Numbered from the stretch's first letter, positions 1 through 64,000 are shown. The stretch: 64,000 bases of DNA from Flavobacteriales bacterium (GCA_052437175.1 JBQVOK010000006.1:75066-139065); one strand, 5' to 3'. Made by a program: numbers and translations. The notes: a model not told the origin generated them from the letters alone.

Positions 1-2037
1 GCGGAAAAACAGGCCGAAGTGGCCCGTCAGCTCTACGGCATTTCGCTTACCATGCAGGTGCTTACCATCAGCGGTAAAAAAGATTCGCCGACCTATGCAG
101 AACTTGAAAAACTGTATCGTGAAACGGAACTGAACCTCGATCCCCGTAACAAAAAGATACTGGAAGAGTGGGAGGCCAAGAAGGCCAACTATACAGGCGA
201 CGAATATGTATACACCGTACGTGGAAAAGAGATCCGCGTACCGACCAAGACCGAATCCCTCTCCGGCACTAAGGTGCCCAAAGTGTCCCTGCCGGCGTAT
301 AAGGACTGGGGCGATATACTGAAGTGGAACCTGACCGAGAACGTACCGGGCGAGTTTCCGTATGCAGCGGGCGTATACCCGTTCAAGCGCACCAATGAAG
401 ATCCCACACGCATGTTTGCCGGGGAAGGCGGTCCTGAGCGCACCAACAAACGCTTCCACTACGTAAGCGAAGGTATGCCGGCCAAACGTCTCAGTACGGC
501 ATTCGACAGTGTTACGCTTTACGGGAACGATCCCGATTACCGCCCGGATATTTACGGAAAGATCGGCAACAGCGGGGTAAGCATCTGCTGCCTCGACGAT
601 GCCAAGAAACTCTACAGCGGCTTCGACCTGGCCGATCCGGCCACTTCGGTATCGATGACCATTAACGGTCCGGCCAGCATCATGACCGGTTTCTTTATGA
701 ATGCTGCCATCGACCAGCAGTGCGAAAAATACATCCGTGAAAACGGCCTGCTGGACGAGGTAAATGCTAAGATCGACGCTATTTACGCGGCTAAGAAAGC
801 CGTTCGCCCGCATTACAACGGCAAACTGCCCAACGGTAACGACGGACTGGGTACCCTGCTGCTCGGCGTTACGGGCGACCAGGTATTGCCGGCCGATGTA
901 TACCAGAAGATCAAGGAACATACCCTGAGCCAGGTGCGCGGTACCGTACAGGCCGATATCCTGAAGGAAGACCAGGCGCAGAACACCTGTATCTTCTCTA
1001 CCGAGTTCTCTTTACGACTCATGGGCGACGTACAGGAATACTTTGTAAACAATAACGTACGTAACTTCTACAGCGTAAGCATCAGCGGGTACCATATTGC
1101 CGAGGCGGGAGCCAATCCCGTTTCCCAGCTGGCCTTTACACTGGCCAACGGCTTTACCTATGTAGAGTATTACCTGAGCCGTGGTATGGACATCGACAGT
1201 TTTGCGCCCAACCTGTCGTTCTTCTTCAGCAACGGCGTAGACCCCGAGTATTCGGTGATCGGCCGTGTGGCGCGCCGTATATGGGCCAAGGCCATGAAGT
1301 ATAAATACGGCGGCAATGAGCGCAGCCAGATGCTCAAATACCATATCCAGACCAGCGGCCGAAGCCTGCATGCGCAGGAGATCTCGTTCAACGACATCCG
1401 CACCACCCTGCAGGCCCTGTATGCCATCTACGATAACTGCAACAGCCTGCATACCAATGCCTACGACGAGGCCATTACCACGCCCACCGAAGAAAGTGTG
1501 CGCCGGGCCATGGCCATACAGCTCATCATCAACAAGGAACTGGGCCTGGCCAAGAACGAAAATCCCATCCAGGGCAGCTTTATCATTGAAGAACTCACCG
1601 ACCTGGTAGAAGAGGCGGTGTATGCCGAGTTTGACCGCATCACAGAGCGCGGCGGTGTGCTGGGAGCCATGGAAACCATGTACCAGCGCGGCAAGATACA
1701 GGAAGAGAGCCTGTATTATGAGACCCTGAAACATACGGGCGAATTCCCGATCATCGGGGTGAACACCTTCCTGAGTAAAGAAGGTTCGCCTACGGTAATT
1801 CCGGCCGAAGTGATCCGCAGTACCGAAGAAGAGAAGGAGTTCCAGATACAAACGGCCCGCAACCAGCAGGAACGTAATAAAACAGAGATCGAAAAACAGC
1901 TGAAAGACCTGAAAGAGGCGGCTGTGCGTAACGGGAACCTCTTTGGTGTGCTCATGGAAAGTACCAAGTGGTGTACGCTCGGACAGATCACCAATGCACT
2001 CTTTGAAGTAGGTGGCCAGTACCGCCGTAATATGTAA
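1..2037 (+). CDS. icmF: IcmF-like fused isobutyryl-CoA mutase / methylmalonyl-CoA mutase family, C-terminal substrate-binding (TIM-barrel) domain; 5' end lies upstream of window
   Basis: The frame is open from nt 1 with no stop before the listed GTG at 19. It has mutase motifs '[19 protein letters not shown]', 'LSTAFDS', '[10 protein letters not shown]', and the C-terminal '[11 protein letters not shown]' region typical of the MCM/ICM substrate domain. No B12-binding DxHxxG domain lies at the C-terminus, which fits the IcmF arrangement (B12/GTPase at the N-terminus, outside the window). Confidence 0.75.
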
Positions 2038-2063
2038 AACGATACATACGTATTTATAAACGA

Positions 2064-2096
2064 AAACGCTGCTCAAAAGGGCAGCGTTTCTTTTTT
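2064..2096 (+). terminator. rho-independent terminator downstream of the mutase gene
   Basis: Hairpin aaacgctgc-tcaaaag-ggcagcgttt followed by a T6 run (2090-2096), 27 nt after the stop. Confidence 0.7.
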
Positions 2097-2113
2097 GCAG
2101 CAAGGTATAAACA

Positions 2114-2146
2114 CAAAAAAACGCTGTCCCGGGAGGAACAGCGTTC
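2114..2146 (-). terminator. rho-independent terminator for the minus-strand T9SS Kelch gene
   Basis: Hairpin acgctgtcc/ggaacagcgt; the A7 run at 2114-2120 on the plus strand gives a T-run after the stem on the minus strand. It lies just 3' of the gene that ends at 2167. Confidence 0.55.
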
Positions 2147-2166
2147 TTGCACTTAAGTCGCAAAGA

Positions 2167-4698
2167 CTATTGTTTGATGATTTTACGGGTAATTGTCTTA
2201 TCAGCGCTGTACACACGGATGATGTATACGCCGCTTTCAAATCCGTTCAGATCGATCGTTTGTATGGCAGCCGGGTTCTGGTTGCTGTAAACCAGTTGTC
2301 CAACGGCATTGAACACTTCTGTCTTTTCAATTCCGGCAGTTTCAGCCTGTATCACGAACTGCTCGCGGAAAGGATTCGGGTAAATGCTGAAGGTAAAACC
2401 TTCTTCCTCTTCCAGTCCGGCGCAGGCGCTCACGCTCAGGGTTCCGCTTGTGGTATCGGAACAGCCTTCCGGCGAAGTGTAGATATAGGTAATGGTATGT
2501 GAACCGATACCGGCCGCTCCGGGGCTGAAGATACCGGCTGTAACGCCAGCACCGCTATAGGTACCACCGGCAGGAGTACCGCCGCTCAGGGCGAAGGGAC
2601 TGTGATATACGCAGGGAGTGGTAAATGTGCCCAGGGCCGCAGTCGGTTTGGCATTTACGGTAACCTCGATGGAGTCTGTCAGCGGACAGCCCCATGCCTG
2701 GTATACATGTCCCACGATGCTGCTTACGCCCGGTGCCGGGGTAATGGTCTGTACAGCCTGTGTGGGATCGCTGAAGGAAGCAGCAGGCTCCCACAGGTAG
2801 CTCTGGCCGCCTGTAGCTGTAAAGGTAATGGAAGTACCCTCGCACACAGTGGTTGTAGTGCTGCTGATGGTCGGCTGCGGCAGTGCGCCTACATTGATGG
2901 CCTCTACATTATCAAGGATATCGTTTCCGTCGTAACCGCCGATACAGGCCAGGTATACGCTGTCGTTCGCCGTAAAGGCCACGAAGTTGAATACGTTACT
3001 TACGGATGAAGGTTTATCCGGACCACCTTCCCACTGGTTGGTGTTTACGTTGAAGGCAAACGTGGCATTCATTACAAACAGACCCTGACCGTCGGGGTCA
3101 CCGGCCGTAAAGTATACTTTACCGTCGTTCAGCGGAGTAGCGCCGCCGGCCAGACGTCCGGAAGGACCTGCCGGGTAGCTGGGCAGTGCGGTCCAGGTGA
3201 TCTGCGAAGGATTGCTGGTATTGATGGTTCCCAGCCAGGCCTGGTCGCTGGTTTCGGTAACCTGGTTGTAACCGCCTACGAGTACGATCTTATTGCCGGT
3301 AATACCCATGCGGCCACCGCTCACGGCAGTTCCGGCAAAGGCAGTGCCTGTGGTCCAGGTATTGGTATTTACGTTATAGATCTGTACCGTAGTTACATCG
3401 GTAGTACCGTTATAACCGCCCACGATGTACATCAGGCTGTCGGCATAGGACGCAATGGCGTAGTCACCCACAGCCGTAGGCATATTGGCGATGGCCGTCC
3501 ATGTGTTGGTAGCCGGATCATAGGCATGTGCGCTGGTGGTCGGCGAGAAAGAACCTACATAACCGCCCGGTACATATACTTTACCTTTGATGGCAGCTGC
3601 GCCGATCTGCTGTTTGCCGGTAGGCAGGTTGGCGATGGGAGACCATGCGCCGCTTACCACGTTCATTTTGTAGGCATTGGCAATGGTGTTGAAGTTCATG
3701 TCGTTACCGCTGATGTGGTAGATATAGCCGGAATCGGTGGGACTGTTACAGCCTTTCAGGAAGGCTGAGGCAGAAGCCCACATCGGCTGCGGCAGCGGAG
3801 TAAAGGTGTTCCAGCCGTAGTTCTCGAAATCCTGCATTACGGTAATGCTAAACAGCAGGGTATCGTTGCTTGGCACCAGGTCGCCGGTCAGACCGGTATA
3901 GAGTTTGGCCTGGTAAACACCCGGAGTTGCAGGTGTCCAGGGGGTAAAGCTCAGCTGAGTGCTGGTTCCGGCAGCTACGTTGGGAGCACCTACAATAGAT
4001 ACATAACCGCCCTGGATCTCCAGTGTGGCATTGAACGATTGTGGAGTGGGGCCATTGTTGGCCACGGTAGCCTGCGGGGTAAGCGAGGTATTGGCTACGA
4101 TCTGCGCCGGGCCGTCATAGGTAGAGGCCTCGGCATCCAGTGCCGGCAGGGTACCCAGTTGTACACGGTCGATGTACACACCGTCGCCGTCTACATTATA
4201 GTGGCTGAAAGCCACAAAAATGTCCTGACCTACGAATGGTGCCAGGGAAACGGCATAGCGCTGCCATACACCGGCAGTCAGGGGATAGTTTACGCCTTCT
4301 TCCAGCTGCAGCAGCGTAGACGTAAAGGAAGCGAGTGCCGAGTCACCCGTAGATGCACGCACGATGAGTGAATCGGGCGGAAATCCGTCGTATTCCAGCG
4401 TCATGTAGAAAATGAGCGAGTCGCCGCTGGCAACCTGGAACTTGGGGGTGATGAGCCAGTCCTGGCCTCCGGTTGACTGGTATTCCATGTACGCACTGAA
4501 CGAACCGTCATAGGCTTCGTCAGAAGTGCGCTGCCATACGTTGGCGCCCTGAACGCTGGTGGCCTGCCAGCCGGCGGGCGGGAATTGCGTGCCTTCGAAA
4601 CTCTGCTTATAGTAACCCGCTAACTGGGCACCGGCAAGAGAAGGCAAAAGGAAAAGGCATGCTAAAATGCCAAAAGATAGAATAGAACTTTTTTTCAT
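2167..4698 (-). CDS. T9SS-secreted Kelch-repeat protein (type-A Por C-terminal sorting domain)
   Basis: N-terminal signal peptide (MKKSSILSFGILACLFLLPSLAGAQ). Repeated Kelch-like blades (GGY..G, 'KVYV.GGY', 'YIVGGYNG'). C-terminal 'FSIYPNPF...GVYIIRVYSADKTITRKIIKQ' is a T9SS type-A sorting domain. Confidence 0.75.
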   Translation of the reverse strand: MKKSSILSFGILACLFLLPSLAGAQLAGYYKQSFEGTQFPPAGWQATSVQGANVWQRTSDEAYDGSFSAYMEYQSTGGQDWLITPKFQVASGDSLIFYMTLEYDGFPPDSLIVRASTGDSALASFTSTLLQLEEGVNYPLTAGVWQRYAVSLAPFVGQDIFVAFSHYNVDGDGVYIDRVQLGTLPALDAEASTYDGPAQIVANTSLTPQATVANNGPTPQSFNATLEIQGGYVSIVGAPNVAAGTSTQLSFTPWTPATPGVYQAKLYTGLTGDLVPSNDTLLFSITVMQDFENYGWNTFTPLPQPMWASASAFLKGCNSPTDSGYIYHISGNDMNFNTIANAYKMNVVSGAWSPIANLPTGKQQIGAAAIKGKVYVPGGYVGSFSPTTSAHAYDPATNTWTAIANMPTAVGDYAIASYADSLMYIVGGYNGTTDVTTVQIYNVNTNTWTTGTAFAGTAVSGGRMGITGNKIVLVGGYNQVTETSDQAWLGTINTSNPSQITWTALPSYPAGPSGRLAGGATPLNDGKVYFTAGDPDGQGLFVMNATFAFNVNTNQWEGGPDKPSSVSNVFNFVAFTANDSVYLACIGGYDGNDILDNVEAINVGALPQPTISSTTTTVCEGTSITFTATGGQSYLWEPAASFSDPTQAVQTITPAPGVSSIVGHVYQAWGCPLTDSIEVTVNAKPTAALGTFTTPCVYHSPFALSGGTPAGGTYSGAGVTAGIFSPGAAGIGSHTITYIYTSPEGCSDTTSGTLSVSACAGLEEEEGFTFSIYPNPFREQFVIQAETAGIEKTEVFNAVGQLVYSNQNPAAIQTIDLNGFESGVYIIRVYSADKTITRKIIKQ

Positions 4699-4884
4699 AC
4701 CTTAGATAGAATTGTTTGGTTTTATTAATGGTATAAATTATATACAATGTTAATAAATCTTTAATGATACCGAAAGGGCAGAGGCCGTTTATCGGTCTAA
4801 AAAGGTATGTATTTATTTGTAAGTTACTTGTAAGCAGTGTATAAGGTCGTTACTAAAATATCGCTTTTTAGTTTCCGGAAATTT

Positions 4885-4930
4885 AAAAACCGGTATCTGT
4901 CTATAATTTTGGCGGACAAATACCGGTTTT
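4885..4930. terminator. possible bidirectional terminator / large hairpin 3' of the efflux operon
   Basis: Inverted repeat aaaaaccggtat ... ataccggttttc with A-run and T-run flanks. The loop is ~23 nt, so confidence is low. It lies 24 nt after the stop of the membrane fusion protein gene (minus strand). Confidence 0.35.
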
Positions 4931-4953
4931 CGTATATGTATTTATTTTTTGGC

Positions 4954-6087
4954 TCAGTCGGCAGCTGCATTGTGGAGGCTAAGCCAGAGCGTATAGGCAT
5001 TGGTCTTTACCCATTTTCTGCCGGAAAGCGTTGCGGGTAAGATCACCTGTGTATAGGTTTCGTCGCTCAGGCCGGTGTTCACCACGTGTTCCACGAACCG
5101 TCCGCCGCCTTCATCGGTAAAGGCAAAGGCCTTATCGCCGTTGCGTACGATGGCGGCGAGGGGCAGAGCCTGTACCCGGCCGCTCTGTACCTGCACCTTC
5201 CCGTTTATGAACATACCCGGTACCAGTAGCCGGGCGGGGTCATCGGTATGGCAATGTACGGTAAAGCTGCGGTCAGCCCCGATCTGCCGGCCGATACCGA
5301 TAATACTGCCGCTGAAGGTCTGTTCCGGTGCACTGTTCGTAAAGAACTGCACCTGTTGTTTTTCACGCAATAGCGGGAGGTGATTTTCGAACGCCTGCAG
5401 GCTGATGTGCATATCGGCCGGGTCGATCAGTACAAGGAGCTCTGTGCCGGCATCGGTATACATACCTTCGTTGATACGTACTTCGCTGATGTAACCTGCT
5501 ACCGGGGCGGTAATATCTACATAAGGCCTGATGTTTGCGGCCTGCATACCGTTGCTGCGTATGCCCAGCAGGTTCAGCTGCTGTTTCAGGGCCTCGCGGG
5601 AGGCTTTTTCTACCAGCAGCCGGGTTTGCGCGTCCTGCAGCTGTTTTTCGCTGGAGGCGTTATTGCGAGCCATTTCTTCCTGGCGGGAGGCCTCGGCTTC
5701 CAATTGCAGGCACAGTGCCTCGGAACTGAGATAGGCCCGCTGTATTTCGGCGATCTGCATCGACTCCAGGCGGCATAAAAGTTCACCTTTCTGCACTTTT
5801 TGTCCCGGCAGCACCCTGATGTTCTTTACAACGGCCCCTACGGGGAACGAAATGCTGATCTTATGCGACGGCGGGGCTTCCACCATTCCGTTGAGCAATA
5901 CCTCGCTGTTTATGACCACGCTGTCGGCTGTGCCGCTGTTTATGCGGGCATTCTGTACCTGTTGCGGACTGAGTGTAAGTACGCCGGGTTCCTGTTTCTG
6001 CGGCGTGCCGCTGTTGTTTCCGCTGCCGCAACCGGCAATGAAACCTGCACTCAGGCAGGCAATAATTATATGTTTACGGATATTCAT
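4954..6087 (-). CDS. efflux RND transporter periplasmic adaptor (membrane fusion protein, CzcB/CusB/HlyD family)
   Basis: Lipoprotein-type N-terminus (LSAGFIAGC), coiled-coil segment, and beta-barrel/MP domains typical of metal-efflux MFPs. It starts 12 nt downstream of the pump gene in the same orientation. Confidence 0.8.
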   Translation of the reverse strand: MNIRKHIIIACLSAGFIAGCGSGNNSGTPQKQEPGVLTLSPQQVQNARINSGTADSVVINSEVLLNGMVEAPPSHKISISFPVGAVVKNIRVLPGQKVQKGELLCRLESMQIAEIQRAYLSSEALCLQLEAEASRQEEMARNNASSEKQLQDAQTRLLVEKASREALKQQLNLLGIRSNGMQAANIRPYVDITAPVAGYISEVRINEGMYTDAGTELLVLIDPADMHISLQAFENHLPLLREKQQVQFFTNSAPEQTFSGSIIGIGRQIGADRSFTVHCHTDDPARLLVPGMFINGKVQVQSGRVQALPLAAIVRNGDKAFAFTDEGGGRFVEHVVNTGLSDETYTQVILPATLSGRKWVKTNAYTLWLSLHNAAAD

Positions 6088-6098
6088 GGATTCTGTTT

Positions 6099-9000
6099 TT
6101 AGGGATTCAGATAATTGTATTCAATAACGGCTGCATTATACTCCCACAGTAGGTCCAGCCAGGAATCGTATATGCTTAGGCAGTTGCGGTACATCAGGAA
6201 CCATTCGCTGTAACTGATGGCACCGTTCTTCCACTGCGAAAAGGCGATCTTTTCCATCTCTGCGGCGGCAGGCATCAGTTCATTCCGGTAAGTGTCCATA
6301 CTGGCCCGCAGGCGATCGGTACGGCGGGCCGCTGTGCTGTACCGGGCGTTGAACTCGGCCTGCACCGAGCGGTTCAGCGCCTGCACACCCTGGTAACGGA
6401 AGCGGGCGGCGCGGGCCTCCTGTATGGCAGCGCCGCTGAACAGGGGCAGTGCCAGGCCGGCCACAAAAGTGCCAAAGCGTTTTCGTCCGTCAAAGTATAC
6501 TTCGTTACCGTCCGGGTTCTGGTACCCGATAATGGTCATGTTGTTGTAGCCGAGCAGGATATCCGGCAGTACTTTGGACTTACGTACACGCCACTGGTAC
6601 AGGGCCGAATTTTCGAGTGCTGAAGCTTTCAGCAGCAGGGGATGTGTGCCTGCTCTGCTTTGATGAAGAGGCGCCAGCATACTGTCGGTCGCGGGGATGA
6701 AATAGGTGTCTGTCTGCAGGAGGCTGTTGAACAGCTGCAGGGTAAGGTCCGAGTCGTTGCGCAGGTTCAGCAGTTCCTGGCGTACCAGTAGCTGTTCGTT
6801 CTGTGCGCTTTTTTCTTCCCAGAGGCCGGTTTCGCCTGTACGTGCGCGGGTCTGTGCGGCGGCGCTGAAAACCTGCAGCAGGCTGTCTTTCTGGCGTGCC
6901 CGGGCTATTTTCTGCTGTATCCAGAGGTATTTCCAGAAGTGCAGCGAAAGTTCTCTTTCCTTTTCTCGGCGGCTGAGGGCATTATCGGCATAGGCGCCCT
7001 GTTGTTCGCTTTTCAGCAGGCGGCTTTGTGCAGTGTATACCGTAGGGAATTCGAGGCTCTGCTGTAGCTGAAACCCATTGTCCACGGCCGCACTGTTGAT
7101 GTTTCCGTAGGAAAAATTGAACTGTGTCTTAGGCAGGTTCCAGCCGGTACCCCTGCGGGCGGCTATACCCTGCTGTTCCAGGTCCAGTGCACGAAAGCGA
7201 TGACTGCTGTCCTGCATGATACGCAGTGCCTCGTGGTAATGTACCGGCACCTGCGCGGCCGCATAGCCCGTAATACCAAACAGGAGCAGCACCAGGGCCG
7301 CTTTGGGAGACGCTGCTTTGCGCAGCAGGAACAATACCGGTAGCACCAGCAGGGTAAGCAGGGTAGAACTGATGAGTCCGCCGATGACCACGGTGGCCAG
7401 CGGGCGTTGTACTTCGGCCCCGGCGCCGTTGCTGAGGGCCATGGGCAGAAAGCCGAGTGAAGCTACCGTGGCGGTAAGCAGCACGGGACGCAGACGGTTG
7501 ATACAGGCCTGCATTACGATGGCGCTCATGGCCTCATCTCGTCTTTCGGCACGGAGTTTATTGATCTCCGATACCAGTACCACACCGTTGAGCACGGCTA
7601 CCCCGAACAGGGCAATGAAACCGATGCCCGCCGAAATGCTGAATGGCATTCCCCGCAGCCAGAGTGCGGCAATACCACCGATGGAACTGAGCGGGATGGC
7701 CGAATAGACCCGCAGACTTTGTGCTGCCGACCCGAAGGCAAAGAACAACAGCACAAAAATGAGACCCAGTGCCACGGGCAGGGCAATGCTGAGGCGGGCC
7801 GAGGCTTCCTGCAGGTTTTCGAAAGAGCCGCCATAGCGGATGTAATACCCGGAGGGCAGTGCCAGGGAAGCGGCCTGTGCCTGTATGTCTTTTACCACGC
7901 TCTGTACGTCGCGGTCTTTTACATTGAACCCGATAATGATACGCCGCTGTGTGTTTTCGCGCTGTACCTGGTTGTAACCGCTTATTTCGCGGATATCGGC
8001 CAGCATTTCCAGCGGTACTACACTGCCGGAGGCGGTCTGTACGGGCAGCTGCCGCAGGCTTGCCGCCGAATTGCGTATGTCCGGAGGCAGACGAAGTACA
8101 ATATCGTAGCTTTTTTCCCCTTCGTAGATCTGGCCGGCCTTCGTTCCGGAAAAAGCGGCTTCCACGGCGCGGTTCAGTTCGGATACCTGTACCCCGTAGG
8201 CCGCCAGGGCTGCATAGTTGTACCGGATCAGGGTCTGCGGCATACCGCTTACCGATTCTACATAGATATCCGCAGCGCCTTCTGTGTTTTCAATGATACT
8301 GCGCAGGTGGTCTGCGTACTTTACCAGGCTGTCCAGGTCTTCGCCGAATATTTTACACACCACGTCCTGTTTGGCGCCGGTAAGCAGCTCGTTAAAACGC
8401 ATCTGCACCGGGAACTGGAAGCTGAACGTAGCTCCCGGGTTCAGCGAAAGCGCGCGGTTCATGGTATCGGCCAGTGCGGCAAAACTGTGTGCCGTGGTCC
8501 ATTCTTTCTTATCCTTCAGTACCACGATCATATCGGCAATTTCGAGCGGCAGGGGATCGGTAGGGATCTCACTGCTGCCGATCTTGGTGACTACTTTTTC
8601 TACTTCGGGGAATTTCAGCAGTACCTGGGATGCTTTTGAAGTATGTTCCTGGGTGGTATGCAGGCTGGCTCCGGGCAGCAGACGGGTCTCCACGGCAAAA
8701 TCGCCTTCTTCGAGCTGGGGAATAAATTCTCCGCCGATAAAGAACAGCGAAGCGGCTGCCGGGATAAAGAGCAGCAGGGCCAGGCTCAGTACCATTTTTT
8801 TATGCCGGATGGCCTTTGTGAGGATACGGCTGTATTTTTCCTGCAGGAAATGTTCCCAGCGGTCGGCGAAGTTCTTACGTCCGGGGGCGGGTATCTTCAG
8901 CAGCCAGGCGCTCATCATGGGCACATAGGTAAGCGAAAGCATGAAGGCGCCCACCAGTGCAAAGGACACGGTCTGTGCCATGGGTCTGAACATTTTGCCT

Positions 9001-10397
9001 TCTACGCCCTGCAGCGAAAATATGGGCAGGTATACCACCAGGATGATGAGCTGACCAAAAATGGCCGCCCGCAGCATTTTGCCGGCAATATCCGCGGTAA
9101 GGGCGTCTTTGTCCACCGTTTCGTTCCGGTGCTGCATAAAATAGAACAGGATGGCCTCTACAATGATCACGGCCCCGTCGATCAGCAGACCGAAGTCGAG
9201 GGCGCCCAGGCTCATCAGGTTGCCGCTGACGCCGAACAGATTCATGAGCCCGATGGCAAAGAGCATGGCTAGCGGAATTACGGAAGCCACAATAAAGGCC
9301 GCCCGCAGGTCGCCCAGGAACAGGAAGAGCACCAGCAATACAATGGCGGCCCCTTCGAGCAGGTTGGTCTTTACGGTGCTGATGGCATGATCCACCATTT
9401 TGCTGCGGTCCAGGAAGGGCTCAATGACCACACCTTCGGGCAGCATTTTCTGTATGTCTTTTACTTTGTCTTTTACGCGTGCGATGACGGCGGAAGAATT
9501 TTCGCCGCGCAGCATCATTACCACGGCTCCGGAAACATTACAATCGCCGTTGTAGCAGAGCGCTCCGTAGGGAATGGCATGTCCTTCGCCCACCACGGCC
9601 ACGTCCTTTACCTTCACCGGCAGTCCGTTCTCGGTATGCCGCAGTACGGTGTTCTCGATATCGCTTTTGGTCTGCATAAGACCTTCACTGCGGATATAGG
9701 AGAGGGTAGGCCCGGTTTCGATGTAGGAGCCGCCGGCATTTTCGTTATTGGCGTTGAGCACGGCGGCAATTTCACTGGCGGTTACCTTATAGGCCTTCAT
9801 CTGTGCGGGCTGCAGCTGTACTTCGTATTCTTTCAGCAATCCGCCGAACGAACTTACATCGGCAATGCCTTTTACGGAAAGTAACTGGCGGCGTACCACC
9901 CAGTCCTGTATGGAGCGTAACTGTGCGGGCGAATAACGGCCTTCGTAGCCGTCTTTACAGCGCACTACGTACTGGTAAATTTCGCCCAGTCCGGAGGATA
10001 CCGGCCCCAGCCGCGGCACGCCCAGTCCGGGTGGAATGCTGGCCTGTACCTGTACCAGGCGTTCGGAAAGCTGCTGGCGCGCCCAGTAAATATCGGTACC
10101 TTCTTCAAAGACCACGGTCACCACCGAAAGTCCGAAGCGGGAAAAACTGCGTACCTGTTTTACGCGCGGGGCGTTGCTGCAGGCCAGTTCTACGGGAAAG
10201 GTAATGAGGCGCTCCACATCGGTAGCGCCCAGCGAGGGCGATACGGTAAGTATCTGCACCTGGTCGTCGGTAATATCGGGAACCGCGTCCACCGGCAGGC
10301 GGCGCAGTTCAAAAATGCCCCAGACCAGCAGGGCCAGGGTGCCTAAGGCCACAATGAGCTTATTGTGTACCGAAAAGGCAGCTATTTTATAAATCAT
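6099..10397 (-). CDS. CusA/CzcA-family heavy-metal efflux RND permease fused in frame to a TolC/CzcC-like outer-membrane factor (1432 aa)
   Basis: The N-terminal ~1020 aa are a 12-TM HME-RND pump ('MIYKIAAFSVHNKLIVALGTLALL', 'ITFPVE', large periplasmic loops). After the last TM comes 'RKAASPKAALVLLLFGITGYAAAQ', then ~390 aa with the outer-membrane efflux protein repeat architecture ('HYHEALRIMQ...', two OEP coiled-coil/beta repeats). The reverse-complement DNA across 7261-7340 has no stop and no frameshift. Confidence 0.8.
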   Translation of the reverse strand: MIYKIAAFSVHNKLIVALGTLALLVWGIFELRRLPVDAVPDITDDQVQILTVSPSLGATDVERLITFPVELACSNAPRVKQVRSFSRFGLSVVTVVFEEGTDIYWARQQLSERLVQVQASIPPGLGVPRLGPVSSGLGEIYQYVVRCKDGYEGRYSPAQLRSIQDWVVRRQLLSVKGIADVSSFGGLLKEYEVQLQPAQMKAYKVTASEIAAVLNANNENAGGSYIETGPTLSYIRSEGLMQTKSDIENTVLRHTENGLPVKVKDVAVVGEGHAIPYGALCYNGDCNVSGAVVMMLRGENSSAVIARVKDKVKDIQKMLPEGVVIEPFLDRSKMVDHAISTVKTNLLEGAAIVLLVLFLFLGDLRAAFIVASVIPLAMLFAIGLMNLFGVSGNLMSLGALDFGLLIDGAVIIVEAILFYFMQHRNETVDKDALTADIAGKMLRAAIFGQLIILVVYLPIFSLQGVEGKMFRPMAQTVSFALVGAFMLSLTYVPMMSAWLLKIPAPGRKNFADRWEHFLQEKYSRILTKAIRHKKMVLSLALLLFIPAAASLFFIGGEFIPQLEEGDFAVETRLLPGASLHTTQEHTSKASQVLLKFPEVEKVVTKIGSSEIPTDPLPLEIADMIVVLKDKKEWTTAHSFAALADTMNRALSLNPGATFSFQFPVQMRFNELLTGAKQDVVCKIFGEDLDSLVKYADHLRSIIENTEGAADIYVESVSGMPQTLIRYNYAALAAYGVQVSELNRAVEAAFSGTKAGQIYEGEKSYDIVLRLPPDIRNSAASLRQLPVQTASGSVVPLEMLADIREISGYNQVQRENTQRRIIIGFNVKDRDVQSVVKDIQAQAASLALPSGYYIRYGGSFENLQEASARLSIALPVALGLIFVLLFFAFGSAAQSLRVYSAIPLSSIGGIAALWLRGMPFSISAGIGFIALFGVAVLNGVVLVSEINKLRAERRDEAMSAIVMQACINRLRPVLLTATVASLGFLPMALSNGAGAEVQRPLATVVIGGLISSTLLTLLVLPVLFLLRKAASPKAALVLLLFGITGYAAAQVPVHYHEALRIMQDSSHRFRALDLEQQGIAARRGTGWNLPKTQFNFSYGNINSAAVDNGFQLQQSLEFPTVYTAQSRLLKSEQQGAYADNALSRREKERELSLHFWKYLWIQQKIARARQKDSLLQVFSAAAQTRARTGETGLWEEKSAQNEQLLVRQELLNLRNDSDLTLQLFNSLLQTDTYFIPATDSMLAPLHQSRAGTHPLLLKASALENSALYQWRVRKSKVLPDILLGYNNMTIIGYQNPDGNEVYFDGRKRFGTFVAGLALPLFSGAAIQEARAARFRYQGVQALNRSVQAEFNARYSTAARRTDRLRASMDTYRNELMPAAAEMEKIAFSQWKNGAISYSEWFLMYRNCLSIYDSWLDLLWEYNAAVIEYNYLNP

Positions 10398-10467
10398 AGG
10401 ATCAATGCATAAAATACCACAATGGGCCGCCGTACAGGCAGCCTTGAATAAAAAAACGGTAGTGGAA

Positions 10468-10845
10468 TTATGCTTTGGGAGGGTGGAAGATCGGGGCCGG
10501 ACTGGTAAAACTAAAACGTTCGAGGTAGGGAATGTGTGTCACGTGTAGCAGGTGCTGCGTACATTCGGGGGCCTTAAACGCGCCCGCGGGCAGGAACACC
10601 AGCTTCAGCAGTACGGAATGTTCCAGGCTTTTAAAGGGGAGCTGGGCATCTTTCTGGTAATCGTTATCGGCATCTCCGCTCTCCTGGTAGTGCATTTCCA
10701 GGAAACGACCCATGTCTAAGGACGGGTCCTGCTGCCTGTGTTCGGAATAATGCACGAAAAGCAGGGGTACCTGCAATACCTCACCCAGCGGCGAAAAGGC
10801 CACCAGGAACAGGATAAGTCCTATGAAGGCAAAACGGCTTTTCAT
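10468..10845 (-). CDS. hypothetical small exported/membrane-anchored protein, His/Asp/Glu-rich, encoded immediately 5' of the RND pump
   Basis: 125 aa with a hydrophobic N-terminus (FAFIGLILFLVAF) and His-containing motifs (HYSEHRQQD, EMHYQESGDADNDYQKD, HLLHVTHIPY). It is 70 nt upstream of the czcA-like gene in the same orientation. I recognise no homolog. Confidence 0.4.
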   Translation of the reverse strand: MKSRFAFIGLILFLVAFSPLGEVLQVPLLFVHYSEHRQQDPSLDMGRFLEMHYQESGDADNDYQKDAQLPFKSLEHSVLLKLVFLPAGAFKAPECTQHLLHVTHIPYLERFSFTSPAPIFHPPKA

Positions 10846-10932
10846 ACAGAATTCGGTACAAAGGTAGACTATTTACAGATGCAAAATGTTAGGAAAACAC
10901 AAACTTTCTTACGACACTTTCGTATAAATAAT

Positions 10933-10940
10933 TAACTTTG
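10933..10940 (+). promoter_or_regulatory. Bacteroidota -7 promoter motif (TAnnTTTG) upstream of the T9SS type-B gene
   Basis: 'TAACTTTG' ends 18 nt before the ATG at 10958, in a divergent intergenic region. Confidence 0.4.
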
Positions 10941-10957
10941 ATTAACAAATCAGGCTT

Positions 10958-13900
10958 ATGAGGAGAATTCTCCCCTTACTCGCGTTTCTATCCCTCTTTG
11001 TAATGAGCGCCCTGGCCCATGACGGACACCCTGCGTACCCTTTTATTCAGAATAAGGGACAGTGGGTCGCGCCCGTATTGTACAAGGCCGACCTGCCGGG
11101 CGGAAATATGTGGATCGAACCACAGGGCATCAGTTACGGCTTTTTTGACCATGCCAAACTGGCGGCCATCCACGATCATTTCGAAGGCCACGAAGGGCTT
11201 GCACGTACCCCCGAAATACGTGCTCATGCGCTGCGCATACGCCTGCTGGGTTCCGATCCCCTGGCCGAATACACACAGGAACACGCTTCGGTAAGTTACA
11301 ACAACTACTTTTTGGGTACAGATCCCTCGCGCTGGGCTACGGACGTATATGCCTACGGCGAAGTGCGCGGTAAAAATATTTATCCCGGCATCGACGTGCT
11401 GTATAAGCAGGACGAGGGTTTCCTGAAATACGAATTTGTAGTGGCCCCGGGGGCCGATCCCGCCCGGATAGCCATGCAGTACCAGGGCCAGGAACAGATG
11501 TACATTGATGAACTGGGCAACCTGAACGTAAAAACCTCGCTGAACCTGGTAAAGGAAATGCGGCCTTTTATCTACCAGCTGCGCAACGGTGATACGCTGG
11601 CGGTGCCCGGCCGTTTTGAGCTGCGGGAGAACATTGTACGCTTTGTGCTGGATGCCGCATACGATAAGAACCTGCCCCTGGTGATCGACCCGGTGCTGAT
11701 CTTCAGTACCTATTCGGGCTCCACAGCCGATAATTTCGGGTTTACGGCCACTTACGACAGCAAAGGCTACCTCTATTCCGGCGGTAACGTGTTTGCCCTG
11801 GGCTACCCGACCACGCCCGGCGCTTACCAGGTAACTTACGGCGGTGGAAATATAGACGTGGCCATCACCAAATACGATATTACGGGTACTTTCCTTATTT
11901 TTTCCACCTACCTGGGCGGCAACGGTTCGGAAATACCGCACAGCCTGGTGGTGAACAACTACGATGAACTTTTTGTGTTCGGCACTACGGGATCGAACAA
12001 TTTCCCCACGTCGTCCAATGCGTTCGACAAGACCTTTAACGGGGGCACCAGCGTTACAGGGACCGGCATGGGTTTTGTATACCCCTCGGGCTGCGATATT
12101 TTTGTAACGCGCTTTAACCAGACCGGAACGGGCCTGCTGGCTTCCACCTACCTGGGGGGCACCGGTAACGACGGGCTGAACCTGGCCGGCGGCCTCAAGC
12201 ACAATTATGCCGATGATGCCCGCGGAGAGATCGACATCGATAACTCGAACTACATCTACCTGGCCACCACCACGTCTTCCTCTAATTTCCCCGGCACTTC
12301 CGGCGGGTTCCAGTCTTCGTACGGGGGCGGTACACAGGACGGTATCGTGATCAAGATGGACAACGGGCTCACCAGCCTGCTCTGGTCTTCGTACATCGGG
12401 GGCTCAGGCGCAGATGCCATTTATTCCCTGGCCCTGAGCAACAACAACATTATCATTGCCGGCGGTACCAATTCGGCCAATTTCCCGGCCAACGGCGCGG
12501 CTTTCAATACGCCTTCGGGTGGTGTGGACGGTTTTGTGGCGCGCATCAACGCTACGGGCAGCACACTGATAAAAGCATCGCTGTACGGCACTTCTCAGTA
12601 CGACCAGATCTACTTTGTAGAAGCCGATAAGAACGACCATATCTTTGTGCTGGGGCAGACGGACCACAGCGCGGGATTCTATTTCAACAACGCCATTTAC
12701 GGCAACCCGGCGGGGAACCAGTTCATCACCAAATTCAAGCCCGGGCTTGACCAGGTGGAGTGGAGCACGGCCTTTGGCAACGGCAACGGGCACCCGGATA
12801 TCTCGCCCTCGGCCTTCCTGGTTGACGTGTGTAACAAAATTTACATCTCCGGCTGGGGCGGAACCGTGAACGGCGGATTTATTCCCGGCAGCACGGTAAG
12901 CGGGCTGGACATTACGCCCGGCGCCTACCAGAGCAGCACTACCGGCAGCGATTTTTACCTGATGGTGATGGAGGACAATGCCTCTTCGCTTACGTATTCT
13001 ACGTTCTTTGGCGGACCTACCTCGGCCGAACACGTGGACGGCGGTACCAGCCGTTTTAACCGTAAGGGCGAAATTTACCAGAGCGTATGTGCAGGTTGCG
13101 GAGCGCACAGCGACTTCCCGATATTCCCGTCCAATGCCTGGAGTCCTACGAACAACAGCCTCAACTGCAACAACGGGGTATTTAAGTTCAAGTTCGATTT
13201 CCCGATGACCGTGGCCGATTTCGATATTCCGCCTTCGGGCTGCGCACCGGTGAACATGAGTTTTGTAAACCTGAGCGAGGGTGCTACCTCGTACCAGTGG
13301 AGTGTTTCGGACGGACAAACCTCTACGGCGGCCAATCCTACCTTTACGTTTAGCAATTCCGGCGTATACCAGGTAACCCTTTATGCCCTGAACGGCAGCG
13401 GAACCACCTGCAACCCGGTAGACAGCATTACCAAACAGGTGGTGGTACTGGGTAACAATGCCCAGGACCTGCCCACTATGGCCACCTGCGAAAGTACGCC
13501 CTTCGAGATCGGTATGCCGCCTTCCGGAGTAGGCGGGGTCACCTACCAGTGGCTGCCTTCCACCGGTCTTTCAGACCCTACGGTGAGCAATCCTATTTTT
13601 AATCCTTCGGCCGGAACGCAGACCTATCAGCTGATCATTGCCAACAGCGCCTGCTCCGATACCATTGCACAGACCGTGACCGTAGACCCGCTGCAGAACA
13701 TACAGTTCAGCGATACGCTGGTATGCGAAGGCACCGTGGTGAACATAGGCAGCAATAACCTGCCGCCGGCGTATACCTATCAATGGATACCCCCCACGGG
13801 GCTCAGCAACCCGAATATGGCCAACCCCACCTACACGGCGGTGGCTCCGGCTTCCTTTAAACTGGTGTACACCTACCTTACCTGCAGCGATACGGCCCAG

Positions 13901-14914
13901 CGCAATATAGCTGTACTTACGCCGGATGCTTTTAGTATGAACGATACGTCCATCTGCTCCGGGGATACGATACAGATACATGAAATTCCGGCCTTCCCGG
14001 GAGTTACATATCAGTGGTTCCCTTCGGCTCAGGTCAGCGACGATACCCTGGCCGATCCGCAGGTTTGGGCCGATACCACCACGCTTTTTACCTGTGTTAT
14101 TTCCAACGGCATTTGCCTGGATACGGTAAGCAAACTGGTAAATATTTTTGCCATATCTGCCGTTGCGGGCGACGATACCGTTATCTGCAAGGGCGATACG
14201 GTGGGCATCGGCTTTCCGCCCCAGAACGGTTACGTATACAGCTGGACGCCTTCTTCCAGCCTGAGCAACGACAGCATTTCCAATCCGCTGGCTTTTCCGC
14301 TGAGCAACACGACCTACGTACTTTCGGTAAGCCTGCAGAACGGAGGGCAATGCGCTGCCTACGATACGGTGAACATAAACATCAAGGATTTCGGCATTCC
14401 GCCCTATGGTTTTACCAGCGGGCCATCCTGCTACGGCCTTATCGTTACGCCCGACCTGGTGGGAAATCCCGCGTACCAGTATTACTGGAACGTACAGCCG
14501 GGCGGGATTTACGACGGACAGAACCCCAGCTTCCTGATCCCGTATAAAGACACGGCCTATATTTCACTGGTGGTTTCAGACGGTATCTGTAAGGACAGTG
14601 TTACCGTTGCACAGACGATCGGGGCCTTCGGCGATTATTACGACAATAACAAAGTGCCCAATGTATTTACCCCGAACGAAGACGGCATGAACGAATGTTT
14701 TGGTCCGGGTAACCTGGATCCGTCCTGCTACCGCTTATATGTATACAACCGCTGGGGCCAGCTGTATTTCGACTCCGAGAAAGCCGGTGCCGAATGCTGG
14801 AACGGTCGTTCCATGAACAAGGGCGAAATAGCTTCGGAAGGCGTATATTACTGGATACTGGAAATAGCGCTGGACGAATACCATGGTACCGTTCACCTGT
14901 TCACAAAGAAATAA
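10958..14914 (+). CDS. T9SS type-B cargo protein (gliding-motility-associated C-terminal domain) with SBBP beta-propeller repeats and tandem ~77-aa Cys-containing repeats
   Basis: Signal peptide MRRILPLLAFLSLFVMSALA. SBBP-like repeats ('YLGGNGSE', 'YLGGTGND', 'YIGGSGAD'). Four tandem repeats containing 'Y.W.P..GLS....NP' and 'C.GDT'. C-terminal 'VFTPNEDGMNECF...YVYNRWGQLYF' matches the T9SS type-B CTD (TIGR04131-like). Confidence 0.8.
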   Translation: MRRILPLLAFLSLFVMSALAHDGHPAYPFIQNKGQWVAPVLYKADLPGGNMWIEPQGISYGFFDHAKLAAIHDHFEGHEGLARTPEIRAHALRIRLLGSDPLAEYTQEHASVSYNNYFLGTDPSRWATDVYAYGEVRGKNIYPGIDVLYKQDEGFLKYEFVVAPGADPARIAMQYQGQEQMYIDELGNLNVKTSLNLVKEMRPFIYQLRNGDTLAVPGRFELRENIVRFVLDAAYDKNLPLVIDPVLIFSTYSGSTADNFGFTATYDSKGYLYSGGNVFALGYPTTPGAYQVTYGGGNIDVAITKYDITGTFLIFSTYLGGNGSEIPHSLVVNNYDELFVFGTTGSNNFPTSSNAFDKTFNGGTSVTGTGMGFVYPSGCDIFVTRFNQTGTGLLASTYLGGTGNDGLNLAGGLKHNYADDARGEIDIDNSNYIYLATTTSSSNFPGTSGGFQSSYGGGTQDGIVIKMDNGLTSLLWSSYIGGSGADAIYSLALSNNNIIIAGGTNSANFPANGAAFNTPSGGVDGFVARINATGSTLIKASLYGTSQYDQIYFVEADKNDHIFVLGQTDHSAGFYFNNAIYGNPAGNQFITKFKPGLDQVEWSTAFGNGNGHPDISPSAFLVDVCNKIYISGWGGTVNGGFIPGSTVSGLDITPGAYQSSTTGSDFYLMVMEDNASSLTYSTFFGGPTSAEHVDGGTSRFNRKGEIYQSVCAGCGAHSDFPIFPSNAWSPTNNSLNCNNGVFKFKFDFPMTVADFDIPPSGCAPVNMSFVNLSEGATSYQWSVSDGQTSTAANPTFTFSNSGVYQVTLYALNGSGTTCNPVDSITKQVVVLGNNAQDLPTMATCESTPFEIGMPPSGVGGVTYQWLPSTGLSDPTVSNPIFNPSAGTQTYQLIIANSACSDTIAQTVTVDPLQNIQFSDTLVCEGTVVNIGSNNLPPAYTYQWIPPTGLSNPNMANPTYTAVAPASFKLVYTYLTCSDTAQRNIAVLTPDAFSMNDTSICSGDTIQIHEIPAFPGVTYQWFPSAQVSDDTLADPQVWADTTTLFTCVISNGICLDTVSKLVNIFAISAVAGDDTVICKGDTVGIGFPPQNGYVYSWTPSSSLSNDSISNPLAFPLSNTTYVLSVSLQNGGQCAAYDTVNINIKDFGIPPYGFTSGPSCYGLIVTPDLVGNPAYQYYWNVQPGGIYDGQNPSFLIPYKDTAYISLVVSDGICKDSVTVAQTIGAFGDYYDNNKVPNVFTPNEDGMNECFGPGNLDPSCYRLYVYNRWGQLYFDSEKAGAECWNGRSMNKGEIASEGVYYWILEIALDEYHGTVHLFTKK
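13540..14400 (+). repeat. four tandem ~230-bp (~77-aa) coding repeats inside the T9SS type-B gene
   Basis: Repeat units start near 13542, 13771, 14008 and 14232. Each encodes 'TYQW(L/I/F)P..GLS....NP' followed by a 'C.GDT(V/I).IG' segment. They are protein-level repeats with a diverged DNA sequence. Confidence 0.6.
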
Positions 14915-14917
14915 ACG

Positions 14918-14934
14918 ATATATATATATATATA
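14918..14934. repeat. (AT)8-9 dinucleotide microsatellite
   Basis: 'atatatatatatatata' lies directly after the stop codon of the type-B cargo gene, between convergent genes. Confidence 0.9.
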
Positions 14935-14935
14935 C

Positions 14936-14975
14936 TAAAAAAGCCGCCTCGCACGAACGAGACGGCTTTTTACTG
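14936..14975. terminator. bidirectional rho-independent terminator between convergent T9SS cargo genes
   Basis: A-run, then hairpin agccgcctcg-cacgaa-cgagacggct (one mismatch), then T5. Confidence 0.6.
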
Positions 14976-15021
14976 TTATTGATACCTAATGGATAGTGCA
15001 CGGAGGGTGGGTAAGAATACC

Positions 15022-16374
15022 CTATAACTTTATAAAACGTGCGGTAAATGTTTTCTTTTGCGTACCGGCTTTAAGGATATACGTACCGCGTGCCAGTGAT
15101 TGTACCGGTATTCCGCCGCCGTTGTAGGCATTGATCTGCAGTACGGTCTTGCCTGTGATATCCATGATCTGCACCTGCTGCAGTGTTTGGCCCTCAGCTT
15201 TCAGGTTCAGTACATCGCTTACCGGGTTGGGCCATAAAGAAAGACCCGCCTGCGCACTTTCTTCGTTCAGTCCGGCATATTCCACCACACAGTACGAAAT
15301 GGTTCCCTGGAAATTACGGGGCAGGTTGTTGGGGGTAAAGGCCGCATCGGCACCGGTACCGGTTTTGATCTGTATCAGTGTATCGTTATAAATAACATCG
15401 CCGGCCGTGGTGCCATTGTTGTAGCTTATAAATCCCACGTTGCGGAACACAATATGGAAGGCCTGGGTGCTATTGGAGGGGATGACCACCGACATACTGT
15501 CCAGTACGGCTTCGGGTGCATTGGGAATGGGAAAGCTGATGAAGGCAGAATCCACCAGGGTCCAGGCGGCGGGAGTGGTCTCACTGCCTGCATAGGTTCC
15601 GGGGCGTGTATATACGCGCAGCATGTCACCGGAAGGCAGGTCCATATCGGCAAAGATGTTCTCGATGCGGATGTCTTTCGATTTGGCCGTAACATCAAAG
15701 AAGATACCATAATTGCTGTTATCATCGCCAAAGGTGGTCATAGCGCTGTCGCAGGCAAGTTCGGTCTGCTGGCAGTAGTGAATTTTACCGGCAAAGTTGC
15801 GGGGAGTGAATACAGTACCAAAAATACTGTTGAGACCCACACCCTCATAGAAGATGAGATCGTTGTTCTGCGAGTAAATGGCGCCTTCGGTGGTGCCGTT
15901 CAGGTAATCCACATCCACCGTGCTTGTACCTACAATATAGTAAGACATTTCCGCACCCGCTGAAAGAAAGTTCCCGGCATATACGGGGATAAACACATCC
16001 TGGCCGGTCTGCGGAGTTACAAAGGCACTGTCGATCAGGGTCCAGGCAGCAGGGAATGTTTCTGAACCGCTGTAACTGCCATTTTTGCGGTAAATGCGCA
16101 CATAACCCGAACTTCCGGCCAGCCGGGCGGAAAAGCCGGATATCACCAGGTTGGTTTTGGCCCGGAGGCGGAACATAACGCCGTCGTTCCCGTTATCGGT
16201 TGTGGCGGCCGCTGTTAAAGAATAGCCGCAGTGTTCGCCATAGCTGAGTGCTTTTTCAGGAAAAGGGGAGGCGCTAAGGGTACTTTGCGGATGTAAGGGA
16301 GCATCCTGGGTTTGTGCCATCATGCCCGTCAGGGACAGGGACACTGCAGAGACAAAAAGTAAAAACTGTTTCAT
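15022..16374 (-). CDS. T9SS type-A cargo protein with an internally duplicated ~190-aa domain
   Basis: Signal peptide MKQFLLFVSAVSLSLTGMMAQ. Two homologous segments ('RIYRKNGSYSGSETFPAAWTLIDSAF' and 'RVYTRPGTYAGSETTPAAWTLVDSAF'). C-terminal 'LWPNPVSDVLNL...GTYILKAGTQKKTFTARFIKL' is a Por secretion tail. Confidence 0.75.
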   Translation of the reverse strand: MKQFLLFVSAVSLSLTGMMAQTQDAPLHPQSTLSASPFPEKALSYGEHCGYSLTAAATTDNGNDGVMFRLRAKTNLVISGFSARLAGSSGYVRIYRKNGSYSGSETFPAAWTLIDSAFVTPQTGQDVFIPVYAGNFLSAGAEMSYYIVGTSTVDVDYLNGTTEGAIYSQNNDLIFYEGVGLNSIFGTVFTPRNFAGKIHYCQQTELACDSAMTTFGDDNSNYGIFFDVTAKSKDIRIENIFADMDLPSGDMLRVYTRPGTYAGSETTPAAWTLVDSAFISFPIPNAPEAVLDSMSVVIPSNSTQAFHIVFRNVGFISYNNGTTAGDVIYNDTLIQIKTGTGADAAFTPNNLPRNFQGTISYCVVEYAGLNEESAQAGLSLWPNPVSDVLNLKAEGQTLQQVQIMDITGKTVLQINAYNGGGIPVQSLARGTYILKAGTQKKTFTARFIKL

Positions 16375-16611
16375 AGTTGCGAGTTATTTTGACTGCAAAA
16401 TTCGAACGAAGTACCTTAGTCTAAAAGTTGATTATGCGTACCGGTGTGTAATGTTTTTGTATTTATTTTTTATTTTTTATTATGATATTCAGTATATTAT
16501 GTTGATTTTTGTGATATAATCAGAGCCCCGGACGCGATCGTAATTTTCGTATATAAACAAGCTTCGGCCTGCCGAACAAAATGGCTACCTTCGTGTTATT
16601 GTAGCTGACGT

Positions 16612-17619
16612 ATGGAATTTATTGAAAACAGATGGTATCCCGCCTGCCTCAACGAAGAACTGGACCGGCAGAACCCGCTCCCCAAAAAAATACTGGGCCG
16701 GGACCTGGTGGTGTTCCGCAATGCTTCGGGTAAGATCGGGATCACGGAAGACCGCTGCTGTCACCGCAATGTAAACCTGAGCCTGGGCTATATCGACGGC
16801 GAGCATATACGTTGTGCCTATCACGGCTGGGCCTATGACACCGGGGGCGCCTGCGTGGAAATTCCCTCGCTGCCCGATGATAAGCCCATTCCGGCCGTAT
16901 GCCGCGTACAGGCGTACCTGACCCGGCAGCAATACAACATTACCTGGGTGTGGATCGGGGACGAGGCCCTGGCAGGATCAACAGCACTGCCTGTTATGCC
17001 CGAAATGGAAACATGGCCGCGTGTATACAATTACCATACCTTCGAGGCCGACCTGAAGCTCGTGGCCGAAAGCCTTATCGATGCCTATCACATCAACCAC
17101 GTGCACCGGAACAGCATCGGTACCTTTATGGGAAACCTGTATGCCGGGCAGGTCGATTTTAATATCCGCAAGGGGCCCGACTGGCTCAGCGGCACCTACC
17201 TGCGCGAGAATGCCGGTACTTTTTTCGAAAAGCTGTACTTCGGTTTTCAACCGCAGATCACCACGCATTTTGGCTTCTGGTTCCCGCATACGTCCAAGCT
17301 GGATATCGCTTTCCCGAAACGGCGTATGGTCATTTACGAGTTCTATTACCCGGTAGACGAAAAGCATATTTCTATGTGCCAGGTGACGCTCTGGGACAAT
17401 ATTTTCCGCACGTTACCGCCCTTTGCCCGCTGGTTTATGTTACGTAAATCGTTACGTATCGTGGAAGAAGACCTGGTATTTCTTGAAAACAGTAAAAAGG
17501 TAAAAGAGGCTACCGGACACAACGATCTGCTGGTAACACCTTCTGATGAGGTCACCTTTGAATTTACCCGCATCTGGAACGCAAACACAAAAAAAAATGA
17601 AGACACTGCTGCGGAATAA
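16612..17619 (+). CDS. Rieske [2Fe-2S] non-heme iron oxygenase (VanA/PaO/KshA-like alpha subunit)
   Basis: Rieske motif 'CCHRNVNLSLGYIDGEHIRCAYHGW' (CxH...CxxH). Mononuclear iron motif 'ESLIDAYHINHVH' (E-x3-D-x2-H-x4-H). At 335 aa it is the short VanA-like type. Confidence 0.8.
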   Translation: MEFIENRWYPACLNEELDRQNPLPKKILGRDLVVFRNASGKIGITEDRCCHRNVNLSLGYIDGEHIRCAYHGWAYDTGGACVEIPSLPDDKPIPAVCRVQAYLTRQQYNITWVWIGDEALAGSTALPVMPEMETWPRVYNYHTFEADLKLVAESLIDAYHINHVHRNSIGTFMGNLYAGQVDFNIRKGPDWLSGTYLRENAGTFFEKLYFGFQPQITTHFGFWFPHTSKLDIAFPKRRMVIYEFYYPVDEKHISMCQVTLWDNIFRTLPPFARWFMLRKSLRIVEEDLVFLENSKKVKEATGHNDLLVTPSDEVTFEFTRIWNANTKKNEDTAAE

Positions 17620-19093
17620 AATACGCTCCAAACTAAAAAATTATAAAGTTCCGCTGAATACACCCGATCCTTCGGCACCACGGATGCTTTCCGGCGAAAA
17701 ACGTGTGGCCGTAGCCGGAGCCGGAATTGCAGGTATGGTGGCCGCACTTTCCCTGGCCGAAAGAGGTTTCCGGGTAACCCTGTTCGAAAAAGCGTCCTAT
17801 CTCGGTGGCAAGATCGGCAGCTGGACCTTTGAGAGCGGGGGAGAGACCCTGCGTACCACGCATGGTTTCCACGCGTTCTTTAACCAGTATTACAACCTGC
17901 TGGCCCTGATGCAGCGCCTGGAACTGGACAGGAACCTGGTAGAGATCGACGACTACGTAGTGCTGTTCAATGAACACGAAAAACAGCATTTTAAAGGCAT
18001 AGACCCCACGCCGGTGTTCAATATCCTGGACCTGCGCAAACGCGGTGTATTTAATGTGCTTACGCTTATCAACCCGCTCAGCATTCCCCTGCTGCAGCTG
18101 CTGCGTTACAACCCGGATACCACCTTCCGCCGCTACGATAAGGAGAGTTTTACCCGTTTTGCCCGCCGTACCCTGATGCCACGAAAAATGCGGGTGGTGT
18201 TCAATTCCTTTGCCCGTGCCTTTTTTGCCGAACCGCATAAAATGAGCATGGCCGAACTGATGAAAAGCTTTCACTTTTACTTTCTCAGCAATGAAGGCGG
18301 GCTCCTGTACAAAAGCCTGAACGACGATTTTGAATATACCTTCCTGCGGCCTTTTGAGCAGCGCCTGAAGGCCCTGGGTGTGGACATACGTATGCAGACT
18401 CCGCTGGAATCACTTCAGAAAACAGAACAGGGTTTCCGCCTGAACGGAGAAGATTTTGATTACTGCATCCTGGCCACCGACGTAAAAGGTACGTCGGCCC
18501 TGCTGCAACAGGCAGAGGGACTGGAACCCGCGGACGCACAGCAGCTGGCCTCCCTGAAAGCCACCGACCGTTATGCCGTGTACCGCATCTGGACCGACCG
18601 TTTCGAAGGCCGGGAAACGCCCTATTTTGTAATGACCGACAAGCGGCGCGCCCTGGACAGTATTACCTTTTTTCACCTGCTGGAAAAAGAAAGCGCCGAA
18701 TGGAGCCGGGTGCACGGAGGCGGTATCTTTGAACTGCATTCCTACTCACTGCCCGACGACCTGCGCGATGAACAGGAGATACGCCGGGCCCTGCTGGATG
18801 AATTCTACATCTATTTCCCCGAACTGAAAGGTTTGCGTATTGTGCATGAGTATTTCCAGCACCGCGACGATTTTCCGGCCTTTCATACCGGGCAGCACGC
18901 GCTGCGTCCGTCCGTGTGCATGCAAACGCCGGGCCTGTACTGCGCCGGTGACTGGGTGCGTATGCGTACGCCGGTAATGCTCATGGAAGCCGCCTGTACC
19001 AGTGCCCAGCTGGCGGCCAATGAGATACTGCGGCAGAACGGTTTGCAGGAGACCGCGCTTTTCGGGGTGCCCGAAAAAGGTCTTCTTGCCTGA
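17597..19093 (+). CDS. FAD-dependent oxidoreductase, amine-oxidase/phytoene-desaturase (CrtI/HpnE-like) superfamily
   Basis: Rossmann dinucleotide motif 'VAVAGAGIAGMVAALSLAERGFRVTLFEK' and a C-terminal 'YCAGDWV' FAD-contact motif. The ATG at 17597 overlaps the Rieske gene's 3' end by 23 nt. The six-frame track start at 17546 is an in-frame upstream alternative. Confidence 0.75.
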   Translation: MKTLLRNKIRSKLKNYKVPLNTPDPSAPRMLSGEKRVAVAGAGIAGMVAALSLAERGFRVTLFEKASYLGGKIGSWTFESGGETLRTTHGFHAFFNQYYNLLALMQRLELDRNLVEIDDYVVLFNEHEKQHFKGIDPTPVFNILDLRKRGVFNVLTLINPLSIPLLQLLRYNPDTTFRRYDKESFTRFARRTLMPRKMRVVFNSFARAFFAEPHKMSMAELMKSFHFYFLSNEGGLLYKSLNDDFEYTFLRPFEQRLKALGVDIRMQTPLESLQKTEQGFRLNGEDFDYCILATDVKGTSALLQQAEGLEPADAQQLASLKATDRYAVYRIWTDRFEGRETPYFVMTDKRRALDSITFFHLLEKESAEWSRVHGGGIFELHSYSLPDDLRDEQEIRRALLDEFYIYFPELKGLRIVHEYFQHRDDFPAFHTGQHALRPSVCMQTPGLYCAGDWVRMRTPVMLMEAACTSAQLAANEILRQNGLQETALFGVPEKGLLA

Positions 19094-19190
19094 ATATCAG
19101 CTTCTGAATGAGTGGCGTTGTAAGGCCGAAAAGCTAAAAAAAACGAGTTGTTAACCTTGTGCTAAAAGCCCTGTGGTTTCGCGATCTTTT

Positions 19191-19198
19191 TTATCTTT
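19191..19198 (+). promoter_or_regulatory. Bacteroidota -7 promoter motif (TAnnTTTG) upstream of guaB
   Basis: 'TATCTTTG' ends 23 nt before the guaB ATG at 19222. Confidence 0.4.
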
Positions 19199-19215
19199 GC
19201 CCAATTTTTCTATAA

Positions 19216-20700
<1,485 letters not shown>

Positions 20701-20724
20701 AAACTATCTGAATCTATAAACACA

Positions 20725-22671
20725 ATGAAACTCAAGTACTCTTTACTGATTGCCGGCGTGGCAGGTATACTCGGCAGTGCCTCGGCACAAACGAGCGACC
20801 CTGTGCTGATGCGTGTCGGGAACGACAACGTAACGCTGTCTGAATTTGAAATGATCTACAAGAAAAATCTGCAGAAAGATCAGAAAATTACGCAGGAATC
20901 TCTGGACGAGTATATCAAGCTCTTCACCAATTTTAAACTGAAAGTACAGGCGGCCAAAGATGCCGGTATCGATACCGGACGTGCCTTTGTAACGGAATAT
21001 TCCGGCTACAGACGTCAGCTGGCCCAGCCTTACCTGAAAGATAAAGCTGCCGAGGAAAAACTGGCGCGTATTTATGCCGAGCGTGCAGCTAAGGATGTAC
21101 GTGTGAGCCATATTCTCATTAAAAGCAAAAACGAATGCGATACGGCTGCCGCGGCTAAAAAAGCACAGGAACTTACGGCCAAACTGAAAAAAGGCCTCAA
21201 ATGGGAAGACGCCGTAGCGCAGTATTCCGAGGACGAATTCAGCAAAGCAGCCGGCGGCGACCTGGGATGGTTCACATCCGGCATGTGGGCCTATGCCTTC
21301 GAAAATGCGGCTTACGGACTGAAAAACAACGAAATTTCAGCCCCGGTAAGAACATCGTACGGTTATCACATTATCCGCAAGACCGATGAGCGTGCCGCCC
21401 GCGGCGAAGTAAAAGTGGCCCATATTTTTGCGGCAGCTCCTGAAAAAGATGCCGAAGCCGTGGCCAAAGCCAAAACAAAGATCAGCGAAGCCTACGATAA
21501 ACTGAATGCCGGCACAGCCTGGACCGAAGTACTGATGGCCTACAGCGAAGACCGCAATTCCATGAGCCAGGGCGGCGAGCTGCCTGCTTTTGGTATCGGA
21601 CAGATGGTACCTGCGTTCGAGGATGCCGCTTACGGACTGAAAACCGTGGGGGAATATTCCAAACCCATCCAAACCAAATTCGGCTGGCATATCCTGCGCC
21701 TTTCCGAAAAGAAAACGGCTCCCGCCTATGACCAGGATGCCGACGGATACCTGAAAAAAGTACAGAAAAGCGCCCAGCTTACCCGCATCCTGAACGATAA
21801 TTTCACAGCCCGCATCAAACCGGAAGTAGCCTTCAGCGAAAACGAGAAATTCTGGAGCGATCTGCTCAAATCCATCGGAACGGGTAATGTACGCGTATCC
21901 CGCCTCGATAGCATTGCCGATGCACCGCTCTTCAGCATCGGGGGCGTACAGGTTATGTATAAGGATTTTGCCGATTACTTTAAGCCGCGTGTGCCCCGCA
22001 ACGGCGATATCAACTACTGCAGCCTGCGCGAAAAATACTACATGCCCTATGTACAGCAGAAAGTGGGCGAAGCCTACGAATCGAAGCTGGAGAGCAAATT
22101 CCCGGAATACCGCAGCCTGATGAAAGAATTTAAGGAAGGTATGATGCAGTTTGAACTGATGAAGCAGAACGTATGGGATAAATCGGTGGAAGACACCGCC
22201 GGTCTGCGTACCTACTTTAACCAGCACCGCAGTGAATACATGTGGGGCCCGCGTAACGAAGCCATTCAGTTCACCTCGGCCGACAGCAATGCCCTGGCCG
22301 CCCTGCTGCCTTCCCTGGATAAACTGGCTGCCGGTAAGACCAGCGTAGACAAACTGCTGAAAAAAGTAAACAAAAAAGAAACGGTGATCACTACCTCGGT
22401 GGTACTGGAAGAAAAGACCGACAACGAAGGTCTTATCGCCACGCACATCAAGTCGGGACAGGTATCGCCGGTGTTCCGTTCCAAAGAGAACCAGAACGTA
22501 CTGGTACTTACCACGGAGCGTGCTCCCGAGCCGAAAGACCTGAAAGACGTAAAAGGTGCCGTGATTTCCAAATACCAGGAATACCTGGAGAACGAATGGA
22601 TCAATGTGCTGAAGGCCCGTTATCCCGTTCAGGTAGACAATAAAGTACTGTATAAGCTTATAACCCGTTAA
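20725..22671 (+). CDS. peptidylprolyl isomerase, parvulin type, two rotamase domains (SurA/PpiD-like periplasmic chaperone)
   Basis: Signal peptide. Two PpiC domains ('VRVSHILIKS...GGDLGWF...YGYHIIRK' and 'VKVAHIFAAA...GGELPAF...FGWHILRL'). Confidence 0.85.
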   Translation: MKLKYSLLIAGVAGILGSASAQTSDPVLMRVGNDNVTLSEFEMIYKKNLQKDQKITQESLDEYIKLFTNFKLKVQAAKDAGIDTGRAFVTEYSGYRRQLAQPYLKDKAAEEKLARIYAERAAKDVRVSHILIKSKNECDTAAAAKKAQELTAKLKKGLKWEDAVAQYSEDEFSKAAGGDLGWFTSGMWAYAFENAAYGLKNNEISAPVRTSYGYHIIRKTDERAARGEVKVAHIFAAAPEKDAEAVAKAKTKISEAYDKLNAGTAWTEVLMAYSEDRNSMSQGGELPAFGIGQMVPAFEDAAYGLKTVGEYSKPIQTKFGWHILRLSEKKTAPAYDQDADGYLKKVQKSAQLTRILNDNFTARIKPEVAFSENEKFWSDLLKSIGTGNVRVSRLDSIADAPLFSIGGVQVMYKDFADYFKPRVPRNGDINYCSLREKYYMPYVQQKVGEAYESKLESKFPEYRSLMKEFKEGMMQFELMKQNVWDKSVEDTAGLRTYFNQHRSEYMWGPRNEAIQFTSADSNALAALLPSLDKLAAGKTSVDKLLKKVNKKETVITTSVVLEEKTDNEGLIATHIKSGQVSPVFRSKENQNVLVLTTERAPEPKDLKDVKGAVISKYQEYLENEWINVLKARYPVQVDNKVLYKLITR

Positions 22672-23528
22672 TGAAGCATAGGGCGCGGACGTATATACTC
22701 AGTTCTCTTTTCCTGCTGGTTGCCTGTGGCAGCGGGCCGGACAGGGGAGAAGTGGTTGCCCGTGCCGGCGATGCCGAATTATACGAAGCCGATATTAAAG
22801 AGGCTGTTCCTTCCGGTTTAAACGAAAGGGACAGCCTCCTTTTTTTACAGGGCTACGTAACCCGCTGGACCCAGGAACAGCTTATCTATCAGCTGGCCCT
22901 GGAAAACCTGCCCGAAGAAGAGGCCCGCATCGATGAAGAAGTGCAGCAGTACAAACGTTCGCTCATGATCTTTGCCTATGAGAACGAACTGGTGCGCAAA
23001 AAACTGGATACTACCGTTACCCCCGCCGAGACCGAAGCGTATTTTAACGAACATAAAAGCGATTTTGCCCTGCAGCAGAGCATTGTAAAATACCACCTTA
23101 TGATCTTCCCGGAAGGAGCCAAAGGCAGCGAAAAAGCGCTGAAACTGTTTGCTTCGCCGGGTACGGAAGACCTGTCGGAACTTACCCGCTTCTGCAGCGA
23201 AACCGCATACCAGTGTAACCTGGAGGACGAATGGTCCACCACCGAAGAACTGAAAATGCAGGTGAAACCACTGCCCGCCTGGCTGGAATCCAACAGTCTG
23301 GCCGCCGGCAAAACCTACCGTTTTACCGACTCTACACTCAGCTATGCACTAAAGATTAACGAACTTAAAATAAATAAGGATATTCCTCCGTTAGACTTCG
23401 TGAAAAACGAGATCCGGGAAATTATTCTCAATAAACGTAAAACGGTATTGCTAAATACCATCCGTACGGATATTTTTACCGAAGCCGAAAAAAAGAAAAC
23501 AACCGAAATATATCTGCCTCTAAAATAG
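22671..23528 (+). CDS. lipoprotein, SurA N-terminal-domain-like chaperone protein without a PPIase domain
   Basis: Lipobox 'LLVACGSG'. The start codon overlaps the upstream stop (TAATG). It sits between two parvulin genes. The fold assignment is by context and composition only. Confidence 0.55.
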   Translation: MKHRARTYILSSLFLLVACGSGPDRGEVVARAGDAELYEADIKEAVPSGLNERDSLLFLQGYVTRWTQEQLIYQLALENLPEEEARIDEEVQQYKRSLMIFAYENELVRKKLDTTVTPAETEAYFNEHKSDFALQQSIVKYHLMIFPEGAKGSEKALKLFASPGTEDLSELTRFCSETAYQCNLEDEWSTTEELKMQVKPLPAWLESNSLAAGKTYRFTDSTLSYALKINELKINKDIPPLDFVKNEIREIILNKRKTVLLNTIRTDIFTEAEKKKTTEIYLPLK

Positions 23529-24872
23529 ATGAAAAAACTTTTTGTAATACTGGGATTCCTGTGTGGCATATCACTTCATGCACAGATCGTGATCGATGAA
23601 GTGGTGGGCGTGGTCGGTGCCGAACCCATCCTGCTGAGCGAAGTGGAAGAACAGGCCCAGAACGACTTTATGGAAGGACAGGCAGGCGCACGTGATTTTA
23701 AAACGAAATGCGGCCTGTTCGAACGTCTGCTGTTTGAAAAAATGCTGCTGAACCAGGCCGAAAAAGACTCCCTGGTGGTTAGCGATGACCAGGTGGAAAC
23801 CGAGATGGACCGCCGTATGCAGTACTTTATTATCCAGGCCGGCGGTGAAAAACAGCTGGAGGATTTCCTGGGACAGACCATCCCCGAGATCAAGAAAAAC
23901 TTCCGCGATAACATCCGCAAACAGCTGCTGGTACAACAGATGCAGCAAAAAGTGATCGAACGTGTAAAAGTGACCCCGGCCGAAGTAAAGGCCTATTTCA
24001 ACCAAATCCCGAAAGACAGTCTGCCCCTGGTGGCCTCTGAAATAGAATACGCGCAGATCACCATTCTGCCCAAACCTTCGGACGAAGCCCGTGCTGCGGC
24101 ACGCCGCCATGCCCAGAAGATACGGGAAGACATCGGCAAGGGCAGTTCGTTCTGTCTCAAAGCCCGCCTCGAAAGCGAAGACATCGCTTCGGCACAGAAC
24201 TGCGGCGAGCTGGGTTTCCTGCGCCGCGAAGACCTGGTGCCCGAGTTCTCGGCCGCCGCCTTCCGCCTCAAAAATTCCACCGAAATATCCGAAGTGGTAG
24301 AGACCGAATTCGGTTTCCACATTATACAGCTGATCGAAAAACGCGGCGAAATGGCCAATTTCAGGCATATACTCATACGTGCAAAAGTAAGCGACGAAGC
24401 GCTGGACATGGCCGCCAAACAGCTCGACAGTATTTCCCTCGTACTCGAAAAAGACAGCCTGGCCTTTGCCAAACTGGCCGAAAAATATTCCAGCGATATG
24501 GAAACCCGCTTCAACGGCGGTAAAGTAGTGAACCAGCGGGCCGGCAGCAGTAAATTCAAAGACGATGAGCTGGACCCCTATGCCCGTATCGAGATCATGC
24601 CGCTGCAGCCCGGACAGGTAAGCCGTCCGCACGTATACCAGATGCAGACCGGCCAGACCGCTTTCCGTATTGTTAAACTGCTTAGCCGTTCGGCACCGCA
24701 CGTAGCCGATCTGAAAAACGACTTCCCGGTGATCGAACAGGCCGCCCTGGCCAATAAACAGGCCGATGCCGTTGCCAAATGGATCGAAAAAAAACAGGGA
24801 GAAGTGTATATTCGCATCGGAGATATCTATGCCGGATGCCCTTTTGACAATAACTGGAAACAGGAAAAATAA
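23529..24872 (+). CDS. peptidylprolyl isomerase (SurA-like, one parvulin domain)
   Basis: Signal peptide; PpiC domain 'FRHILIRAKV ... FGFHIIQLIEKRGE'. The ATG follows the upstream stop directly (TAGATG). Confidence 0.8.
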   Translation: MKKLFVILGFLCGISLHAQIVIDEVVGVVGAEPILLSEVEEQAQNDFMEGQAGARDFKTKCGLFERLLFEKMLLNQAEKDSLVVSDDQVETEMDRRMQYFIIQAGGEKQLEDFLGQTIPEIKKNFRDNIRKQLLVQQMQQKVIERVKVTPAEVKAYFNQIPKDSLPLVASEIEYAQITILPKPSDEARAAARRHAQKIREDIGKGSSFCLKARLESEDIASAQNCGELGFLRREDLVPEFSAAAFRLKNSTEISEVVETEFGFHIIQLIEKRGEMANFRHILIRAKVSDEALDMAAKQLDSISLVLEKDSLAFAKLAEKYSSDMETRFNGGKVVNQRAGSSKFKDDELDPYARIEIMPLQPGQVSRPHVYQMQTGQTAFRIVKLLSRSAPHVADLKNDFPVIEQAALANKQADAVAKWIEKKQGEVYIRIGDIYAGCPFDNNWKQEK

Positions 24873-24891
24873 CCAAAACGAAACTTACTCT

Positions 24892-25851
<960 letters not shown>

Positions 25852-25852
25852 G

Positions 25853-26635
25853 ATGAAATTTGAAAAATGGCAGGGGACGGGCAACGATTTCATTTTCGTA
25901 TATGACCCGGATGCCGTGCTGCAGCTTTCGCAGAAAGAAATAGCCATGCTCTGCCACCGCCGCTTCGGCATCGGGGCCGACGGGTTTATTGCCTGGCAGC
26001 TGAAAGACGGTACTCCTTTCATGAAATACTATAATTCCGACGGACGCGAAAGTACCATGTGCGGGAACGGCGGCCGTTGTTTTGCCGCTTATTCCGTGTA
26101 CAATGAACTGGCGGCTATCGATATTCCCTTTCATTTTAATGCGGTGGATGGTCCGCACGAAGCCCGTATACAAAAAGATGCCGAAGGCCTGTACCGCGTA
26201 GAGCTGAAAATGAGTGACGTAAAAGCGCCCGAACTCAGCGGAAAGGATACCATTCTCAACACCGGTTCGCCGCATTACGTAATGCCGGCCGATGCCACAT
26301 TCCTGGAACGGGAATCCATTGTGGAAGCGGCCCGCGCCGTACGCAACAACGATCGTTTCCGGGCCGAAGGTATCAACGTAAATTTTGTACATGCAGATGC
26401 GGAGGGCAACCTGCACATGCGTACCTACGAACGCGGCGTAGAAGACGAGACCTACAGCTGCGGTACCGGGGTTACGGCGGCCGCCCTGGCCTTTTACCCG
26501 GTGCTGAAAAAAGAACATGTATACGTACGCACGCCCGGCGGAAACCTGGAAGTACGCTTTAAGCCGCTTGCTTCCGGTTTTGAAGACGTATGGCTCATCG
26601 GGCCGGCGGCGCTGGTGTTTGAAGGCAGCCTGTAA
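25853..26635 (+). CDS. dapF: diaminopimelate epimerase
   Basis: 'MKFEKWQGTGNDFIFV...' N-terminus, catalytic Cys motifs 'MCGNGGRCF' and 'SCGTG'. Confidence 0.9.
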   Translation: MKFEKWQGTGNDFIFVYDPDAVLQLSQKEIAMLCHRRFGIGADGFIAWQLKDGTPFMKYYNSDGRESTMCGNGGRCFAAYSVYNELAAIDIPFHFNAVDGPHEARIQKDAEGLYRVELKMSDVKAPELSGKDTILNTGSPHYVMPADATFLERESIVEAARAVRNNDRFRAEGINVNFVHADAEGNLHMRTYERGVEDETYSCGTGVTAAALAFYPVLKKEHVYVRTPGGNLEVRFKPLASGFEDVWLIGPAALVFEGSL

Positions 26636-26699
26636 ATACGCTCCGCAAGGGTTGCTATTCGGCAGTATCTCCGTATATTGATGCACCTTACACCATTTT

Positions 26700-27443
26700 A
26701 TGAACCTGTTTTCCTTCCTGAAGAAAAAGAACACACCCCTGACCTCCGGAGGGCCTGTACCCATGCTCCGTGTACATGAGCGGGGTGGTGTGCTGCTGGC
26801 CTGCGACGGGGAGCGCTGCGTTTGGATACTGGCTCCTTTCCACAACACGGGCACGCCTGTATACGTAAAAGGCCCCGATGGGCCGGTAGCGGCCGTTATT
26901 GTGCTGAACCGCCACCGCGAAGGCTGCCTGCCGCTCACTTCTTTTTTTGCCGCGGATGCGTCCCTGCCTGCGGGCGAGATTTACGTAAGCGATCCCGCCA
27001 ACCCGCACGACTGGCATCCGGGTTATCCCGATCCGGAGGGTGTAAATGCTTTGCTGAGCGTAAAACCCCTGCCTGGGGAAATGCAGATCGGCGAACTGCG
27101 TATATGCTTCAATGCCGGCGACGGGTTTGTGAAAATAGAGCGGGAAAATGCATACAGCGGTCGTATAACAGCGTTTTACGTGGGCACCGACATTCTTTTT
27201 ACGGAAGAGGAAGACGCGGCTTTCGGCTCCCGGGAACTCTATTTCTGCGGTAATTTCGAAGAACAGGGTTTTGAACATACGTTCGGGGCCATTGTCAATG
27301 CCGGGGTTTCGTCAGCGGCCGGTAAACTGCATATTTTTATGTGCCGCGACTGGATCCGCGATAACGGCGAAAACTATATACAGGCCTTTAACCAGATGGG
27401 TTTTACGGTGTATAGCAGCGGTGTGCCGGCAACGGATATATAG
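26700..27443 (+). CDS. hypothetical protein (247 aa), no recognisable domain
   Basis: The ORF is non-repetitive and co-oriented with the flanking plus-strand genes. The competing minus-strand ORFs (26688-27278 and 25835-26938) are Arg-rich antisense-like, and one of them contradicts dapF. Confidence 0.5.
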   Translation: MNLFSFLKKKNTPLTSGGPVPMLRVHERGGVLLACDGERCVWILAPFHNTGTPVYVKGPDGPVAAVIVLNRHREGCLPLTSFFAADASLPAGEIYVSDPANPHDWHPGYPDPEGVNALLSVKPLPGEMQIGELRICFNAGDGFVKIERENAYSGRITAFYVGTDILFTEEEDAAFGSRELYFCGNFEEQGFEHTFGAIVNAGVSSAAGKLHIFMCRDWIRDNGENYIQAFNQMGFTVYSSGVPATDI

Positions 27444-27584
27444 ACATAAAGCAAACCTGCCGTATTGTTTTACGTATACTATAGAAATACGGTTTTGTAT
27501 CCGTTACATGCAGTATGGCACTCTTTTTGTGCGATTTTTACAGAAATAGATAAGAATATTGTATATTTATTTAAATATTTCCCT

Positions 27585-28478
27585 ATGAAATACCTGTACG
27601 TTCTATCCGCCTTTCTTCTCTGCAGCCTCTTCCCGCGCACTGTACACGCGCAGTTCATCTATACGGACATAGACCCGGAAATCAGGAGCGAGCTTACCCT
27701 GGACCTGAATGGTGACAGTATAACCGATTTTATTATAAGGTCTGATTTTGCACCTTCCGGCTCGGCACTCCTGGGTGGAGGCGGTACGCATTATTCCATG
27801 ATACGTCCTTACGGCAATTTCGTGCTGCAGGATAGTGTAAGCGGACAGATGAAAATATTCGAGCACGGAGATATGGTGCATGCGGGCCCCGGTCTACCTC
27901 TGTTCGGAGGAGATTATTATTACCGTCTTCTGTTCGAGAGTTACTGGAATTCCTATCCCTCCAACAGTATCAGCGCCGAAAAACAATTTGTGCCGGCAGT
28001 AGCTAATAAGTACCTCGGACTGGCTGTAAACGTGGGCGGACAGTTGTATTACGGATGGCTTAAATTTTCTAAAGTATCTGTGCCGAATGGTTTTGACTGG
28101 CTTATTTTTAAATCCTACGCTTTTAATACCGTTCCCGATGAACCCATTGAGATCGACGATCCCCGTCATGGTGATGAGGCTGAAGAAACGGATCCTGTAT
28201 ATACACCGGGTGTGCAACCTGCGGAAGGAGCCGGGCTTAACCTGTATCCCAATCCGGTACAAGCCGGGCAGACCATCCACCTTATACGTCTGTCGGATGT
28301 GGCGCAACTCGATGTGATCAATATGAACGGCACTACCGTATTTACACGCACGTACGCAGCAGGAACCAAAGAGATCCATTTTTACGAACCGGGACTTAAA
28401 ACGGGTACCTATATGATGCGTATCATCTATACAGATGCCGGACAGGTGCCTACCGTACACCGCATCGTGGTGGAATAA
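27585..28478 (+). CDS. small T9SS type-A cargo protein of unknown function
   Basis: Signal peptide MKYLYVLSAFLLCSLFPRTVHA. C-terminal 'LNLYPNPVQAGQTIHL...GTYMMRIIYTDAGQVPTVHRIVVE' is a Por secretion tail. I chose the start at 27585 rather than the 27465 ORF start. Confidence 0.7.
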   Translation: MKYLYVLSAFLLCSLFPRTVHAQFIYTDIDPEIRSELTLDLNGDSITDFIIRSDFAPSGSALLGGGGTHYSMIRPYGNFVLQDSVSGQMKIFEHGDMVHAGPGLPLFGGDYYYRLLFESYWNSYPSNSISAEKQFVPAVANKYLGLAVNVGGQLYYGWLKFSKVSVPNGFDWLIFKSYAFNTVPDEPIEIDDPRHGDEAEETDPVYTPGVQPAEGAGLNLYPNPVQAGQTIHLIRLSDVAQLDVINMNGTTVFTRTYAAGTKEIHFYEPGLKTGTYMMRIIYTDAGQVPTVHRIVVE

Positions 28479-28484
28479 AAGCGC

Positions 28485-29765
28485 TTACAATCCGAATATC
28501 TTTCTCAGGTAGGGGCTCAGGAACACGCCGTCCGGGTCCTGCGCGGCACGCTGGGCATGGAAAGCATCCCACTGCGGGTAGGCCTGCTGCAGGTAAGCCG
28601 GGGTACAGGTATGCATTTTGCCCCAGTGCGGCCGGCCGCCATGTGCCTGGAAAATAGCTTCCATATCGCGGAAATAACGGGTATTGTCCACACCCTTGTA
28701 GGCATGGCAGGCAATATAGGCCGAGTTGCGCTTATGGGCCGGGCTCAGGTACATTTCGTCCTCTTTTACAAAGCGGTTCTCAATGGGGAAATTGATCGGG
28801 TATTTTTCGCTGCCGAAACGTGCCGTTAGTTCCTTCATTACGTCTTTGTACTGCTCCAGGGGTACGTTGTATTCCATTTCGGTGAACTTTACCAGGCGCT
28901 GCGTGGCAAATACGTTGTGTGCTTCCTTCACTTTGGTTTCCTTTCCGATGAAAGATGCTGTAAGTCGGGAAACGGCAGGCGCTGTGGATGGGAAGTTTTT
29001 TGCCACACTGCAGAACAGCCCGAATACGTGATTCTCCAGCAATACTTCGTCTATCCAGGCTTTCCAGCCCGGTGTATGCGTGGCGGCGGTGGTTACCGCA
29101 TTGCTGTACTTGGTTTGCGTATACGGCGTATGTGGCAGCCAGTAGAATTCGAAGTTGCGGTTTTCATGAATATACGTTTCCAGCTTGTTCAGGACATCCT
29201 CGAGCCGTTCTTTTTTCTTTTCGAGGTGCAGGTTATAGGCAGGCACACAGCGTAGTTTCATACGGGTAATGATGCCCATGCTGCCCAGTGAAATGCGTAT
29301 ACTGTTGAACAGGGCTTCGTCAGCGGCGTTGCAGGTAATGATCTCGCCCTTTCCGTTCACAAAAGTGATCTCTTCGATTTGTGTACTGATATTCCCGAAC
29401 GTGATGCCCGTACCGTGCGTGCCGGTGGCTGTAGCCCCGGAGATCGACTGTACATTGATATCGCCCAGGTTTTCCTGTGAGAGTCCCATGGCAAACAGAT
29501 CGGCGCCCAGTTTTTTCAGTTTGGTGCCGCCCTGTGCCCAGGCACGGTTTTCTTCGGGAGCGGGTGAGGTCTGCTGCATCCTGTCCAGGCTAAGGCTTAG
29601 CTGATCGGTGGCGCAAAGTGCCGTGAACGAATGCCCGGAACCTATGGCCCGGATGTGTTTGCCGTTTTTGCGCGCGCGTATCACCAGGTCGGCAACCTGT
29701 TCTTCGGTTTCGGGATACGCAGTTTCGGAAGGGTTCCAGTGGATGTTTTCGGCCCAGTTTTTCAT
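28485..29765 (-). CDS. FAD-linked oxidase of the D-arabinono-1,4-lactone / L-gulonolactone oxidase family
   Basis: FAD_binding_4-type N-terminus ('IRAIGSGHSFT') and a C-terminal ALO-like domain ('HNVFATQRLVKFTEMEYNVPLEQ'). Confidence 0.75.
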   Translation of the reverse strand: MKNWAENIHWNPSETAYPETEEQVADLVIRARKNGKHIRAIGSGHSFTALCATDQLSLSLDRMQQTSPAPEENRAWAQGGTKLKKLGADLFAMGLSQENLGDINVQSISGATATGTHGTGITFGNISTQIEEITFVNGKGEIITCNAADEALFNSIRISLGSMGIITRMKLRCVPAYNLHLEKKKERLEDVLNKLETYIHENRNFEFYWLPHTPYTQTKYSNAVTTAATHTPGWKAWIDEVLLENHVFGLFCSVAKNFPSTAPAVSRLTASFIGKETKVKEAHNVFATQRLVKFTEMEYNVPLEQYKDVMKELTARFGSEKYPINFPIENRFVKEDEMYLSPAHKRNSAYIACHAYKGVDNTRYFRDMEAIFQAHGGRPHWGKMHTCTPAYLQQAYPQWDAFHAQRAAQDPDGVFLSPYLRKIFGL

Positions 29766-29773
29766 AGTGTTGT

Positions 29774-30982
29774 TCAGTGAAAGTCAAATCCTTCGCCGCG
29801 GTACGTGGGCCATTGGTCCATGAGTCCGCCCGAACGGAAAACGTGCAGGGTATTAAAATGTTCGCAGAGTTCACCGGCTTTGGCGTGGCGCATTACCACA
29901 ATACCGCCGGGTTGCAGCAGGTTGCCGGTGTAGAGCAGGGGCGTTTGTACTTCGCCGGCTCCTTCGTTTTTAAGCAGGGTAGCGCTTTGGGGGCGGTACA
30001 CCTGGGGCGTTTTGGCCGCATCGGTGGCGCCGGAGGCAATAAAACCGCCGCTCTGGCAGGTATAGATGTCCGGGGCCGGATTGCGGGTTACACGCAGTAC
30101 AAAGCCGGCAGCCGGTATATGGCGGAACTGCTGGTAGCCATCGAACAGGTGCGACTGGAAATAGCCCGAACCCACCGTTACTTCGGTTACGTCCTTTTCG
30201 AGGCAGGTGCTTTCGATGCTGCCCGTACCGCCTCCGTTTACCTCTATATTCCGGCCGGTACGGCGGCGTATAAGCGCCACGGCTTCCATACGTCGTTTGG
30301 CGATCTTAGGTACGGAACGCTTTTTCAGGTAGCGGATCACCCGGTTGTACAGACCTTTGCCCGGGGCATTATCGGCAATGCCCGCCACCTGGGCCTCGTA
30401 GCCCATGGCTCCCCATATTTCCAGGCGGGGACAAAGATCCAGCTGGTCCAGGAAACGGGTAAGCGTTTCGGTATTGTTCAGCGAAGAACGGAAAACCCCG
30501 AAATAAATCCCGGGAAAACGTACAGACATGTCCAGGTCGATGCATATACGAACCGTATGGTCCTCGCGGGCGGCAATATCCTGCAGCAGACTGATGTGTT
30601 CCGGCCGGTCGGTCATGAAAATGATGAGCGCCCCGGTTTCCTTCATGGCCTGTATAGCTTCACTGATCTGTTCGGCTTCCATGCAGGGGTACCCGCACAG
30701 GATATTTTTAAAACCGCGGCGTGCGAGCATCACCGATTCGGCTACGGAATACGACATAATGCCGGCAATATGCTGCTGCTGTGCGGCAATATATTCCAGC
30801 ACCCGGCTGTTACGTATGCTCTTGGAGGCAATGCGTACGGGCATGGTACCGCAACGCTGCGAAATGCTGCGGATATTGGCATCCAGGGCATCCAGGTCGA
30901 GCCAGGCCAGGGGCAGGGTACGTCCCGAAAAAAGGGCTGAAAAACGTTCGTAGGAATGGTCCGTTTCAGGATGTGTGGTCAT
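29774..30982 (-). CDS. PLP-dependent enzyme with alanine-racemase-like (fold type III) N-terminal domain (DSD1 / D-threonine aldolase / YhfX-like)
   Basis: 'VRIASKSIR' candidate PLP-lysine segment; TIM-barrel plus C-terminal beta domain length (~400 aa). I chose the start at M32 of the listed ORF to minimise overlap with the upstream gene. Confidence 0.6.
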   Translation of the reverse strand: MTTHPETDHSYERFSALFSGRTLPLAWLDLDALDANIRSISQRCGTMPVRIASKSIRNSRVLEYIAAQQQHIAGIMSYSVAESVMLARRGFKNILCGYPCMEAEQISEAIQAMKETGALIIFMTDRPEHISLLQDIAAREDHTVRICIDLDMSVRFPGIYFGVFRSSLNNTETLTRFLDQLDLCPRLEIWGAMGYEAQVAGIADNAPGKGLYNRVIRYLKKRSVPKIAKRRMEAVALIRRRTGRNIEVNGGGTGSIESTCLEKDVTEVTVGSGYFQSHLFDGYQQFRHIPAAGFVLRVTRNPAPDIYTCQSGGFIASGATDAAKTPQVYRPQSATLLKNEGAGEVQTPLLYTGNLLQPGGIVVMRHAKAGELCEHFNTLHVFRSGGLMDQWPTYRGEGFDFH

Positions 30983-31400
30983 ATACGATTTTCCAGTTCG
31001 ATTTAGTTTTTCTGAAAATAAGGGTGAATCGTCCGCCTGCAGAGGGCGTTTCCGGGTAACTAAGATTCCAGGCACCGCTTACAATGGCCCGTCCGGCCCC
31101 GGCGCAGGTGATCTGCAGCTCGCTGAACTCCAGGGTACCCATGGCTTCTTTACCGGGATAGGCCTTTTTGTAATTATCGAGTGTCTGCTGCCAGCCGGAG
31201 GTCACTTTTTTGCCGCTTACAAAACGCAGTTCGGGTCCGGTACTGTAGCCGGCCATAAATCCTTCGATGTCGCCCCTGTTCCAGGCCTCCTGCTGCATTT
31301 CGAGTACCGCCTGCACTTTCCGGGTACAGGAACAGGCCGCAGAGGCATGGAAAACAGAAAACAAAAGAGAAATGAACAGGAGAACGCTTATTCTTTTCAT
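30966..31400 (-). CDS. SnoaL-like / NTF2-fold protein (DUF4440-like) with signal peptide
   Basis: 'MKRISVLLFISLLFSVFHASAA' signal, then ~120 aa with an 'AWNRGDIEGFMAGY...FVSG' pattern typical of DUF4440/SnoaL-like proteins. Its 3' end overlaps the next gene by 17 nt. Confidence 0.55.
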   Translation of the reverse strand: MKRISVLLFISLLFSVFHASAACSCTRKVQAVLEMQQEAWNRGDIEGFMAGYSTGPELRFVSGKKVTSGWQQTLDNYKKAYPGKEAMGTLEFSELQITCAGAGRAIVSGAWNLSYPETPSAGGRFTLIFRKTKSNWKIVYDHTS

Positions 31401-31534
31401 GGTAAGTTTGTACAGCCAAATTAAAAGAATCCGCTGCAAAAGCCAATACTTTTCTTTAATTTGAAGCGTTAATACGTATGTATATTTGTTTTTAACAAAT
31501 TTTCACTAAATTTACCTCATTAAAAACATCGGGA

Positions 31535-32272
31535 ATGAAGCGAGTGTTGTGTGTATACGGTCTGATTTTAGCTTTGGGCGCAGGTTCTGTTCATGCCCAG
31601 TTTGCGCGGGTAAAACGGCCTAAATTCAGCCTCGGCGCTGCGGCCCGCGTTCCCTACCTGGTGTCGAACGAGGCACAGCGTAAGGCCTTCCGGGGCATTA
31701 TTGCCACCGGGCTCAGCTACAACTACGAAGTTACCCCGAAACTCCGCATCGGGCTTTTTACCGATTATTCCTATTACCAGTCGTTCATTCCGCGTAATAT
31801 CTACCAGGAAATGCAGACCCGCAACCTGAAGCTGCACCTGATGGCGGCCGGTCTGAACGTAAGTTATGATTTTGTACTCAACACCAATGAGCGCTGGGTA
31901 TTTACCCCGGAGATCAAGGTCGGCTATGCCTATGCGCTGTTCACCAACCTGAACAACGGTCTGCAGGATTCCACCCAGTTTGCCAGCCGCGATATCAAGG
32001 AGAAAAGCGGGGTTTCGGCCTCGGCCGGGCTCAGCGTGTTCCTGTATGCCAACGAACACCGCATGCAGGGCGTGGGCCTGTACATCGGGTACAATTACAC
32101 CGGTTATGAGTTTAAAAAGACCGACGCCAATATTACACCGAACAATTCCGGTGAGTTTTACTTTATAAAGGATAATGGCCCCACCATGGGCCTGCAGTTC
32201 GGCTTCAGCTTTATTATGAAGTTCGGCGGCGATAACAAAGGCCGCAGCAGCGATTACGATTTCGAAGAATAA
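31535..32272 (+). CDS. outer-membrane beta-barrel protein (porin-like), hypothetical
   Basis: Signal peptide (LALGAGSVHAQ), alternating hydrophobic beta-strand pattern, and aromatic C-terminus ('...DYDFEE'). Confidence 0.5.
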   Translation: MKRVLCVYGLILALGAGSVHAQFARVKRPKFSLGAAARVPYLVSNEAQRKAFRGIIATGLSYNYEVTPKLRIGLFTDYSYYQSFIPRNIYQEMQTRNLKLHLMAAGLNVSYDFVLNTNERWVFTPEIKVGYAYALFTNLNNGLQDSTQFASRDIKEKSGVSASAGLSVFLYANEHRMQGVGLYIGYNYTGYEFKKTDANITPNNSGEFYFIKDNGPTMGLQFGFSFIMKFGGDNKGRSSDYDFEE

Positions 32273-32274
32273 GC

Positions 32275-34062
32275 TTATTCGCTTTCGGCAAACTGCAGCT
32301 CAATGAGTTTGCGGTAGGCCCCGTTCTCTTTTTCCATCAGGGTATGGTGACTGCCCGTCTCGATGATACGGCCTTTTTCCAGTACCAGTATTTTATCGGC
32401 ATGGCGTATGGTGCTGAGGCGGTGTGCAATAATGATGCTCGTGCGGCCTTCGGTAATTACTTCGGTGGCTTTCTGTATCAGCAGTTCGCTCTCGGTGTCC
32501 ACGCTGCTGGTGGCTTCGTCAAGAATGAGCACTTTGGGCTTGTGCACGTAGGCGCGCAGGAAAGAGATCAGCTGTTTCTGCCCGGCACTGAGCAGTCCGC
32601 CGCGTTCACTCACATGGAAATGATAGGCGCCCGGCAGCCGCGAAATAAACTCATGCGTACCGATCTGTTTCGAGGCTTCGATCACATCCTCCTCACTGAT
32701 GTGCGGGTTGAACAGCGTAATATTGTTCAGGATCGTGTCCGAGAACAGGAATACATCCTGCAAAACCACGGAAACAGAATGGTGCAGGCTGCTGAGACTG
32801 TAGGATTCTATCTTTTTACCATCGAGGTAAATGGTGCCGGAATTGTATTCATAAAAACGGCTCAGCAGGTTGATGATGGACGTTTTTCCGCTGCCGGTGG
32901 CCCCCACCAGTGCAATTTTTTCACCGCGGTAGGCATCAAAGGAAATACCGTTGAGTACGTAGTCTTCGTCGTTGTAGGCAAAGTATACCTCGCGGAACGA
33001 AATATCGCCGGCAATATTCCCTGCGTCTTCCGTGCCGGTGTCTTCGATCACGGGATTGCTGTCCAGGATGGCAAAAACGCGTTCGGCACTTACCACGCCC
33101 ATCTGCAGGGTGTTAAAACGGTCGGCCAGCTGGCGCATGGGCCTGTACAGGATGTAAATATACAGTACAAAAGAGATGATGAGACCGGGAGAGGCTTCGC
33201 CGTTTGCTGACTGTGCCGCTACCATTTCGCCGGCGGCATACCACACCACCAGGCCTATGCTGATGGCCGTGATCACTTCTACCACGGGAAAAAACACGGA
33301 GTAGTACCAGATGGAACGTATGTGCGCCTTGCGGTGCTGTCCGTTGATCTCGCGGAATTTCTTCATTTCTTCGTCCTCGCGGCTGAAGATCTGTACAATG
33401 CTCATGCCCACCACGTGCTCCTGCACAAAGGCGCTGAGTTCGGCCACCTTGTTGCGTACTTCGCCGAAGGTCTTTTTAATGCCGTTCTTGAATACATTAG
33501 TAGCGATTACCAGCAGGGGAACCGGGATCAGGGTAATGAGCGTCAGTTTCCAGTCCTGGTACAGCATAACGCCTATTACGGTGAAAATTTTCAGGAAATC
33601 GGCCAGGATCTGCAGGAAACCTTCCGAAAAAATGCTGGCGATGGTCTCGATATCACTGATGACGCGGGTAACCAGGGTGCCCACGGCGGTGTTATCGAAA
33701 TACTTCAGTTTAAAACGGTTCAGGTGGCGGAACAGCTGCGAACGTATGTCGCGGATCACGAACTGCCCCAGCTGGTTGCTGCTGTAGGTGCTGAGGAATT
33801 GCAGGATCGACTCTGCAAAGAGCAGGGCTACCATCCAGCTTACCATGATCAGCAGTTCGCGGTAATTGCCGGTGAGTATGGTATCGTCGATGGTCTGTTC
33901 GACCAGGTAGGGACGTACGGGAGATACGGCAGCGACCAGTAAGGTAATGGTTACCGCTGTGTACCAGAGACTTTTATAGGGAGAAACGAAACGGTACAGC
34001 CTTTTTAGCAGGCTGAAATCGAATGCGTTACCTGATTTTTTTTCTGCCATAGAATGGAGCAA
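32275..34062 (-). CDS. ABC transporter permease/ATP-binding fusion protein (MsbA-like exporter)
   Basis: Six-TM N-terminal domain; Walker A 'GATGSGKTS', signature 'LSAGQKQ', Walker B 'ILILDEATSSVD'. Confidence 0.9.
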   Translation of the reverse strand: MLHSMAEKKSGNAFDFSLLKRLYRFVSPYKSLWYTAVTITLLVAAVSPVRPYLVEQTIDDTILTGNYRELLIMVSWMVALLFAESILQFLSTYSSNQLGQFVIRDIRSQLFRHLNRFKLKYFDNTAVGTLVTRVISDIETIASIFSEGFLQILADFLKIFTVIGVMLYQDWKLTLITLIPVPLLVIATNVFKNGIKKTFGEVRNKVAELSAFVQEHVVGMSIVQIFSREDEEMKKFREINGQHRKAHIRSIWYYSVFFPVVEVITAISIGLVVWYAAGEMVAAQSANGEASPGLIISFVLYIYILYRPMRQLADRFNTLQMGVVSAERVFAILDSNPVIEDTGTEDAGNIAGDISFREVYFAYNDEDYVLNGISFDAYRGEKIALVGATGSGKTSIINLLSRFYEYNSGTIYLDGKKIESYSLSSLHHSVSVVLQDVFLFSDTILNNITLFNPHISEEDVIEASKQIGTHEFISRLPGAYHFHVSERGGLLSAGQKQLISFLRAYVHKPKVLILDEATSSVDTESELLIQKATEVITEGRTSIIIAHRLSTIRHADKILVLEKGRIIETGSHHTLMEKENGAYRKLIELQFAESE

Positions 34063-34144
34063 AGATAGCCATATTTATGCGCGGCCGGCTCATAAACAGG
34101 GGCAGATATGCTTAAAAAATGGTTAAGTTCTGATGATGAATACC

Positions 34145-35086
34145 CTATTGGGGGTTCATGGCGTTCCAGCGGTTGGCATTGGCCCCGTCGATCTTGTTCA
34201 TGATCTTGATAAGGTCTACGATCTCGGGCTTGGGAGCGTCTTTCATCAGGTTCAGGGCTTCGTCGCGTTTGGCGTTGAGCGCGATGTACAGCAGGTATGA
34301 ACTGGCTTTCTGCTTGTGTATCTCTTCCAGTTTGGCCAGTGCCTGGAAAGCCAGGGGACGTTTGGCGTCAAAATCACTGAAGAACTGGTCGAAGGCATTG
34401 CGGTGGTAATCGTACATGAAGGTCCGGAAGGGCTCGTAGGCCGGGCTGGTGATCTCTTCGATCATTACCCAGCGGGAACGCAGTTTGTTGCTTTCCAGTC
34501 TCCAGCCTTTTTCGGCAGAGGATACCTGGGCCAGCTGTGCGATCTGCATAGCCTTGTTGAAATACGGTGTACCGCCCAGGGGCGAGAATGAATCGTAGTC
34601 CAGCCCGATGATCATGTAAGCATAGAACGACAGTATGGAACTGAGATTGTTCAGGTAGGTGGTGCTGCTGTAATCGAATACCTGGTTCAGCTGGTACACG
34701 ATGGTAAAATCTTCGTCGAGCACGTTGAGGATCGGTGTGTAATAGCTGCTGCCGTACACAGGGCGGCGTGAGGTAACCGTAAGCGAACCGGAATATTTAC
34801 CGTCACTGGCCGAACCTGATTTCAGGTTGAACAGCAGGTTACATTCGATCTTTTCGTATTGTTCGTAGGTCTCCGATGTCCATTTGGTATTGTTCAGGAA
34901 ATTGGTGCACTGGCTTTCGAGGGCCGACCAGATGCTTTTATCCACGTTGGCGATCTCGCCGCCACCGGTTATGCTCACTTCCACGCGGGCCTGCAGTTCC
35001 TGGGCATAGCTTTGCGAAAGCCCGGCCAGGCTTAAAAGGGCGCTGAGACATATATAGGAGAGACTTTTTTTCATTGAATAAACCAC
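34145..35086 (-). CDS. DUF4835-family protein (Bacteroidota-specific)
   Basis: Signal peptide. In Bacteroidota this family is typically encoded next to coaBC, as it is here. The alternative start at 35074 (MKKS...) abuts the coaBC stop. Confidence 0.6.
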   Translation of the reverse strand: MVYSMKKSLSYICLSALLSLAGLSQSYAQELQARVEVSITGGGEIANVDKSIWSALESQCTNFLNNTKWTSETYEQYEKIECNLLFNLKSGSASDGKYSGSLTVTSRRPVYGSSYYTPILNVLDEDFTIVYQLNQVFDYSSTTYLNNLSSILSFYAYMIIGLDYDSFSPLGGTPYFNKAMQIAQLAQVSSAEKGWRLESNKLRSRWVMIEEITSPAYEPFRTFMYDYHRNAFDQFFSDFDAKRPLAFQALAKLEEIHKQKASSYLLYIALNAKRDEALNLMKDAPKPEIVDLIKIMNKIDGANANRWNAMNPQ

Positions 35087-36276
35087 TTTTCGAGGGTATT
35101 AACGATCAATTCGGCAATTTTATTTTTCGGGGCCAGCGGAAAATCCGCGCGGCGTTCTTCTTTACCAAAAATAGTAATTTTATTGGTATCTGATTCAAAC
35201 CCGGCGCCCGGGTCGTTCAGGGAGTTCAGCACGATAAGGTCGGCCTGTTTTTTTTCCAGCTTTTTACGGGCGTTCTCTTCTTCGTTGTCCGTTTCCAGTG
35301 CAAAACCGGCCACAATGGTGCCTTTTTTACGGTTGGCACCGCACCAGGCCAGTATATCCGGGTTTTTCACCAGTTTTATTACGGGTACTTCTCCGTCTTT
35401 CTTTATTTTCTGTGTGGCGGGGTTCTCTACACCGTAATCGGCTACGGCGGCGGCACAGATAATGCAGTCCATGTCTGCGGCGCGCGCTTTTACCGCCTCG
35501 AACATCTGTACGGCGGTCTCCACGTCTATGCGCTGAATGCTGTCGTATTCCTGGCGCATGCGCGAGGGGCCGCAGACCAGCACTACTTCGGCGCCCCGGG
35601 AGGCCAGGGTATCGGCCAGGTGTATGCCCATTTTGCCGGAACTGCGGTTGCCGATGTAACGCACCGGATCGATGGGTTCATAAGTAGGGCCGGCCGTTAT
35701 AAGTACTTTTTTCCCGGCCCAGGTCTGGGTGCCGGCAAAGAAATCCTCTACAAATTCCAGTATATGTTCAGGTTCGGCCATACGTCCTTCGCCTTCGAGC
35801 CCGCTGGCGAGTTCGCCTTTTTCAGCAGGGATCACCAGGTTGCCGTTATCGCGCAGCTTTTGCAGGTTAGCCCGTATCGAAGGATGTTTGTACATGTCCA
35901 GGTCCATGGCCGGGGCCACCATTACCGGGCATTTGGCCGAGAGGTAGGTGGTAAGCAGCAGGTTGTCGGACTGGCCGTCGGCCATTTTGGAAAGGGTGGA
36001 GGCCGAAAGGGGAGCAATGAGCATCAGGTCGGCCCAGAGTGCCAGTTCCACGTGATTGGTCCATTCGCCCGTTTCGCTGTTGAAGAGGGCCGAGTGCACG
36101 GGGTTCTTCGACAGGGTGGACAGGGTGAGCGGCGTTACGAAACCGGTGGCATTGGGTGTAAGTACTACTTTTACCTGTGCCCCGTCCTTAACAAAAAGCC
36201 GCACCAGGTGTGCGGCTTTATATGCGGCTATGCTGCCGCTAATTCCTAATAAGATCTTTTTGTTTTTCAACTGCAT
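35071..36276 (-). CDS. coaBC: bifunctional phosphopantothenoylcysteine decarboxylase / phosphopantothenate-cysteine ligase
   Basis: 'KKILLGISGSIAAYKAAHLVRLF' flavoprotein N-terminus and a C-terminal CoaB domain. Confidence 0.9.
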   Translation of the reverse strand: MQLKNKKILLGISGSIAAYKAAHLVRLFVKDGAQVKVVLTPNATGFVTPLTLSTLSKNPVHSALFNSETGEWTNHVELALWADLMLIAPLSASTLSKMADGQSDNLLLTTYLSAKCPVMVAPAMDLDMYKHPSIRANLQKLRDNGNLVIPAEKGELASGLEGEGRMAEPEHILEFVEDFFAGTQTWAGKKVLITAGPTYEPIDPVRYIGNRSSGKMGIHLADTLASRGAEVVLVCGPSRMRQEYDSIQRIDVETAVQMFEAVKARAADMDCIICAAAVADYGVENPATQKIKKDGEVPVIKLVKNPDILAWCGANRKKGTIVAGFALETDNEEENARKKLEKKQADLIVLNSLNDPGAGFESDTNKITIFGKEERRADFPLAPKNKIAELIVNTLEKWFIQ

Positions 36277-36293
36277 GCTGAAAACAGCGGCTG

Positions 36294-36626
36294 TTATTTG
36301 TTGGTCTCGTCTTCGGCCTTGCGGAAAACGATCTCACCTTCCAGCCATTCCTGGATAGACAGCAGGCTGGGTTTGGGAAGTTTTTCATAGTAGCGTGAGA
36401 TCTCGATCTGCTCGCGGTTCTCGAAAACTTCTTCCAGTGTATCGGTATGGCCGGAAAATTCTTCCAGCTTTTCGTTCAGTTCTTCTTTCAGACGGGTATT
36501 GATCTGGTTCGCTCTTTTGGAGAGAATGGTCACTACCTCGTAAATGTTACCGGTCGGCGCCTGGATACGGGCGGTATCACGGGTAACGGTTGTAGGCGAA
36601 GCCTGTAATTTTTTGAAGTTGCTCAT
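36294..36626 (-). CDS. rpoZ: DNA-directed RNA polymerase subunit omega (long Bacteroidota form)
   Basis: 110 aa, 'NIYEVVTILSKRANQIN' omega core, in its conserved position between coaBC and bamD. Confidence 0.7.
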   Translation of the reverse strand: MSNFKKLQASPTTVTRDTARIQAPTGNIYEVVTILSKRANQINTRLKEELNEKLEEFSGHTDTLEEVFENREQIEISRYYEKLPKPSLLSIQEWLEGEIVFRKAEDETNK

Positions 36627-36629
36627 CGC

Positions 36630-37436
36630 TTAATTCTGATTTAACTTATCCTTTTCTTTCTGGCACAGGTTAAAGATCGCTTCAGCTTCCTTCAGGCGTG
36701 CAGATTCTTTGAAACGGTCTGCAAAGTTATAATAATATTTGATTGCCTCCTCATATCTTTCTTTCTTTTTCTCGTCTACGCTGTTCTGGGCGTATTTGTA
36801 GGCCGAAAGCACCAGGTAGTAGCTGGCCTCGGCATCCAGGCGGGAGTCCGGGAAAGAGTTCAGGAAGGTTTTAAAGGCCACGATGGCCGAGTTGTAATAT
36901 TCGATATTGTACCAGAGCAGGGCGCTGTTAAAGCTCTTTACTTCCAGTTTTTTACGCAGGGTCTCGATCAGTTCGTTGCAGGCGTTCACCCGGCTGCTGT
37001 TGGGGTAGCGGTTCACAAAGGACTGCAGTTCGGCAATGGCACCGATGGTACTCGACTGGTCCAACTGGCTGCGCGGTGAATCCTGGGCCAGGCAGTAACC
37101 GCCCATATAGGCCGCTTCTTCGGCGTATTTGGACAGGGGATAGGTGGACGTAAAGTTCGACAGGTAATAATAGGCCGTCTGGTAATCTTTTACCCCGGCA
37201 TAGCACATGGCATACATATAATACACATCTTCGGCATCTTTCTGGCCGCGTACGTACACCATGGTCTCCTCGAGCAGGGGCAGGGCCTTGCTGTAGTTTT
37301 TTTCCTCGTAGTACCTTTTGGCGTACTCGTACTTCTTTTTAAAGTCAGATCCTTTCAGCACCGACTGGTAGCTGCTGCATGACGCGAAAAGCAGCAGGAC
37401 GCCCAGTGCCGGGATGATATGAAGTTTTTTCAGCAT
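36630..37436 (-). CDS. bamD: outer membrane protein assembly factor BamD (TPR lipoprotein)
   Basis: Lipobox 'LLFASCSSY', TPR-like repeats, and the conserved bamD-rpoZ-coaBC context. Confidence 0.75.
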   Translation of the reverse strand: MLKKLHIIPALGVLLLFASCSSYQSVLKGSDFKKKYEYAKRYYEEKNYSKALPLLEETMVYVRGQKDAEDVYYMYAMCYAGVKDYQTAYYYLSNFTSTYPLSKYAEEAAYMGGYCLAQDSPRSQLDQSSTIGAIAELQSFVNRYPNSSRVNACNELIETLRKKLEVKSFNSALLWYNIEYYNSAIVAFKTFLNSFPDSRLDAEASYYLVLSAYKYAQNSVDEKKKERYEEAIKYYYNFADRFKESARLKEAEAIFNLCQKEKDKLNQN

Positions 37437-37538
37437 ACTTTTTTATGAGTGATGTGTTGATAACGCAAAGTTCACAAAATTGTTATCTTTTGTTTTATTT
37501 CTAATTTTGCGCAAAAATAGCATAAATAAACATCAAGT

Positions 37539-38807
37539 ATGGCGGATCTTTTTGATAAATTCAGAAAAAACATGGGCCCACTGGGCCGCTTAGCCACTGT
37601 GGCTCACGGTTATTTCACCTTTCCGAAGCTGGAAGGGGAGATCGGAAGCCGTATGAAATTCCGGGGTAAAGACGTATTGGTATGGAGCCTCAACAACTAC
37701 CTGGGCCTGGCCAATCACCCCGAAGTACGTAAGGCCGATGCCGATGCAGCGGCGGCGTACGGGCTGGCATACCCGATGGGTGCGCGCATGCTTACCGGGG
37801 AAAGTAATTTCCACGAAGAACTGGAAACGGGCCTGGCCAAACTGGTGGGCAAACCGGCCGGTATGCTGCTTAACTATGGTTACCAGGGCTGTATGTCGGT
37901 GATCGACGCACTGGTAAGCCGTCATGATGTGATCGTGTACGATGCCGAGTGTCATGCCTGCATCGTGGATGGTGTACGCCTGCATGCCGGTAACCGTTTC
38001 GTTTTTCAGCATAACGATATGGAAAGCCTGGAAAAACAGCTGCAGCGTGCCGAAAAGCTGACCGAAAAATCGGGCGGCGGCGTACTGGTGATCACCGAAG
38101 GTGTATACGGTATGACCGGTGAGCAGGGACGTATCGCCGATATCGTAAGCCTGAAATCAAAATACAATTTCCGCCTGCTGGTAGACGATGCCCACGGTAT
38201 CGGTACCCTGGGTGCCAAAGGCGGCGGTGCCTGCGAAGAGCAGAACGCCATCGAAGGCGTGGACATCATCTTCGGCACCTTTGCCAAATCCTTTGCCCTC
38301 ACGGGCGCCTGGGTGGCCGGTGAACCCGACATCATGATGTACCTGAAATACAACGTACGTTCACAGATCTACGCCAAAACCCTGCCTATGCCGCTGGTTA
38401 TCGGTGCGCTGAAACGCCTCGAGATCATGAACCGCAGCACCGAGCAGAAAGATAAACTGTGGGCGGTGGTGAATTCCCTGCAGTCGGGCCTGCGTGAAGC
38501 CGGTTTCGACCTGGGCAAGACCAACTCCTGCGTTACCCCGGTAATGATGCACGGTGGCGAGAACGAAGCCTCCAACCTGGTGGTGGACCTGCGCGAGAAC
38601 TACGGTATCTTCTGTTCCATGGTGATCTACCCGGTGATCCCGAAAGGTATGATCCTGCTGCGCCTGATCCCGACCGCTTCACACACACAGGAAGATGTGG
38701 AATACACCATCCGTATCTTTAAAGAAGTGCGCGATAAACTGGCCAACGGCGGTTACGACAAAGAACGTCCGGCTTCCCTGCTGGCCGAGCTTCAGGCCAA
38801 AGCCTAA
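37539..38807 (+). CDS. alpha-oxoamine synthase family PLP enzyme (serine palmitoyltransferase / 8-amino-7-oxononanoate synthase / KBL-like)
   Basis: Class-II aminotransferase fold with the 'GTFAKSFA' PLP-lysine region. 422 aa. Confidence 0.8.
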   Translation: MADLFDKFRKNMGPLGRLATVAHGYFTFPKLEGEIGSRMKFRGKDVLVWSLNNYLGLANHPEVRKADADAAAAYGLAYPMGARMLTGESNFHEELETGLAKLVGKPAGMLLNYGYQGCMSVIDALVSRHDVIVYDAECHACIVDGVRLHAGNRFVFQHNDMESLEKQLQRAEKLTEKSGGGVLVITEGVYGMTGEQGRIADIVSLKSKYNFRLLVDDAHGIGTLGAKGGGACEEQNAIEGVDIIFGTFAKSFALTGAWVAGEPDIMMYLKYNVRSQIYAKTLPMPLVIGALKRLEIMNRSTEQKDKLWAVVNSLQSGLREAGFDLGKTNSCVTPVMMHGGENEASNLVVDLRENYGIFCSMVIYPVIPKGMILLRLIPTASHTQEDVEYTIRIFKEVRDKLANGGYDKERPASLLAELQAKA

Positions 38808-38837
38808 ACTACGGATTGTAATTTAAAACCAGATAAA

Positions 38838-38866
38838 AGCCCCGGTATCACAGCCGGGGTTTTTTC
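38838..38866 (+). terminator. rho-independent terminator after the alpha-oxoamine synthase gene
   Basis: Hairpin gccccgg-tatcaca-gccgggg followed by T6. Confidence 0.75.
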
Positions 38867-38881
38867 GTTTTGCTGCAAAAG

Positions 38882-38910
38882 AAAAACCGCTCCGGAAAGA
38901 AGCGGTTTTT
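38882..38910 (-). terminator. rho-independent terminator for mscL (minus strand)
   Basis: Hairpin aaccgct-ccggaaaga-agcggtt with an A5 run on the plus strand (T-run on the minus strand) and a T5 run on the other side. Confidence 0.65.
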
Positions 38911-38942
38911 ACGTTTACGAATGATTTATCTGGTAAGATGAT

Positions 38943-39332
38943 CTACTTGTTTTTGAGGGCGTCGCGGATCTCCATCAGCAGTTTTTCCTCATTGCTCGGC
39001 TCGGGCGGAGCGGCAGGGGCTTCGGGAGCCGGTTCACGCTTGAGGCGGTTGATGCCCTTGATCATAACAAAGAGGGCCAGGGCCACAATGGTAAACGAGA
39101 TGATCTGTGAAATAAAGCTGCCGTATTTTATAGCCGTGCCCGGTATCGTGAGTTGCTCCAGGTCGGTGAGCTGTGCAGCCTTGAGTGCAGGTGTAAGTAT
39201 GGCGGGAGTAATAATATCATCCACCAATGATTTTACAATTCCCTGGAAGGCGCCGCCGATCACTACACCGACCGCCAGATCGATCACATTGCCCTTAACG
39301 GCAAATTCCTTGAATTCTTTAATAAATCCCAT
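38943..39332 (-). CDS. mscL: large-conductance mechanosensitive channel
   Basis: 'MGFIKEFKEFAVKGNVIDLAVGVVIGGAF' is the hallmark MscL N-terminus; 129 aa. Confidence 0.9.
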   Translation of the reverse strand: MGFIKEFKEFAVKGNVIDLAVGVVIGGAFQGIVKSLVDDIITPAILTPALKAAQLTDLEQLTIPGTAIKYGSFISQIISFTIVALALFVMIKGINRLKREPAPEAPAAPPEPSNEEKLLMEIRDALKNK

Positions 39333-39422
39333 ACCTAAAGGTTATTTGTTTTCTGCAAATATATTCGATTTTCGTTTCACACCTATAATTATTACTTTCG
39401 CTGCGTAAAAACTGTTTAGTCT

Positions 39423-40811
39423 ATGTACGATGTAATTGTATTAGGTAGTGGTCCGGGTGGTTATGTTGCTGCCATCCGCGCTGCACAGCTCGGGCTTAAA
39501 ACCGCTGTAGTTGAAAAAGAATCCCTGGGCGGTATCTGCCTTAACTGGGGATGTATTCCTACAAAAGCCCTTCTTAAAAGTGCCAACGTAAAGGAATATA
39601 TAGATCACGCATCTGAGTACGGCCTCAGCGTGGAAGGTGCCTCTGCCGATTTCCCGGCCATCATTAAGCGCAGCCGCGGCGTAGCCGACGGCATGAGCAA
39701 AGGTATACAGTTCCTGATGCGCAAGAACAAGATCGACGTTATTGCCGGCTTTGGCAAGCTGCTGGCTCCCGGTAAGCTCGAAGTGACCGATGTCGACGGT
39801 AAAAAAGCCACGCATTCTGCCAAGCATATCATTATTGCCACGGGAGCCCGTTCACGCAGTCTGCCGGCTATTCCGCAGGACGGAAAACGCATCATCGGTT
39901 ACCGCGAGGCCATGTCCCTGCCCGAACAGCCCAAATCTATGGTGGTAGTGGGCAGCGGTGCCATCGGCTGCGAATTTGCCTATTTCTACAACACCCTGGG
40001 TACCAAGGTGACCATTATCGAATACCTGCCGAACATCCTGCCCATCGAGGACGAGGAAGTGAGCAAACAGCTGGAGAAATCCTTTAAAAAAGCCGGTATC
40101 GAAATCATGGTATCTACTTCGGTAGAGCAGGCCACGGCCGGTAAGAACGGCTGCGAAGTAAAGATCAAGAATGCCAAAGGCGAAACACAGACGCTGGAAT
40201 GCGACGTGGTGCTTTCGGCCGTGGGTATACAGACCAATATCGAGAACATAGGCCTGGAGACCCTGGGCGTTAAAACGGACAAGGGACGCATCCTGGTGGA
40301 CGAGTTCTTCCGTACCAATATCCCCGGCGTATATGCCATAGGCGACGTAATTCCCGGTCCTGCACTGGCGCACGTAGCCTCGCACGAAGGTATCGTATGC
40401 GTGGAGAAAATTGCCGGTAAGAACCCGACCCCGATCGATTACGGTAATGTACCTTCCTGCACCTACTGCTACCCCGAAGTAGCTTCCGTAGGCCTTACCG
40501 AGAAAGCCGCTAAGGAAGCCGGTTACGAGATCAAAGTGGGTAAATTCCCTTTCTCGGCCTCGGGTAAAGCCAGCGCGGCCGGTGCCAAGGACGGTTTTGT
40601 AAAAGTGATCTTCGACGCCAAATACGGCGAATGGCTGGGTTGCCACATGATCGGCGCCGGCGTTACGGAAATGATCGCTGAAGCGGTTGTGGCCCGTAAG
40701 CTGGAAACCACTGGTCATGAGATCATTGCGTCCATGCACCCGCACCCCACCATGAGCGAGGCCGTAATGGAAGCCGCCGCAGCTGCATACGGCGAAGTTA
40801 TTCACCTGTAG
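39423..40811 (+). CDS. lpdA: dihydrolipoyl dehydrogenase
   Basis: 'YDVIVLGSGPGGYVAAIRAAQLG', redox-active disulfide 'GGICLNWGCIPTK', C-terminal dimerisation domain. Confidence 0.92.
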   Translation: MYDVIVLGSGPGGYVAAIRAAQLGLKTAVVEKESLGGICLNWGCIPTKALLKSANVKEYIDHASEYGLSVEGASADFPAIIKRSRGVADGMSKGIQFLMRKNKIDVIAGFGKLLAPGKLEVTDVDGKKATHSAKHIIIATGARSRSLPAIPQDGKRIIGYREAMSLPEQPKSMVVVGSGAIGCEFAYFYNTLGTKVTIIEYLPNILPIEDEEVSKQLEKSFKKAGIEIMVSTSVEQATAGKNGCEVKIKNAKGETQTLECDVVLSAVGIQTNIENIGLETLGVKTDKGRILVDEFFRTNIPGVYAIGDVIPGPALAHVASHEGIVCVEKIAGKNPTPIDYGNVPSCTYCYPEVASVGLTEKAAKEAGYEIKVGKFPFSASGKASAAGAKDGFVKVIFDAKYGEWLGCHMIGAGVTEMIAEAVVARKLETTGHEIIASMHPHPTMSEAVMEAAAAAYGEVIHL

Positions 40812-40812
40812 T

Positions 40813-42693
40813 ATGTGCGGAATAGCCGGACTTTTAGCATTTCATTCCGATGCCCGTAACTGGGAAGCTTCCCTGGACGCTGCATTGCAAAAATTATCAT
40901 ACAGAGGGCCCGATGCGTCGGGCTCTTTTTTTTCGGGGCCCTACGGCTGTGCACACCGCCGCCTGTCCATCATCGATACGGATGCTTCGGCCAATCAGCC
41001 GTTCCCGGACGAAAGCGGACGCTATGTGCTGGTGTTCAACGGCGAAATTTTTAATTATGCCGAACTGAAAGAAGAACTGCTTTCTCCCCTGGGCATTCGT
41101 TTCCGTACCCGCGGCGACACCGAAGTGCTGCTGTACCTGCTGATCCATTTTGGTCCATCGGTGCTGAACCGCCTGCGCGGCTTCTTTGCCTTTGCCTTTT
41201 ACGATACCGAACGCCACGAACTGCTGCTGGCCCGCGACCGTTTCGGACAAAAACCGCTCTGGTATACCCGGCAGCAGGAATTCCTGGCCTTTGCCAGTGA
41301 GTTCAAGGCGCTGAACTGCTTCCCGCTGAACAAAGAGGCCGATCCCGTTTCCTACGAGATGTTCTTTCGCCTTTCGTACCTGCCGGCACCGTACACGCCT
41401 TTTGCCAATATCCGGAAGCTGGAGCCGGGACATTACCTGCTGATGCGTCCGGGAAAAGAACTGTTTAAAAAAAGCTGGTATTCGCTCCATCTGCCCGAAA
41501 CAACTTCGGAAATGAGTTATACCGAAGCCCTGGACGCCGTGCGCCGTTCGGTCACTGAAAGCGTATCGTACCGCCTGCTGGCAGATGTGCCTACGGGCTC
41601 TTTCCTGAGCGGCGGGGTAGACTCTGCCGTGGTTTCGGCCGTAGCGGCCTCCCTGCGTCCCGGTTTTTCCTCCTTTTCGCTTTCATTCCCGGACATGCCC
41701 TATATGGACGAAAGTGCCTATGCCGCAGAAACGGCGGCCTTTATCGGTACCGATCACCACAGCATACCGGTAGCACAGGCACAGATGGAGAATGCCCTGG
41801 AAGAAGTACTCGATTATACCGACGATCTGTTTGCCGACAGCAGCGCCATTGCCGTGCACGTGCTCTGCAAGGAGGTGCGCCGACACCTGACCGTGGCCCT
41901 GAGCGGCGACGGCGGCGATGAAATATTCGGTGGCTACCGCAAACACAAGGCCCTGCTTATGGGGCGGAGACTGCGTATGTTGCGGCCCGGATTTTCGCTC
42001 CTGTCAGCCCTTTTGCCCGCAGCGGCCGGTGCACGTACTTCGGGTACGGCCGACCGTATACGAAAAGTGGTGAAATTCTCGCACATGGCCTCACAGGACC
42101 TGGCTGCACAATACGCCTATACGCTGGAATGGTTCCACAGCGATTTTACACGTAAACTGCTGCCCAGTTCGCATACCGAAGCGCTTACCGACGATCGTAT
42201 ACTGGACTACCTGTCGCCCGAAGGCAGCTATCTTTCCCGCATCCTGCTGGCCGATGTACACAGCGTGTTGCAGGGTGATATGCTTACCAAAGTGGACCTG
42301 TTTTCCATGCGCAACGGTATGGAAGTACGTAACCCGCTGCTGGACCACAGCCTGGTAGAACTGGCCTTTAGCCTGCCCGACGAATACAAGATCGGTGGCG
42401 GTATGCAAAAACGTATACTAAAAGATGCCTTCCGCGATATGCTGCCTCCCACACAGTTCAACCGGCCCAAGAAAGGCTTCGAGGTACCGCTGCAGCTATG
42501 GCTTACAGGCCGTTTCCATAAACAGATGAAAGAAGAATGGCTGAACCGCGAAACCATTGAACGGCAGGGTATACTCGACTATGCGTATGTACAAAAGCTG
42601 ATCGCCGAACTGGAAACGGGACGCTCCGCCGATGCACATTTTGCACTCTGGAATGCCATCGTATTCACAAAATGGTTTACTTTGTACGCCTAA
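40813..42693 (+). CDS. asnB: asparagine synthase (glutamine-hydrolysing)
   Basis: N-terminal 'MCGIAG' Ntn-amidotransferase start; 'SGGVDSA' PP-loop. Confidence 0.88.
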   Translation: MCGIAGLLAFHSDARNWEASLDAALQKLSYRGPDASGSFFSGPYGCAHRRLSIIDTDASANQPFPDESGRYVLVFNGEIFNYAELKEELLSPLGIRFRTRGDTEVLLYLLIHFGPSVLNRLRGFFAFAFYDTERHELLLARDRFGQKPLWYTRQQEFLAFASEFKALNCFPLNKEADPVSYEMFFRLSYLPAPYTPFANIRKLEPGHYLLMRPGKELFKKSWYSLHLPETTSEMSYTEALDAVRRSVTESVSYRLLADVPTGSFLSGGVDSAVVSAVAASLRPGFSSFSLSFPDMPYMDESAYAAETAAFIGTDHHSIPVAQAQMENALEEVLDYTDDLFADSSAIAVHVLCKEVRRHLTVALSGDGGDEIFGGYRKHKALLMGRRLRMLRPGFSLLSALLPAAAGARTSGTADRIRKVVKFSHMASQDLAAQYAYTLEWFHSDFTRKLLPSSHTEALTDDRILDYLSPEGSYLSRILLADVHSVLQGDMLTKVDLFSMRNGMEVRNPLLDHSLVELAFSLPDEYKIGGGMQKRILKDAFRDMLPPTQFNRPKKGFEVPLQLWLTGRFHKQMKEEWLNRETIERQGILDYAYVQKLIAELETGRSADAHFALWNAIVFTKWFTLYA

Positions 42694-42706
42694 TACACCA
42701 TGCCAG

Positions 42707-43942
42707 ATGAACACGAAACCGAGGGTTTTGCGTATATTAAACCGTTTTAATGTAGGCGGACCGGTATACAACGTTACCTACCTGAGCCGCTACATGGAAC
42801 CGGAGTTCGAAACCCTGCTGGCAGGCGGAAATGCCGGTGAAAATGAAGAAAGCAGCCTGTACATCCTGGAACAGAACGGCATAAAACCCGTGCTGCTCGA
42901 TGAAATGCATCGCTCGGTGAGCGCCCTGGGCGATGTACGCTCGTATCGGCGCATCCGGGAGCTGATCCGGGAATTTCGTCCGCACATTGTGCATACACAC
43001 GCGTCCAAAGCCGGTGCCGTAGGCCGTATGGCGGCTTTCCACGAAAAAGTACCGGTAGTGGTACACACCTTTCACGGGCATGTTTTTCATTCCTATTTTG
43101 GTAAAACGCGTACTACGGTCTTTAAGCAGATCGAACGTTACCTGGCGCGCCGTTCCGACCGCATTGTGGCCATCAGCGACAAGCTGAAGCACGAACTGGT
43201 GCAGGAACACGGCATCACCACGGCCGAAAAGGTAAGCGTAGTGCCCCTGGGCTTTGACCTGGAACCTTTTACCCGCGACCACGAAGCCCGGCGCAAAGCT
43301 TTCCGGCAGACCTGGAATATTGCGGAGGATACCCTGCTGGTGGGCCTTGTAGGCCGTATGGTGCCGGTAAAGAACCACCGCCTGCTTATCGAAGCTGCCG
43401 CCGCCCTGAAAAACAAAACGGGCCGCAACGTACAATACCTGCTGGTAGGCGATGGAGAGAGCCGCAATGCTATTATTTCGGATATTCAACAATCCGGACT
43501 TTCGTATACATATAAAGAACCTGCCGTTACGGGCACGGATTTTGTACTGACCTCCTGGCAGCAGAATACGCCCGATATTTATGCGGCGCTGGATATAACG
43601 GTGCTCTGTTCCTTTAATGAAGGTACGCCCGTATCGCTCATCGAGGCACAGGCCGCGGGAATACCTGTACTGAGCACCCGGGTGGGCGGCATCGAGAACG
43701 TAGTGCGGGAGGACAGGAGCGCCCTGCTCACGTCTACCGACAGCACAGCCTTTACACAGGCCCTGCACAGAATGCTGGAAGATGAAGACCTGCGCAGCCG
43801 CATGGCCGGTGCCGGACGCGATTTTGCCATGCAGCATTTTCATTACACCCGGCTGGTGGACGATATGCGGCAGCTGTATTATGAACTGTTACGGAAGAAG
43901 GGACTGGAATTCCCTGTTCCGGGTAACGAAATTTATCGTTAA
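42707..43942 (+). CDS. glycosyltransferase family 4
   Basis: GT4 fold, 'EGTPVSLIEAQAAGIPVLSTRVGG' (EX7E region). Start chosen at 'MNTKPRVLRI' just after the asnB stop. Confidence 0.8.
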   Translation: MNTKPRVLRILNRFNVGGPVYNVTYLSRYMEPEFETLLAGGNAGENEESSLYILEQNGIKPVLLDEMHRSVSALGDVRSYRRIRELIREFRPHIVHTHASKAGAVGRMAAFHEKVPVVVHTFHGHVFHSYFGKTRTTVFKQIERYLARRSDRIVAISDKLKHELVQEHGITTAEKVSVVPLGFDLEPFTRDHEARRKAFRQTWNIAEDTLLVGLVGRMVPVKNHRLLIEAAAALKNKTGRNVQYLLVGDGESRNAIISDIQQSGLSYTYKEPAVTGTDFVLTSWQQNTPDIYAALDITVLCSFNEGTPVSLIEAQAAGIPVLSTRVGGIENVVREDRSALLTSTDSTAFTQALHRMLEDEDLRSRMAGAGRDFAMQHFHYTRLVDDMRQLYYELLRKKGLEFPVPGNEIYR

Positions 43943-43955
43943 TTTGTAGAGATAA

Positions 43956-44729
43956 ATGATGCGCAGACTATATATTCCCTTATTGATCCTGGTGTTGGGC
44001 ACGCTCAGCAGCTGTAAGACCTTTTATCCGTCAGTGATGCTGAAAACGCCACGGGACTACGAATTTCCGCCTGTTCCGGCCAAAGTGGATTCGCAGTACA
44101 CCGTGGGTATTAACGACGAACTTTCCCTGGAACTCTATGCCAACGATGGTATCCGCATGATCGATGTGATCAATTCCGGCGAAAAGAGCCGGCAGGGCAG
44201 CAACGAAGAAACACTTACCTATCTCGTGGAGTACGACGGTACCGTGAAGTTTCCGGTGATCGGCCGTATACACCTGGCCGGACTTACCATGCGTGCGGCA
44301 GAAGATACCATTCAAAAACGCTTTGCCAGGGTATATACCGATCCTTTTGCACGGCTTAAAGTACTTAACAAACAGGTGATCGTATTCCCGGGAAGCGGGG
44401 GGGCTGCCCGTGTGGTGCGGCTTACCGAGCCCAATACCACGCTCATCGAAGCCCTGGCCGAGGCCGGTGGAATTACCAAAGACGGTAAGGCATACCGGGT
44501 AAAACTGGTGCGCGGCAGCTACGATAACCCCCAGGTATACCTCATTAACCTGCGTACCCTGCAGGGCCTCAAAGACGGGGACCTGGTACTGCAGCCCAAT
44601 GATCTTATTTACGTAGAGCACCGTCCCTCAAGCCGTGAGGCCATGACCGAAGTGATGCCCTGGCTGGCCAGCTTTACTTCGTTGCTTGGGCTCGGACTTA
44701 CCATATACACCCTTACTAAAATCAAATAA
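43956..44729 (+). CDS. polysaccharide export outer-membrane protein (Wza-like, SLBB domain)
   Basis: Lipoprotein signal 'LGTLSSCK'; Poly_export and SLBB motifs ('YTVGINDELSLELY', 'GEIRVPG'-like 'VKFPVIGRIHLAGLT'). Confidence 0.8.
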   Translation: MMRRLYIPLLILVLGTLSSCKTFYPSVMLKTPRDYEFPPVPAKVDSQYTVGINDELSLELYANDGIRMIDVINSGEKSRQGSNEETLTYLVEYDGTVKFPVIGRIHLAGLTMRAAEDTIQKRFARVYTDPFARLKVLNKQVIVFPGSGGAARVVRLTEPNTTLIEALAEAGGITKDGKAYRVKLVRGSYDNPQVYLINLRTLQGLKDGDLVLQPNDLIYVEHRPSSREAMTEVMPWLASFTSLLGLGLTIYTLTKIK

Positions 44730-44732
44730 GGC

Positions 44733-47174
44733 TTGAAAAAGAAACCGATACCCCAGATCAACCAGGATTTCGATCCCAAACTGGTAATGTTCGTTTTACG
44801 TAACAACCTGTTGTGGGTATTCCTGGCATTCGTGGTATGCGCTATGCTGGCCTTTCTTGTTCTGCGCTACACCAACCCGATCTACACCAGTCGCAGCGAG
44901 ATACAGCTCACCAACGACGAATCGGCCAGCTCCATTTTCAAAGAAGAAATGATCGCCTATCCCAGCGAGAACCTGGCCAAAGAGATAGAACTTCTGCGTT
45001 CACCGGTGTTCCTGAGCCGCGTAGTGCGCAAACTTCCGCTGGACGTAAGCTATTACAACGACGGACGTTTCCTGGACCATGAGGCCTACGGTTCGAACCT
45101 TTTTCATGTAGATTATCACATCCGCGATAATTCGGCATACGGCGTAAAATATAAGATACAAATGACCGGTACCGGCAGTTTCGATATCGAGAACGACGTT
45201 ACCCGGGAAAAGCGGAGCAGCCGTTTCGGCGATACCATTTCCTTTACTGCCGCCGACCTGGTACTGAGTCCGCAGGGCGCTTCCATTCCCGATGACCACG
45301 GCGAATATTACTTCGTGATCAATGACAGCAATGCACTGGTGCGGAATATCCTGTCCAAACTGAGCGTGACCATCCTCAACCAGGCTGCCAAAACCATCGA
45401 GATCTCCTATTCAGACAATAATAAATACAAGTGCAGTGATATCGTAAATGTGATCGCCAAAGAGTTTGAGACCTTCAACATGGAAAGAAAGCAGGACGGT
45501 GCCAACAAGATTATTTCGTATATAGATGATGCTCTTGTGCTGGTTACCGATAAGCTGACGGCCACCGATAAGGAACTGAGCGAAAATTTTGACGATACGG
45601 AGATCAATCCTTTCTTTGCCGAAAAGAAAACAGACATCGAATCCCGTAAAATTGCCCGTTACCAGGACGAGACCCTGCGCCTGGAGAGTGACCTGGAAGC
45701 CCTGAACGAACTGAATGGCCGCACCATCAAAAACCGCGACGACCTGATCGAGATACAGGCCATTATTGCCGGTACCTCGCTCGAAAAATACCTGTCGGCC
45801 TACCTGGCCTCCATACAAACGTCCTTCACCCGTCGCGAAGAACTGCGTTACAGTGCACCGGAAGGCAGTCCCCTGCTCAGTGGGATCAATTATACCATCG
45901 ATAACCAGGTAAAGGCCTTTGAGAACAGCCTGGAATCTGTGCGTCGCCTTACCCGCAGGCGCTACGCCGAACTGGATAGTATTACCAAAAAATCCAAGGA
46001 AACTATTCCCTGGTTCAAAGATACCGACGATACAACGAATATCGACCTGTCTAAGCTGAAACGCCTGCGTTCCGTGAACGAAAAGTATTTTAACCAGCTG
46101 GTGGAAAAACGTGCCGAAATGGTGTTCCTGCGCGAAGGTACCACGCCCGAATACCAGGTGCTGGCCTTCGGACAGATCCCTTCGGACCCCAAGTTCCCGA
46201 ACAAGCGCAACATTATTCTGCTGGCCCTGGGTATCTGGGTCGCCTTTTCGCTCGGACTGCTCACCCTGAGGTATATTTTCCAGGACGAGATCCTTTCCCC
46301 GGACGAGATCAGCAAGTATACCGAAGCCCATATACTGGGCGTGGTGCACAAATACAACGAAAGTATCCCGGTATCGCAGCTGGTGGTGAACAAGAATCCC
46401 AAGGGGCTCATCGCCGAGGCTTTCCGCTCTATACGCACCAATATGGCCTTCCTGGACAGTGACAAAGGCAAGAAGATCATCTCCATCACCTCTACCATAT
46501 CCGGCGAAGGAAAAACCTTTGTGGCCATTAACCTTTCGGGCATCATTGCCTATTCTAATGCCAAAGTGATCGTGATCGACTGCGATATGCGCAAACCCAA
46601 GATCCACGTGGGCTTTGAGGCACAGAACAGCAAGGGGATGAGTACACTGCTCACTAACCAGAATACACTGGAAGAGTGCATACAGCATAGTAAAATGGCC
46701 AACCTGGACTTTATTACAGCCGGTCCGCCGCCACCTAACCCTGCCGAACTGCTTATTTCGCCGGCGATGGACGAACTGATACAAGAGCTTACGAGCCGGT
46801 ACGATTACGTGGTGATCGATAACCCGCCGGCCGGTATCGTTTCCGACTCCATCGTAAACATGAAACGCGCGCATTATCCCATTTATATTGTGCGCAGCGG
46901 CTATTCACGCAAATTCTTTATCAACAATATAAACCGTCTCATCAGCGATAACGAGATCAGTAAACTGTCGGTGATCGTGAACGGGGTAGACTTCAGTAAC
47001 CGGGCCAGCTACGGCATGTCCAACTCATCGTACGGCTATGGCGTATATACCTACGGTTACGGAACGGGCTACAATTCCGAACACGGATTCGGATATTATA
47101 TGGACGAAAACTCCCTCAGCAGCTATAAAGATCCTATACTGAGGCGCATTTTTGGCAGAAAGAAAAAGAAATGA
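44733..47174 (+). CDS. polysaccharide biosynthesis tyrosine autokinase (Wzc-like; Wzz domain + BY-kinase)
   Basis: N-terminal TM, long periplasmic coiled-coil, second TM, and a cytoplasmic P-loop domain 'ISITSTISGEGKTFVAINLS' with a Tyr-rich C-terminus ('SYGYGVYTYGYGTGYNS'). Confidence 0.88.
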   Translation: MKKKPIPQINQDFDPKLVMFVLRNNLLWVFLAFVVCAMLAFLVLRYTNPIYTSRSEIQLTNDESASSIFKEEMIAYPSENLAKEIELLRSPVFLSRVVRKLPLDVSYYNDGRFLDHEAYGSNLFHVDYHIRDNSAYGVKYKIQMTGTGSFDIENDVTREKRSSRFGDTISFTAADLVLSPQGASIPDDHGEYYFVINDSNALVRNILSKLSVTILNQAAKTIEISYSDNNKYKCSDIVNVIAKEFETFNMERKQDGANKIISYIDDALVLVTDKLTATDKELSENFDDTEINPFFAEKKTDIESRKIARYQDETLRLESDLEALNELNGRTIKNRDDLIEIQAIIAGTSLEKYLSAYLASIQTSFTRREELRYSAPEGSPLLSGINYTIDNQVKAFENSLESVRRLTRRRYAELDSITKKSKETIPWFKDTDDTTNIDLSKLKRLRSVNEKYFNQLVEKRAEMVFLREGTTPEYQVLAFGQIPSDPKFPNKRNIILLALGIWVAFSLGLLTLRYIFQDEILSPDEISKYTEAHILGVVHKYNESIPVSQLVVNKNPKGLIAEAFRSIRTNMAFLDSDKGKKIISITSTISGEGKTFVAINLSGIIAYSNAKVIVIDCDMRKPKIHVGFEAQNSKGMSTLLTNQNTLEECIQHSKMANLDFITAGPPPPNPAELLISPAMDELIQELTSRYDYVVIDNPPAGIVSDSIVNMKRAHYPIYIVRSGYSRKFFINNINRLISDNEISKLSVIVNGVDFSNRASYGMSNSSYGYGVYTYGYGTGYNSEHGFGYYMDENSLSSYKDPILRRIFGRKKKK

Positions 47175-47713
47175 AAGTAATACATACGGATATTAAAGAC
47201 CTGCTGCTGTTTGAACCACGGATATTTGAAGATGAGCGTGGTTCTTTTTTCGAAAGTTTTCACCAGGAACAGTTCGAAGCAGCTGCGGGACAGCACATTT
47301 TTGTACAGGACAACCAGAGTGTTTCGCGGGCCGGTGTGATACGCGGACTGCATTACCAGGAGCCGCCGCATGCCCAGGGAAAACTGGTACGCGTGGTAAA
47401 AGGTGCCGTGCTCGACGTAGCGGTTGATATACGTAAAAATTCACCCACTTTCGGGCAACACATTGCCGTAGAACTTAGTGAGCACAACCGCCTGCAGTTT
47501 TGGATACCACCCGGGTTTGCCCACGGTTTTGCCGTGCTGGAAGAAGGCACGGTTTTTGCATACAAGTGTACGGCCTTCTACAACAAGGATTCGGACCGTG
47601 TGCTTTTATGGAATGATTCTGAATTGAAGATAGACTGGAAAATTAATAAGCCCCTGCTGTCCGAAAAAGACAAATCGGGCGTACCTTTTCACCGGATTCA
47701 ATCTGCTTTCTGA
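47171..47713 (+). CDS. rfbC: dTDP-4-dehydrorhamnose 3,5-epimerase
   Basis: 'DERGSFFE...GLHYQ...KLVRVVKGAVLDVAVDIR' cupin motifs. ATGA overlap with the wzc stop. Confidence 0.9.
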   Translation: MKVIHTDIKDLLLFEPRIFEDERGSFFESFHQEQFEAAAGQHIFVQDNQSVSRAGVIRGLHYQEPPHAQGKLVRVVKGAVLDVAVDIRKNSPTFGQHIAVELSEHNRLQFWIPPGFAHGFAVLEEGTVFAYKCTAFYNKDSDRVLLWNDSELKIDWKINKPLLSEKDKSGVPFHRIQSAF

Positions 47714-48822
47714 TGCTGCAAGACTACCTGTATTCAGTAAAACCATTGCCCTTAGTGTTCTTTTCGGGCTGTCTCCTGCTGGTGCTGACGCTCTTTTTTA
47801 CCGTCCTGCTCAATAAGATACTCCTGAAATTTGCCACCAACCTGGGCGTGCGTGATAAAGACCAGATACAGGTACGCTGGAGCCCGGCTTCCAAACCCTC
47901 GCTGGGCGGAGTGGCCTTTTTTGTTTTTTTCCTGTTCTCCCTGCTTATTTACCTCAGCCTTTTTTACAGCCTCAGCTTTGTTCGTATCGAATATCTCTGC
48001 TTTGTACTGGTGTGCAGCATAGCCTTCCTGATGGGTCTGGCCGATGATGCCTACAATACCCGGCCCTGGCTTAAATTTGCCGTGCAGTTCTTCTGTGCTG
48101 GCATCTTCATTATTTCGGGCAATTACATCAAAACATTCCCCTGGGAATGGCTGAACTATACGGTAACCATTATCTGGGTGACCGGCCTCATGAACTCCAT
48201 AAATATGCTCGATAATATGGACGGTATCACTACTTCGGTATCCTGGGGCATCCTGTTCACCGTTATCGGGCTCAATGTGTTCACTACCAATCCGTCCTGG
48301 TTCTACCTGTTTATGTCGCTGGGCGTTATCGGTTCGCTTTCGGGCTTTTTCTACCACAACTGGTACCCCAGTAAAATGTTCATGGGTGATTCGGGCAGCC
48401 AGTTCCTGGGCGTATTCCTGGCCTGGCTGGGTGTTAAGTTCTTCTGGAACGGCACCGACTATTTCGGCGTACCCGTGCAGGCCAAACAGATCCTGATGGC
48501 CGGCATGCTTTTTATCGGCCCCATTGCCGATACCACTACCGTAACCATTAACCGCATTATGCGCGGCATGTCGCCCTTTACGGGAGGCAAGGACCATACC
48601 ACCCATGCCCTGGTTTACAACGGATGGGCACAGCGTCATGTGGCTTTCTTCTATCTTTTTATTACCTTGCTTTCCGGTACACTGGTCTTTACGGGCATAC
48701 ACCTGAACGCGGCCTGGAATCACTGGTATACCGCCGCCGGCTCGGTATACATACTGGCCGTGATGGTTTCGCTTTTTTTAACGACCAAAACCCGGGCCTT
48801 CAGGAATAATTTCAGGGCCTGA
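47713..48822 (+). CDS. MraY/WecA-family polyprenyl-phosphate N-acetylhexosamine-1-phosphate transferase
   Basis: Multi-TM protein with 'NSINMLDNMDG' and 'MGDSGSQFLG' motifs of glycosyltransferase family 4 (MraY-like). TGATG overlap with rfbC. Confidence 0.85.
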   Translation: MLQDYLYSVKPLPLVFFSGCLLLVLTLFFTVLLNKILLKFATNLGVRDKDQIQVRWSPASKPSLGGVAFFVFFLFSLLIYLSLFYSLSFVRIEYLCFVLVCSIAFLMGLADDAYNTRPWLKFAVQFFCAGIFIISGNYIKTFPWEWLNYTVTIIWVTGLMNSINMLDNMDGITTSVSWGILFTVIGLNVFTTNPSWFYLFMSLGVIGSLSGFFYHNWYPSKMFMGDSGSQFLGVFLAWLGVKFFWNGTDYFGVPVQAKQILMAGMLFIGPIADTTTVTINRIMRGMSPFTGGKDHTTHALVYNGWAQRHVAFFYLFITLLSGTLVFTGIHLNAAWNHWYTAAGSVYILAVMVSLFLTTKTRAFRNNFRA

Positions 48823-48831
48823 GCGTTCTGA

Positions 48832-49830
48832 ATGATTAGTATGAATACACAACTCATAAAAAATGTACTGGCCGGCACCGGTCTGCTGAGCATCGGCGCG
48901 GCTGCCGCTGTTTTTTTTATCTCCTCAACCGATAAAACAAAAGCCGTAACACCGCAGGAAAAGCCGGCCCTGATGTCGGTTACGCCGTATATGCATGCGC
49001 CCCAGTGGTACAGCCATGACCTGAACCTGGCCGGGGAGGCCGTGCCCCTGAACGATTTTGAAGTAATGGAGCGGGTAGACCGCGAAGTGGTGAGCAATGT
49101 GTTCCGCGCGGGGCCCACGCTTATGATCTTTAAACGGGCGGCCCGCTGGTTCCCGGTGATCGAACCCATCCTGAAGGAAAACAATGTACCCGACGATTTT
49201 AAATACCTCTGCATCATCGAAAGTGAACTGGCCAATGTGGTAAGTCCGGCCGGAGCTTCGGGATTCTGGCAGTTCATGAAGGCCACGGCGCCCGCCTACG
49301 GACTGGAAGTGAACGAGGAGGTAGACGAGCGCTATCACGTAGAAAGATCGACCCGGGCCGCCTGTAAGTACCTGAACGAAGCCTACCGTAAATTCGGCAG
49401 CTGGACCCTGGCCGCCGCCTCTTACAACATGGGCATGGGCGGGGTAAATGCCAAACTGACCGAACAGCAGCAGCAGAATTATTACGATCTGTACCTGAAC
49501 TCGGAAACACATCGCTATGTGGCGCGTATCCTGGCTTTTAAGATCATTTTTTCGAACCCCGAAAAATTCGGTTTTAACGTACGTAATGCCGACCTGTACC
49601 CGCAGGTGACGCTGCGCGAAGTAGAAGTGAACGGCCCGGTGCCCAGTTGGGTAGATTTTGCCAAAAGCAACGGCGTAAGCTATAAAATTCTGAAGGAGCT
49701 CAATCCCTGGCTGCGTAAGGCTTCGCTGACCAACAGCAAGCGTAAGGCCTACAAAATAAAATTACCGGCCGAAAGCAGTTTCGAGTACCAGAATGCGGTT
49801 AAGAATATCCGTATGCCCTATGCGCATTAA
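48832..49830 (+). CDS. lytic transglycosylase domain protein (SLT / MltD-like)
   Basis: N-terminal TM/signal; SLT catalytic region 'IIESELANVVSPAGASGFWQFMKATA...YNMG'. Confidence 0.75.
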   Translation: MISMNTQLIKNVLAGTGLLSIGAAAAVFFISSTDKTKAVTPQEKPALMSVTPYMHAPQWYSHDLNLAGEAVPLNDFEVMERVDREVVSNVFRAGPTLMIFKRAARWFPVIEPILKENNVPDDFKYLCIIESELANVVSPAGASGFWQFMKATAPAYGLEVNEEVDERYHVERSTRAACKYLNEAYRKFGSWTLAAASYNMGMGGVNAKLTEQQQQNYYDLYLNSETHRYVARILAFKIIFSNPEKFGFNVRNADLYPQVTLREVEVNGPVPSWVDFAKSNGVSYKILKELNPWLRKASLTNSKRKAYKIKLPAESSFEYQNAVKNIRMPYAH

Positions 49831-49835
49831 GGCGT

Positions 49836-49997
49836 TCAGCCTTTGATGATGCGTATCAGCACAATGGTAAAGGCAATAAGGAACATCAGTATCGAAATAC
49901 GGTTAATGCCATGCATGAAACGGGTGTTCATATTGGCATCACTCTTCCGGAACAGGGTTACGGGATTCAGATAATGCAGCAGTTTCCTGAAAAACAT
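49836..49997 (-). CDS. possible small membrane protein (53 aa) downstream of the tryptophan dioxygenase gene
   Basis: The ORF (below the track's length cutoff, so absent from it) encodes MFFRKLLHYLNPVTLFRKSDANMNTRFMHGINRISILMFLIAFTIVLIRIIKG, with a clear C-terminal TM helix. It is co-oriented with, and 39 nt downstream of, the TDO gene. I have no homology evidence for it. Confidence 0.3.
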   Translation of the reverse strand: MFFRKLLHYLNPVTLFRKSDANMNTRFMHGINRISILMFLIAFTIVLIRIIKG

Positions 49998-50035
49998 AGT
50001 ACAAAGATACGTAAAAAACGGTTTCAGCGGCTTTT

Positions 50036-50980
50036 TCAGGCGGGAGAGCCCGGTTCTTTACCCCAGTTGTCCAGCGTTTCGTCCGGCCACAGGGTAGGGA
50101 AGAAGATACGGCGCTGAAAACGCGGCGGCAGGTATTTTTGCCAGTTGGTACCCCCGGTGGCGGCAATATCTTCAGGATCTTTTTTCAGGTAACGCGCGGC
50201 CGATTTCATGTGTACCATGGGCCAGCGTACGTTCACGTTCAGGTCAAATTCCTTCAGTTCGTTCACAAGTGCTTCATGGGCACGGTCGGCCTCGTTCAGC
50301 TGCTGGTAGCGGCGCCAGATATTACTTGTTTTCAGGCTGTCGGCCAGGTCAATAAAGGTCTCACGGTATTTGTGCTCGAACATGAGCAGGGTAAGTGTTT
50401 TTTTACCCGTGGCCAGTTCTGTGGCTCCGTGTTTCCAGTAGATGTGCGAAAAGAGTGTGGCGGTATCGGCATTCTGTGCCCGCAGTTCTTCACGTACGTT
50501 TTTATCGGTAAGTTCAATGAGGTCGGTAGCGTAAAACTCGATCATGCGGTACTGGGCGCTCTGGAAACCGCTGGCAGGCAGCAGGGCCATGCGGAATTTC
50601 AGGAACTGTTCCTGCTCCATACCCTGGATCATGATCTCGAACGACTTGGTGAGCGCTTCAAAATAGCGGTTCACGCGCGACATTTTCATGGTAAATTTAT
50701 CCACGGGAAGCAGTTCGTTGCTGATCTGTTTCAGCTCGTGCAGCGAAAGTTTGAAATAGAGTTCGGTGATCTGGTGATAGATAATGAAGATCAGCTCATC
50801 GGGGATCGGGGTTTTAGGCCGCTGCAGCGAAAGCAGGGTATCGGTTTCGATGTAGTCCCAGTAGGTGGTCACATCGGAGTACAGCAGTCCGTCCAGGTAG
50901 GAGAGCAGGTCCTGGCCCATGGCGTCGTACTTCTGGTGCAGTAATTCCAGTTTTTCCTTAATTTCCGGGGTAATTTCCAT
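50036..50980 (-). CDS. tryptophan 2,3-dioxygenase family protein
   Basis: Helical ~310-aa protein with TDO-like motifs ('YWDYIETDTLLSLQ', 'SGFQSAQYRMIEF'). Confidence 0.7.
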   Translation of the reverse strand: MEITPEIKEKLELLHQKYDAMGQDLLSYLDGLLYSDVTTYWDYIETDTLLSLQRPKTPIPDELIFIIYHQITELYFKLSLHELKQISNELLPVDKFTMKMSRVNRYFEALTKSFEIMIQGMEQEQFLKFRMALLPASGFQSAQYRMIEFYATDLIELTDKNVREELRAQNADTATLFSHIYWKHGATELATGKKTLTLLMFEHKYRETFIDLADSLKTSNIWRRYQQLNEADRAHEALVNELKEFDLNVNVRWPMVHMKSAARYLKKDPEDIAATGGTNWQKYLPPRFQRRIFFPTLWPDETLDNWGKEPGSPA

Positions 50981-51013
50981 TATCTGAAAGCTTTTAGTTT
51001 ATTACTGGCTTTT

Positions 51014-53785
51014 TTAGCCGAGCACAATATTCACAATTCGTTTGGGAACAACAATGACTTTTCTCACCTCTTTGCCTTCTTTCCAGCGTTCGGTGCGTTC
51101 GTCGGCCAGTATGGCCGCTTCTACTTCGGCGGCGCTCATATCGGCCGGTAATTCGGCCTGGTAGCGGGTCTTACCGTTGAACGACACCGGGTAATTAAAG
51201 GAACTTTCTACCAGGTAAGCCGGGTTGAACACAGGCAGTGTTGCGTAGGAAATACTGTTCTCATGCCCCAGTTTCTGCCAGATCTCTTCGGCCAGGTGCG
51301 GTGCAAAAGGCGATAAGAGGATGGCCAGGGGCTCCAGGATCTCACGTTTGCCGCATTTCTGTTCGCCCAGTTCGTTTACGCAGATCATAAAGGAACTTAC
51401 ACAGGTATTGAAACTGAAACGTTCTACATCTTCGCCGATCTTTTTAATGAGCGTATGTAGTGTTTTACGTTCGGCAGGCGTAGCCTCTTCTTCCGTTACC
51501 TGGAAGTTGTCGCCGTTGTGGTACAGGTTCCAGAGTTTACGCAGGAAACGGTGTGTACCTTCAATGCCGTTGGTATTCCAGGGTTTGCTCTGCTCCAGCG
51601 GACCCAGGAACATTTCGTACAGGCGCAGGGTGTCGGCGCCGAAATCTTCCACCACCTTATCCGGATTCACTACGTTGTGTTTCGATTTGGACATCTTTTC
51701 GATCTCCACCCCGCAGATGTATTTTCCGTCTTCGAGGATGAACTCTGCCTGTGCATATTCGGGACGCCAGGCTTTAAAGGCTTCGGTATCCAGTTCGTCG
51801 TTGCTTACGATATTCACGTCCACATGCAGGGCCGTGGTCTCATGCTGATCTTTGAGTCCGTGGGAAACAAAGGTATCCGTACCGTTTATTCTGTATACGA
51901 AATTGCTGCGTCCCTGTATCATGCCCTGGTTCACCAGTTTGCGGAAAGGCTCATTGGTGGGCACCAGTCCGTAGTCGAACAGTACCTTGTGCCAGAAGCG
52001 GCTGTACAGCAGGTGGCCCACCGCGTGTTCGGTGCCGCCCACGTACAGGTCTACGTCTTTCCAGTATTTCAGGGCTTCGTTATCGGCAAAGCGGTTCTGG
52101 TTATGCGGGTCCATATAGCGCAGGAAGTACCAGGAACTGCCGGCAAAACCGGGCATAGTGTCCGTTTCCAGCGGGTAGCCGTCGTAGGTCCAGTCGCTGA
52201 GTTTGGCCAGCGGACTTTCCGGGCGGCCGGTGGGTTTAAAATCGTCCATTTCGGGCAGCTGCAGCGGCAGGCTTTCTTCGGGTACGGCGGTTGGTACACC
52301 GTTCCGGTAATAGATCGGGAAGGGCTCGCCCCAGTAGCGCTGACGGCTGAAATTGGCATCGCGCAGGCGGAAATTCTCCCGGCGTGCACCCAGGCCCCTG
52401 GCTTCGATCTCTTCCACAGCGCGGGTAATGGCGTCTTTCACATCCAGCCCGTCCAGGAAATCCGAGTTGATCACTTTACCGTCTTTGGCCTCATACGCTT
52501 CGTCGGTCAGGGGAGACGTGTCGCCGTCGGCTCCGGCAATAACGCGCGGAATCTCGAGCCCGAAATGTTTTGCAAAACGAAAATCGCGTGCGTCGTGCGC
52601 GGGTACGGCCATAACGGCACCGGTACCGTAGCCGGCCAGCACGTAATCGCCTGTCCATACCGGGATCTTATTGCCCGTGAACGGGTGTATGGCATAGGAA
52701 CCGGTAAAGGCGCCCGTAACCGTTTTTACTTCGGTCTGGCGTTCGCGCTCACTGCGGTTCTTTGCCCAGTTCACATATTTTTCTACTTCTTCTTTCTGTG
52801 CATCGCTGGTCAGTTTCTGTACCCACTCGCTTTCGGGGGCCAGTACCATAAAGGTTACGCCGAAAATGGTATCGGGGCGCGTGGTAAAGACCTCGAGTGT
52901 TTCGCCGTTCTCCAGGGCAAAATGTACGCTGGCGCCCGTGCTTTTGCCGATCCAGTTGCGCTGCATTTCCTTCAGCGAATCGGTCCAGTCCAGCCCGTTC
53001 AGGTCGTTCAGCAGGCGTTCTGCATAGGCCGTGATCCGCAGGAACCACTGGCGCATACGACGGCGTTCCACCGGGTGTCCGCCACGTTCGCTGAGCCCGT
53101 CCTTTACCTCGTCGTTGGCCAGTACGGTGCCCAGGGCCTCGCACCAGTTCACGTAGGCGTGGCTCTGGTAGGCCAGGCGGTATTTCATCAGTATCTCGCT
53201 GCGCTGTGTCTCATGCATCTGCTGCCAGTCCTCGCCGCTGAAGGTTTCGTGCTCATCATGAAATGCCGATATGCCTTCGGAACCATCGTTCTCGAACAGT
53301 ACCTCCAGCTCGTCGATGGGGCGGGCCTGCTGCAGTTCGGTATCGTACCAGCTGCCAAACAGTTTCAGGAAGATCCACTGCGTCCAGCGGTAATATTCCG
53401 GGTCGCTGGTGCTGATCATACGGTCCCAGTCGAACGAAAAACCAATGTTCTTTAACTGGGAAATATAGCGTTCTGAATTTTCTTTGGTGGTAACGGCCGG
53501 GTGTTTACCGGTGCTGATGGCATATTGTTCGGCAGGCAGACCGAATGCGTCAAAACCCATGGGATGCAGCACGTTGAAACCCTGCAGGCGCTTGTAACGC
53601 GAAATGATATCGCTGGCAATATAACCCAGGGGATGGCCTACATGCAGCCCGGCCCCGGAAGGATAGGGAAACATGTCCAGCACGTAGAACTTGGGTTTGT
53701 CGGATGTATCCGCAGCTTTAAAAGTTTTCTCCTCTTCCCAGCGCCGGCGCCATGTATCTTCAATTGCTCTGAAATTATATTCCAT
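51014..53785 (-). CDS. leuS: leucine--tRNA ligase
   Basis: '[16 protein letters not shown]' HIGH motif, 'KMSKSKHN' KMSKS motif, CP1 editing domain. Start chosen at 'MEYNFRAIE'. Confidence 0.95.
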
Positions 53786-53860
53786 AAAACTATGCCTGAA
53801 TTTGCTGCGAAGATAAGCGTTCGCGCGCAAAAATCCGTGTCCCCGGCCAAATATCCGGGC

Positions 53861-53896
53861 ACAAAAAACGGGGACCCGAACCTTCGGATCCCCGTT
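53861..53896 (-). terminator. rho-independent terminator for the fasciclin gene, just upstream of leuS
   Basis: 14-bp stem aacggggacccgaa/ttcggatccccgtt (one mismatch); the A7 run on the plus strand gives a T-run on the minus strand. Confidence 0.7.
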
Positions 53897-53921
53897 GAAC
53901 CTTATACCCGCAGAAGTGTTG

Positions 53922-54494
53922 CTATTTAGGTAACAGCACGCTGTCGATGGAGTGAATTACCCCGTTGGACTGCATTACATCGTATACGCTGATGTTGGAC
54001 ATGCCGCCGTTCTCGTCCTTTACCATAATGTTGTGCGGACCATTCATCATGAACGTGAGTGTGCCGCCGTTCAGGGCTTTGAGCGTGGCCGTGCCCATAC
54101 CTTTTTTGATCAGTTTCGACAGTTCGTCGAACGTATAGGTACCCGATACTACGTGAAATGTAAGAATGTTAGAGAGAGCCTTCTTGTTTTCGGGTTTCAG
54201 CAGGGATTCTACGGTACCTGCGGGTAGGTTTTCAAAGGCGTCGTTGGTGGGGGCGAATACCGTAAAGGGACCCGGACCCTGCATGGTAGTTACCAGGTCG
54301 GCGGCCTGCAATGCGGCTACCAGCGTAGTGTGTGCCTTGGAATTTACCGCGTTCTCCACGATATTTTTGGCCGGGTACATCTGTTCCATACCTACGATCA
54401 CGGTTTTATCCATGGTTTGTGCCATACTGCTGCCGGTAAACGCAAAAATGCCTGCTGCGGCCATAACGGCCAGTCTGAGTTTCAGATTTTTCAT
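53922..54494 (-). CDS. fasciclin (FAS1) domain protein
   Basis: Signal peptide; FAS1 motifs '[11 protein letters not shown]' and '[11 protein letters not shown]'. Confidence 0.85.
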
Positions 54495-54569
54495 AATTTC
54501 TTCTCTTGATTTGAAAACATCTACGCAGTTTTTTGAACTACGGATTTTGAAAAGAGAAAAAAAAGTAAA

Positions 54570-54612
54570 AAAAAACTCCTCCCGCGTGTGGCAGAAGGAG
54601 TGTATTCCTTTT
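54570..54612 (-). terminator. rho-independent terminator for the minus-strand PBP-fold gene
   Basis: On the minus strand: hairpin cactccttctgcc-acacgc-gggaggagt followed by a T9-10 run. Confidence 0.55.
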
Positions 54613-54621
54613 GAAACAGGC

Positions 54622-55518
54622 CTATTTAAGCGCTGTAATGTTGTAATTGGTTTCTTTTACCGCTTCGGGATGCACCAGTTTTTTAATGAGGTCGTCCGTT
54701 TTGCCGGCGGGCACCAGCCCGATCTGTTGCAGGCGGTGCAATGTGGCTTTGAGTATCTCGGTATCTACGCCAAATTTTTTGTTCCATTCCACTTCGGCAT
54801 ACCAGCGTGCGGCATCAAAATGGCCCAGTCCGAACTCGCCGGCCACCCATTCGATGAGGGTACCCGATTTTTCGAGGGACCAGGTTACGGTATGCAGTTC
54901 GGCAAAAAAGCTGCGCAGCATTTCGTAGCCCACTTCTTTTACAAAATCGTTGTGCACCACTATGCAGAAAGAGGGCCAGGGCGTAGGCACCTCGCCGATA
55001 CGCTCAAATTCGCCGTTCTGTACATAAGGCATGGTAATGTACTTTTCCCAGAAGAAGAGATCGGCCTGTCCTTCGCGCAGGGCTTCCCGGGCTCCGTCCA
55101 GGTTCTTTACGATCACAAAGTCCTCTTCGGGTATCTCGATGTCCAGCTGTTTGGCCAGTACTTTCGGAATAAGATGTGAACCCGAAAGAAAACGGCTGAT
55201 GGCGTATTTCCTGCCCTGCAGTTCGGGGTAGCTTATGCCTGCGCCTGCACGGGTGTGTATGCCCCAGATCAGGGGACTGTCTACATAGAACTTTACGATC
55301 TGTGCCGGCACGCCCGCCAGGATGCCAGAAATGGCGCCTTCGGTAAGCAGGGTGGCGATCTGTAGTTTACCGTCGCTGAAATCCTGCAGCATAGCGCCTG
55401 TGCCGCCCGGGTAGGCTTTCCACTCGGCCGGGAACGTGCGCAGCAAGCCTTTCTGTAATCCGTAATAGAGGGGAATATTAAAGTGTTCCGGTACGCCCCC
55501 GAAAATCATGTTCTTCAA
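54622..55518 (-). CDS. periplasmic-binding-protein-fold protein without signal peptide (NMT1/THI5-like or MqnA/MqnD-like)
   Basis: 298 aa with an unsignalled 'MKNMIFGGVPEHFNIPLYYGL' N-terminus. It resembles cytoplasmic SBP-fold enzymes such as the futalosine-pathway MqnA/MqnD or NMT1/THI5, but I am not confident of the function. Confidence 0.45.
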   Translation of the reverse strand: MKNMIFGGVPEHFNIPLYYGLQKGLLRTFPAEWKAYPGGTGAMLQDFSDGKLQIATLLTEGAISGILAGVPAQIVKFYVDSPLIWGIHTRAGAGISYPELQGRKYAISRFLSGSHLIPKVLAKQLDIEIPEEDFVIVKNLDGAREALREGQADLFFWEKYITMPYVQNGEFERIGEVPTPWPSFCIVVHNDFVKEVGYEMLRSFFAELHTVTWSLEKSGTLIEWVAGEFGLGHFDAARWYAEVEWNKKFGVDTEILKATLHRLQQIGLVPAGKTDDLIKKLVHPEAVKETNYNITALK

Positions 55519-55520
55519 CG

Positions 55521-55997
55521 TTAATTCTGATTAAATGCTACTACTTTCAGGTACGTGCTGTTATCCCTGGTCCAGACAATGAATTTATACGGTACTTTTT
55601 TATGCGATATGGAATACCATTTTTCGCCTTTATCGGTCGTGCGCATATAATTGCTCTGCAGGGTGCTGAGGTAATCCGTTACGCGGGTGCCGCTCTGCTG
55701 GATCACCATAAAATAGGTCTCACATTTGCGGAACAGCAGTTCACTGCCCGCTTTGGTCTCGCCGTTGTAAAACTCTGAACAGAAACCCTGTACCGTTTCG
55801 GACTTGTAATTGTTGAACTCGAACATATCGCGCACCACGTCCGGTTTGGCCAGGTAAAACTCTACCCAGTTCTCCTTGTTAAAAGCGGCTTCCTTGCCTC
55901 CGATGCAGGTAGCACACTTTACAAAGGTGGGGTTCTGGGCGCTGAGCCCGGCACTGAACAGGAACAGAAGTCCGGTAACGAGAAAGATCTTTTTCAT
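55521..55997 (-). CDS. hypothetical secreted protein (158 aa)
   Basis: Signal peptide MKKIFLVTGLLFLFSAGLSAQ; several conserved-looking Cys residues (CATC, FCSEF, RKCE). It is 2 nt upstream of the PBP-fold gene and 8 nt downstream of nadE, so it looks operonic. Confidence 0.5.
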   Translation of the reverse strand: MKKIFLVTGLLFLFSAGLSAQNPTFVKCATCIGGKEAAFNKENWVEFYLAKPDVVRDMFEFNNYKSETVQGFCSEFYNGETKAGSELLFRKCETYFMVIQQSGTRVTDYLSTLQSNYMRTTDKGEKWYSISHKKVPYKFIVWTRDNSTYLKVVAFNQN

Positions 55998-56005
55998 ACA
56001 GTATA

Positions 56006-57631
56006 TTAAGCTAAATATTTCCCTACGATGGGCATGCGTCTTCCATGACCGAATGCCTTCTGTGATATACGTAAAATAGGGGCTGTTTGTTTCCTTTTGA
56101 ATTCTACTTTGTTGACCATGCGCAGGATACGTAAAACCAGCGCTTCGTCAAAACCCAGGGCAATGATCTCGCCGGGGCCCTGGCGGCATTCAATGTACTG
56201 GTAAAGCACCTGGTCCAGTATGTCGTATTCGGGCAGACTGTCGCTGTCTTTCTGGCCGGGACGCAGCTCGGCGCTGGGCGGTTTTACAATGGAGTTCTCC
56301 GGAATGCGTTCGCCATTGCGGTTCAGGAATCGGGCCAGTTCGTACACTTCGGTCTTGTACACGTCGCCCAGTACAGAAAGACCACCGTTCATATCGCCGT
56401 ACAGGGTACCGTAACCCACGGCGTTCTCGCTTTTATTGGAGGTATTCAGCAATATACTGCTGAATTTATTGCTTACGGCCATGAGCAGCGTACCGCGTAT
56501 GCGCGACTGCAGGTTCTCTTCGGTAACGTCGGCATTAAGCCCTTCGAACAAAGGCTGCAGGCTGCTTTCAAAACTTTCGTATATAGATCGTATGGGAAGC
56601 GTTTCGTAGGGCATGCCCAGGTGTACGGCCAGCTTTAGGGCATCGTCCACGGAGTGGTCGCTCGAATACTGCGAAGGCATCAGCAGGCCCTGTACATTGG
56701 CGGCTCCCAGTGCATCGGCGGCCAGTACGGCGGTAACCGCACTGTCTATGCCCCCGCTCAGGCCCAGTATGGCTTTCCGGAATCCCATCTTCTGAAAATA
56801 ATCGCGTATGCCGCAAACCAGTGCTTCGTATATACGTTCCGTTTTTTCCTGGGCCAGGTAGGGCAGGGCTTCGGAGCGTTCCGTATCAAAACAGAATAGG
56901 TCGGTGGCAAAAGCTTTACCACGGGCACAGATGTTCCCGGCCGCGTCGGTGGCCATGCTGTTGCCGTCGAAGATCAGTTCGGTCTGTGCGCCGGCATAAT
57001 TTACGTAGATCAGTGGCAGGTTCAGGGAACGGCTCCAGAACTGTACGGCTTTCTCGCGTTTTTCCAGGTGATCGTAGGCAAAAGGCGAGGCAGAAATGTT
57101 AATGGCAATATCCGGGTTTTCAGCCGCCAGTACCCGCATGGGCGAAAGGGTGTACATCAGGTCGTCTTCAATATCCCAGATGTCTTCGCACACGGTAAGG
57201 GCGATCTTCAGTCCTTTGTATTGCAGGCAGGAAAAGCTGCGGGCGGGCTCAAAGTAGCGGTATTCGTCAAAAATATCGTAGGTGGGCAGCAGGGCTTTGT
57301 GCGCGGCCCCGGCAATTTCTCCCTCATGCAGCAGCAGGGCGCTGTTGAACAGGTTCTTGCCCTCGATGTTCGGGTTTACGGTAGGTGCGCCCACAATGGC
57401 GGCAATACCGCGGCAGGCTCCGGCGATCTGCTGTACGGTCTGTTCGCAGCGGCGGATAAAATCGCTGAACTCCAGGAAATCCTGGGGCGGATACCCGCAT
57501 ACGCTCAGTTCGGGAAACACCACCAGTTCGGCTCCCGCAGCGCGGGCCTCTTCTATATTGTGCAGGATCGTGCGGGCATTTCCTTCAAAATCGCCGATCA
57601 CCACATTGATCTGTGCCAGTGCAATCTTCAT
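56006..57631 (-). CDS. nadE: glutamine-dependent NAD+ synthetase
   Basis: N-terminal nitrilase/CN-hydrolase domain ('MKIALAQINVVIGDFEGN', 'VVFPELSVCGYPP') and C-terminal NAD synthetase PP-loop 'GLSGGIDSA'. Confidence 0.9.
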   Translation of the reverse strand: MKIALAQINVVIGDFEGNARTILHNIEEARAAGAELVVFPELSVCGYPPQDFLEFSDFIRRCEQTVQQIAGACRGIAAIVGAPTVNPNIEGKNLFNSALLLHEGEIAGAAHKALLPTYDIFDEYRYFEPARSFSCLQYKGLKIALTVCEDIWDIEDDLMYTLSPMRVLAAENPDIAINISASPFAYDHLEKREKAVQFWSRSLNLPLIYVNYAGAQTELIFDGNSMATDAAGNICARGKAFATDLFCFDTERSEALPYLAQEKTERIYEALVCGIRDYFQKMGFRKAILGLSGGIDSAVTAVLAADALGAANVQGLLMPSQYSSDHSVDDALKLAVHLGMPYETLPIRSIYESFESSLQPLFEGLNADVTEENLQSRIRGTLLMAVSNKFSSILLNTSNKSENAVGYGTLYGDMNGGLSVLGDVYKTEVYELARFLNRNGERIPENSIVKPPSAELRPGQKDSDSLPEYDILDQVLYQYIECRQGPGEIIALGFDEALVLRILRMVNKVEFKRKQTAPILRISQKAFGHGRRMPIVGKYLA

Positions 57632-57633
57632 AG

Positions 57634-58677
57634 TTAAACCTTATATAGAGCGCCTCCCACAGAGTTTCGCGAAGCCCCGGTAACGCTCGATAAAATATTG
57701 CTTTTGTCCAGTAAATATAAGTATCCGAGGAATGCAAACAGCAGGGCCTCCTTAAAATCGACGGTCTGTGCGTCGGGAATGATGCAGTTTTTGCCGGTAT
57801 TGGCCTGTATACGTTCCATCAGGAAGGTATTGTGTACCCCGCCGCCCGTAAACAGTATGCGTTCGCCGTTCACCTGCTGCAGGGCCCCGGCCGTGCGCCG
57901 CGCGATATGTTCGGTAAAGGTGCGTATAAAGGTTTCGGTATCGTGGTCTTTCAGGTACATAAAAATGTTGCGGTTCACCCATTCTGCGCCCAGGGAACGT
58001 GCGCCCTCTTCTTTATAAAAGGACAGGTTATCGAGCCAGAGCAGCAGTTCTTCGTTCAGCTGTCCGCGGCGTGCAATGTCGCCTCCGGCATCGTACAGCT
58101 GTCCGAAGGTGGCGGCCAGGCGGTTCAGTACCATATTGCAGGGACAGATGTCGAAGCCGCGCCGCAGTCCGTCCGCATCGTCGTACGAAAGATTGGCGAT
58201 GCCACCCAGGTTTACGCTGGCCGAATAATCGCTGAACAGCAGTTTATCGCCGGCAGGCACCAGGGGAGCACCCTGTCCGCCCAGGGCCACGTCGCCGCTG
58301 CGGAAATCACATACCACCGGTATCCCCGTGAGCTGTGCCAGTACTCCGCCGTTGCCGATCTGCAGGGTATAGCGGTTCTCCGGACTGTGAAAGACCGTGT
58401 GCCCGTGCGAAGAGATGTAATCCGGTTTCTGTTTGTCGCTCAGGAAGTTATTTACAATCTCTGCAAAGAAATAGGAGAGTGCAAAATGCAGCTCGGCCAG
58501 CTCGGGGCCGGTCAGATCGAGTGCATTTGATAATTTATAGGCTATATTTTTCGGATAGGGAAATGTCTGGGCGGCCTCTATTTCGTAACTGTATGAATCC
58601 TTGTCGTTTGTAAATCTGCAGAGGGCCAGGTCCACCCCGTCGAGCGAGGTTCCTGACATTAATCCTAATATGCGCAT
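57634..58677 (-). CDS. anmK: anhydro-N-acetylmuramic acid kinase
   Basis: 'MRILGLMSGTSLDGVDLAL' N-terminus typical of AnmK; 347 aa. Confidence 0.88.
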   Translation of the reverse strand: MRILGLMSGTSLDGVDLALCRFTNDKDSYSYEIEAAQTFPYPKNIAYKLSNALDLTGPELAELHFALSYFFAEIVNNFLSDKQKPDYISSHGHTVFHSPENRYTLQIGNGGVLAQLTGIPVVCDFRSGDVALGGQGAPLVPAGDKLLFSDYSASVNLGGIANLSYDDADGLRRGFDICPCNMVLNRLAATFGQLYDAGGDIARRGQLNEELLLWLDNLSFYKEEGARSLGAEWVNRNIFMYLKDHDTETFIRTFTEHIARRTAGALQQVNGERILFTGGGVHNTFLMERIQANTGKNCIIPDAQTVDFKEALLFAFLGYLYLLDKSNILSSVTGASRNSVGGALYKV

Positions 58678-58811
58678 GGTAAAATTTTTATCTTCGCCGC
58701 AAAAGTAAGGGAAGGATCGCTAAAAAAAAAGAAGGAAAAATGTTATGCAGGCATACGTTTTGACTTTTATTTTAATCCGTACCTTTGCCATACATTTTAA
58801 TCTGCGACATA

Positions 58812-59951
58812 ATGAAATTTGAGTTCACGGAAGAACAATTAATGATTCAACAGGCGGCGCGCGATTTTGCACGTGAGGAATTGCTGCCGGGCGTAATTGA
58901 GAGAGACGAAAAACAGGATTTCCCTGCAGAATTGCGGGCTAAAATGGGTGCCCTGGGCTTTATGGGCATGATGACCGACCCGGCCTACGGCGGCAGTGGT
59001 CTCGATACCTTGTCGTACGTACTGGTCATGGAAGAACTTTCCAAGATCGACGCTTCGGCATCGGTAACCATGTCGGTAAACAACTCGCTGTATGCCTGGG
59101 GGCTGGAAAAATTCGGCAACGAGTTCCAGAAAGAAAAATACCTGACGCCCTGCGCCAAAGGCGAAAAACTGGGCGCTTTTGCCCTCAGCGAACCCGAAGC
59201 GGGCAGCGATGCCACTTCCCAGCGTACCGAAGCCATCGATATGGGCGACCATTACCTGCTGAACGGTACCAAGAACTGGATCACCAACGGCAAAAATGCC
59301 GATTATTACCTGGTTATTGCACAAACCCACCGCGAAGCCGGCCATAAAGGCATTAACGTGCTGATCGTAGAAAAAGATATGCCGGGTTTTGTAACCGGGC
59401 CCAAGGAAAATAAGCTGGGCATCCGTGCGTCGGATACCTGCAGCCTCATCTTTACCGACGTAAAGGTGCCGAAAGAGAACCGCATCGGCGAGGACGGTTT
59501 CGGGTTCCGTTTTGCCATGAAAACGCTCGACGGCGGCCGTATCGGTATTGCCGCCCAGGCCCTGGGCATTGCTGCCGGTGCGCTGGAATTTTCACTGGCC
59601 TACGCCCGCGAGCGCAAAGCCTTCGGTAAACCTATCCACGACCACCAGGCCATCGCCTTTAAACTGGCCGATATGGCCACCCGCCTGGAAGCCGCGCGCA
59701 TGCTGGTGTACAAAGCTGCCTGGCTCAAAGACCAGGGCGAAGATTACAGCGAAGCCGCCGCTATGGCCAAAATGTATGCCAGCGACCTGGCCATGTGGGC
59801 CGGCGTAGAGGCCGTTCAGATACACGGTGGCTACGGTTATGTAAAAGAATACCATGTAGAGCGCCTGATGCGCGATGCCAAGATCACCCAGATATACGAA
59901 GGTACCAACGAGATACAGCGTATCGTGATCAGCCGCAACCTTACCCGCTAA
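58812..59951 (+). CDS. acyl-CoA dehydrogenase (short/branched-chain type)
   Basis: 'FTEEQLMIQQAARDFAREEL', 'GTKNWITNG', and C-terminal 'QIHGGYGY...RDAKITQIYEGTNEIQR' catalytic Glu region. Start chosen at 'MKFEF'. Confidence 0.9.
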   Translation: MKFEFTEEQLMIQQAARDFAREELLPGVIERDEKQDFPAELRAKMGALGFMGMMTDPAYGGSGLDTLSYVLVMEELSKIDASASVTMSVNNSLYAWGLEKFGNEFQKEKYLTPCAKGEKLGAFALSEPEAGSDATSQRTEAIDMGDHYLLNGTKNWITNGKNADYYLVIAQTHREAGHKGINVLIVEKDMPGFVTGPKENKLGIRASDTCSLIFTDVKVPKENRIGEDGFGFRFAMKTLDGGRIGIAAQALGIAAGALEFSLAYARERKAFGKPIHDHQAIAFKLADMATRLEAARMLVYKAAWLKDQGEDYSEAAAMAKMYASDLAMWAGVEAVQIHGGYGYVKEYHVERLMRDAKITQIYEGTNEIQRIVISRNLTR

Positions 59952-59972
59952 AAAAGCACATATATACAGGAA

Positions 59973-59999
59973 AAGCCTCGCTGTCAGCGGGGCTTTTTT
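59973..59999 (+). terminator. rho-independent terminator after the acyl-CoA dehydrogenase gene
   Basis: Hairpin gcctcgctg...cagcggggc followed by T6. Confidence 0.65.
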
Positions 60000-60040
60000 G
60001 CGCATAATTGTATAAAATATTTCCTGAATAAAAATTCATT

Positions 60041-60676
60041 TTATTCAGAACGGTATGCTATAATGTATTCATTATGAATAGAGTATTGTATCGTAAAGGT
60101 GTCTTCTATGCCGCCTGTGGACACATCGCAGCGGATCGGGGAACCGTCCAGCCGGAAGGGGCGGATACGGAAGCCCTCGTGGTAGTCGATAAAGCCGGCG
60201 CCGTGTATTTTGTACACCACTTCTTTTACACTCCAGCAGGTAGTAATATAGGTCACTTTATCGGCATCGGGCAGCGCGTTCACAAAATCCAGCTCGTATG
60301 CATTGAGGAATTTTTCCTTTAAACGCAGCACCCGATCTTCAAAATGCTGTACATCGATGCCGCAGTGCAGCTTTTCGGAATACTGAAGGGCTACAATATT
60401 GCGGCTGTGACTCACAGAAATGTATCCCTGCCGGCCAATAAGCCGGGGCTGGCCGCTTTCGTCGTTCCGGATATGTAGCTCCTGGTCCTGCAACATGGTC
60501 TTCAGCAGGAAATCGGCCGCGGCCTTTTCGGTACGGCGCTTGGCAGATTGCTGCCCGGTGGCTTCCAGCAACGAATCGGGGAGTGCAAGTGCTGCACTGT
60601 CTACGCTGGCCACCAGGAACGGTGCTTTGTTCCCGTAACCCGGCACAGGTATGTATTGTACGGCCTCCTGCTGCAC
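60041..60676 (-). CDS. 4'-phosphopantetheinyl transferase (Sfp-type)
   Basis: Two-half PPTase architecture with 'GQPRL...ISVSHS' and 'GIDVQ...WSVKEVVYK' motifs. Confidence 0.6.
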   Translation of the reverse strand: MQQEAVQYIPVPGYGNKAPFLVASVDSAALALPDSLLEATGQQSAKRRTEKAAADFLLKTMLQDQELHIRNDESGQPRLIGRQGYISVSHSRNIVALQYSEKLHCGIDVQHFEDRVLRLKEKFLNAYELDFVNALPDADKVTYITTCWSVKEVVYKIHGAGFIDYHEGFRIRPFRLDGSPIRCDVSTGGIEDTFTIQYSIHNEYIIAYRSE

Positions 60677-60677
60677 C

Positions 60678-61736
60678 TTAGTTCACTTTGGCTTTGGGCT
60701 TAGGCAGTAAACCGGCCCGGATCATGTCTTCGGCGGCTTTTTTTGCCTTTTTTTCTTCTTTTTTACGCTTTTTCTCGATGTTTTCGAGGCGTTTTTTAAT
60801 GGTATTCACCGCTGTTTTGAATACGGGGAATACCTTGCGGGCCGTTTCGTTGTTCTCGTCGAGCAGGGGATTGATCTCCGTGATCTCGAAGCACACCAGG
60901 CGGGGATCCTTGCAGAGGCCTTCCAGCAGTTTGGTCACTTCGCGCAGGCTGAAGCCGGCCGTTACCGGTGTGCCCGTTCCGCGGATGATGCTGCTGTCGA
61001 TACTGTCCACATCAAAAGAGATATACAGTACATCACAGTGGGCCAGGTAGGCCAGGGTCTCGTCCACAACGGCCTTTACCTTTTTGGAACGCAGTTCTTC
61101 CACCGCGATCGTTTTTACGTTATTGAGGCGGATGTACTCCGTTTCGGGTTCTTCCATATCGCGCACCCCGATGTACACCAGGTCCTGCGGCAGTATCTTG
61201 GGACTGATGCCGCCTACGTTCTTCAGGGTTTCCCAGTATTCGTGCGTGCGGTCATTGGCCAGGGTGTTCTGTGCCATGGGCAGGTTGTCGATACCCAGGG
61301 AGGCCGCCACAGGCATACCGTGTACGTTGCCTGAAGGCGTGGTAAAAGGCGAGTGCAGGTCGGCATGGGCGTCGATCCAGATCACCCCGACCCGTTTTTC
61401 GGGAAAGGCCATTTTAACGCCGGCGATCGATCCGCCACCGCTGGAATGGTCCCCGGAGATCACAACGGGGAAGTGTCCCAGTTCAATTTCATCGTGTACG
61501 GAACGGGCCAGCTTCTGAAAAACCTCTACAATACCGCGTATCCGCTTGGCATGTGTACGTATGGGGTCCTTAAAAAGCAGGCGGGAACTGTCCCGGATCT
61601 CTTTCCTTTTGAATTTTCCGAAGAAGTTGCTGCCGTATTCCAGCGAGGCGATCTTGAGCGCATCGGGACCCAGGCTGGCCCCGCGGGTACCTGCTCCGAG
61701 CTCTGATTTCACCTCTATCATTTTCATCTTTTTCAT
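60678..61736 (-). CDS. arginase-family ureohydrolase (arginase / agmatinase / formiminoglutamase) with a Lys-rich C-terminal tail
   Basis: Binuclear-Mn motifs 'GDHSSGGG', 'DAHADL', 'SFDVDSID'. The 40-aa C-terminal extension 'KKRLENIEKKRKKEEKKAKKAAE...PKPKAKVN' is unusual. It is divergently paired with an arginine decarboxylase gene. Confidence 0.75.
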   Translation of the reverse strand: MKKMKMIEVKSELGAGTRGASLGPDALKIASLEYGSNFFGKFKRKEIRDSSRLLFKDPIRTHAKRIRGIVEVFQKLARSVHDEIELGHFPVVISGDHSSGGGSIAGVKMAFPEKRVGVIWIDAHADLHSPFTTPSGNVHGMPVAASLGIDNLPMAQNTLANDRTHEYWETLKNVGGISPKILPQDLVYIGVRDMEEPETEYIRLNNVKTIAVEELRSKKVKAVVDETLAYLAHCDVLYISFDVDSIDSSIIRGTGTPVTAGFSLREVTKLLEGLCKDPRLVCFEITEINPLLDENNETARKVFPVFKTAVNTIKKRLENIEKKRKKEEKKAKKAAEDMIRAGLLPKPKAKVN

Positions 61737-61819
61737 AACCGTTTCTTACCTGCGTATGAACGCAACAATAATTTAACAAAAAAAATACCCTTATGTATTT
61801 CTCAGAAATGCAGGTTAAC

Positions 61820-61827
61820 TACATTTG
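61820..61827 (+). promoter_or_regulatory. Bacteroidota -7 promoter motif (TAnnTTTG) upstream of the arginine decarboxylase gene
   Basis: 'TACATTTG' lies 50 nt upstream of the ATG at 61878, in a 141-bp divergent intergenic region. Confidence 0.4.
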
Positions 61828-61877
61828 CACCAAAATAACATAAGCAGTACACTTACATTTCAGGTTTATTTAGCCAA

Positions 61878-63278
61878 ATGAAGAACAAATACCACAACCT
61901 CATTTCGCAAACATTTGATTTTCCGCAGGAAGGATTCAATGTAATCGATAACCAGCTGTATTTTCATGATATCCCTTTAATGGACATCATTAAACAGTAC
62001 GGAACTCCCCTGAAAATCTCCTATCTTCCAAAGATATCACAACAGATCCAAAAAGCCAAACGCTACTTCAAGGTGGCTATGGCAAAGGTTGATTACCAGG
62101 GAGATTACACCTATTGCTACTGTACCAAAAGCTCGCATTTCAGCTTTGTGCTGGAAGAGGCGCTCAAGAACGATATACATATAGAGACCTCTTCGGCCTA
62201 CGATATGGAGATCGTAAAAGAGCTGCACAACCGCGGACTGCTGAGCCGCGATAACTACATTGTGTGCAACGGATACAAGCGCGATCTCTACAAAGAATAC
62301 ATCTCCGATCTTATTAACGACGGATTCATCAATCTTATTCCGGTACTCGACAATAAGAACGAACTCGATTACTACGAGCAGCATATAGAAAAAAAGGCCA
62401 AGATCGGCATTCGTATTGCCAGTGAAGAGGAACCCAAGTTCGAATTCTATACCTCGCGCCTGGGTATCCGCTATAAGGATATTGTGCCCTTTTACCTGGA
62501 AAAGCTGAAGGGGAACGATAAATTCGAGGTGAAAATGCTGCACTTTTTCATCAACACCGGTATACGCGACACGGTTTACTACTGGAGTGAGTTATCCAAG
62601 TGTCTTAAAGTATACTGCGAACTGAAGAAAGTGTGTCCTTCGCTCGACTCACTGAATATCGGCGGCGGTCTGCCCATTAAGAATTCTATGAGCTACGAGT
62701 TTGACTACGAGTATATTATACAGGAGGTGGTAGCTCAGATCAAGGAATTCTGTAACAATAACGGGGTAGAAGAACCCAATATCTTTACCGAATTCGGCTC
62801 CTTTACCGTAGGCGAAAGCGGAGCGGCCCTGTATTCCATCCTCGACATCAAACAACAGAACGATACCGAGATCTGGTACATGATCGACAGTTCGTTCATT
62901 ACCACACTGCCGGATACCTGGGGCATAGGCCAGAAGTTCATTATGCTGGGCATTAATCACTGGGACAAGGAGTACCAGCGGGTGAACCTGGGCGGACTTA
63001 CCTGCGACAGCCAGGACTATTACAATTCCGAAGCACATATCTCGCAGGTGTTCCTGCCGAAAATAGAGATCACCCCGGACGAAGAGCCGCTGTACCTGGG
63101 CTTTTTCCATACGGGAGCCTACCAGGAGAGCATCGGCGGTTACGGCGGTACCCAGCACTGCCTGGTGCCCGCCCCCAAACACGTGATCATAAACCGCGAC
63201 GAGGACGGCGAATACTATACCAGCATTTTCTCAAAGGAGCAAAGCTGGAAAAGTATGCTGAAGATCCTGGGATACTGA
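61878..63278 (+). CDS. speA: arginine decarboxylase, short (~466 aa) fold-type-III PLP form (SpeA-like)
   Basis: Orn/DAP/Arg decarboxylase TIM-barrel architecture with a C-terminal 'GGYGGTQHCLVP' region. The DNA over roughly 61878-62990 is conspicuously AT-rich compared with its neighbours. Confidence 0.7.
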   Translation: MKNKYHNLISQTFDFPQEGFNVIDNQLYFHDIPLMDIIKQYGTPLKISYLPKISQQIQKAKRYFKVAMAKVDYQGDYTYCYCTKSSHFSFVLEEALKNDIHIETSSAYDMEIVKELHNRGLLSRDNYIVCNGYKRDLYKEYISDLINDGFINLIPVLDNKNELDYYEQHIEKKAKIGIRIASEEEPKFEFYTSRLGIRYKDIVPFYLEKLKGNDKFEVKMLHFFINTGIRDTVYYWSELSKCLKVYCELKKVCPSLDSLNIGGGLPIKNSMSYEFDYEYIIQEVVAQIKEFCNNNGVEEPNIFTEFGSFTVGESGAALYSILDIKQQNDTEIWYMIDSSFITTLPDTWGIGQKFIMLGINHWDKEYQRVNLGGLTCDSQDYYNSEAHISQVFLPKIEITPDEEPLYLGFFHTGAYQESIGGYGGTQHCLVPAPKHVIINRDEDGEYYTSIFSKEQSWKSMLKILGY

Positions 63279-64000
63279 TCAGTACAACACGTTGTAACGC
63301 ATTTTGGCCTCCGGGCGGCCCATGGCATTGTAGTGCCACCATTCAAAGGGCTGCTGCCGGAAACCCGCCCCCAGCATTACCTTACGCAGTAACAGGCGAT
63401 TATTTACCTGCTCCTGTGTAAGTATGCCCTGCATCAGCAGTGTTTTTTCCATGTAGGGATAGGCCTCGGGCCCGAAATGATCGAAGGCGGTACCCATGTC
63501 CAGCAGTTTGCCCGAGGTATCGGCCAGGGCTATATCTACAGCCGCCCCGTAATTGTGCACCGAATGGTTTTTAGGATTGGAGAGGTAACGGCCGCGCTCG
63601 TTCAGCGAAATATAGCCTAAGGCTTTCCACATGCGTTCCTGCACGGAAACGGGACGGGCACAGTCGTAAAAAACGAAACGCAGTTCCGGGTTTTCTTTTT
63701 TGAGCAGGGAATCGGCCACACGTAGTTTGTCCGTTACTACAGGCAGCAGGTGACAGGCGCAGTAGGGGCCGTATACATCGGTTGCGGTGAAATTAAGCGT
63801 ATCGGAGTACTTTATATCGATGCCGGCATCGGGAACCGCGTCAAGTACATTCACCAGTCCGTGTTTTTCGAAGCTACCGTCGGCCCGGCGGGTCTCTTCT
63901 ACCTGCTTCAGTGCCTGCTTCAGCGCTTTAAACTGCGCCGGACCGGCATAGGGAGAGGGAGGCTGGCTCAGCAATGCACTTATATATGCCTGTATAAATA
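63279..64000 (-). CDS. M15-family D-alanyl-D-alanine dipeptidase (VanX/DdpX-like), 5' end beyond the window
   Basis: 'SVHNYGAAVDIAL' zinc-ligand motif and 'RFVFYDCARP'. The listed TTG start at 63974 is internal: the frame stays open to the window edge. Confidence 0.7.
   Translation of the reverse strand, partial: FIQAYISALLSQPPSPYAGPAQFKALKQALKQVEETRRADGSFEKHGLVNVLDAVPDAGIDIKYSDTLNFTATDVYGPYCACHLLPVVTDKLRVADSLLKKENPELRFVFYDCARPVSVQERMWKALGYISLNERGRYLSNPKNHSVHNYGAAVDIALADTSGKLLDMGTAFDHFGPEAYPYMEKTLLMQGILTQEQVNNRLLLRKVMLGAGFRQQPFEWWHYNAMGRPEAKMRYNVLY

Follow-up and report, generated by a model that had tools for sequence, protein, structure and literature searches.

Sphinganine, sphingosine, phytosphingosine, and other sphingoid bases are long-chain 2-amino-1,3-diols. 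In eukaryotes and a few bacteria, the sphingosine-1-phosphate lyase route comprises a kinase, a fold-type I PLP lyase, and the fatty aldehyde dehydrogenase ALDH3A2. Pseudomonas aeruginosa instead carries sphBCD (PA5328-PA5326), which encodes the cytochrome c SphB, the flavoenzyme SphC, and the "threonine-aldolase-like" fold-type III PLP enzyme SphD, and which forms an SphR/sphingosine regulon with sphA and cerN. SphC is ALO-like and SphD is Ala_racemase_N-like, both are induced 18- to 45-fold by sphingomyelin or sphingosine via SphR, and the ceramidase CerN is co-regulated with them (PMC5150637, PMC3900636). SphC carries a TAT signal (PMC6085387). Deletion of sphBC abolishes sphingosine consumption, deletion of SphC causes sphingosine to accumulate, and sphD is dispensable for growth on sphingosine; the product of sphBCD was never identified (PMC11893366).

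Here, we describe a related locus in the window, that is, the whole 64,000-nucleotide stretch of Flavobacteriales DNA that was analyzed. Three intact minus-strand genes occupy positions 28485-31400 in the order SnoaL-like protein, PLP enzyme, and FAD oxidase, as read from the ORF list and directly from the junctions (Table 1). The genes are packed as tightly as the initial annotation had stated: the ATG of the PLP gene overlaps the SnoaL-like stop by 17 nt, and the oxidase starts 8 nt past the PLP gene stop. A convergent gene terminates 6 nt past the oxidase stop, and a divergent gene begins 134 nt upstream of the SnoaL-like ATG. Within that divergent region lies a 24-nt stretch, AAATTTAGTGAAAATTTGTTAAAA (31490-31513, minus strand), that is kept in the related loci L081 and L084. 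Because each gene has hundreds to thousands of homologs, we conclude that the three ORFs are real genes and not chance, and the start assigned to the PLP enzyme agrees with a 100%-identical database protein that is likewise 402 aa long.

Table 1. Coordinates of the three genes and of the region upstream of them.
Feature	Position	Strand	Length and basis
FAD-linked oxidase, SphC-like	28485..29765	-	426 aa; Pfam, TIGR01679, SphC alignment
Fold-type III PLP enzyme	29774..30982	-	402 aa; Pfam, model, SphD alignment
Exported SnoaL_3/DUF4440 protein	30966..31400	-	ATG start, 144 aa; Pfam
Divergent intergenic region, presumed promoter of three-gene unit	31401..31534	.	134 nt; direct reading

The domains originally named for the three products (SnoaL/DUF4440, fold-III PLP, and FAD lactone-oxidase family) all have Pfam matches above the curated cutoffs. 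The accompanying view that the combination matched no pathway must be revised, as sphBCD encodes just such a pair in SphC, an ALO flavoenzyme, and SphD, a PLP enzyme of the Ala_racemase_N type (PMC3900636, PMC5150637, PMC11893366). The window pair is a variant of this genetically known, biochemically unsolved system: it has the same two Pfam architectures, its oxidase falls in the same NCBIfam subfamily (TIGR01679), and its relatives cluster with neutral ceramidase, which is co-regulated with sphBCD. Unlike sphBCD, the window pair has neither a cytochrome c partner nor a TAT signal, the PLP gene precedes the oxidase gene rather than following it as in P. aeruginosa, and a gene for an exported SnoaL-like protein has been added. 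No ceramidase, sphingomyelinase, SphA, SphB, or SphR homolog was found in the 64-kb window, and no SphB homolog was found at any of the 80 genome loci surveyed below.

The oxidase is a homolog of SphC. Its Pfam matches (FAD_binding_4, 84.3 bits; ALO, 248.5 bits) lie above the curated cutoffs, and it scores 388.9 bits against TIGR01679 (bact_FAD_ox; cutoff, 292.25), for which P. aeruginosa SphC scores 466.1 bits. Residues 9-426 align with residues 15-435 of SphC (PA5327; reference sequence taken from locus L087) at 34% identity (E 3e-78). A reading in line with the initial annotation instead makes the enzyme an oxidase of aldonolactones (gulono- or arabinono-lactone) or of alditols, with a sugar acid or polyol as its substrate, and joins it, in a sugar-amino-acid pathway, to a D-serine/D-threonine dehydratase or aldolase. 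That reading gains from the ALO domain itself and from the nearest solved structures, which are alditol oxidase and L-galactonolactone dehydrogenase. The TIGR01679-type enzyme Rv1771 of Mycobacterium tuberculosis is also reportedly an L-gulonolactone dehydrogenase. AldO, GULO, ALO, and GLDH of the VAO superfamily have in common with the window oxidase the FAD_binding_4 plus ALO architecture and the covalent-FAD His motif (here, GSGHSF), and the chemistry we propose below is that of AldO, which oxidizes a terminal primary alcohol beside a substituted carbon. Sequence likeness to AldO (2vfr) and aldonolactone oxidoreductase is, however, mainly in the FAD domain (E about 1e-27), and the oxidase that exceeds the cutoff of SphC's model fails that of the sugar-1,4-lactone oxidase model TIGR01678 (GULO/ALO), with 245.4 bits against 396.8. 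Finally, sugar kinases, lactonases, dehydratases, and sugar transporters do not recur beside the pair across 80 genomes; the genes that do recur there encode ceramidase, sphingomyelinase-like proteins, aldehyde dehydrogenases, and GMC oxidoreductases. Unlike AldO and the aldonolactone enzymes, this type of oxidase is partnered with a PLP enzyme and sphingolipid hydrolases and not with sugar-metabolism genes, and we consider a sugar-acid pathway highly unlikely.

How the oxidase passes on its electrons appears to differ from SphC. The window protein lacks a signal peptide: it has no N-terminal extension, and its match to the model begins at position 2. At the O2 "gatekeeper" position, which aligns with Ala113 of L-galactonolactone dehydrogenase, it has Gly (NLGD), as do 58 of 58 PLP-linked oxidases, whereas cytochrome-c-coupled SphC, the single Ala-type SphC in the comparison, has Ala. 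The difference suggests O2, and not a cytochrome, as the electron acceptor, although the gatekeeper rule is not universal, in that alditol oxidase works as an oxidase with Ala at the corresponding position. Judging from the residue, the window oxidase probably passes electrons to O2.

The PLP enzyme belongs to a large family (more than 7,900 homologs) with the NCBI subfamily name "amino acid deaminase/aldolase," and it matches Ala_racemase_N at 34.9 bits, above the curated cutoff. An AlphaFold model (pLDDT 90.5) predicts a TIM barrel joined to a beta domain, with the PLP lysine placed where strand 1 ends. The structures closest to the model are beta-hydroxyaspartate aldolase and D-threonine aldolases (6qkb, 4v15, and 7dib; TM 0.78 to 0.85), and these, along with 7yqa, are the top Foldseek matches (E 8e-27 to 1e-21). 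The N-terminal barrel also resembles the D-threonine aldolase/BhcC/DSD1 family in sequence (E 3e-16 to 4e-11). The lysine initially put forward as a candidate, in VRIASKS, is K54; it is invariant across 28 homologs, and its aligned counterpart in a solved D-threonine aldolase is the Lys of that enzyme's RPHAKAHK motif. A RHAKAGE motif (H366, K368, and E371) is likewise invariant in the family. In the D-threonine aldolase/DSD1 family, a His together with an Asp or Cys of the C-terminal domain forms a divalent-metal site. While the fold and the position of the PLP lysine are common to D-threonine aldolase, BhcC, and DSD1, identity to them is just 15 to 20%, the sequence has no Pfam match to the C-terminal D-ser_dehydrat domain (PF14031), and it reaches 40 bits against a BhcC equivalog cutoff of 690.

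The same enzyme is homologous to SphD (PA5326). Both proteins are 402 aa long, BLASTP aligns them with an E value of 3e-10, and hhalign relates them over 351 columns with a probability of 99.1%. Identity is only 23 to 24%, however, and thus we place the window enzyme in a different subfamily; it also has an extra FPGxYFG loop and a long helix (residues 210-242) relative to SphD. By these alignments, the PLP enzyme appears to be a distant, full-length SphD homolog in a subfamily of its own.

The PLP and oxidase genes are conserved as a pair. Among 80 genomes with a relative of the window PLP gene, an SphC-like oxidase gene adjoins it in 51, and the pair spans at least eight phyla and one archaeon; carriers include Bacillota, Chloroflexota, Actinomycetota, Proteobacteria, Myxococcota, Acidobacteriota, Bacteroidota, and a haloarchaeon. 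That the two genes work together is supported. A GMC oxidoreductase substitutes for the oxidase in 10 of the 80 genomes, usually with a betaine/aminoaldehyde-type aldehyde dehydrogenase, and the swap follows the logic by which an amino alcohol is turned into an amino acid through oxidation. A class-3 aldehyde dehydrogenase is encoded immediately upstream of the pair in Paenibacillus; among its solved relatives, human fatty aldehyde dehydrogenase ranks second (E 1e-126). With regard to transport, five Ktedonobacteria loci have an APC amino-acid permease gene next to the pair, eight loci (Bacillus group and Solirubrobacterales) have MFS transporters nearby, and Chitinophagales loci have TonB-dependent receptors upstream.

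Relatives of the pair are also linked to ceramidase and sphingomyelinase-like genes. In 7 of the 80 genomes, a neutral ceramidase gene (PF04734) precedes the PLP gene, directly in six and one gene off in L041; one of the seven, from Saprospira, has the order ceramidase-PLP-oxidase. Reciprocally, the PLP gene was found downstream of ceramidase in 24 of 80 ceramidase-centered metagenome loci, or 19 of the 52 with enough downstream sequence, but the ceramidase queries were drawn from loci already linked to PLP, and so these fractions are biased to that ceramidase clade. The oxidase gene is present as well in 9 of the 24, and one metagenome locus is ordered ceramidase-PLP-ALDH-GMC. Five loci are ordered ceramidase, sphingomyelinase-C-like, PLP, and oxidase. 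Because the relatives repeatedly cluster with ceramidase and sphingomyelinase genes, sphingosine-type lipids are the most likely targets of degradation. Our working view, to which we lean by a modest degree, is that the oxidase and PLP enzyme would be a cytoplasmic, cytochrome-independent version of SphC and SphD that catabolizes or detoxifies sphingoid bases.

What the pair degrades might instead be small and soluble, such as an amino alcohol or a D-beta-hydroxy amino acid (for example, serinol, threoninol, or D-Ser/D-Thr arising from amino-alcohol oxidation), with the sphingolipid link limited to some clades. Both enzymes are cytoplasmic, a ceramidase gene is absent within 6 kb of most oxidase-PLP pairs (about 50 of 51), and the closest solved relatives use D-Thr, hydroxyaspartate, and alditols. 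In the GMC cassette, the aldehyde dehydrogenase is nearest to betaine/aminoaldehyde dehydrogenases, which have small substrates, and the amino-acid permease of the Ktedonobacteria hints at a small soluble substrate too, with MFS transporters nearby elsewhere. Those points must be set against the repeated adjacency of the PLP gene to ceramidase and sphingomyelinase-like genes, the TonB-dependent receptors of the Chitinophagales, and the P. aeruginosa homologs, which respond to sphingosine and are needed for its consumption (PMC3900636, PMC11893366). On balance, we regard a small substrate as rather unlikely.

How the pair would act on a sphingoid base we infer as follows, for substrate, step order, products, and electron acceptor alike. 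The SphC-like flavoenzyme would oxidize the C1 primary alcohol, with electrons probably going to O2, and may carry the aldehyde on to the acid. On stereochemical grounds, a sphingoid base oxidized at C1 gives a D-amino acid, and from a D-erythro base the product would be a (2R,3R)-2-amino-3-hydroxy fatty acid, an analog of D-allo-threonine with a long alkyl chain. The fold-III PLP enzyme would then split the C2-C3 bond by a D-specific retro-aldol reaction to yield glycine and a fatty aldehyde. Because the model is nearest to D-specific beta-hydroxy-amino-acid aldolases, the PLP fold suits such a cleavage, and the proposed substrate calls for the specificity that D-threonine aldolase, BhcC, and DSD1 have, which is for beta-hydroxy-alpha-amino acids of the D configuration. 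The evidence agrees with the D-hydroxy-amino-acid type of substrate first suggested for the locus. In common with the sphingosine-1-phosphate lyase route, the proposal includes a PLP-dependent retro-aldol cleavage between C2 and C3 that releases a long-chain aldehyde, and the class-3 aldehyde dehydrogenase beside the Paenibacillus pair parallels ALDH3A2. Unlike in that route, no kinase would take part, the base would be activated through oxidation at C1 instead of phosphorylation, the PLP enzyme has an unrelated fold (type III rather than type I), and glycine would take the place of phosphoethanolamine as the C2 product.

The order of steps could also be reversed, such that the PLP enzyme cuts the sphingoid base into ethanolamine and a fatty aldehyde, and the flavoenzyme, or GMC oxidoreductase and aldehyde dehydrogenase, then oxidizes ethanolamine to glycine. 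PLP-dependent retro-aldol cleavage of a carboxylate-free 2-amino-1,3-diol is established for sphingosine-1-phosphate lyase, the GMC and betaine-aldehyde-type dehydrogenase cassette resembles the choline-to-glycine-betaine pair that acts on small amino alcohols, and several ceramidase loci have the PLP gene but no oxidase gene within 6 kb. Conversely, two loci (L095 and L101) have ceramidase and oxidase but no PLP gene, and the D-threonine-aldolase fold uses alpha-amino acids. Moreover, sphingosine builds up when SphC is deleted and SphD is dispensable in P. aeruginosa, which puts the oxidase first (PMC11893366). We judge the reversed order to be distinctly improbable.

A further candidate substrate is capnine, the organism's own sulfonolipid base, which the PLP enzyme would cleave to taurine and a fatty aldehyde. 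At a distance of 6 kb is a gene for the cysteate-C-fatty acyltransferase that would make capnine (E 6e-170 against solved enzymes), and its synteny with the operon is conserved in relatives. The genes in between, however, are housekeeping genes (CoaBC, RpoZ, BamD, PorD, and an ABC exporter), and capnine has no C1 hydroxyl, such that the conserved oxidase partner would be without a role. Furthermore, we know of no sulfonolipid production in most carriers of the pair, e.g., Bacillota and Actinomycetota. A capnine pathway is, in our estimation, extremely unlikely.

What the SnoaL-like protein contributes is a separate matter. It matches SnoaL_3 (33.4 bits; gathering, 22) and DUF4440 (32.3 bits; gathering, 25.2), and an identical protein is named "YybH family protein" (NTF2-like) in the database. 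The signal peptide noted at the outset was found again, by eye, as a basic N-terminus, a hydrophobic run of 14 residues, and an ASA|A site. The same layout occurs in both relatives (L081-83 and L084-86), which have the same SnoaL-like gene with the same 17-nt overlap. The overlap points to translational coupling of the gene to the PLP gene. Of the three-gene co-conservation raised by the initial annotation, the PLP-oxidase pairing stood, but the SnoaL-like gene was found in 0 of the 80 other genomes, and four homologs about 50% identical sit in unrelated gene contexts elsewhere. We conclude that the SnoaL-like gene is an accessory limited to the window's own lineage and not a general third member of the module. 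Speculatively, the exported protein may be a periplasmic binder of a hydrophobic ligand.

Free sphingoid bases are antimicrobial lipids of skin, airways, and root surroundings, and sphingolipids are plentiful in gut Bacteroidota. To our knowledge, the biochemistry by which bacteria destroy sphingoid bases has yet to be worked out. The product of sphBCD has escaped identification in part because SphC is TAT-exported and cytochrome dependent. The window-type variant is predicted to be soluble and cytoplasmic, is probably O2 linked, and is found in cultured strains of Bacillus, Paenibacillus, Burkholderia, and Ktedonobacter, and therefore the proposed two-step chemistry is directly testable in vitro. 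Independent genomic evidence for the pathway comes from its clustering with ceramidase and sphingomyelinase-like genes, which also widens its range well past Firmicutes, Actinobacteria, and Proteobacteria, the limit set by a STRING co-occurrence search. Perhaps, and we offer this only tentatively, there is a widespread and undescribed route for sphingoid bases without sphingosine-1-phosphate lyase, in which an O2-using SphC-like enzyme is followed by a new subfamily with the D-threonine-aldolase fold. Sphingomyelinase-ceramidase-PLP-oxidase clusters would then serve it in many uncultured Bacteroidota and other phyla, and in the lineage of the window it may have recruited an exported NTF2-like protein, which perhaps binds sphingoid bases in the periplasm.

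The SnoaL-like, PLP and FAD oxidase genes at 28485-31400 are all intact in the ORF list, and by gene layout they make an operon-like unit. The tight minus-strand packing that the initial annotation had read from the sequence is as described there (see the table). Because a convergent gene with a T9SS sorting domain stops 6 nt past the oxidase stop and a divergent gene begins 134 nt before the SnoaL start codon, the three genes are structurally isolated. Pfam upheld the earlier domain calls, with SnoaL_3/DUF4440 for the first protein, Ala_racemase_N for the PLP enzyme, and FAD_binding_4 plus ALO for the lactone-oxidase-family flavoprotein. The divergent gene encodes a 245-aa protein with a weak DUF3575 match. 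The intergenic region between it and the operon holds a 24-nt stretch, AAATTTAGTGAAAATTTGTTAAAA, that is kept at the same intergenic position in two relatives of the window organism (L081 and L084), despite a flanking PLP identity of 53% in L084. We note that AAATTTAGTGAAAATTTGTTAAAA could be a promoter or operator common to the operon and the divergent gene. The Bacteroidetes -7 motif TAnnTTTG had no exact match upstream of the operon, where only TTTG elements and the conserved 24-mer were found. Neighboring PorD, T9SS type-A sorting-domain and MsbA-like exporter genes confirm a Bacteroidota host and have no evident operon link.

Positions of the features discussed, in window coordinates or in those of the locus named
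Feature	Location	Position	Strand	Remarks
SnoaL-like gene	window	30966-31400	minus	144 aa, ATG start
PLP enzyme gene	window	29774-30982	minus	402 aa; ATG overlaps SnoaL stop by 17 nt
FAD oxidase gene	window	28485-29765	minus	426 aa; start 8 nt past PLP stop
Divergent intergenic region	window	31401-31534		
Conserved 24-nt stretch AAATTTAGTGAAAATTTGTTAAAA	window	31490-31513	minus	within divergent intergenic region
T9SS PorD	window	34145-35086	minus	291 bits vs cut-off 170
T9SS type-A sorting-domain protein	window	27465-28478	plus	
MsbA-like ABC exporter	window	32275-34062	minus	
Alpha-oxoamine synthase	window	37539-38807	plus	
Split sphC	L087 (P. aeruginosa GCA_037997005.1)	7001-8394		37-aa and 436-aa ORFs
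PLP, oxidase, membrane protein, porin, regulator	L040 (Burkholderia lata)	6001-12310		
Tandem TonB-dependent receptors	L010, L014, L017 (Chitinophagales)	900-6000		
Ceramidase, EEP protein, PLP, oxidase	L163 (metagenome)	5995-10930		

[quoted passage not shown] That operon encodes a cytochrome c (SphB), an ALO-family flavoenzyme (SphC) and a PLP enzyme (SphD). SphR, a regulator of the AraC type, mediates its induction by sphingosine or sphingomyelin, and porin-like sphA and the ceramidase gene cerN are induced along with it (PMC3900636, PMC5150637). SphC is a TAT-exported protein (PMC6085387). Deletion of sphBC stops sphingosine consumption, and sphD is dispensable for growth (PMC11893366). 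SphC and the window oxidase are 34% identical over their full length (E 3e-78), and both exceed the cut-off of TIGR01679, the NCBIfam model that holds SphC. SphD and the window PLP enzyme, each of 402 aa, align end to end at 23-24% identity with an hhalign probability of 99.1%, and they are, as judged from that alignment, homologous members of different subfamilies. The window pair differs from the P. aeruginosa module in its predicted cytoplasmic location, the absence of a cytochrome, the probable use of O2 and a PLP enzyme of a distinct subfamily. On sequence comparison, we regard the pair as a distinct, new form of the sphingoid-base module known from SphC and SphD. The P. aeruginosa locus was recovered via one of the only two fragment proteins that a query with the published SphC signal peptide matched. 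There, sphC is called as a short ORF with the TAT signal and a longer overlapping ORF, a split that may be a frameshift or an artefact of assembly or annotation.

The PLP subfamily, which NCBI names "amino acid deaminase/aldolase," exceeds 7900 proteins. We compared 80 genome loci from many phyla that carry PLP relatives of 38-48% identity, and screened them using the window proteins among other probes. A homolog of the window oxidase lies beside the PLP gene in 51 of the 80, plus two truncated cases, nearly always directly downstream on the same strand and convergently in Solirubrobacterales. These loci come from Bacillota, Chloroflexota, Actinomycetota, Beta- and Gammaproteobacteria, Myxococcota, Acidobacteriota, Bacteroidota and the archaeon Halorientalis. 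We conclude that the PLP enzyme and the oxidase form a functional unit with wide conservation, and that part of the proposed three-gene association held. In 10 of the 80 loci (L002, L004, L006, L008, L026, L039, L050, L051, L056 and L064), and also in locus L120, the PLP gene adjoins a GMC oxidoreductase, usually with an aldehyde dehydrogenase, in what appears to be a non-orthologous replacement of the oxidation step. The dehydrogenase, which most of these loci carry, has betaine/aminoaldehyde dehydrogenases as its nearest relatives, and this speaks for an amino alcohol being oxidized first to the aldehyde and then to the acid. The Paenibacillus pair adjoins a class-3 aldehyde dehydrogenase that is similar to the human fatty aldehyde dehydrogenase (E 1e-126) and fits a fatty-aldehyde product. 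PLP genes with no oxidase, GMC or ceramidase partner had unrelated neighbors (AAA ATPases, SecDF, peptidase M28, a nucleoid protein). In Burkholderia lata, the pair is followed by genes for an MFS-like membrane protein and a porin, and then by one for a regulator of the AraC family that shares 39% identity with SphR; the layout is like that of the sph locus but is without a cytochrome c or a TAT signal.

The third gene did not share in this conservation. Close relatives of the window organism, with PLP identities of 80% and 53%, retain all three genes and keep the SnoaL/PLP overlap although the downstream flank differs. The SnoaL-like gene, however, was present in none of the 80 genome loci carrying PLP relatives, and four homologs of about 50% identity on long contigs had unrelated neighborhoods. 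A conserved third enzyme is thereby rejected beyond the window lineage, and we conclude that this NTF2-like member of the broad YybH/DUF4440 family is an accessory confined to that lineage. Export is predicted, as the typical cleavable signal peptide noted earlier is evident by inspection and is common to both relatives.

Neutral ceramidase (PF04734) is encoded upstream of the PLP gene in 7 of the 80 genome loci, immediately next to it in six and separated from it by one gene in L041; in Saprospira (L009) the order is ceramidase-PLP-oxidase. The majority of PLP-oxidase pairs in these loci have no ceramidase nearby. As a reciprocal test, we built a profile from the seven PLP-linked ceramidases and retrieved 80 ceramidase-centered metagenome loci. 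Since that profile samples one, already PLP-linked, ceramidase clade, it is within this clade that 24 of the 80 loci carried a window-type PLP gene downstream (19 of the 52 in which the downstream sequence reached 1.3 kb or more). A SphC-like oxidase was present in 11, nine of which also had the PLP gene, and one locus reads ceramidase-PLP-ALDH-GMC. Five loci (L152, L156, L163, L164 and L165) have the same-strand order ceramidase, secreted EEP-family protein, PLP and oxidase. The solved relatives of the EEP protein are solely bacterial sphingomyelinases C and beta-haemolysin (E ~1e-11), and the arrangement looks like a complete cluster for sphingomyelin or ceramide breakdown. No homolog of ceramidase, sphingomyelinase, SphA, SphB or SphR was found in the 64-kb window. 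In three Chitinophagales loci, two tandem TonB-dependent receptors (CarboxypepD_reg, Plug and barrel) immediately precede either ceramidase-PLP or the PLP gene by itself, an arrangement that suggests active uptake of substrate across the outer membrane.

How the pair might act can be proposed from its structure. The candidate lysine of the PLP enzyme, K54 in VRIASKS, proved invariant in 28 homologs and aligns with the motif lysine of a solved D-threonine aldolase. The nearest structures to its AlphaFold model (pLDDT 90.5) are beta-hydroxyaspartate aldolase and three D-threonine aldolases (TM 0.78-0.85), with D-threo-3-hydroxyaspartate dehydratase, D-serine dehydratase and alanine racemases ranked lower. 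The flavoenzyme would oxidize the C1 alcohol of a sphingoid base to the carboxylate. From established knowledge, in a (2S,3R) base this would exchange the parts played by what were the serine carboxyl and hydroxymethyl groups and give the (2R,3R), D-allo-threonine configuration, which could be cleaved by a D-specific fold-III aldolase and not by L-threonine aldolase. The aldolase-like model fits because C1 oxidation would give such a D-configured amino acid, and the PLP enzyme would then perform aldol cleavage, leaving a fatty aldehyde. The proposed order, oxidation before the PLP step, is taken from P. aeruginosa genetics only. The solved relatives nearest to the oxidase include alditol oxidase, which oxidizes terminal primary alcohols, and the covalent-FAD histidine motif GSGHSF is retained. 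Where L-galactonolactone dehydrogenase has the O2 gatekeeper Ala113 (aligned by A113G and wild-type PDB entries), the window oxidase has Gly101; 58 of 58 PLP-linked oxidases likewise have Gly, and the cytochrome-coupled SphC has Ala. Both window enzymes begin directly at their catalytic domains, and the gatekeeper suggests that the cytoplasmic PLP-linked oxidases use O2. At the corresponding position, however, alditol oxidase too has Ala, and so the residue is a hint rather than proof of oxidase over dehydrogenase.

What the pair acts on is less certain, and we lean, if only just, toward sphingoid bases as the predicted substrate. An aldonolactone or vitamin-C type of oxidase was rejected, as the protein falls below the cut-off of the sugar-1,4-lactone oxidase model TIGR01678 and sugar genes do not recur nearby in the 80 genome loci. 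In Ktedonobacteria the pair adjoins an amino-acid permease, and so the substrate may be a smaller amino alcohol in some clades or in all. The alpha-oxoamine synthase gene 6 kb away, whose synteny with the operon is retained in relatives, would have implied endogenous sphingolipid synthesis had it encoded a serine palmitoyltransferase. The protein is instead a full-length match to solved cysteate-C-fatty acyltransferases (28eh, E 6e-170; 7u7h), and it scores well short of the cut-offs for serine palmitoyltransferase and KBL. Synthesis of sulfonolipids (capnine) is therefore probable in this organism; these lipids are analogues of sphingoid bases. A literature search for an oxidase/aldolase route for sphingosine with defined biochemistry in bacteria turned up the Wargo and Okino/Ito work only. 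Ultimately, if the pair acts as predicted, it offers a form of the unsolved sphingoid-base pathway that is easy to assay, along with new support for that pathway from genomics.
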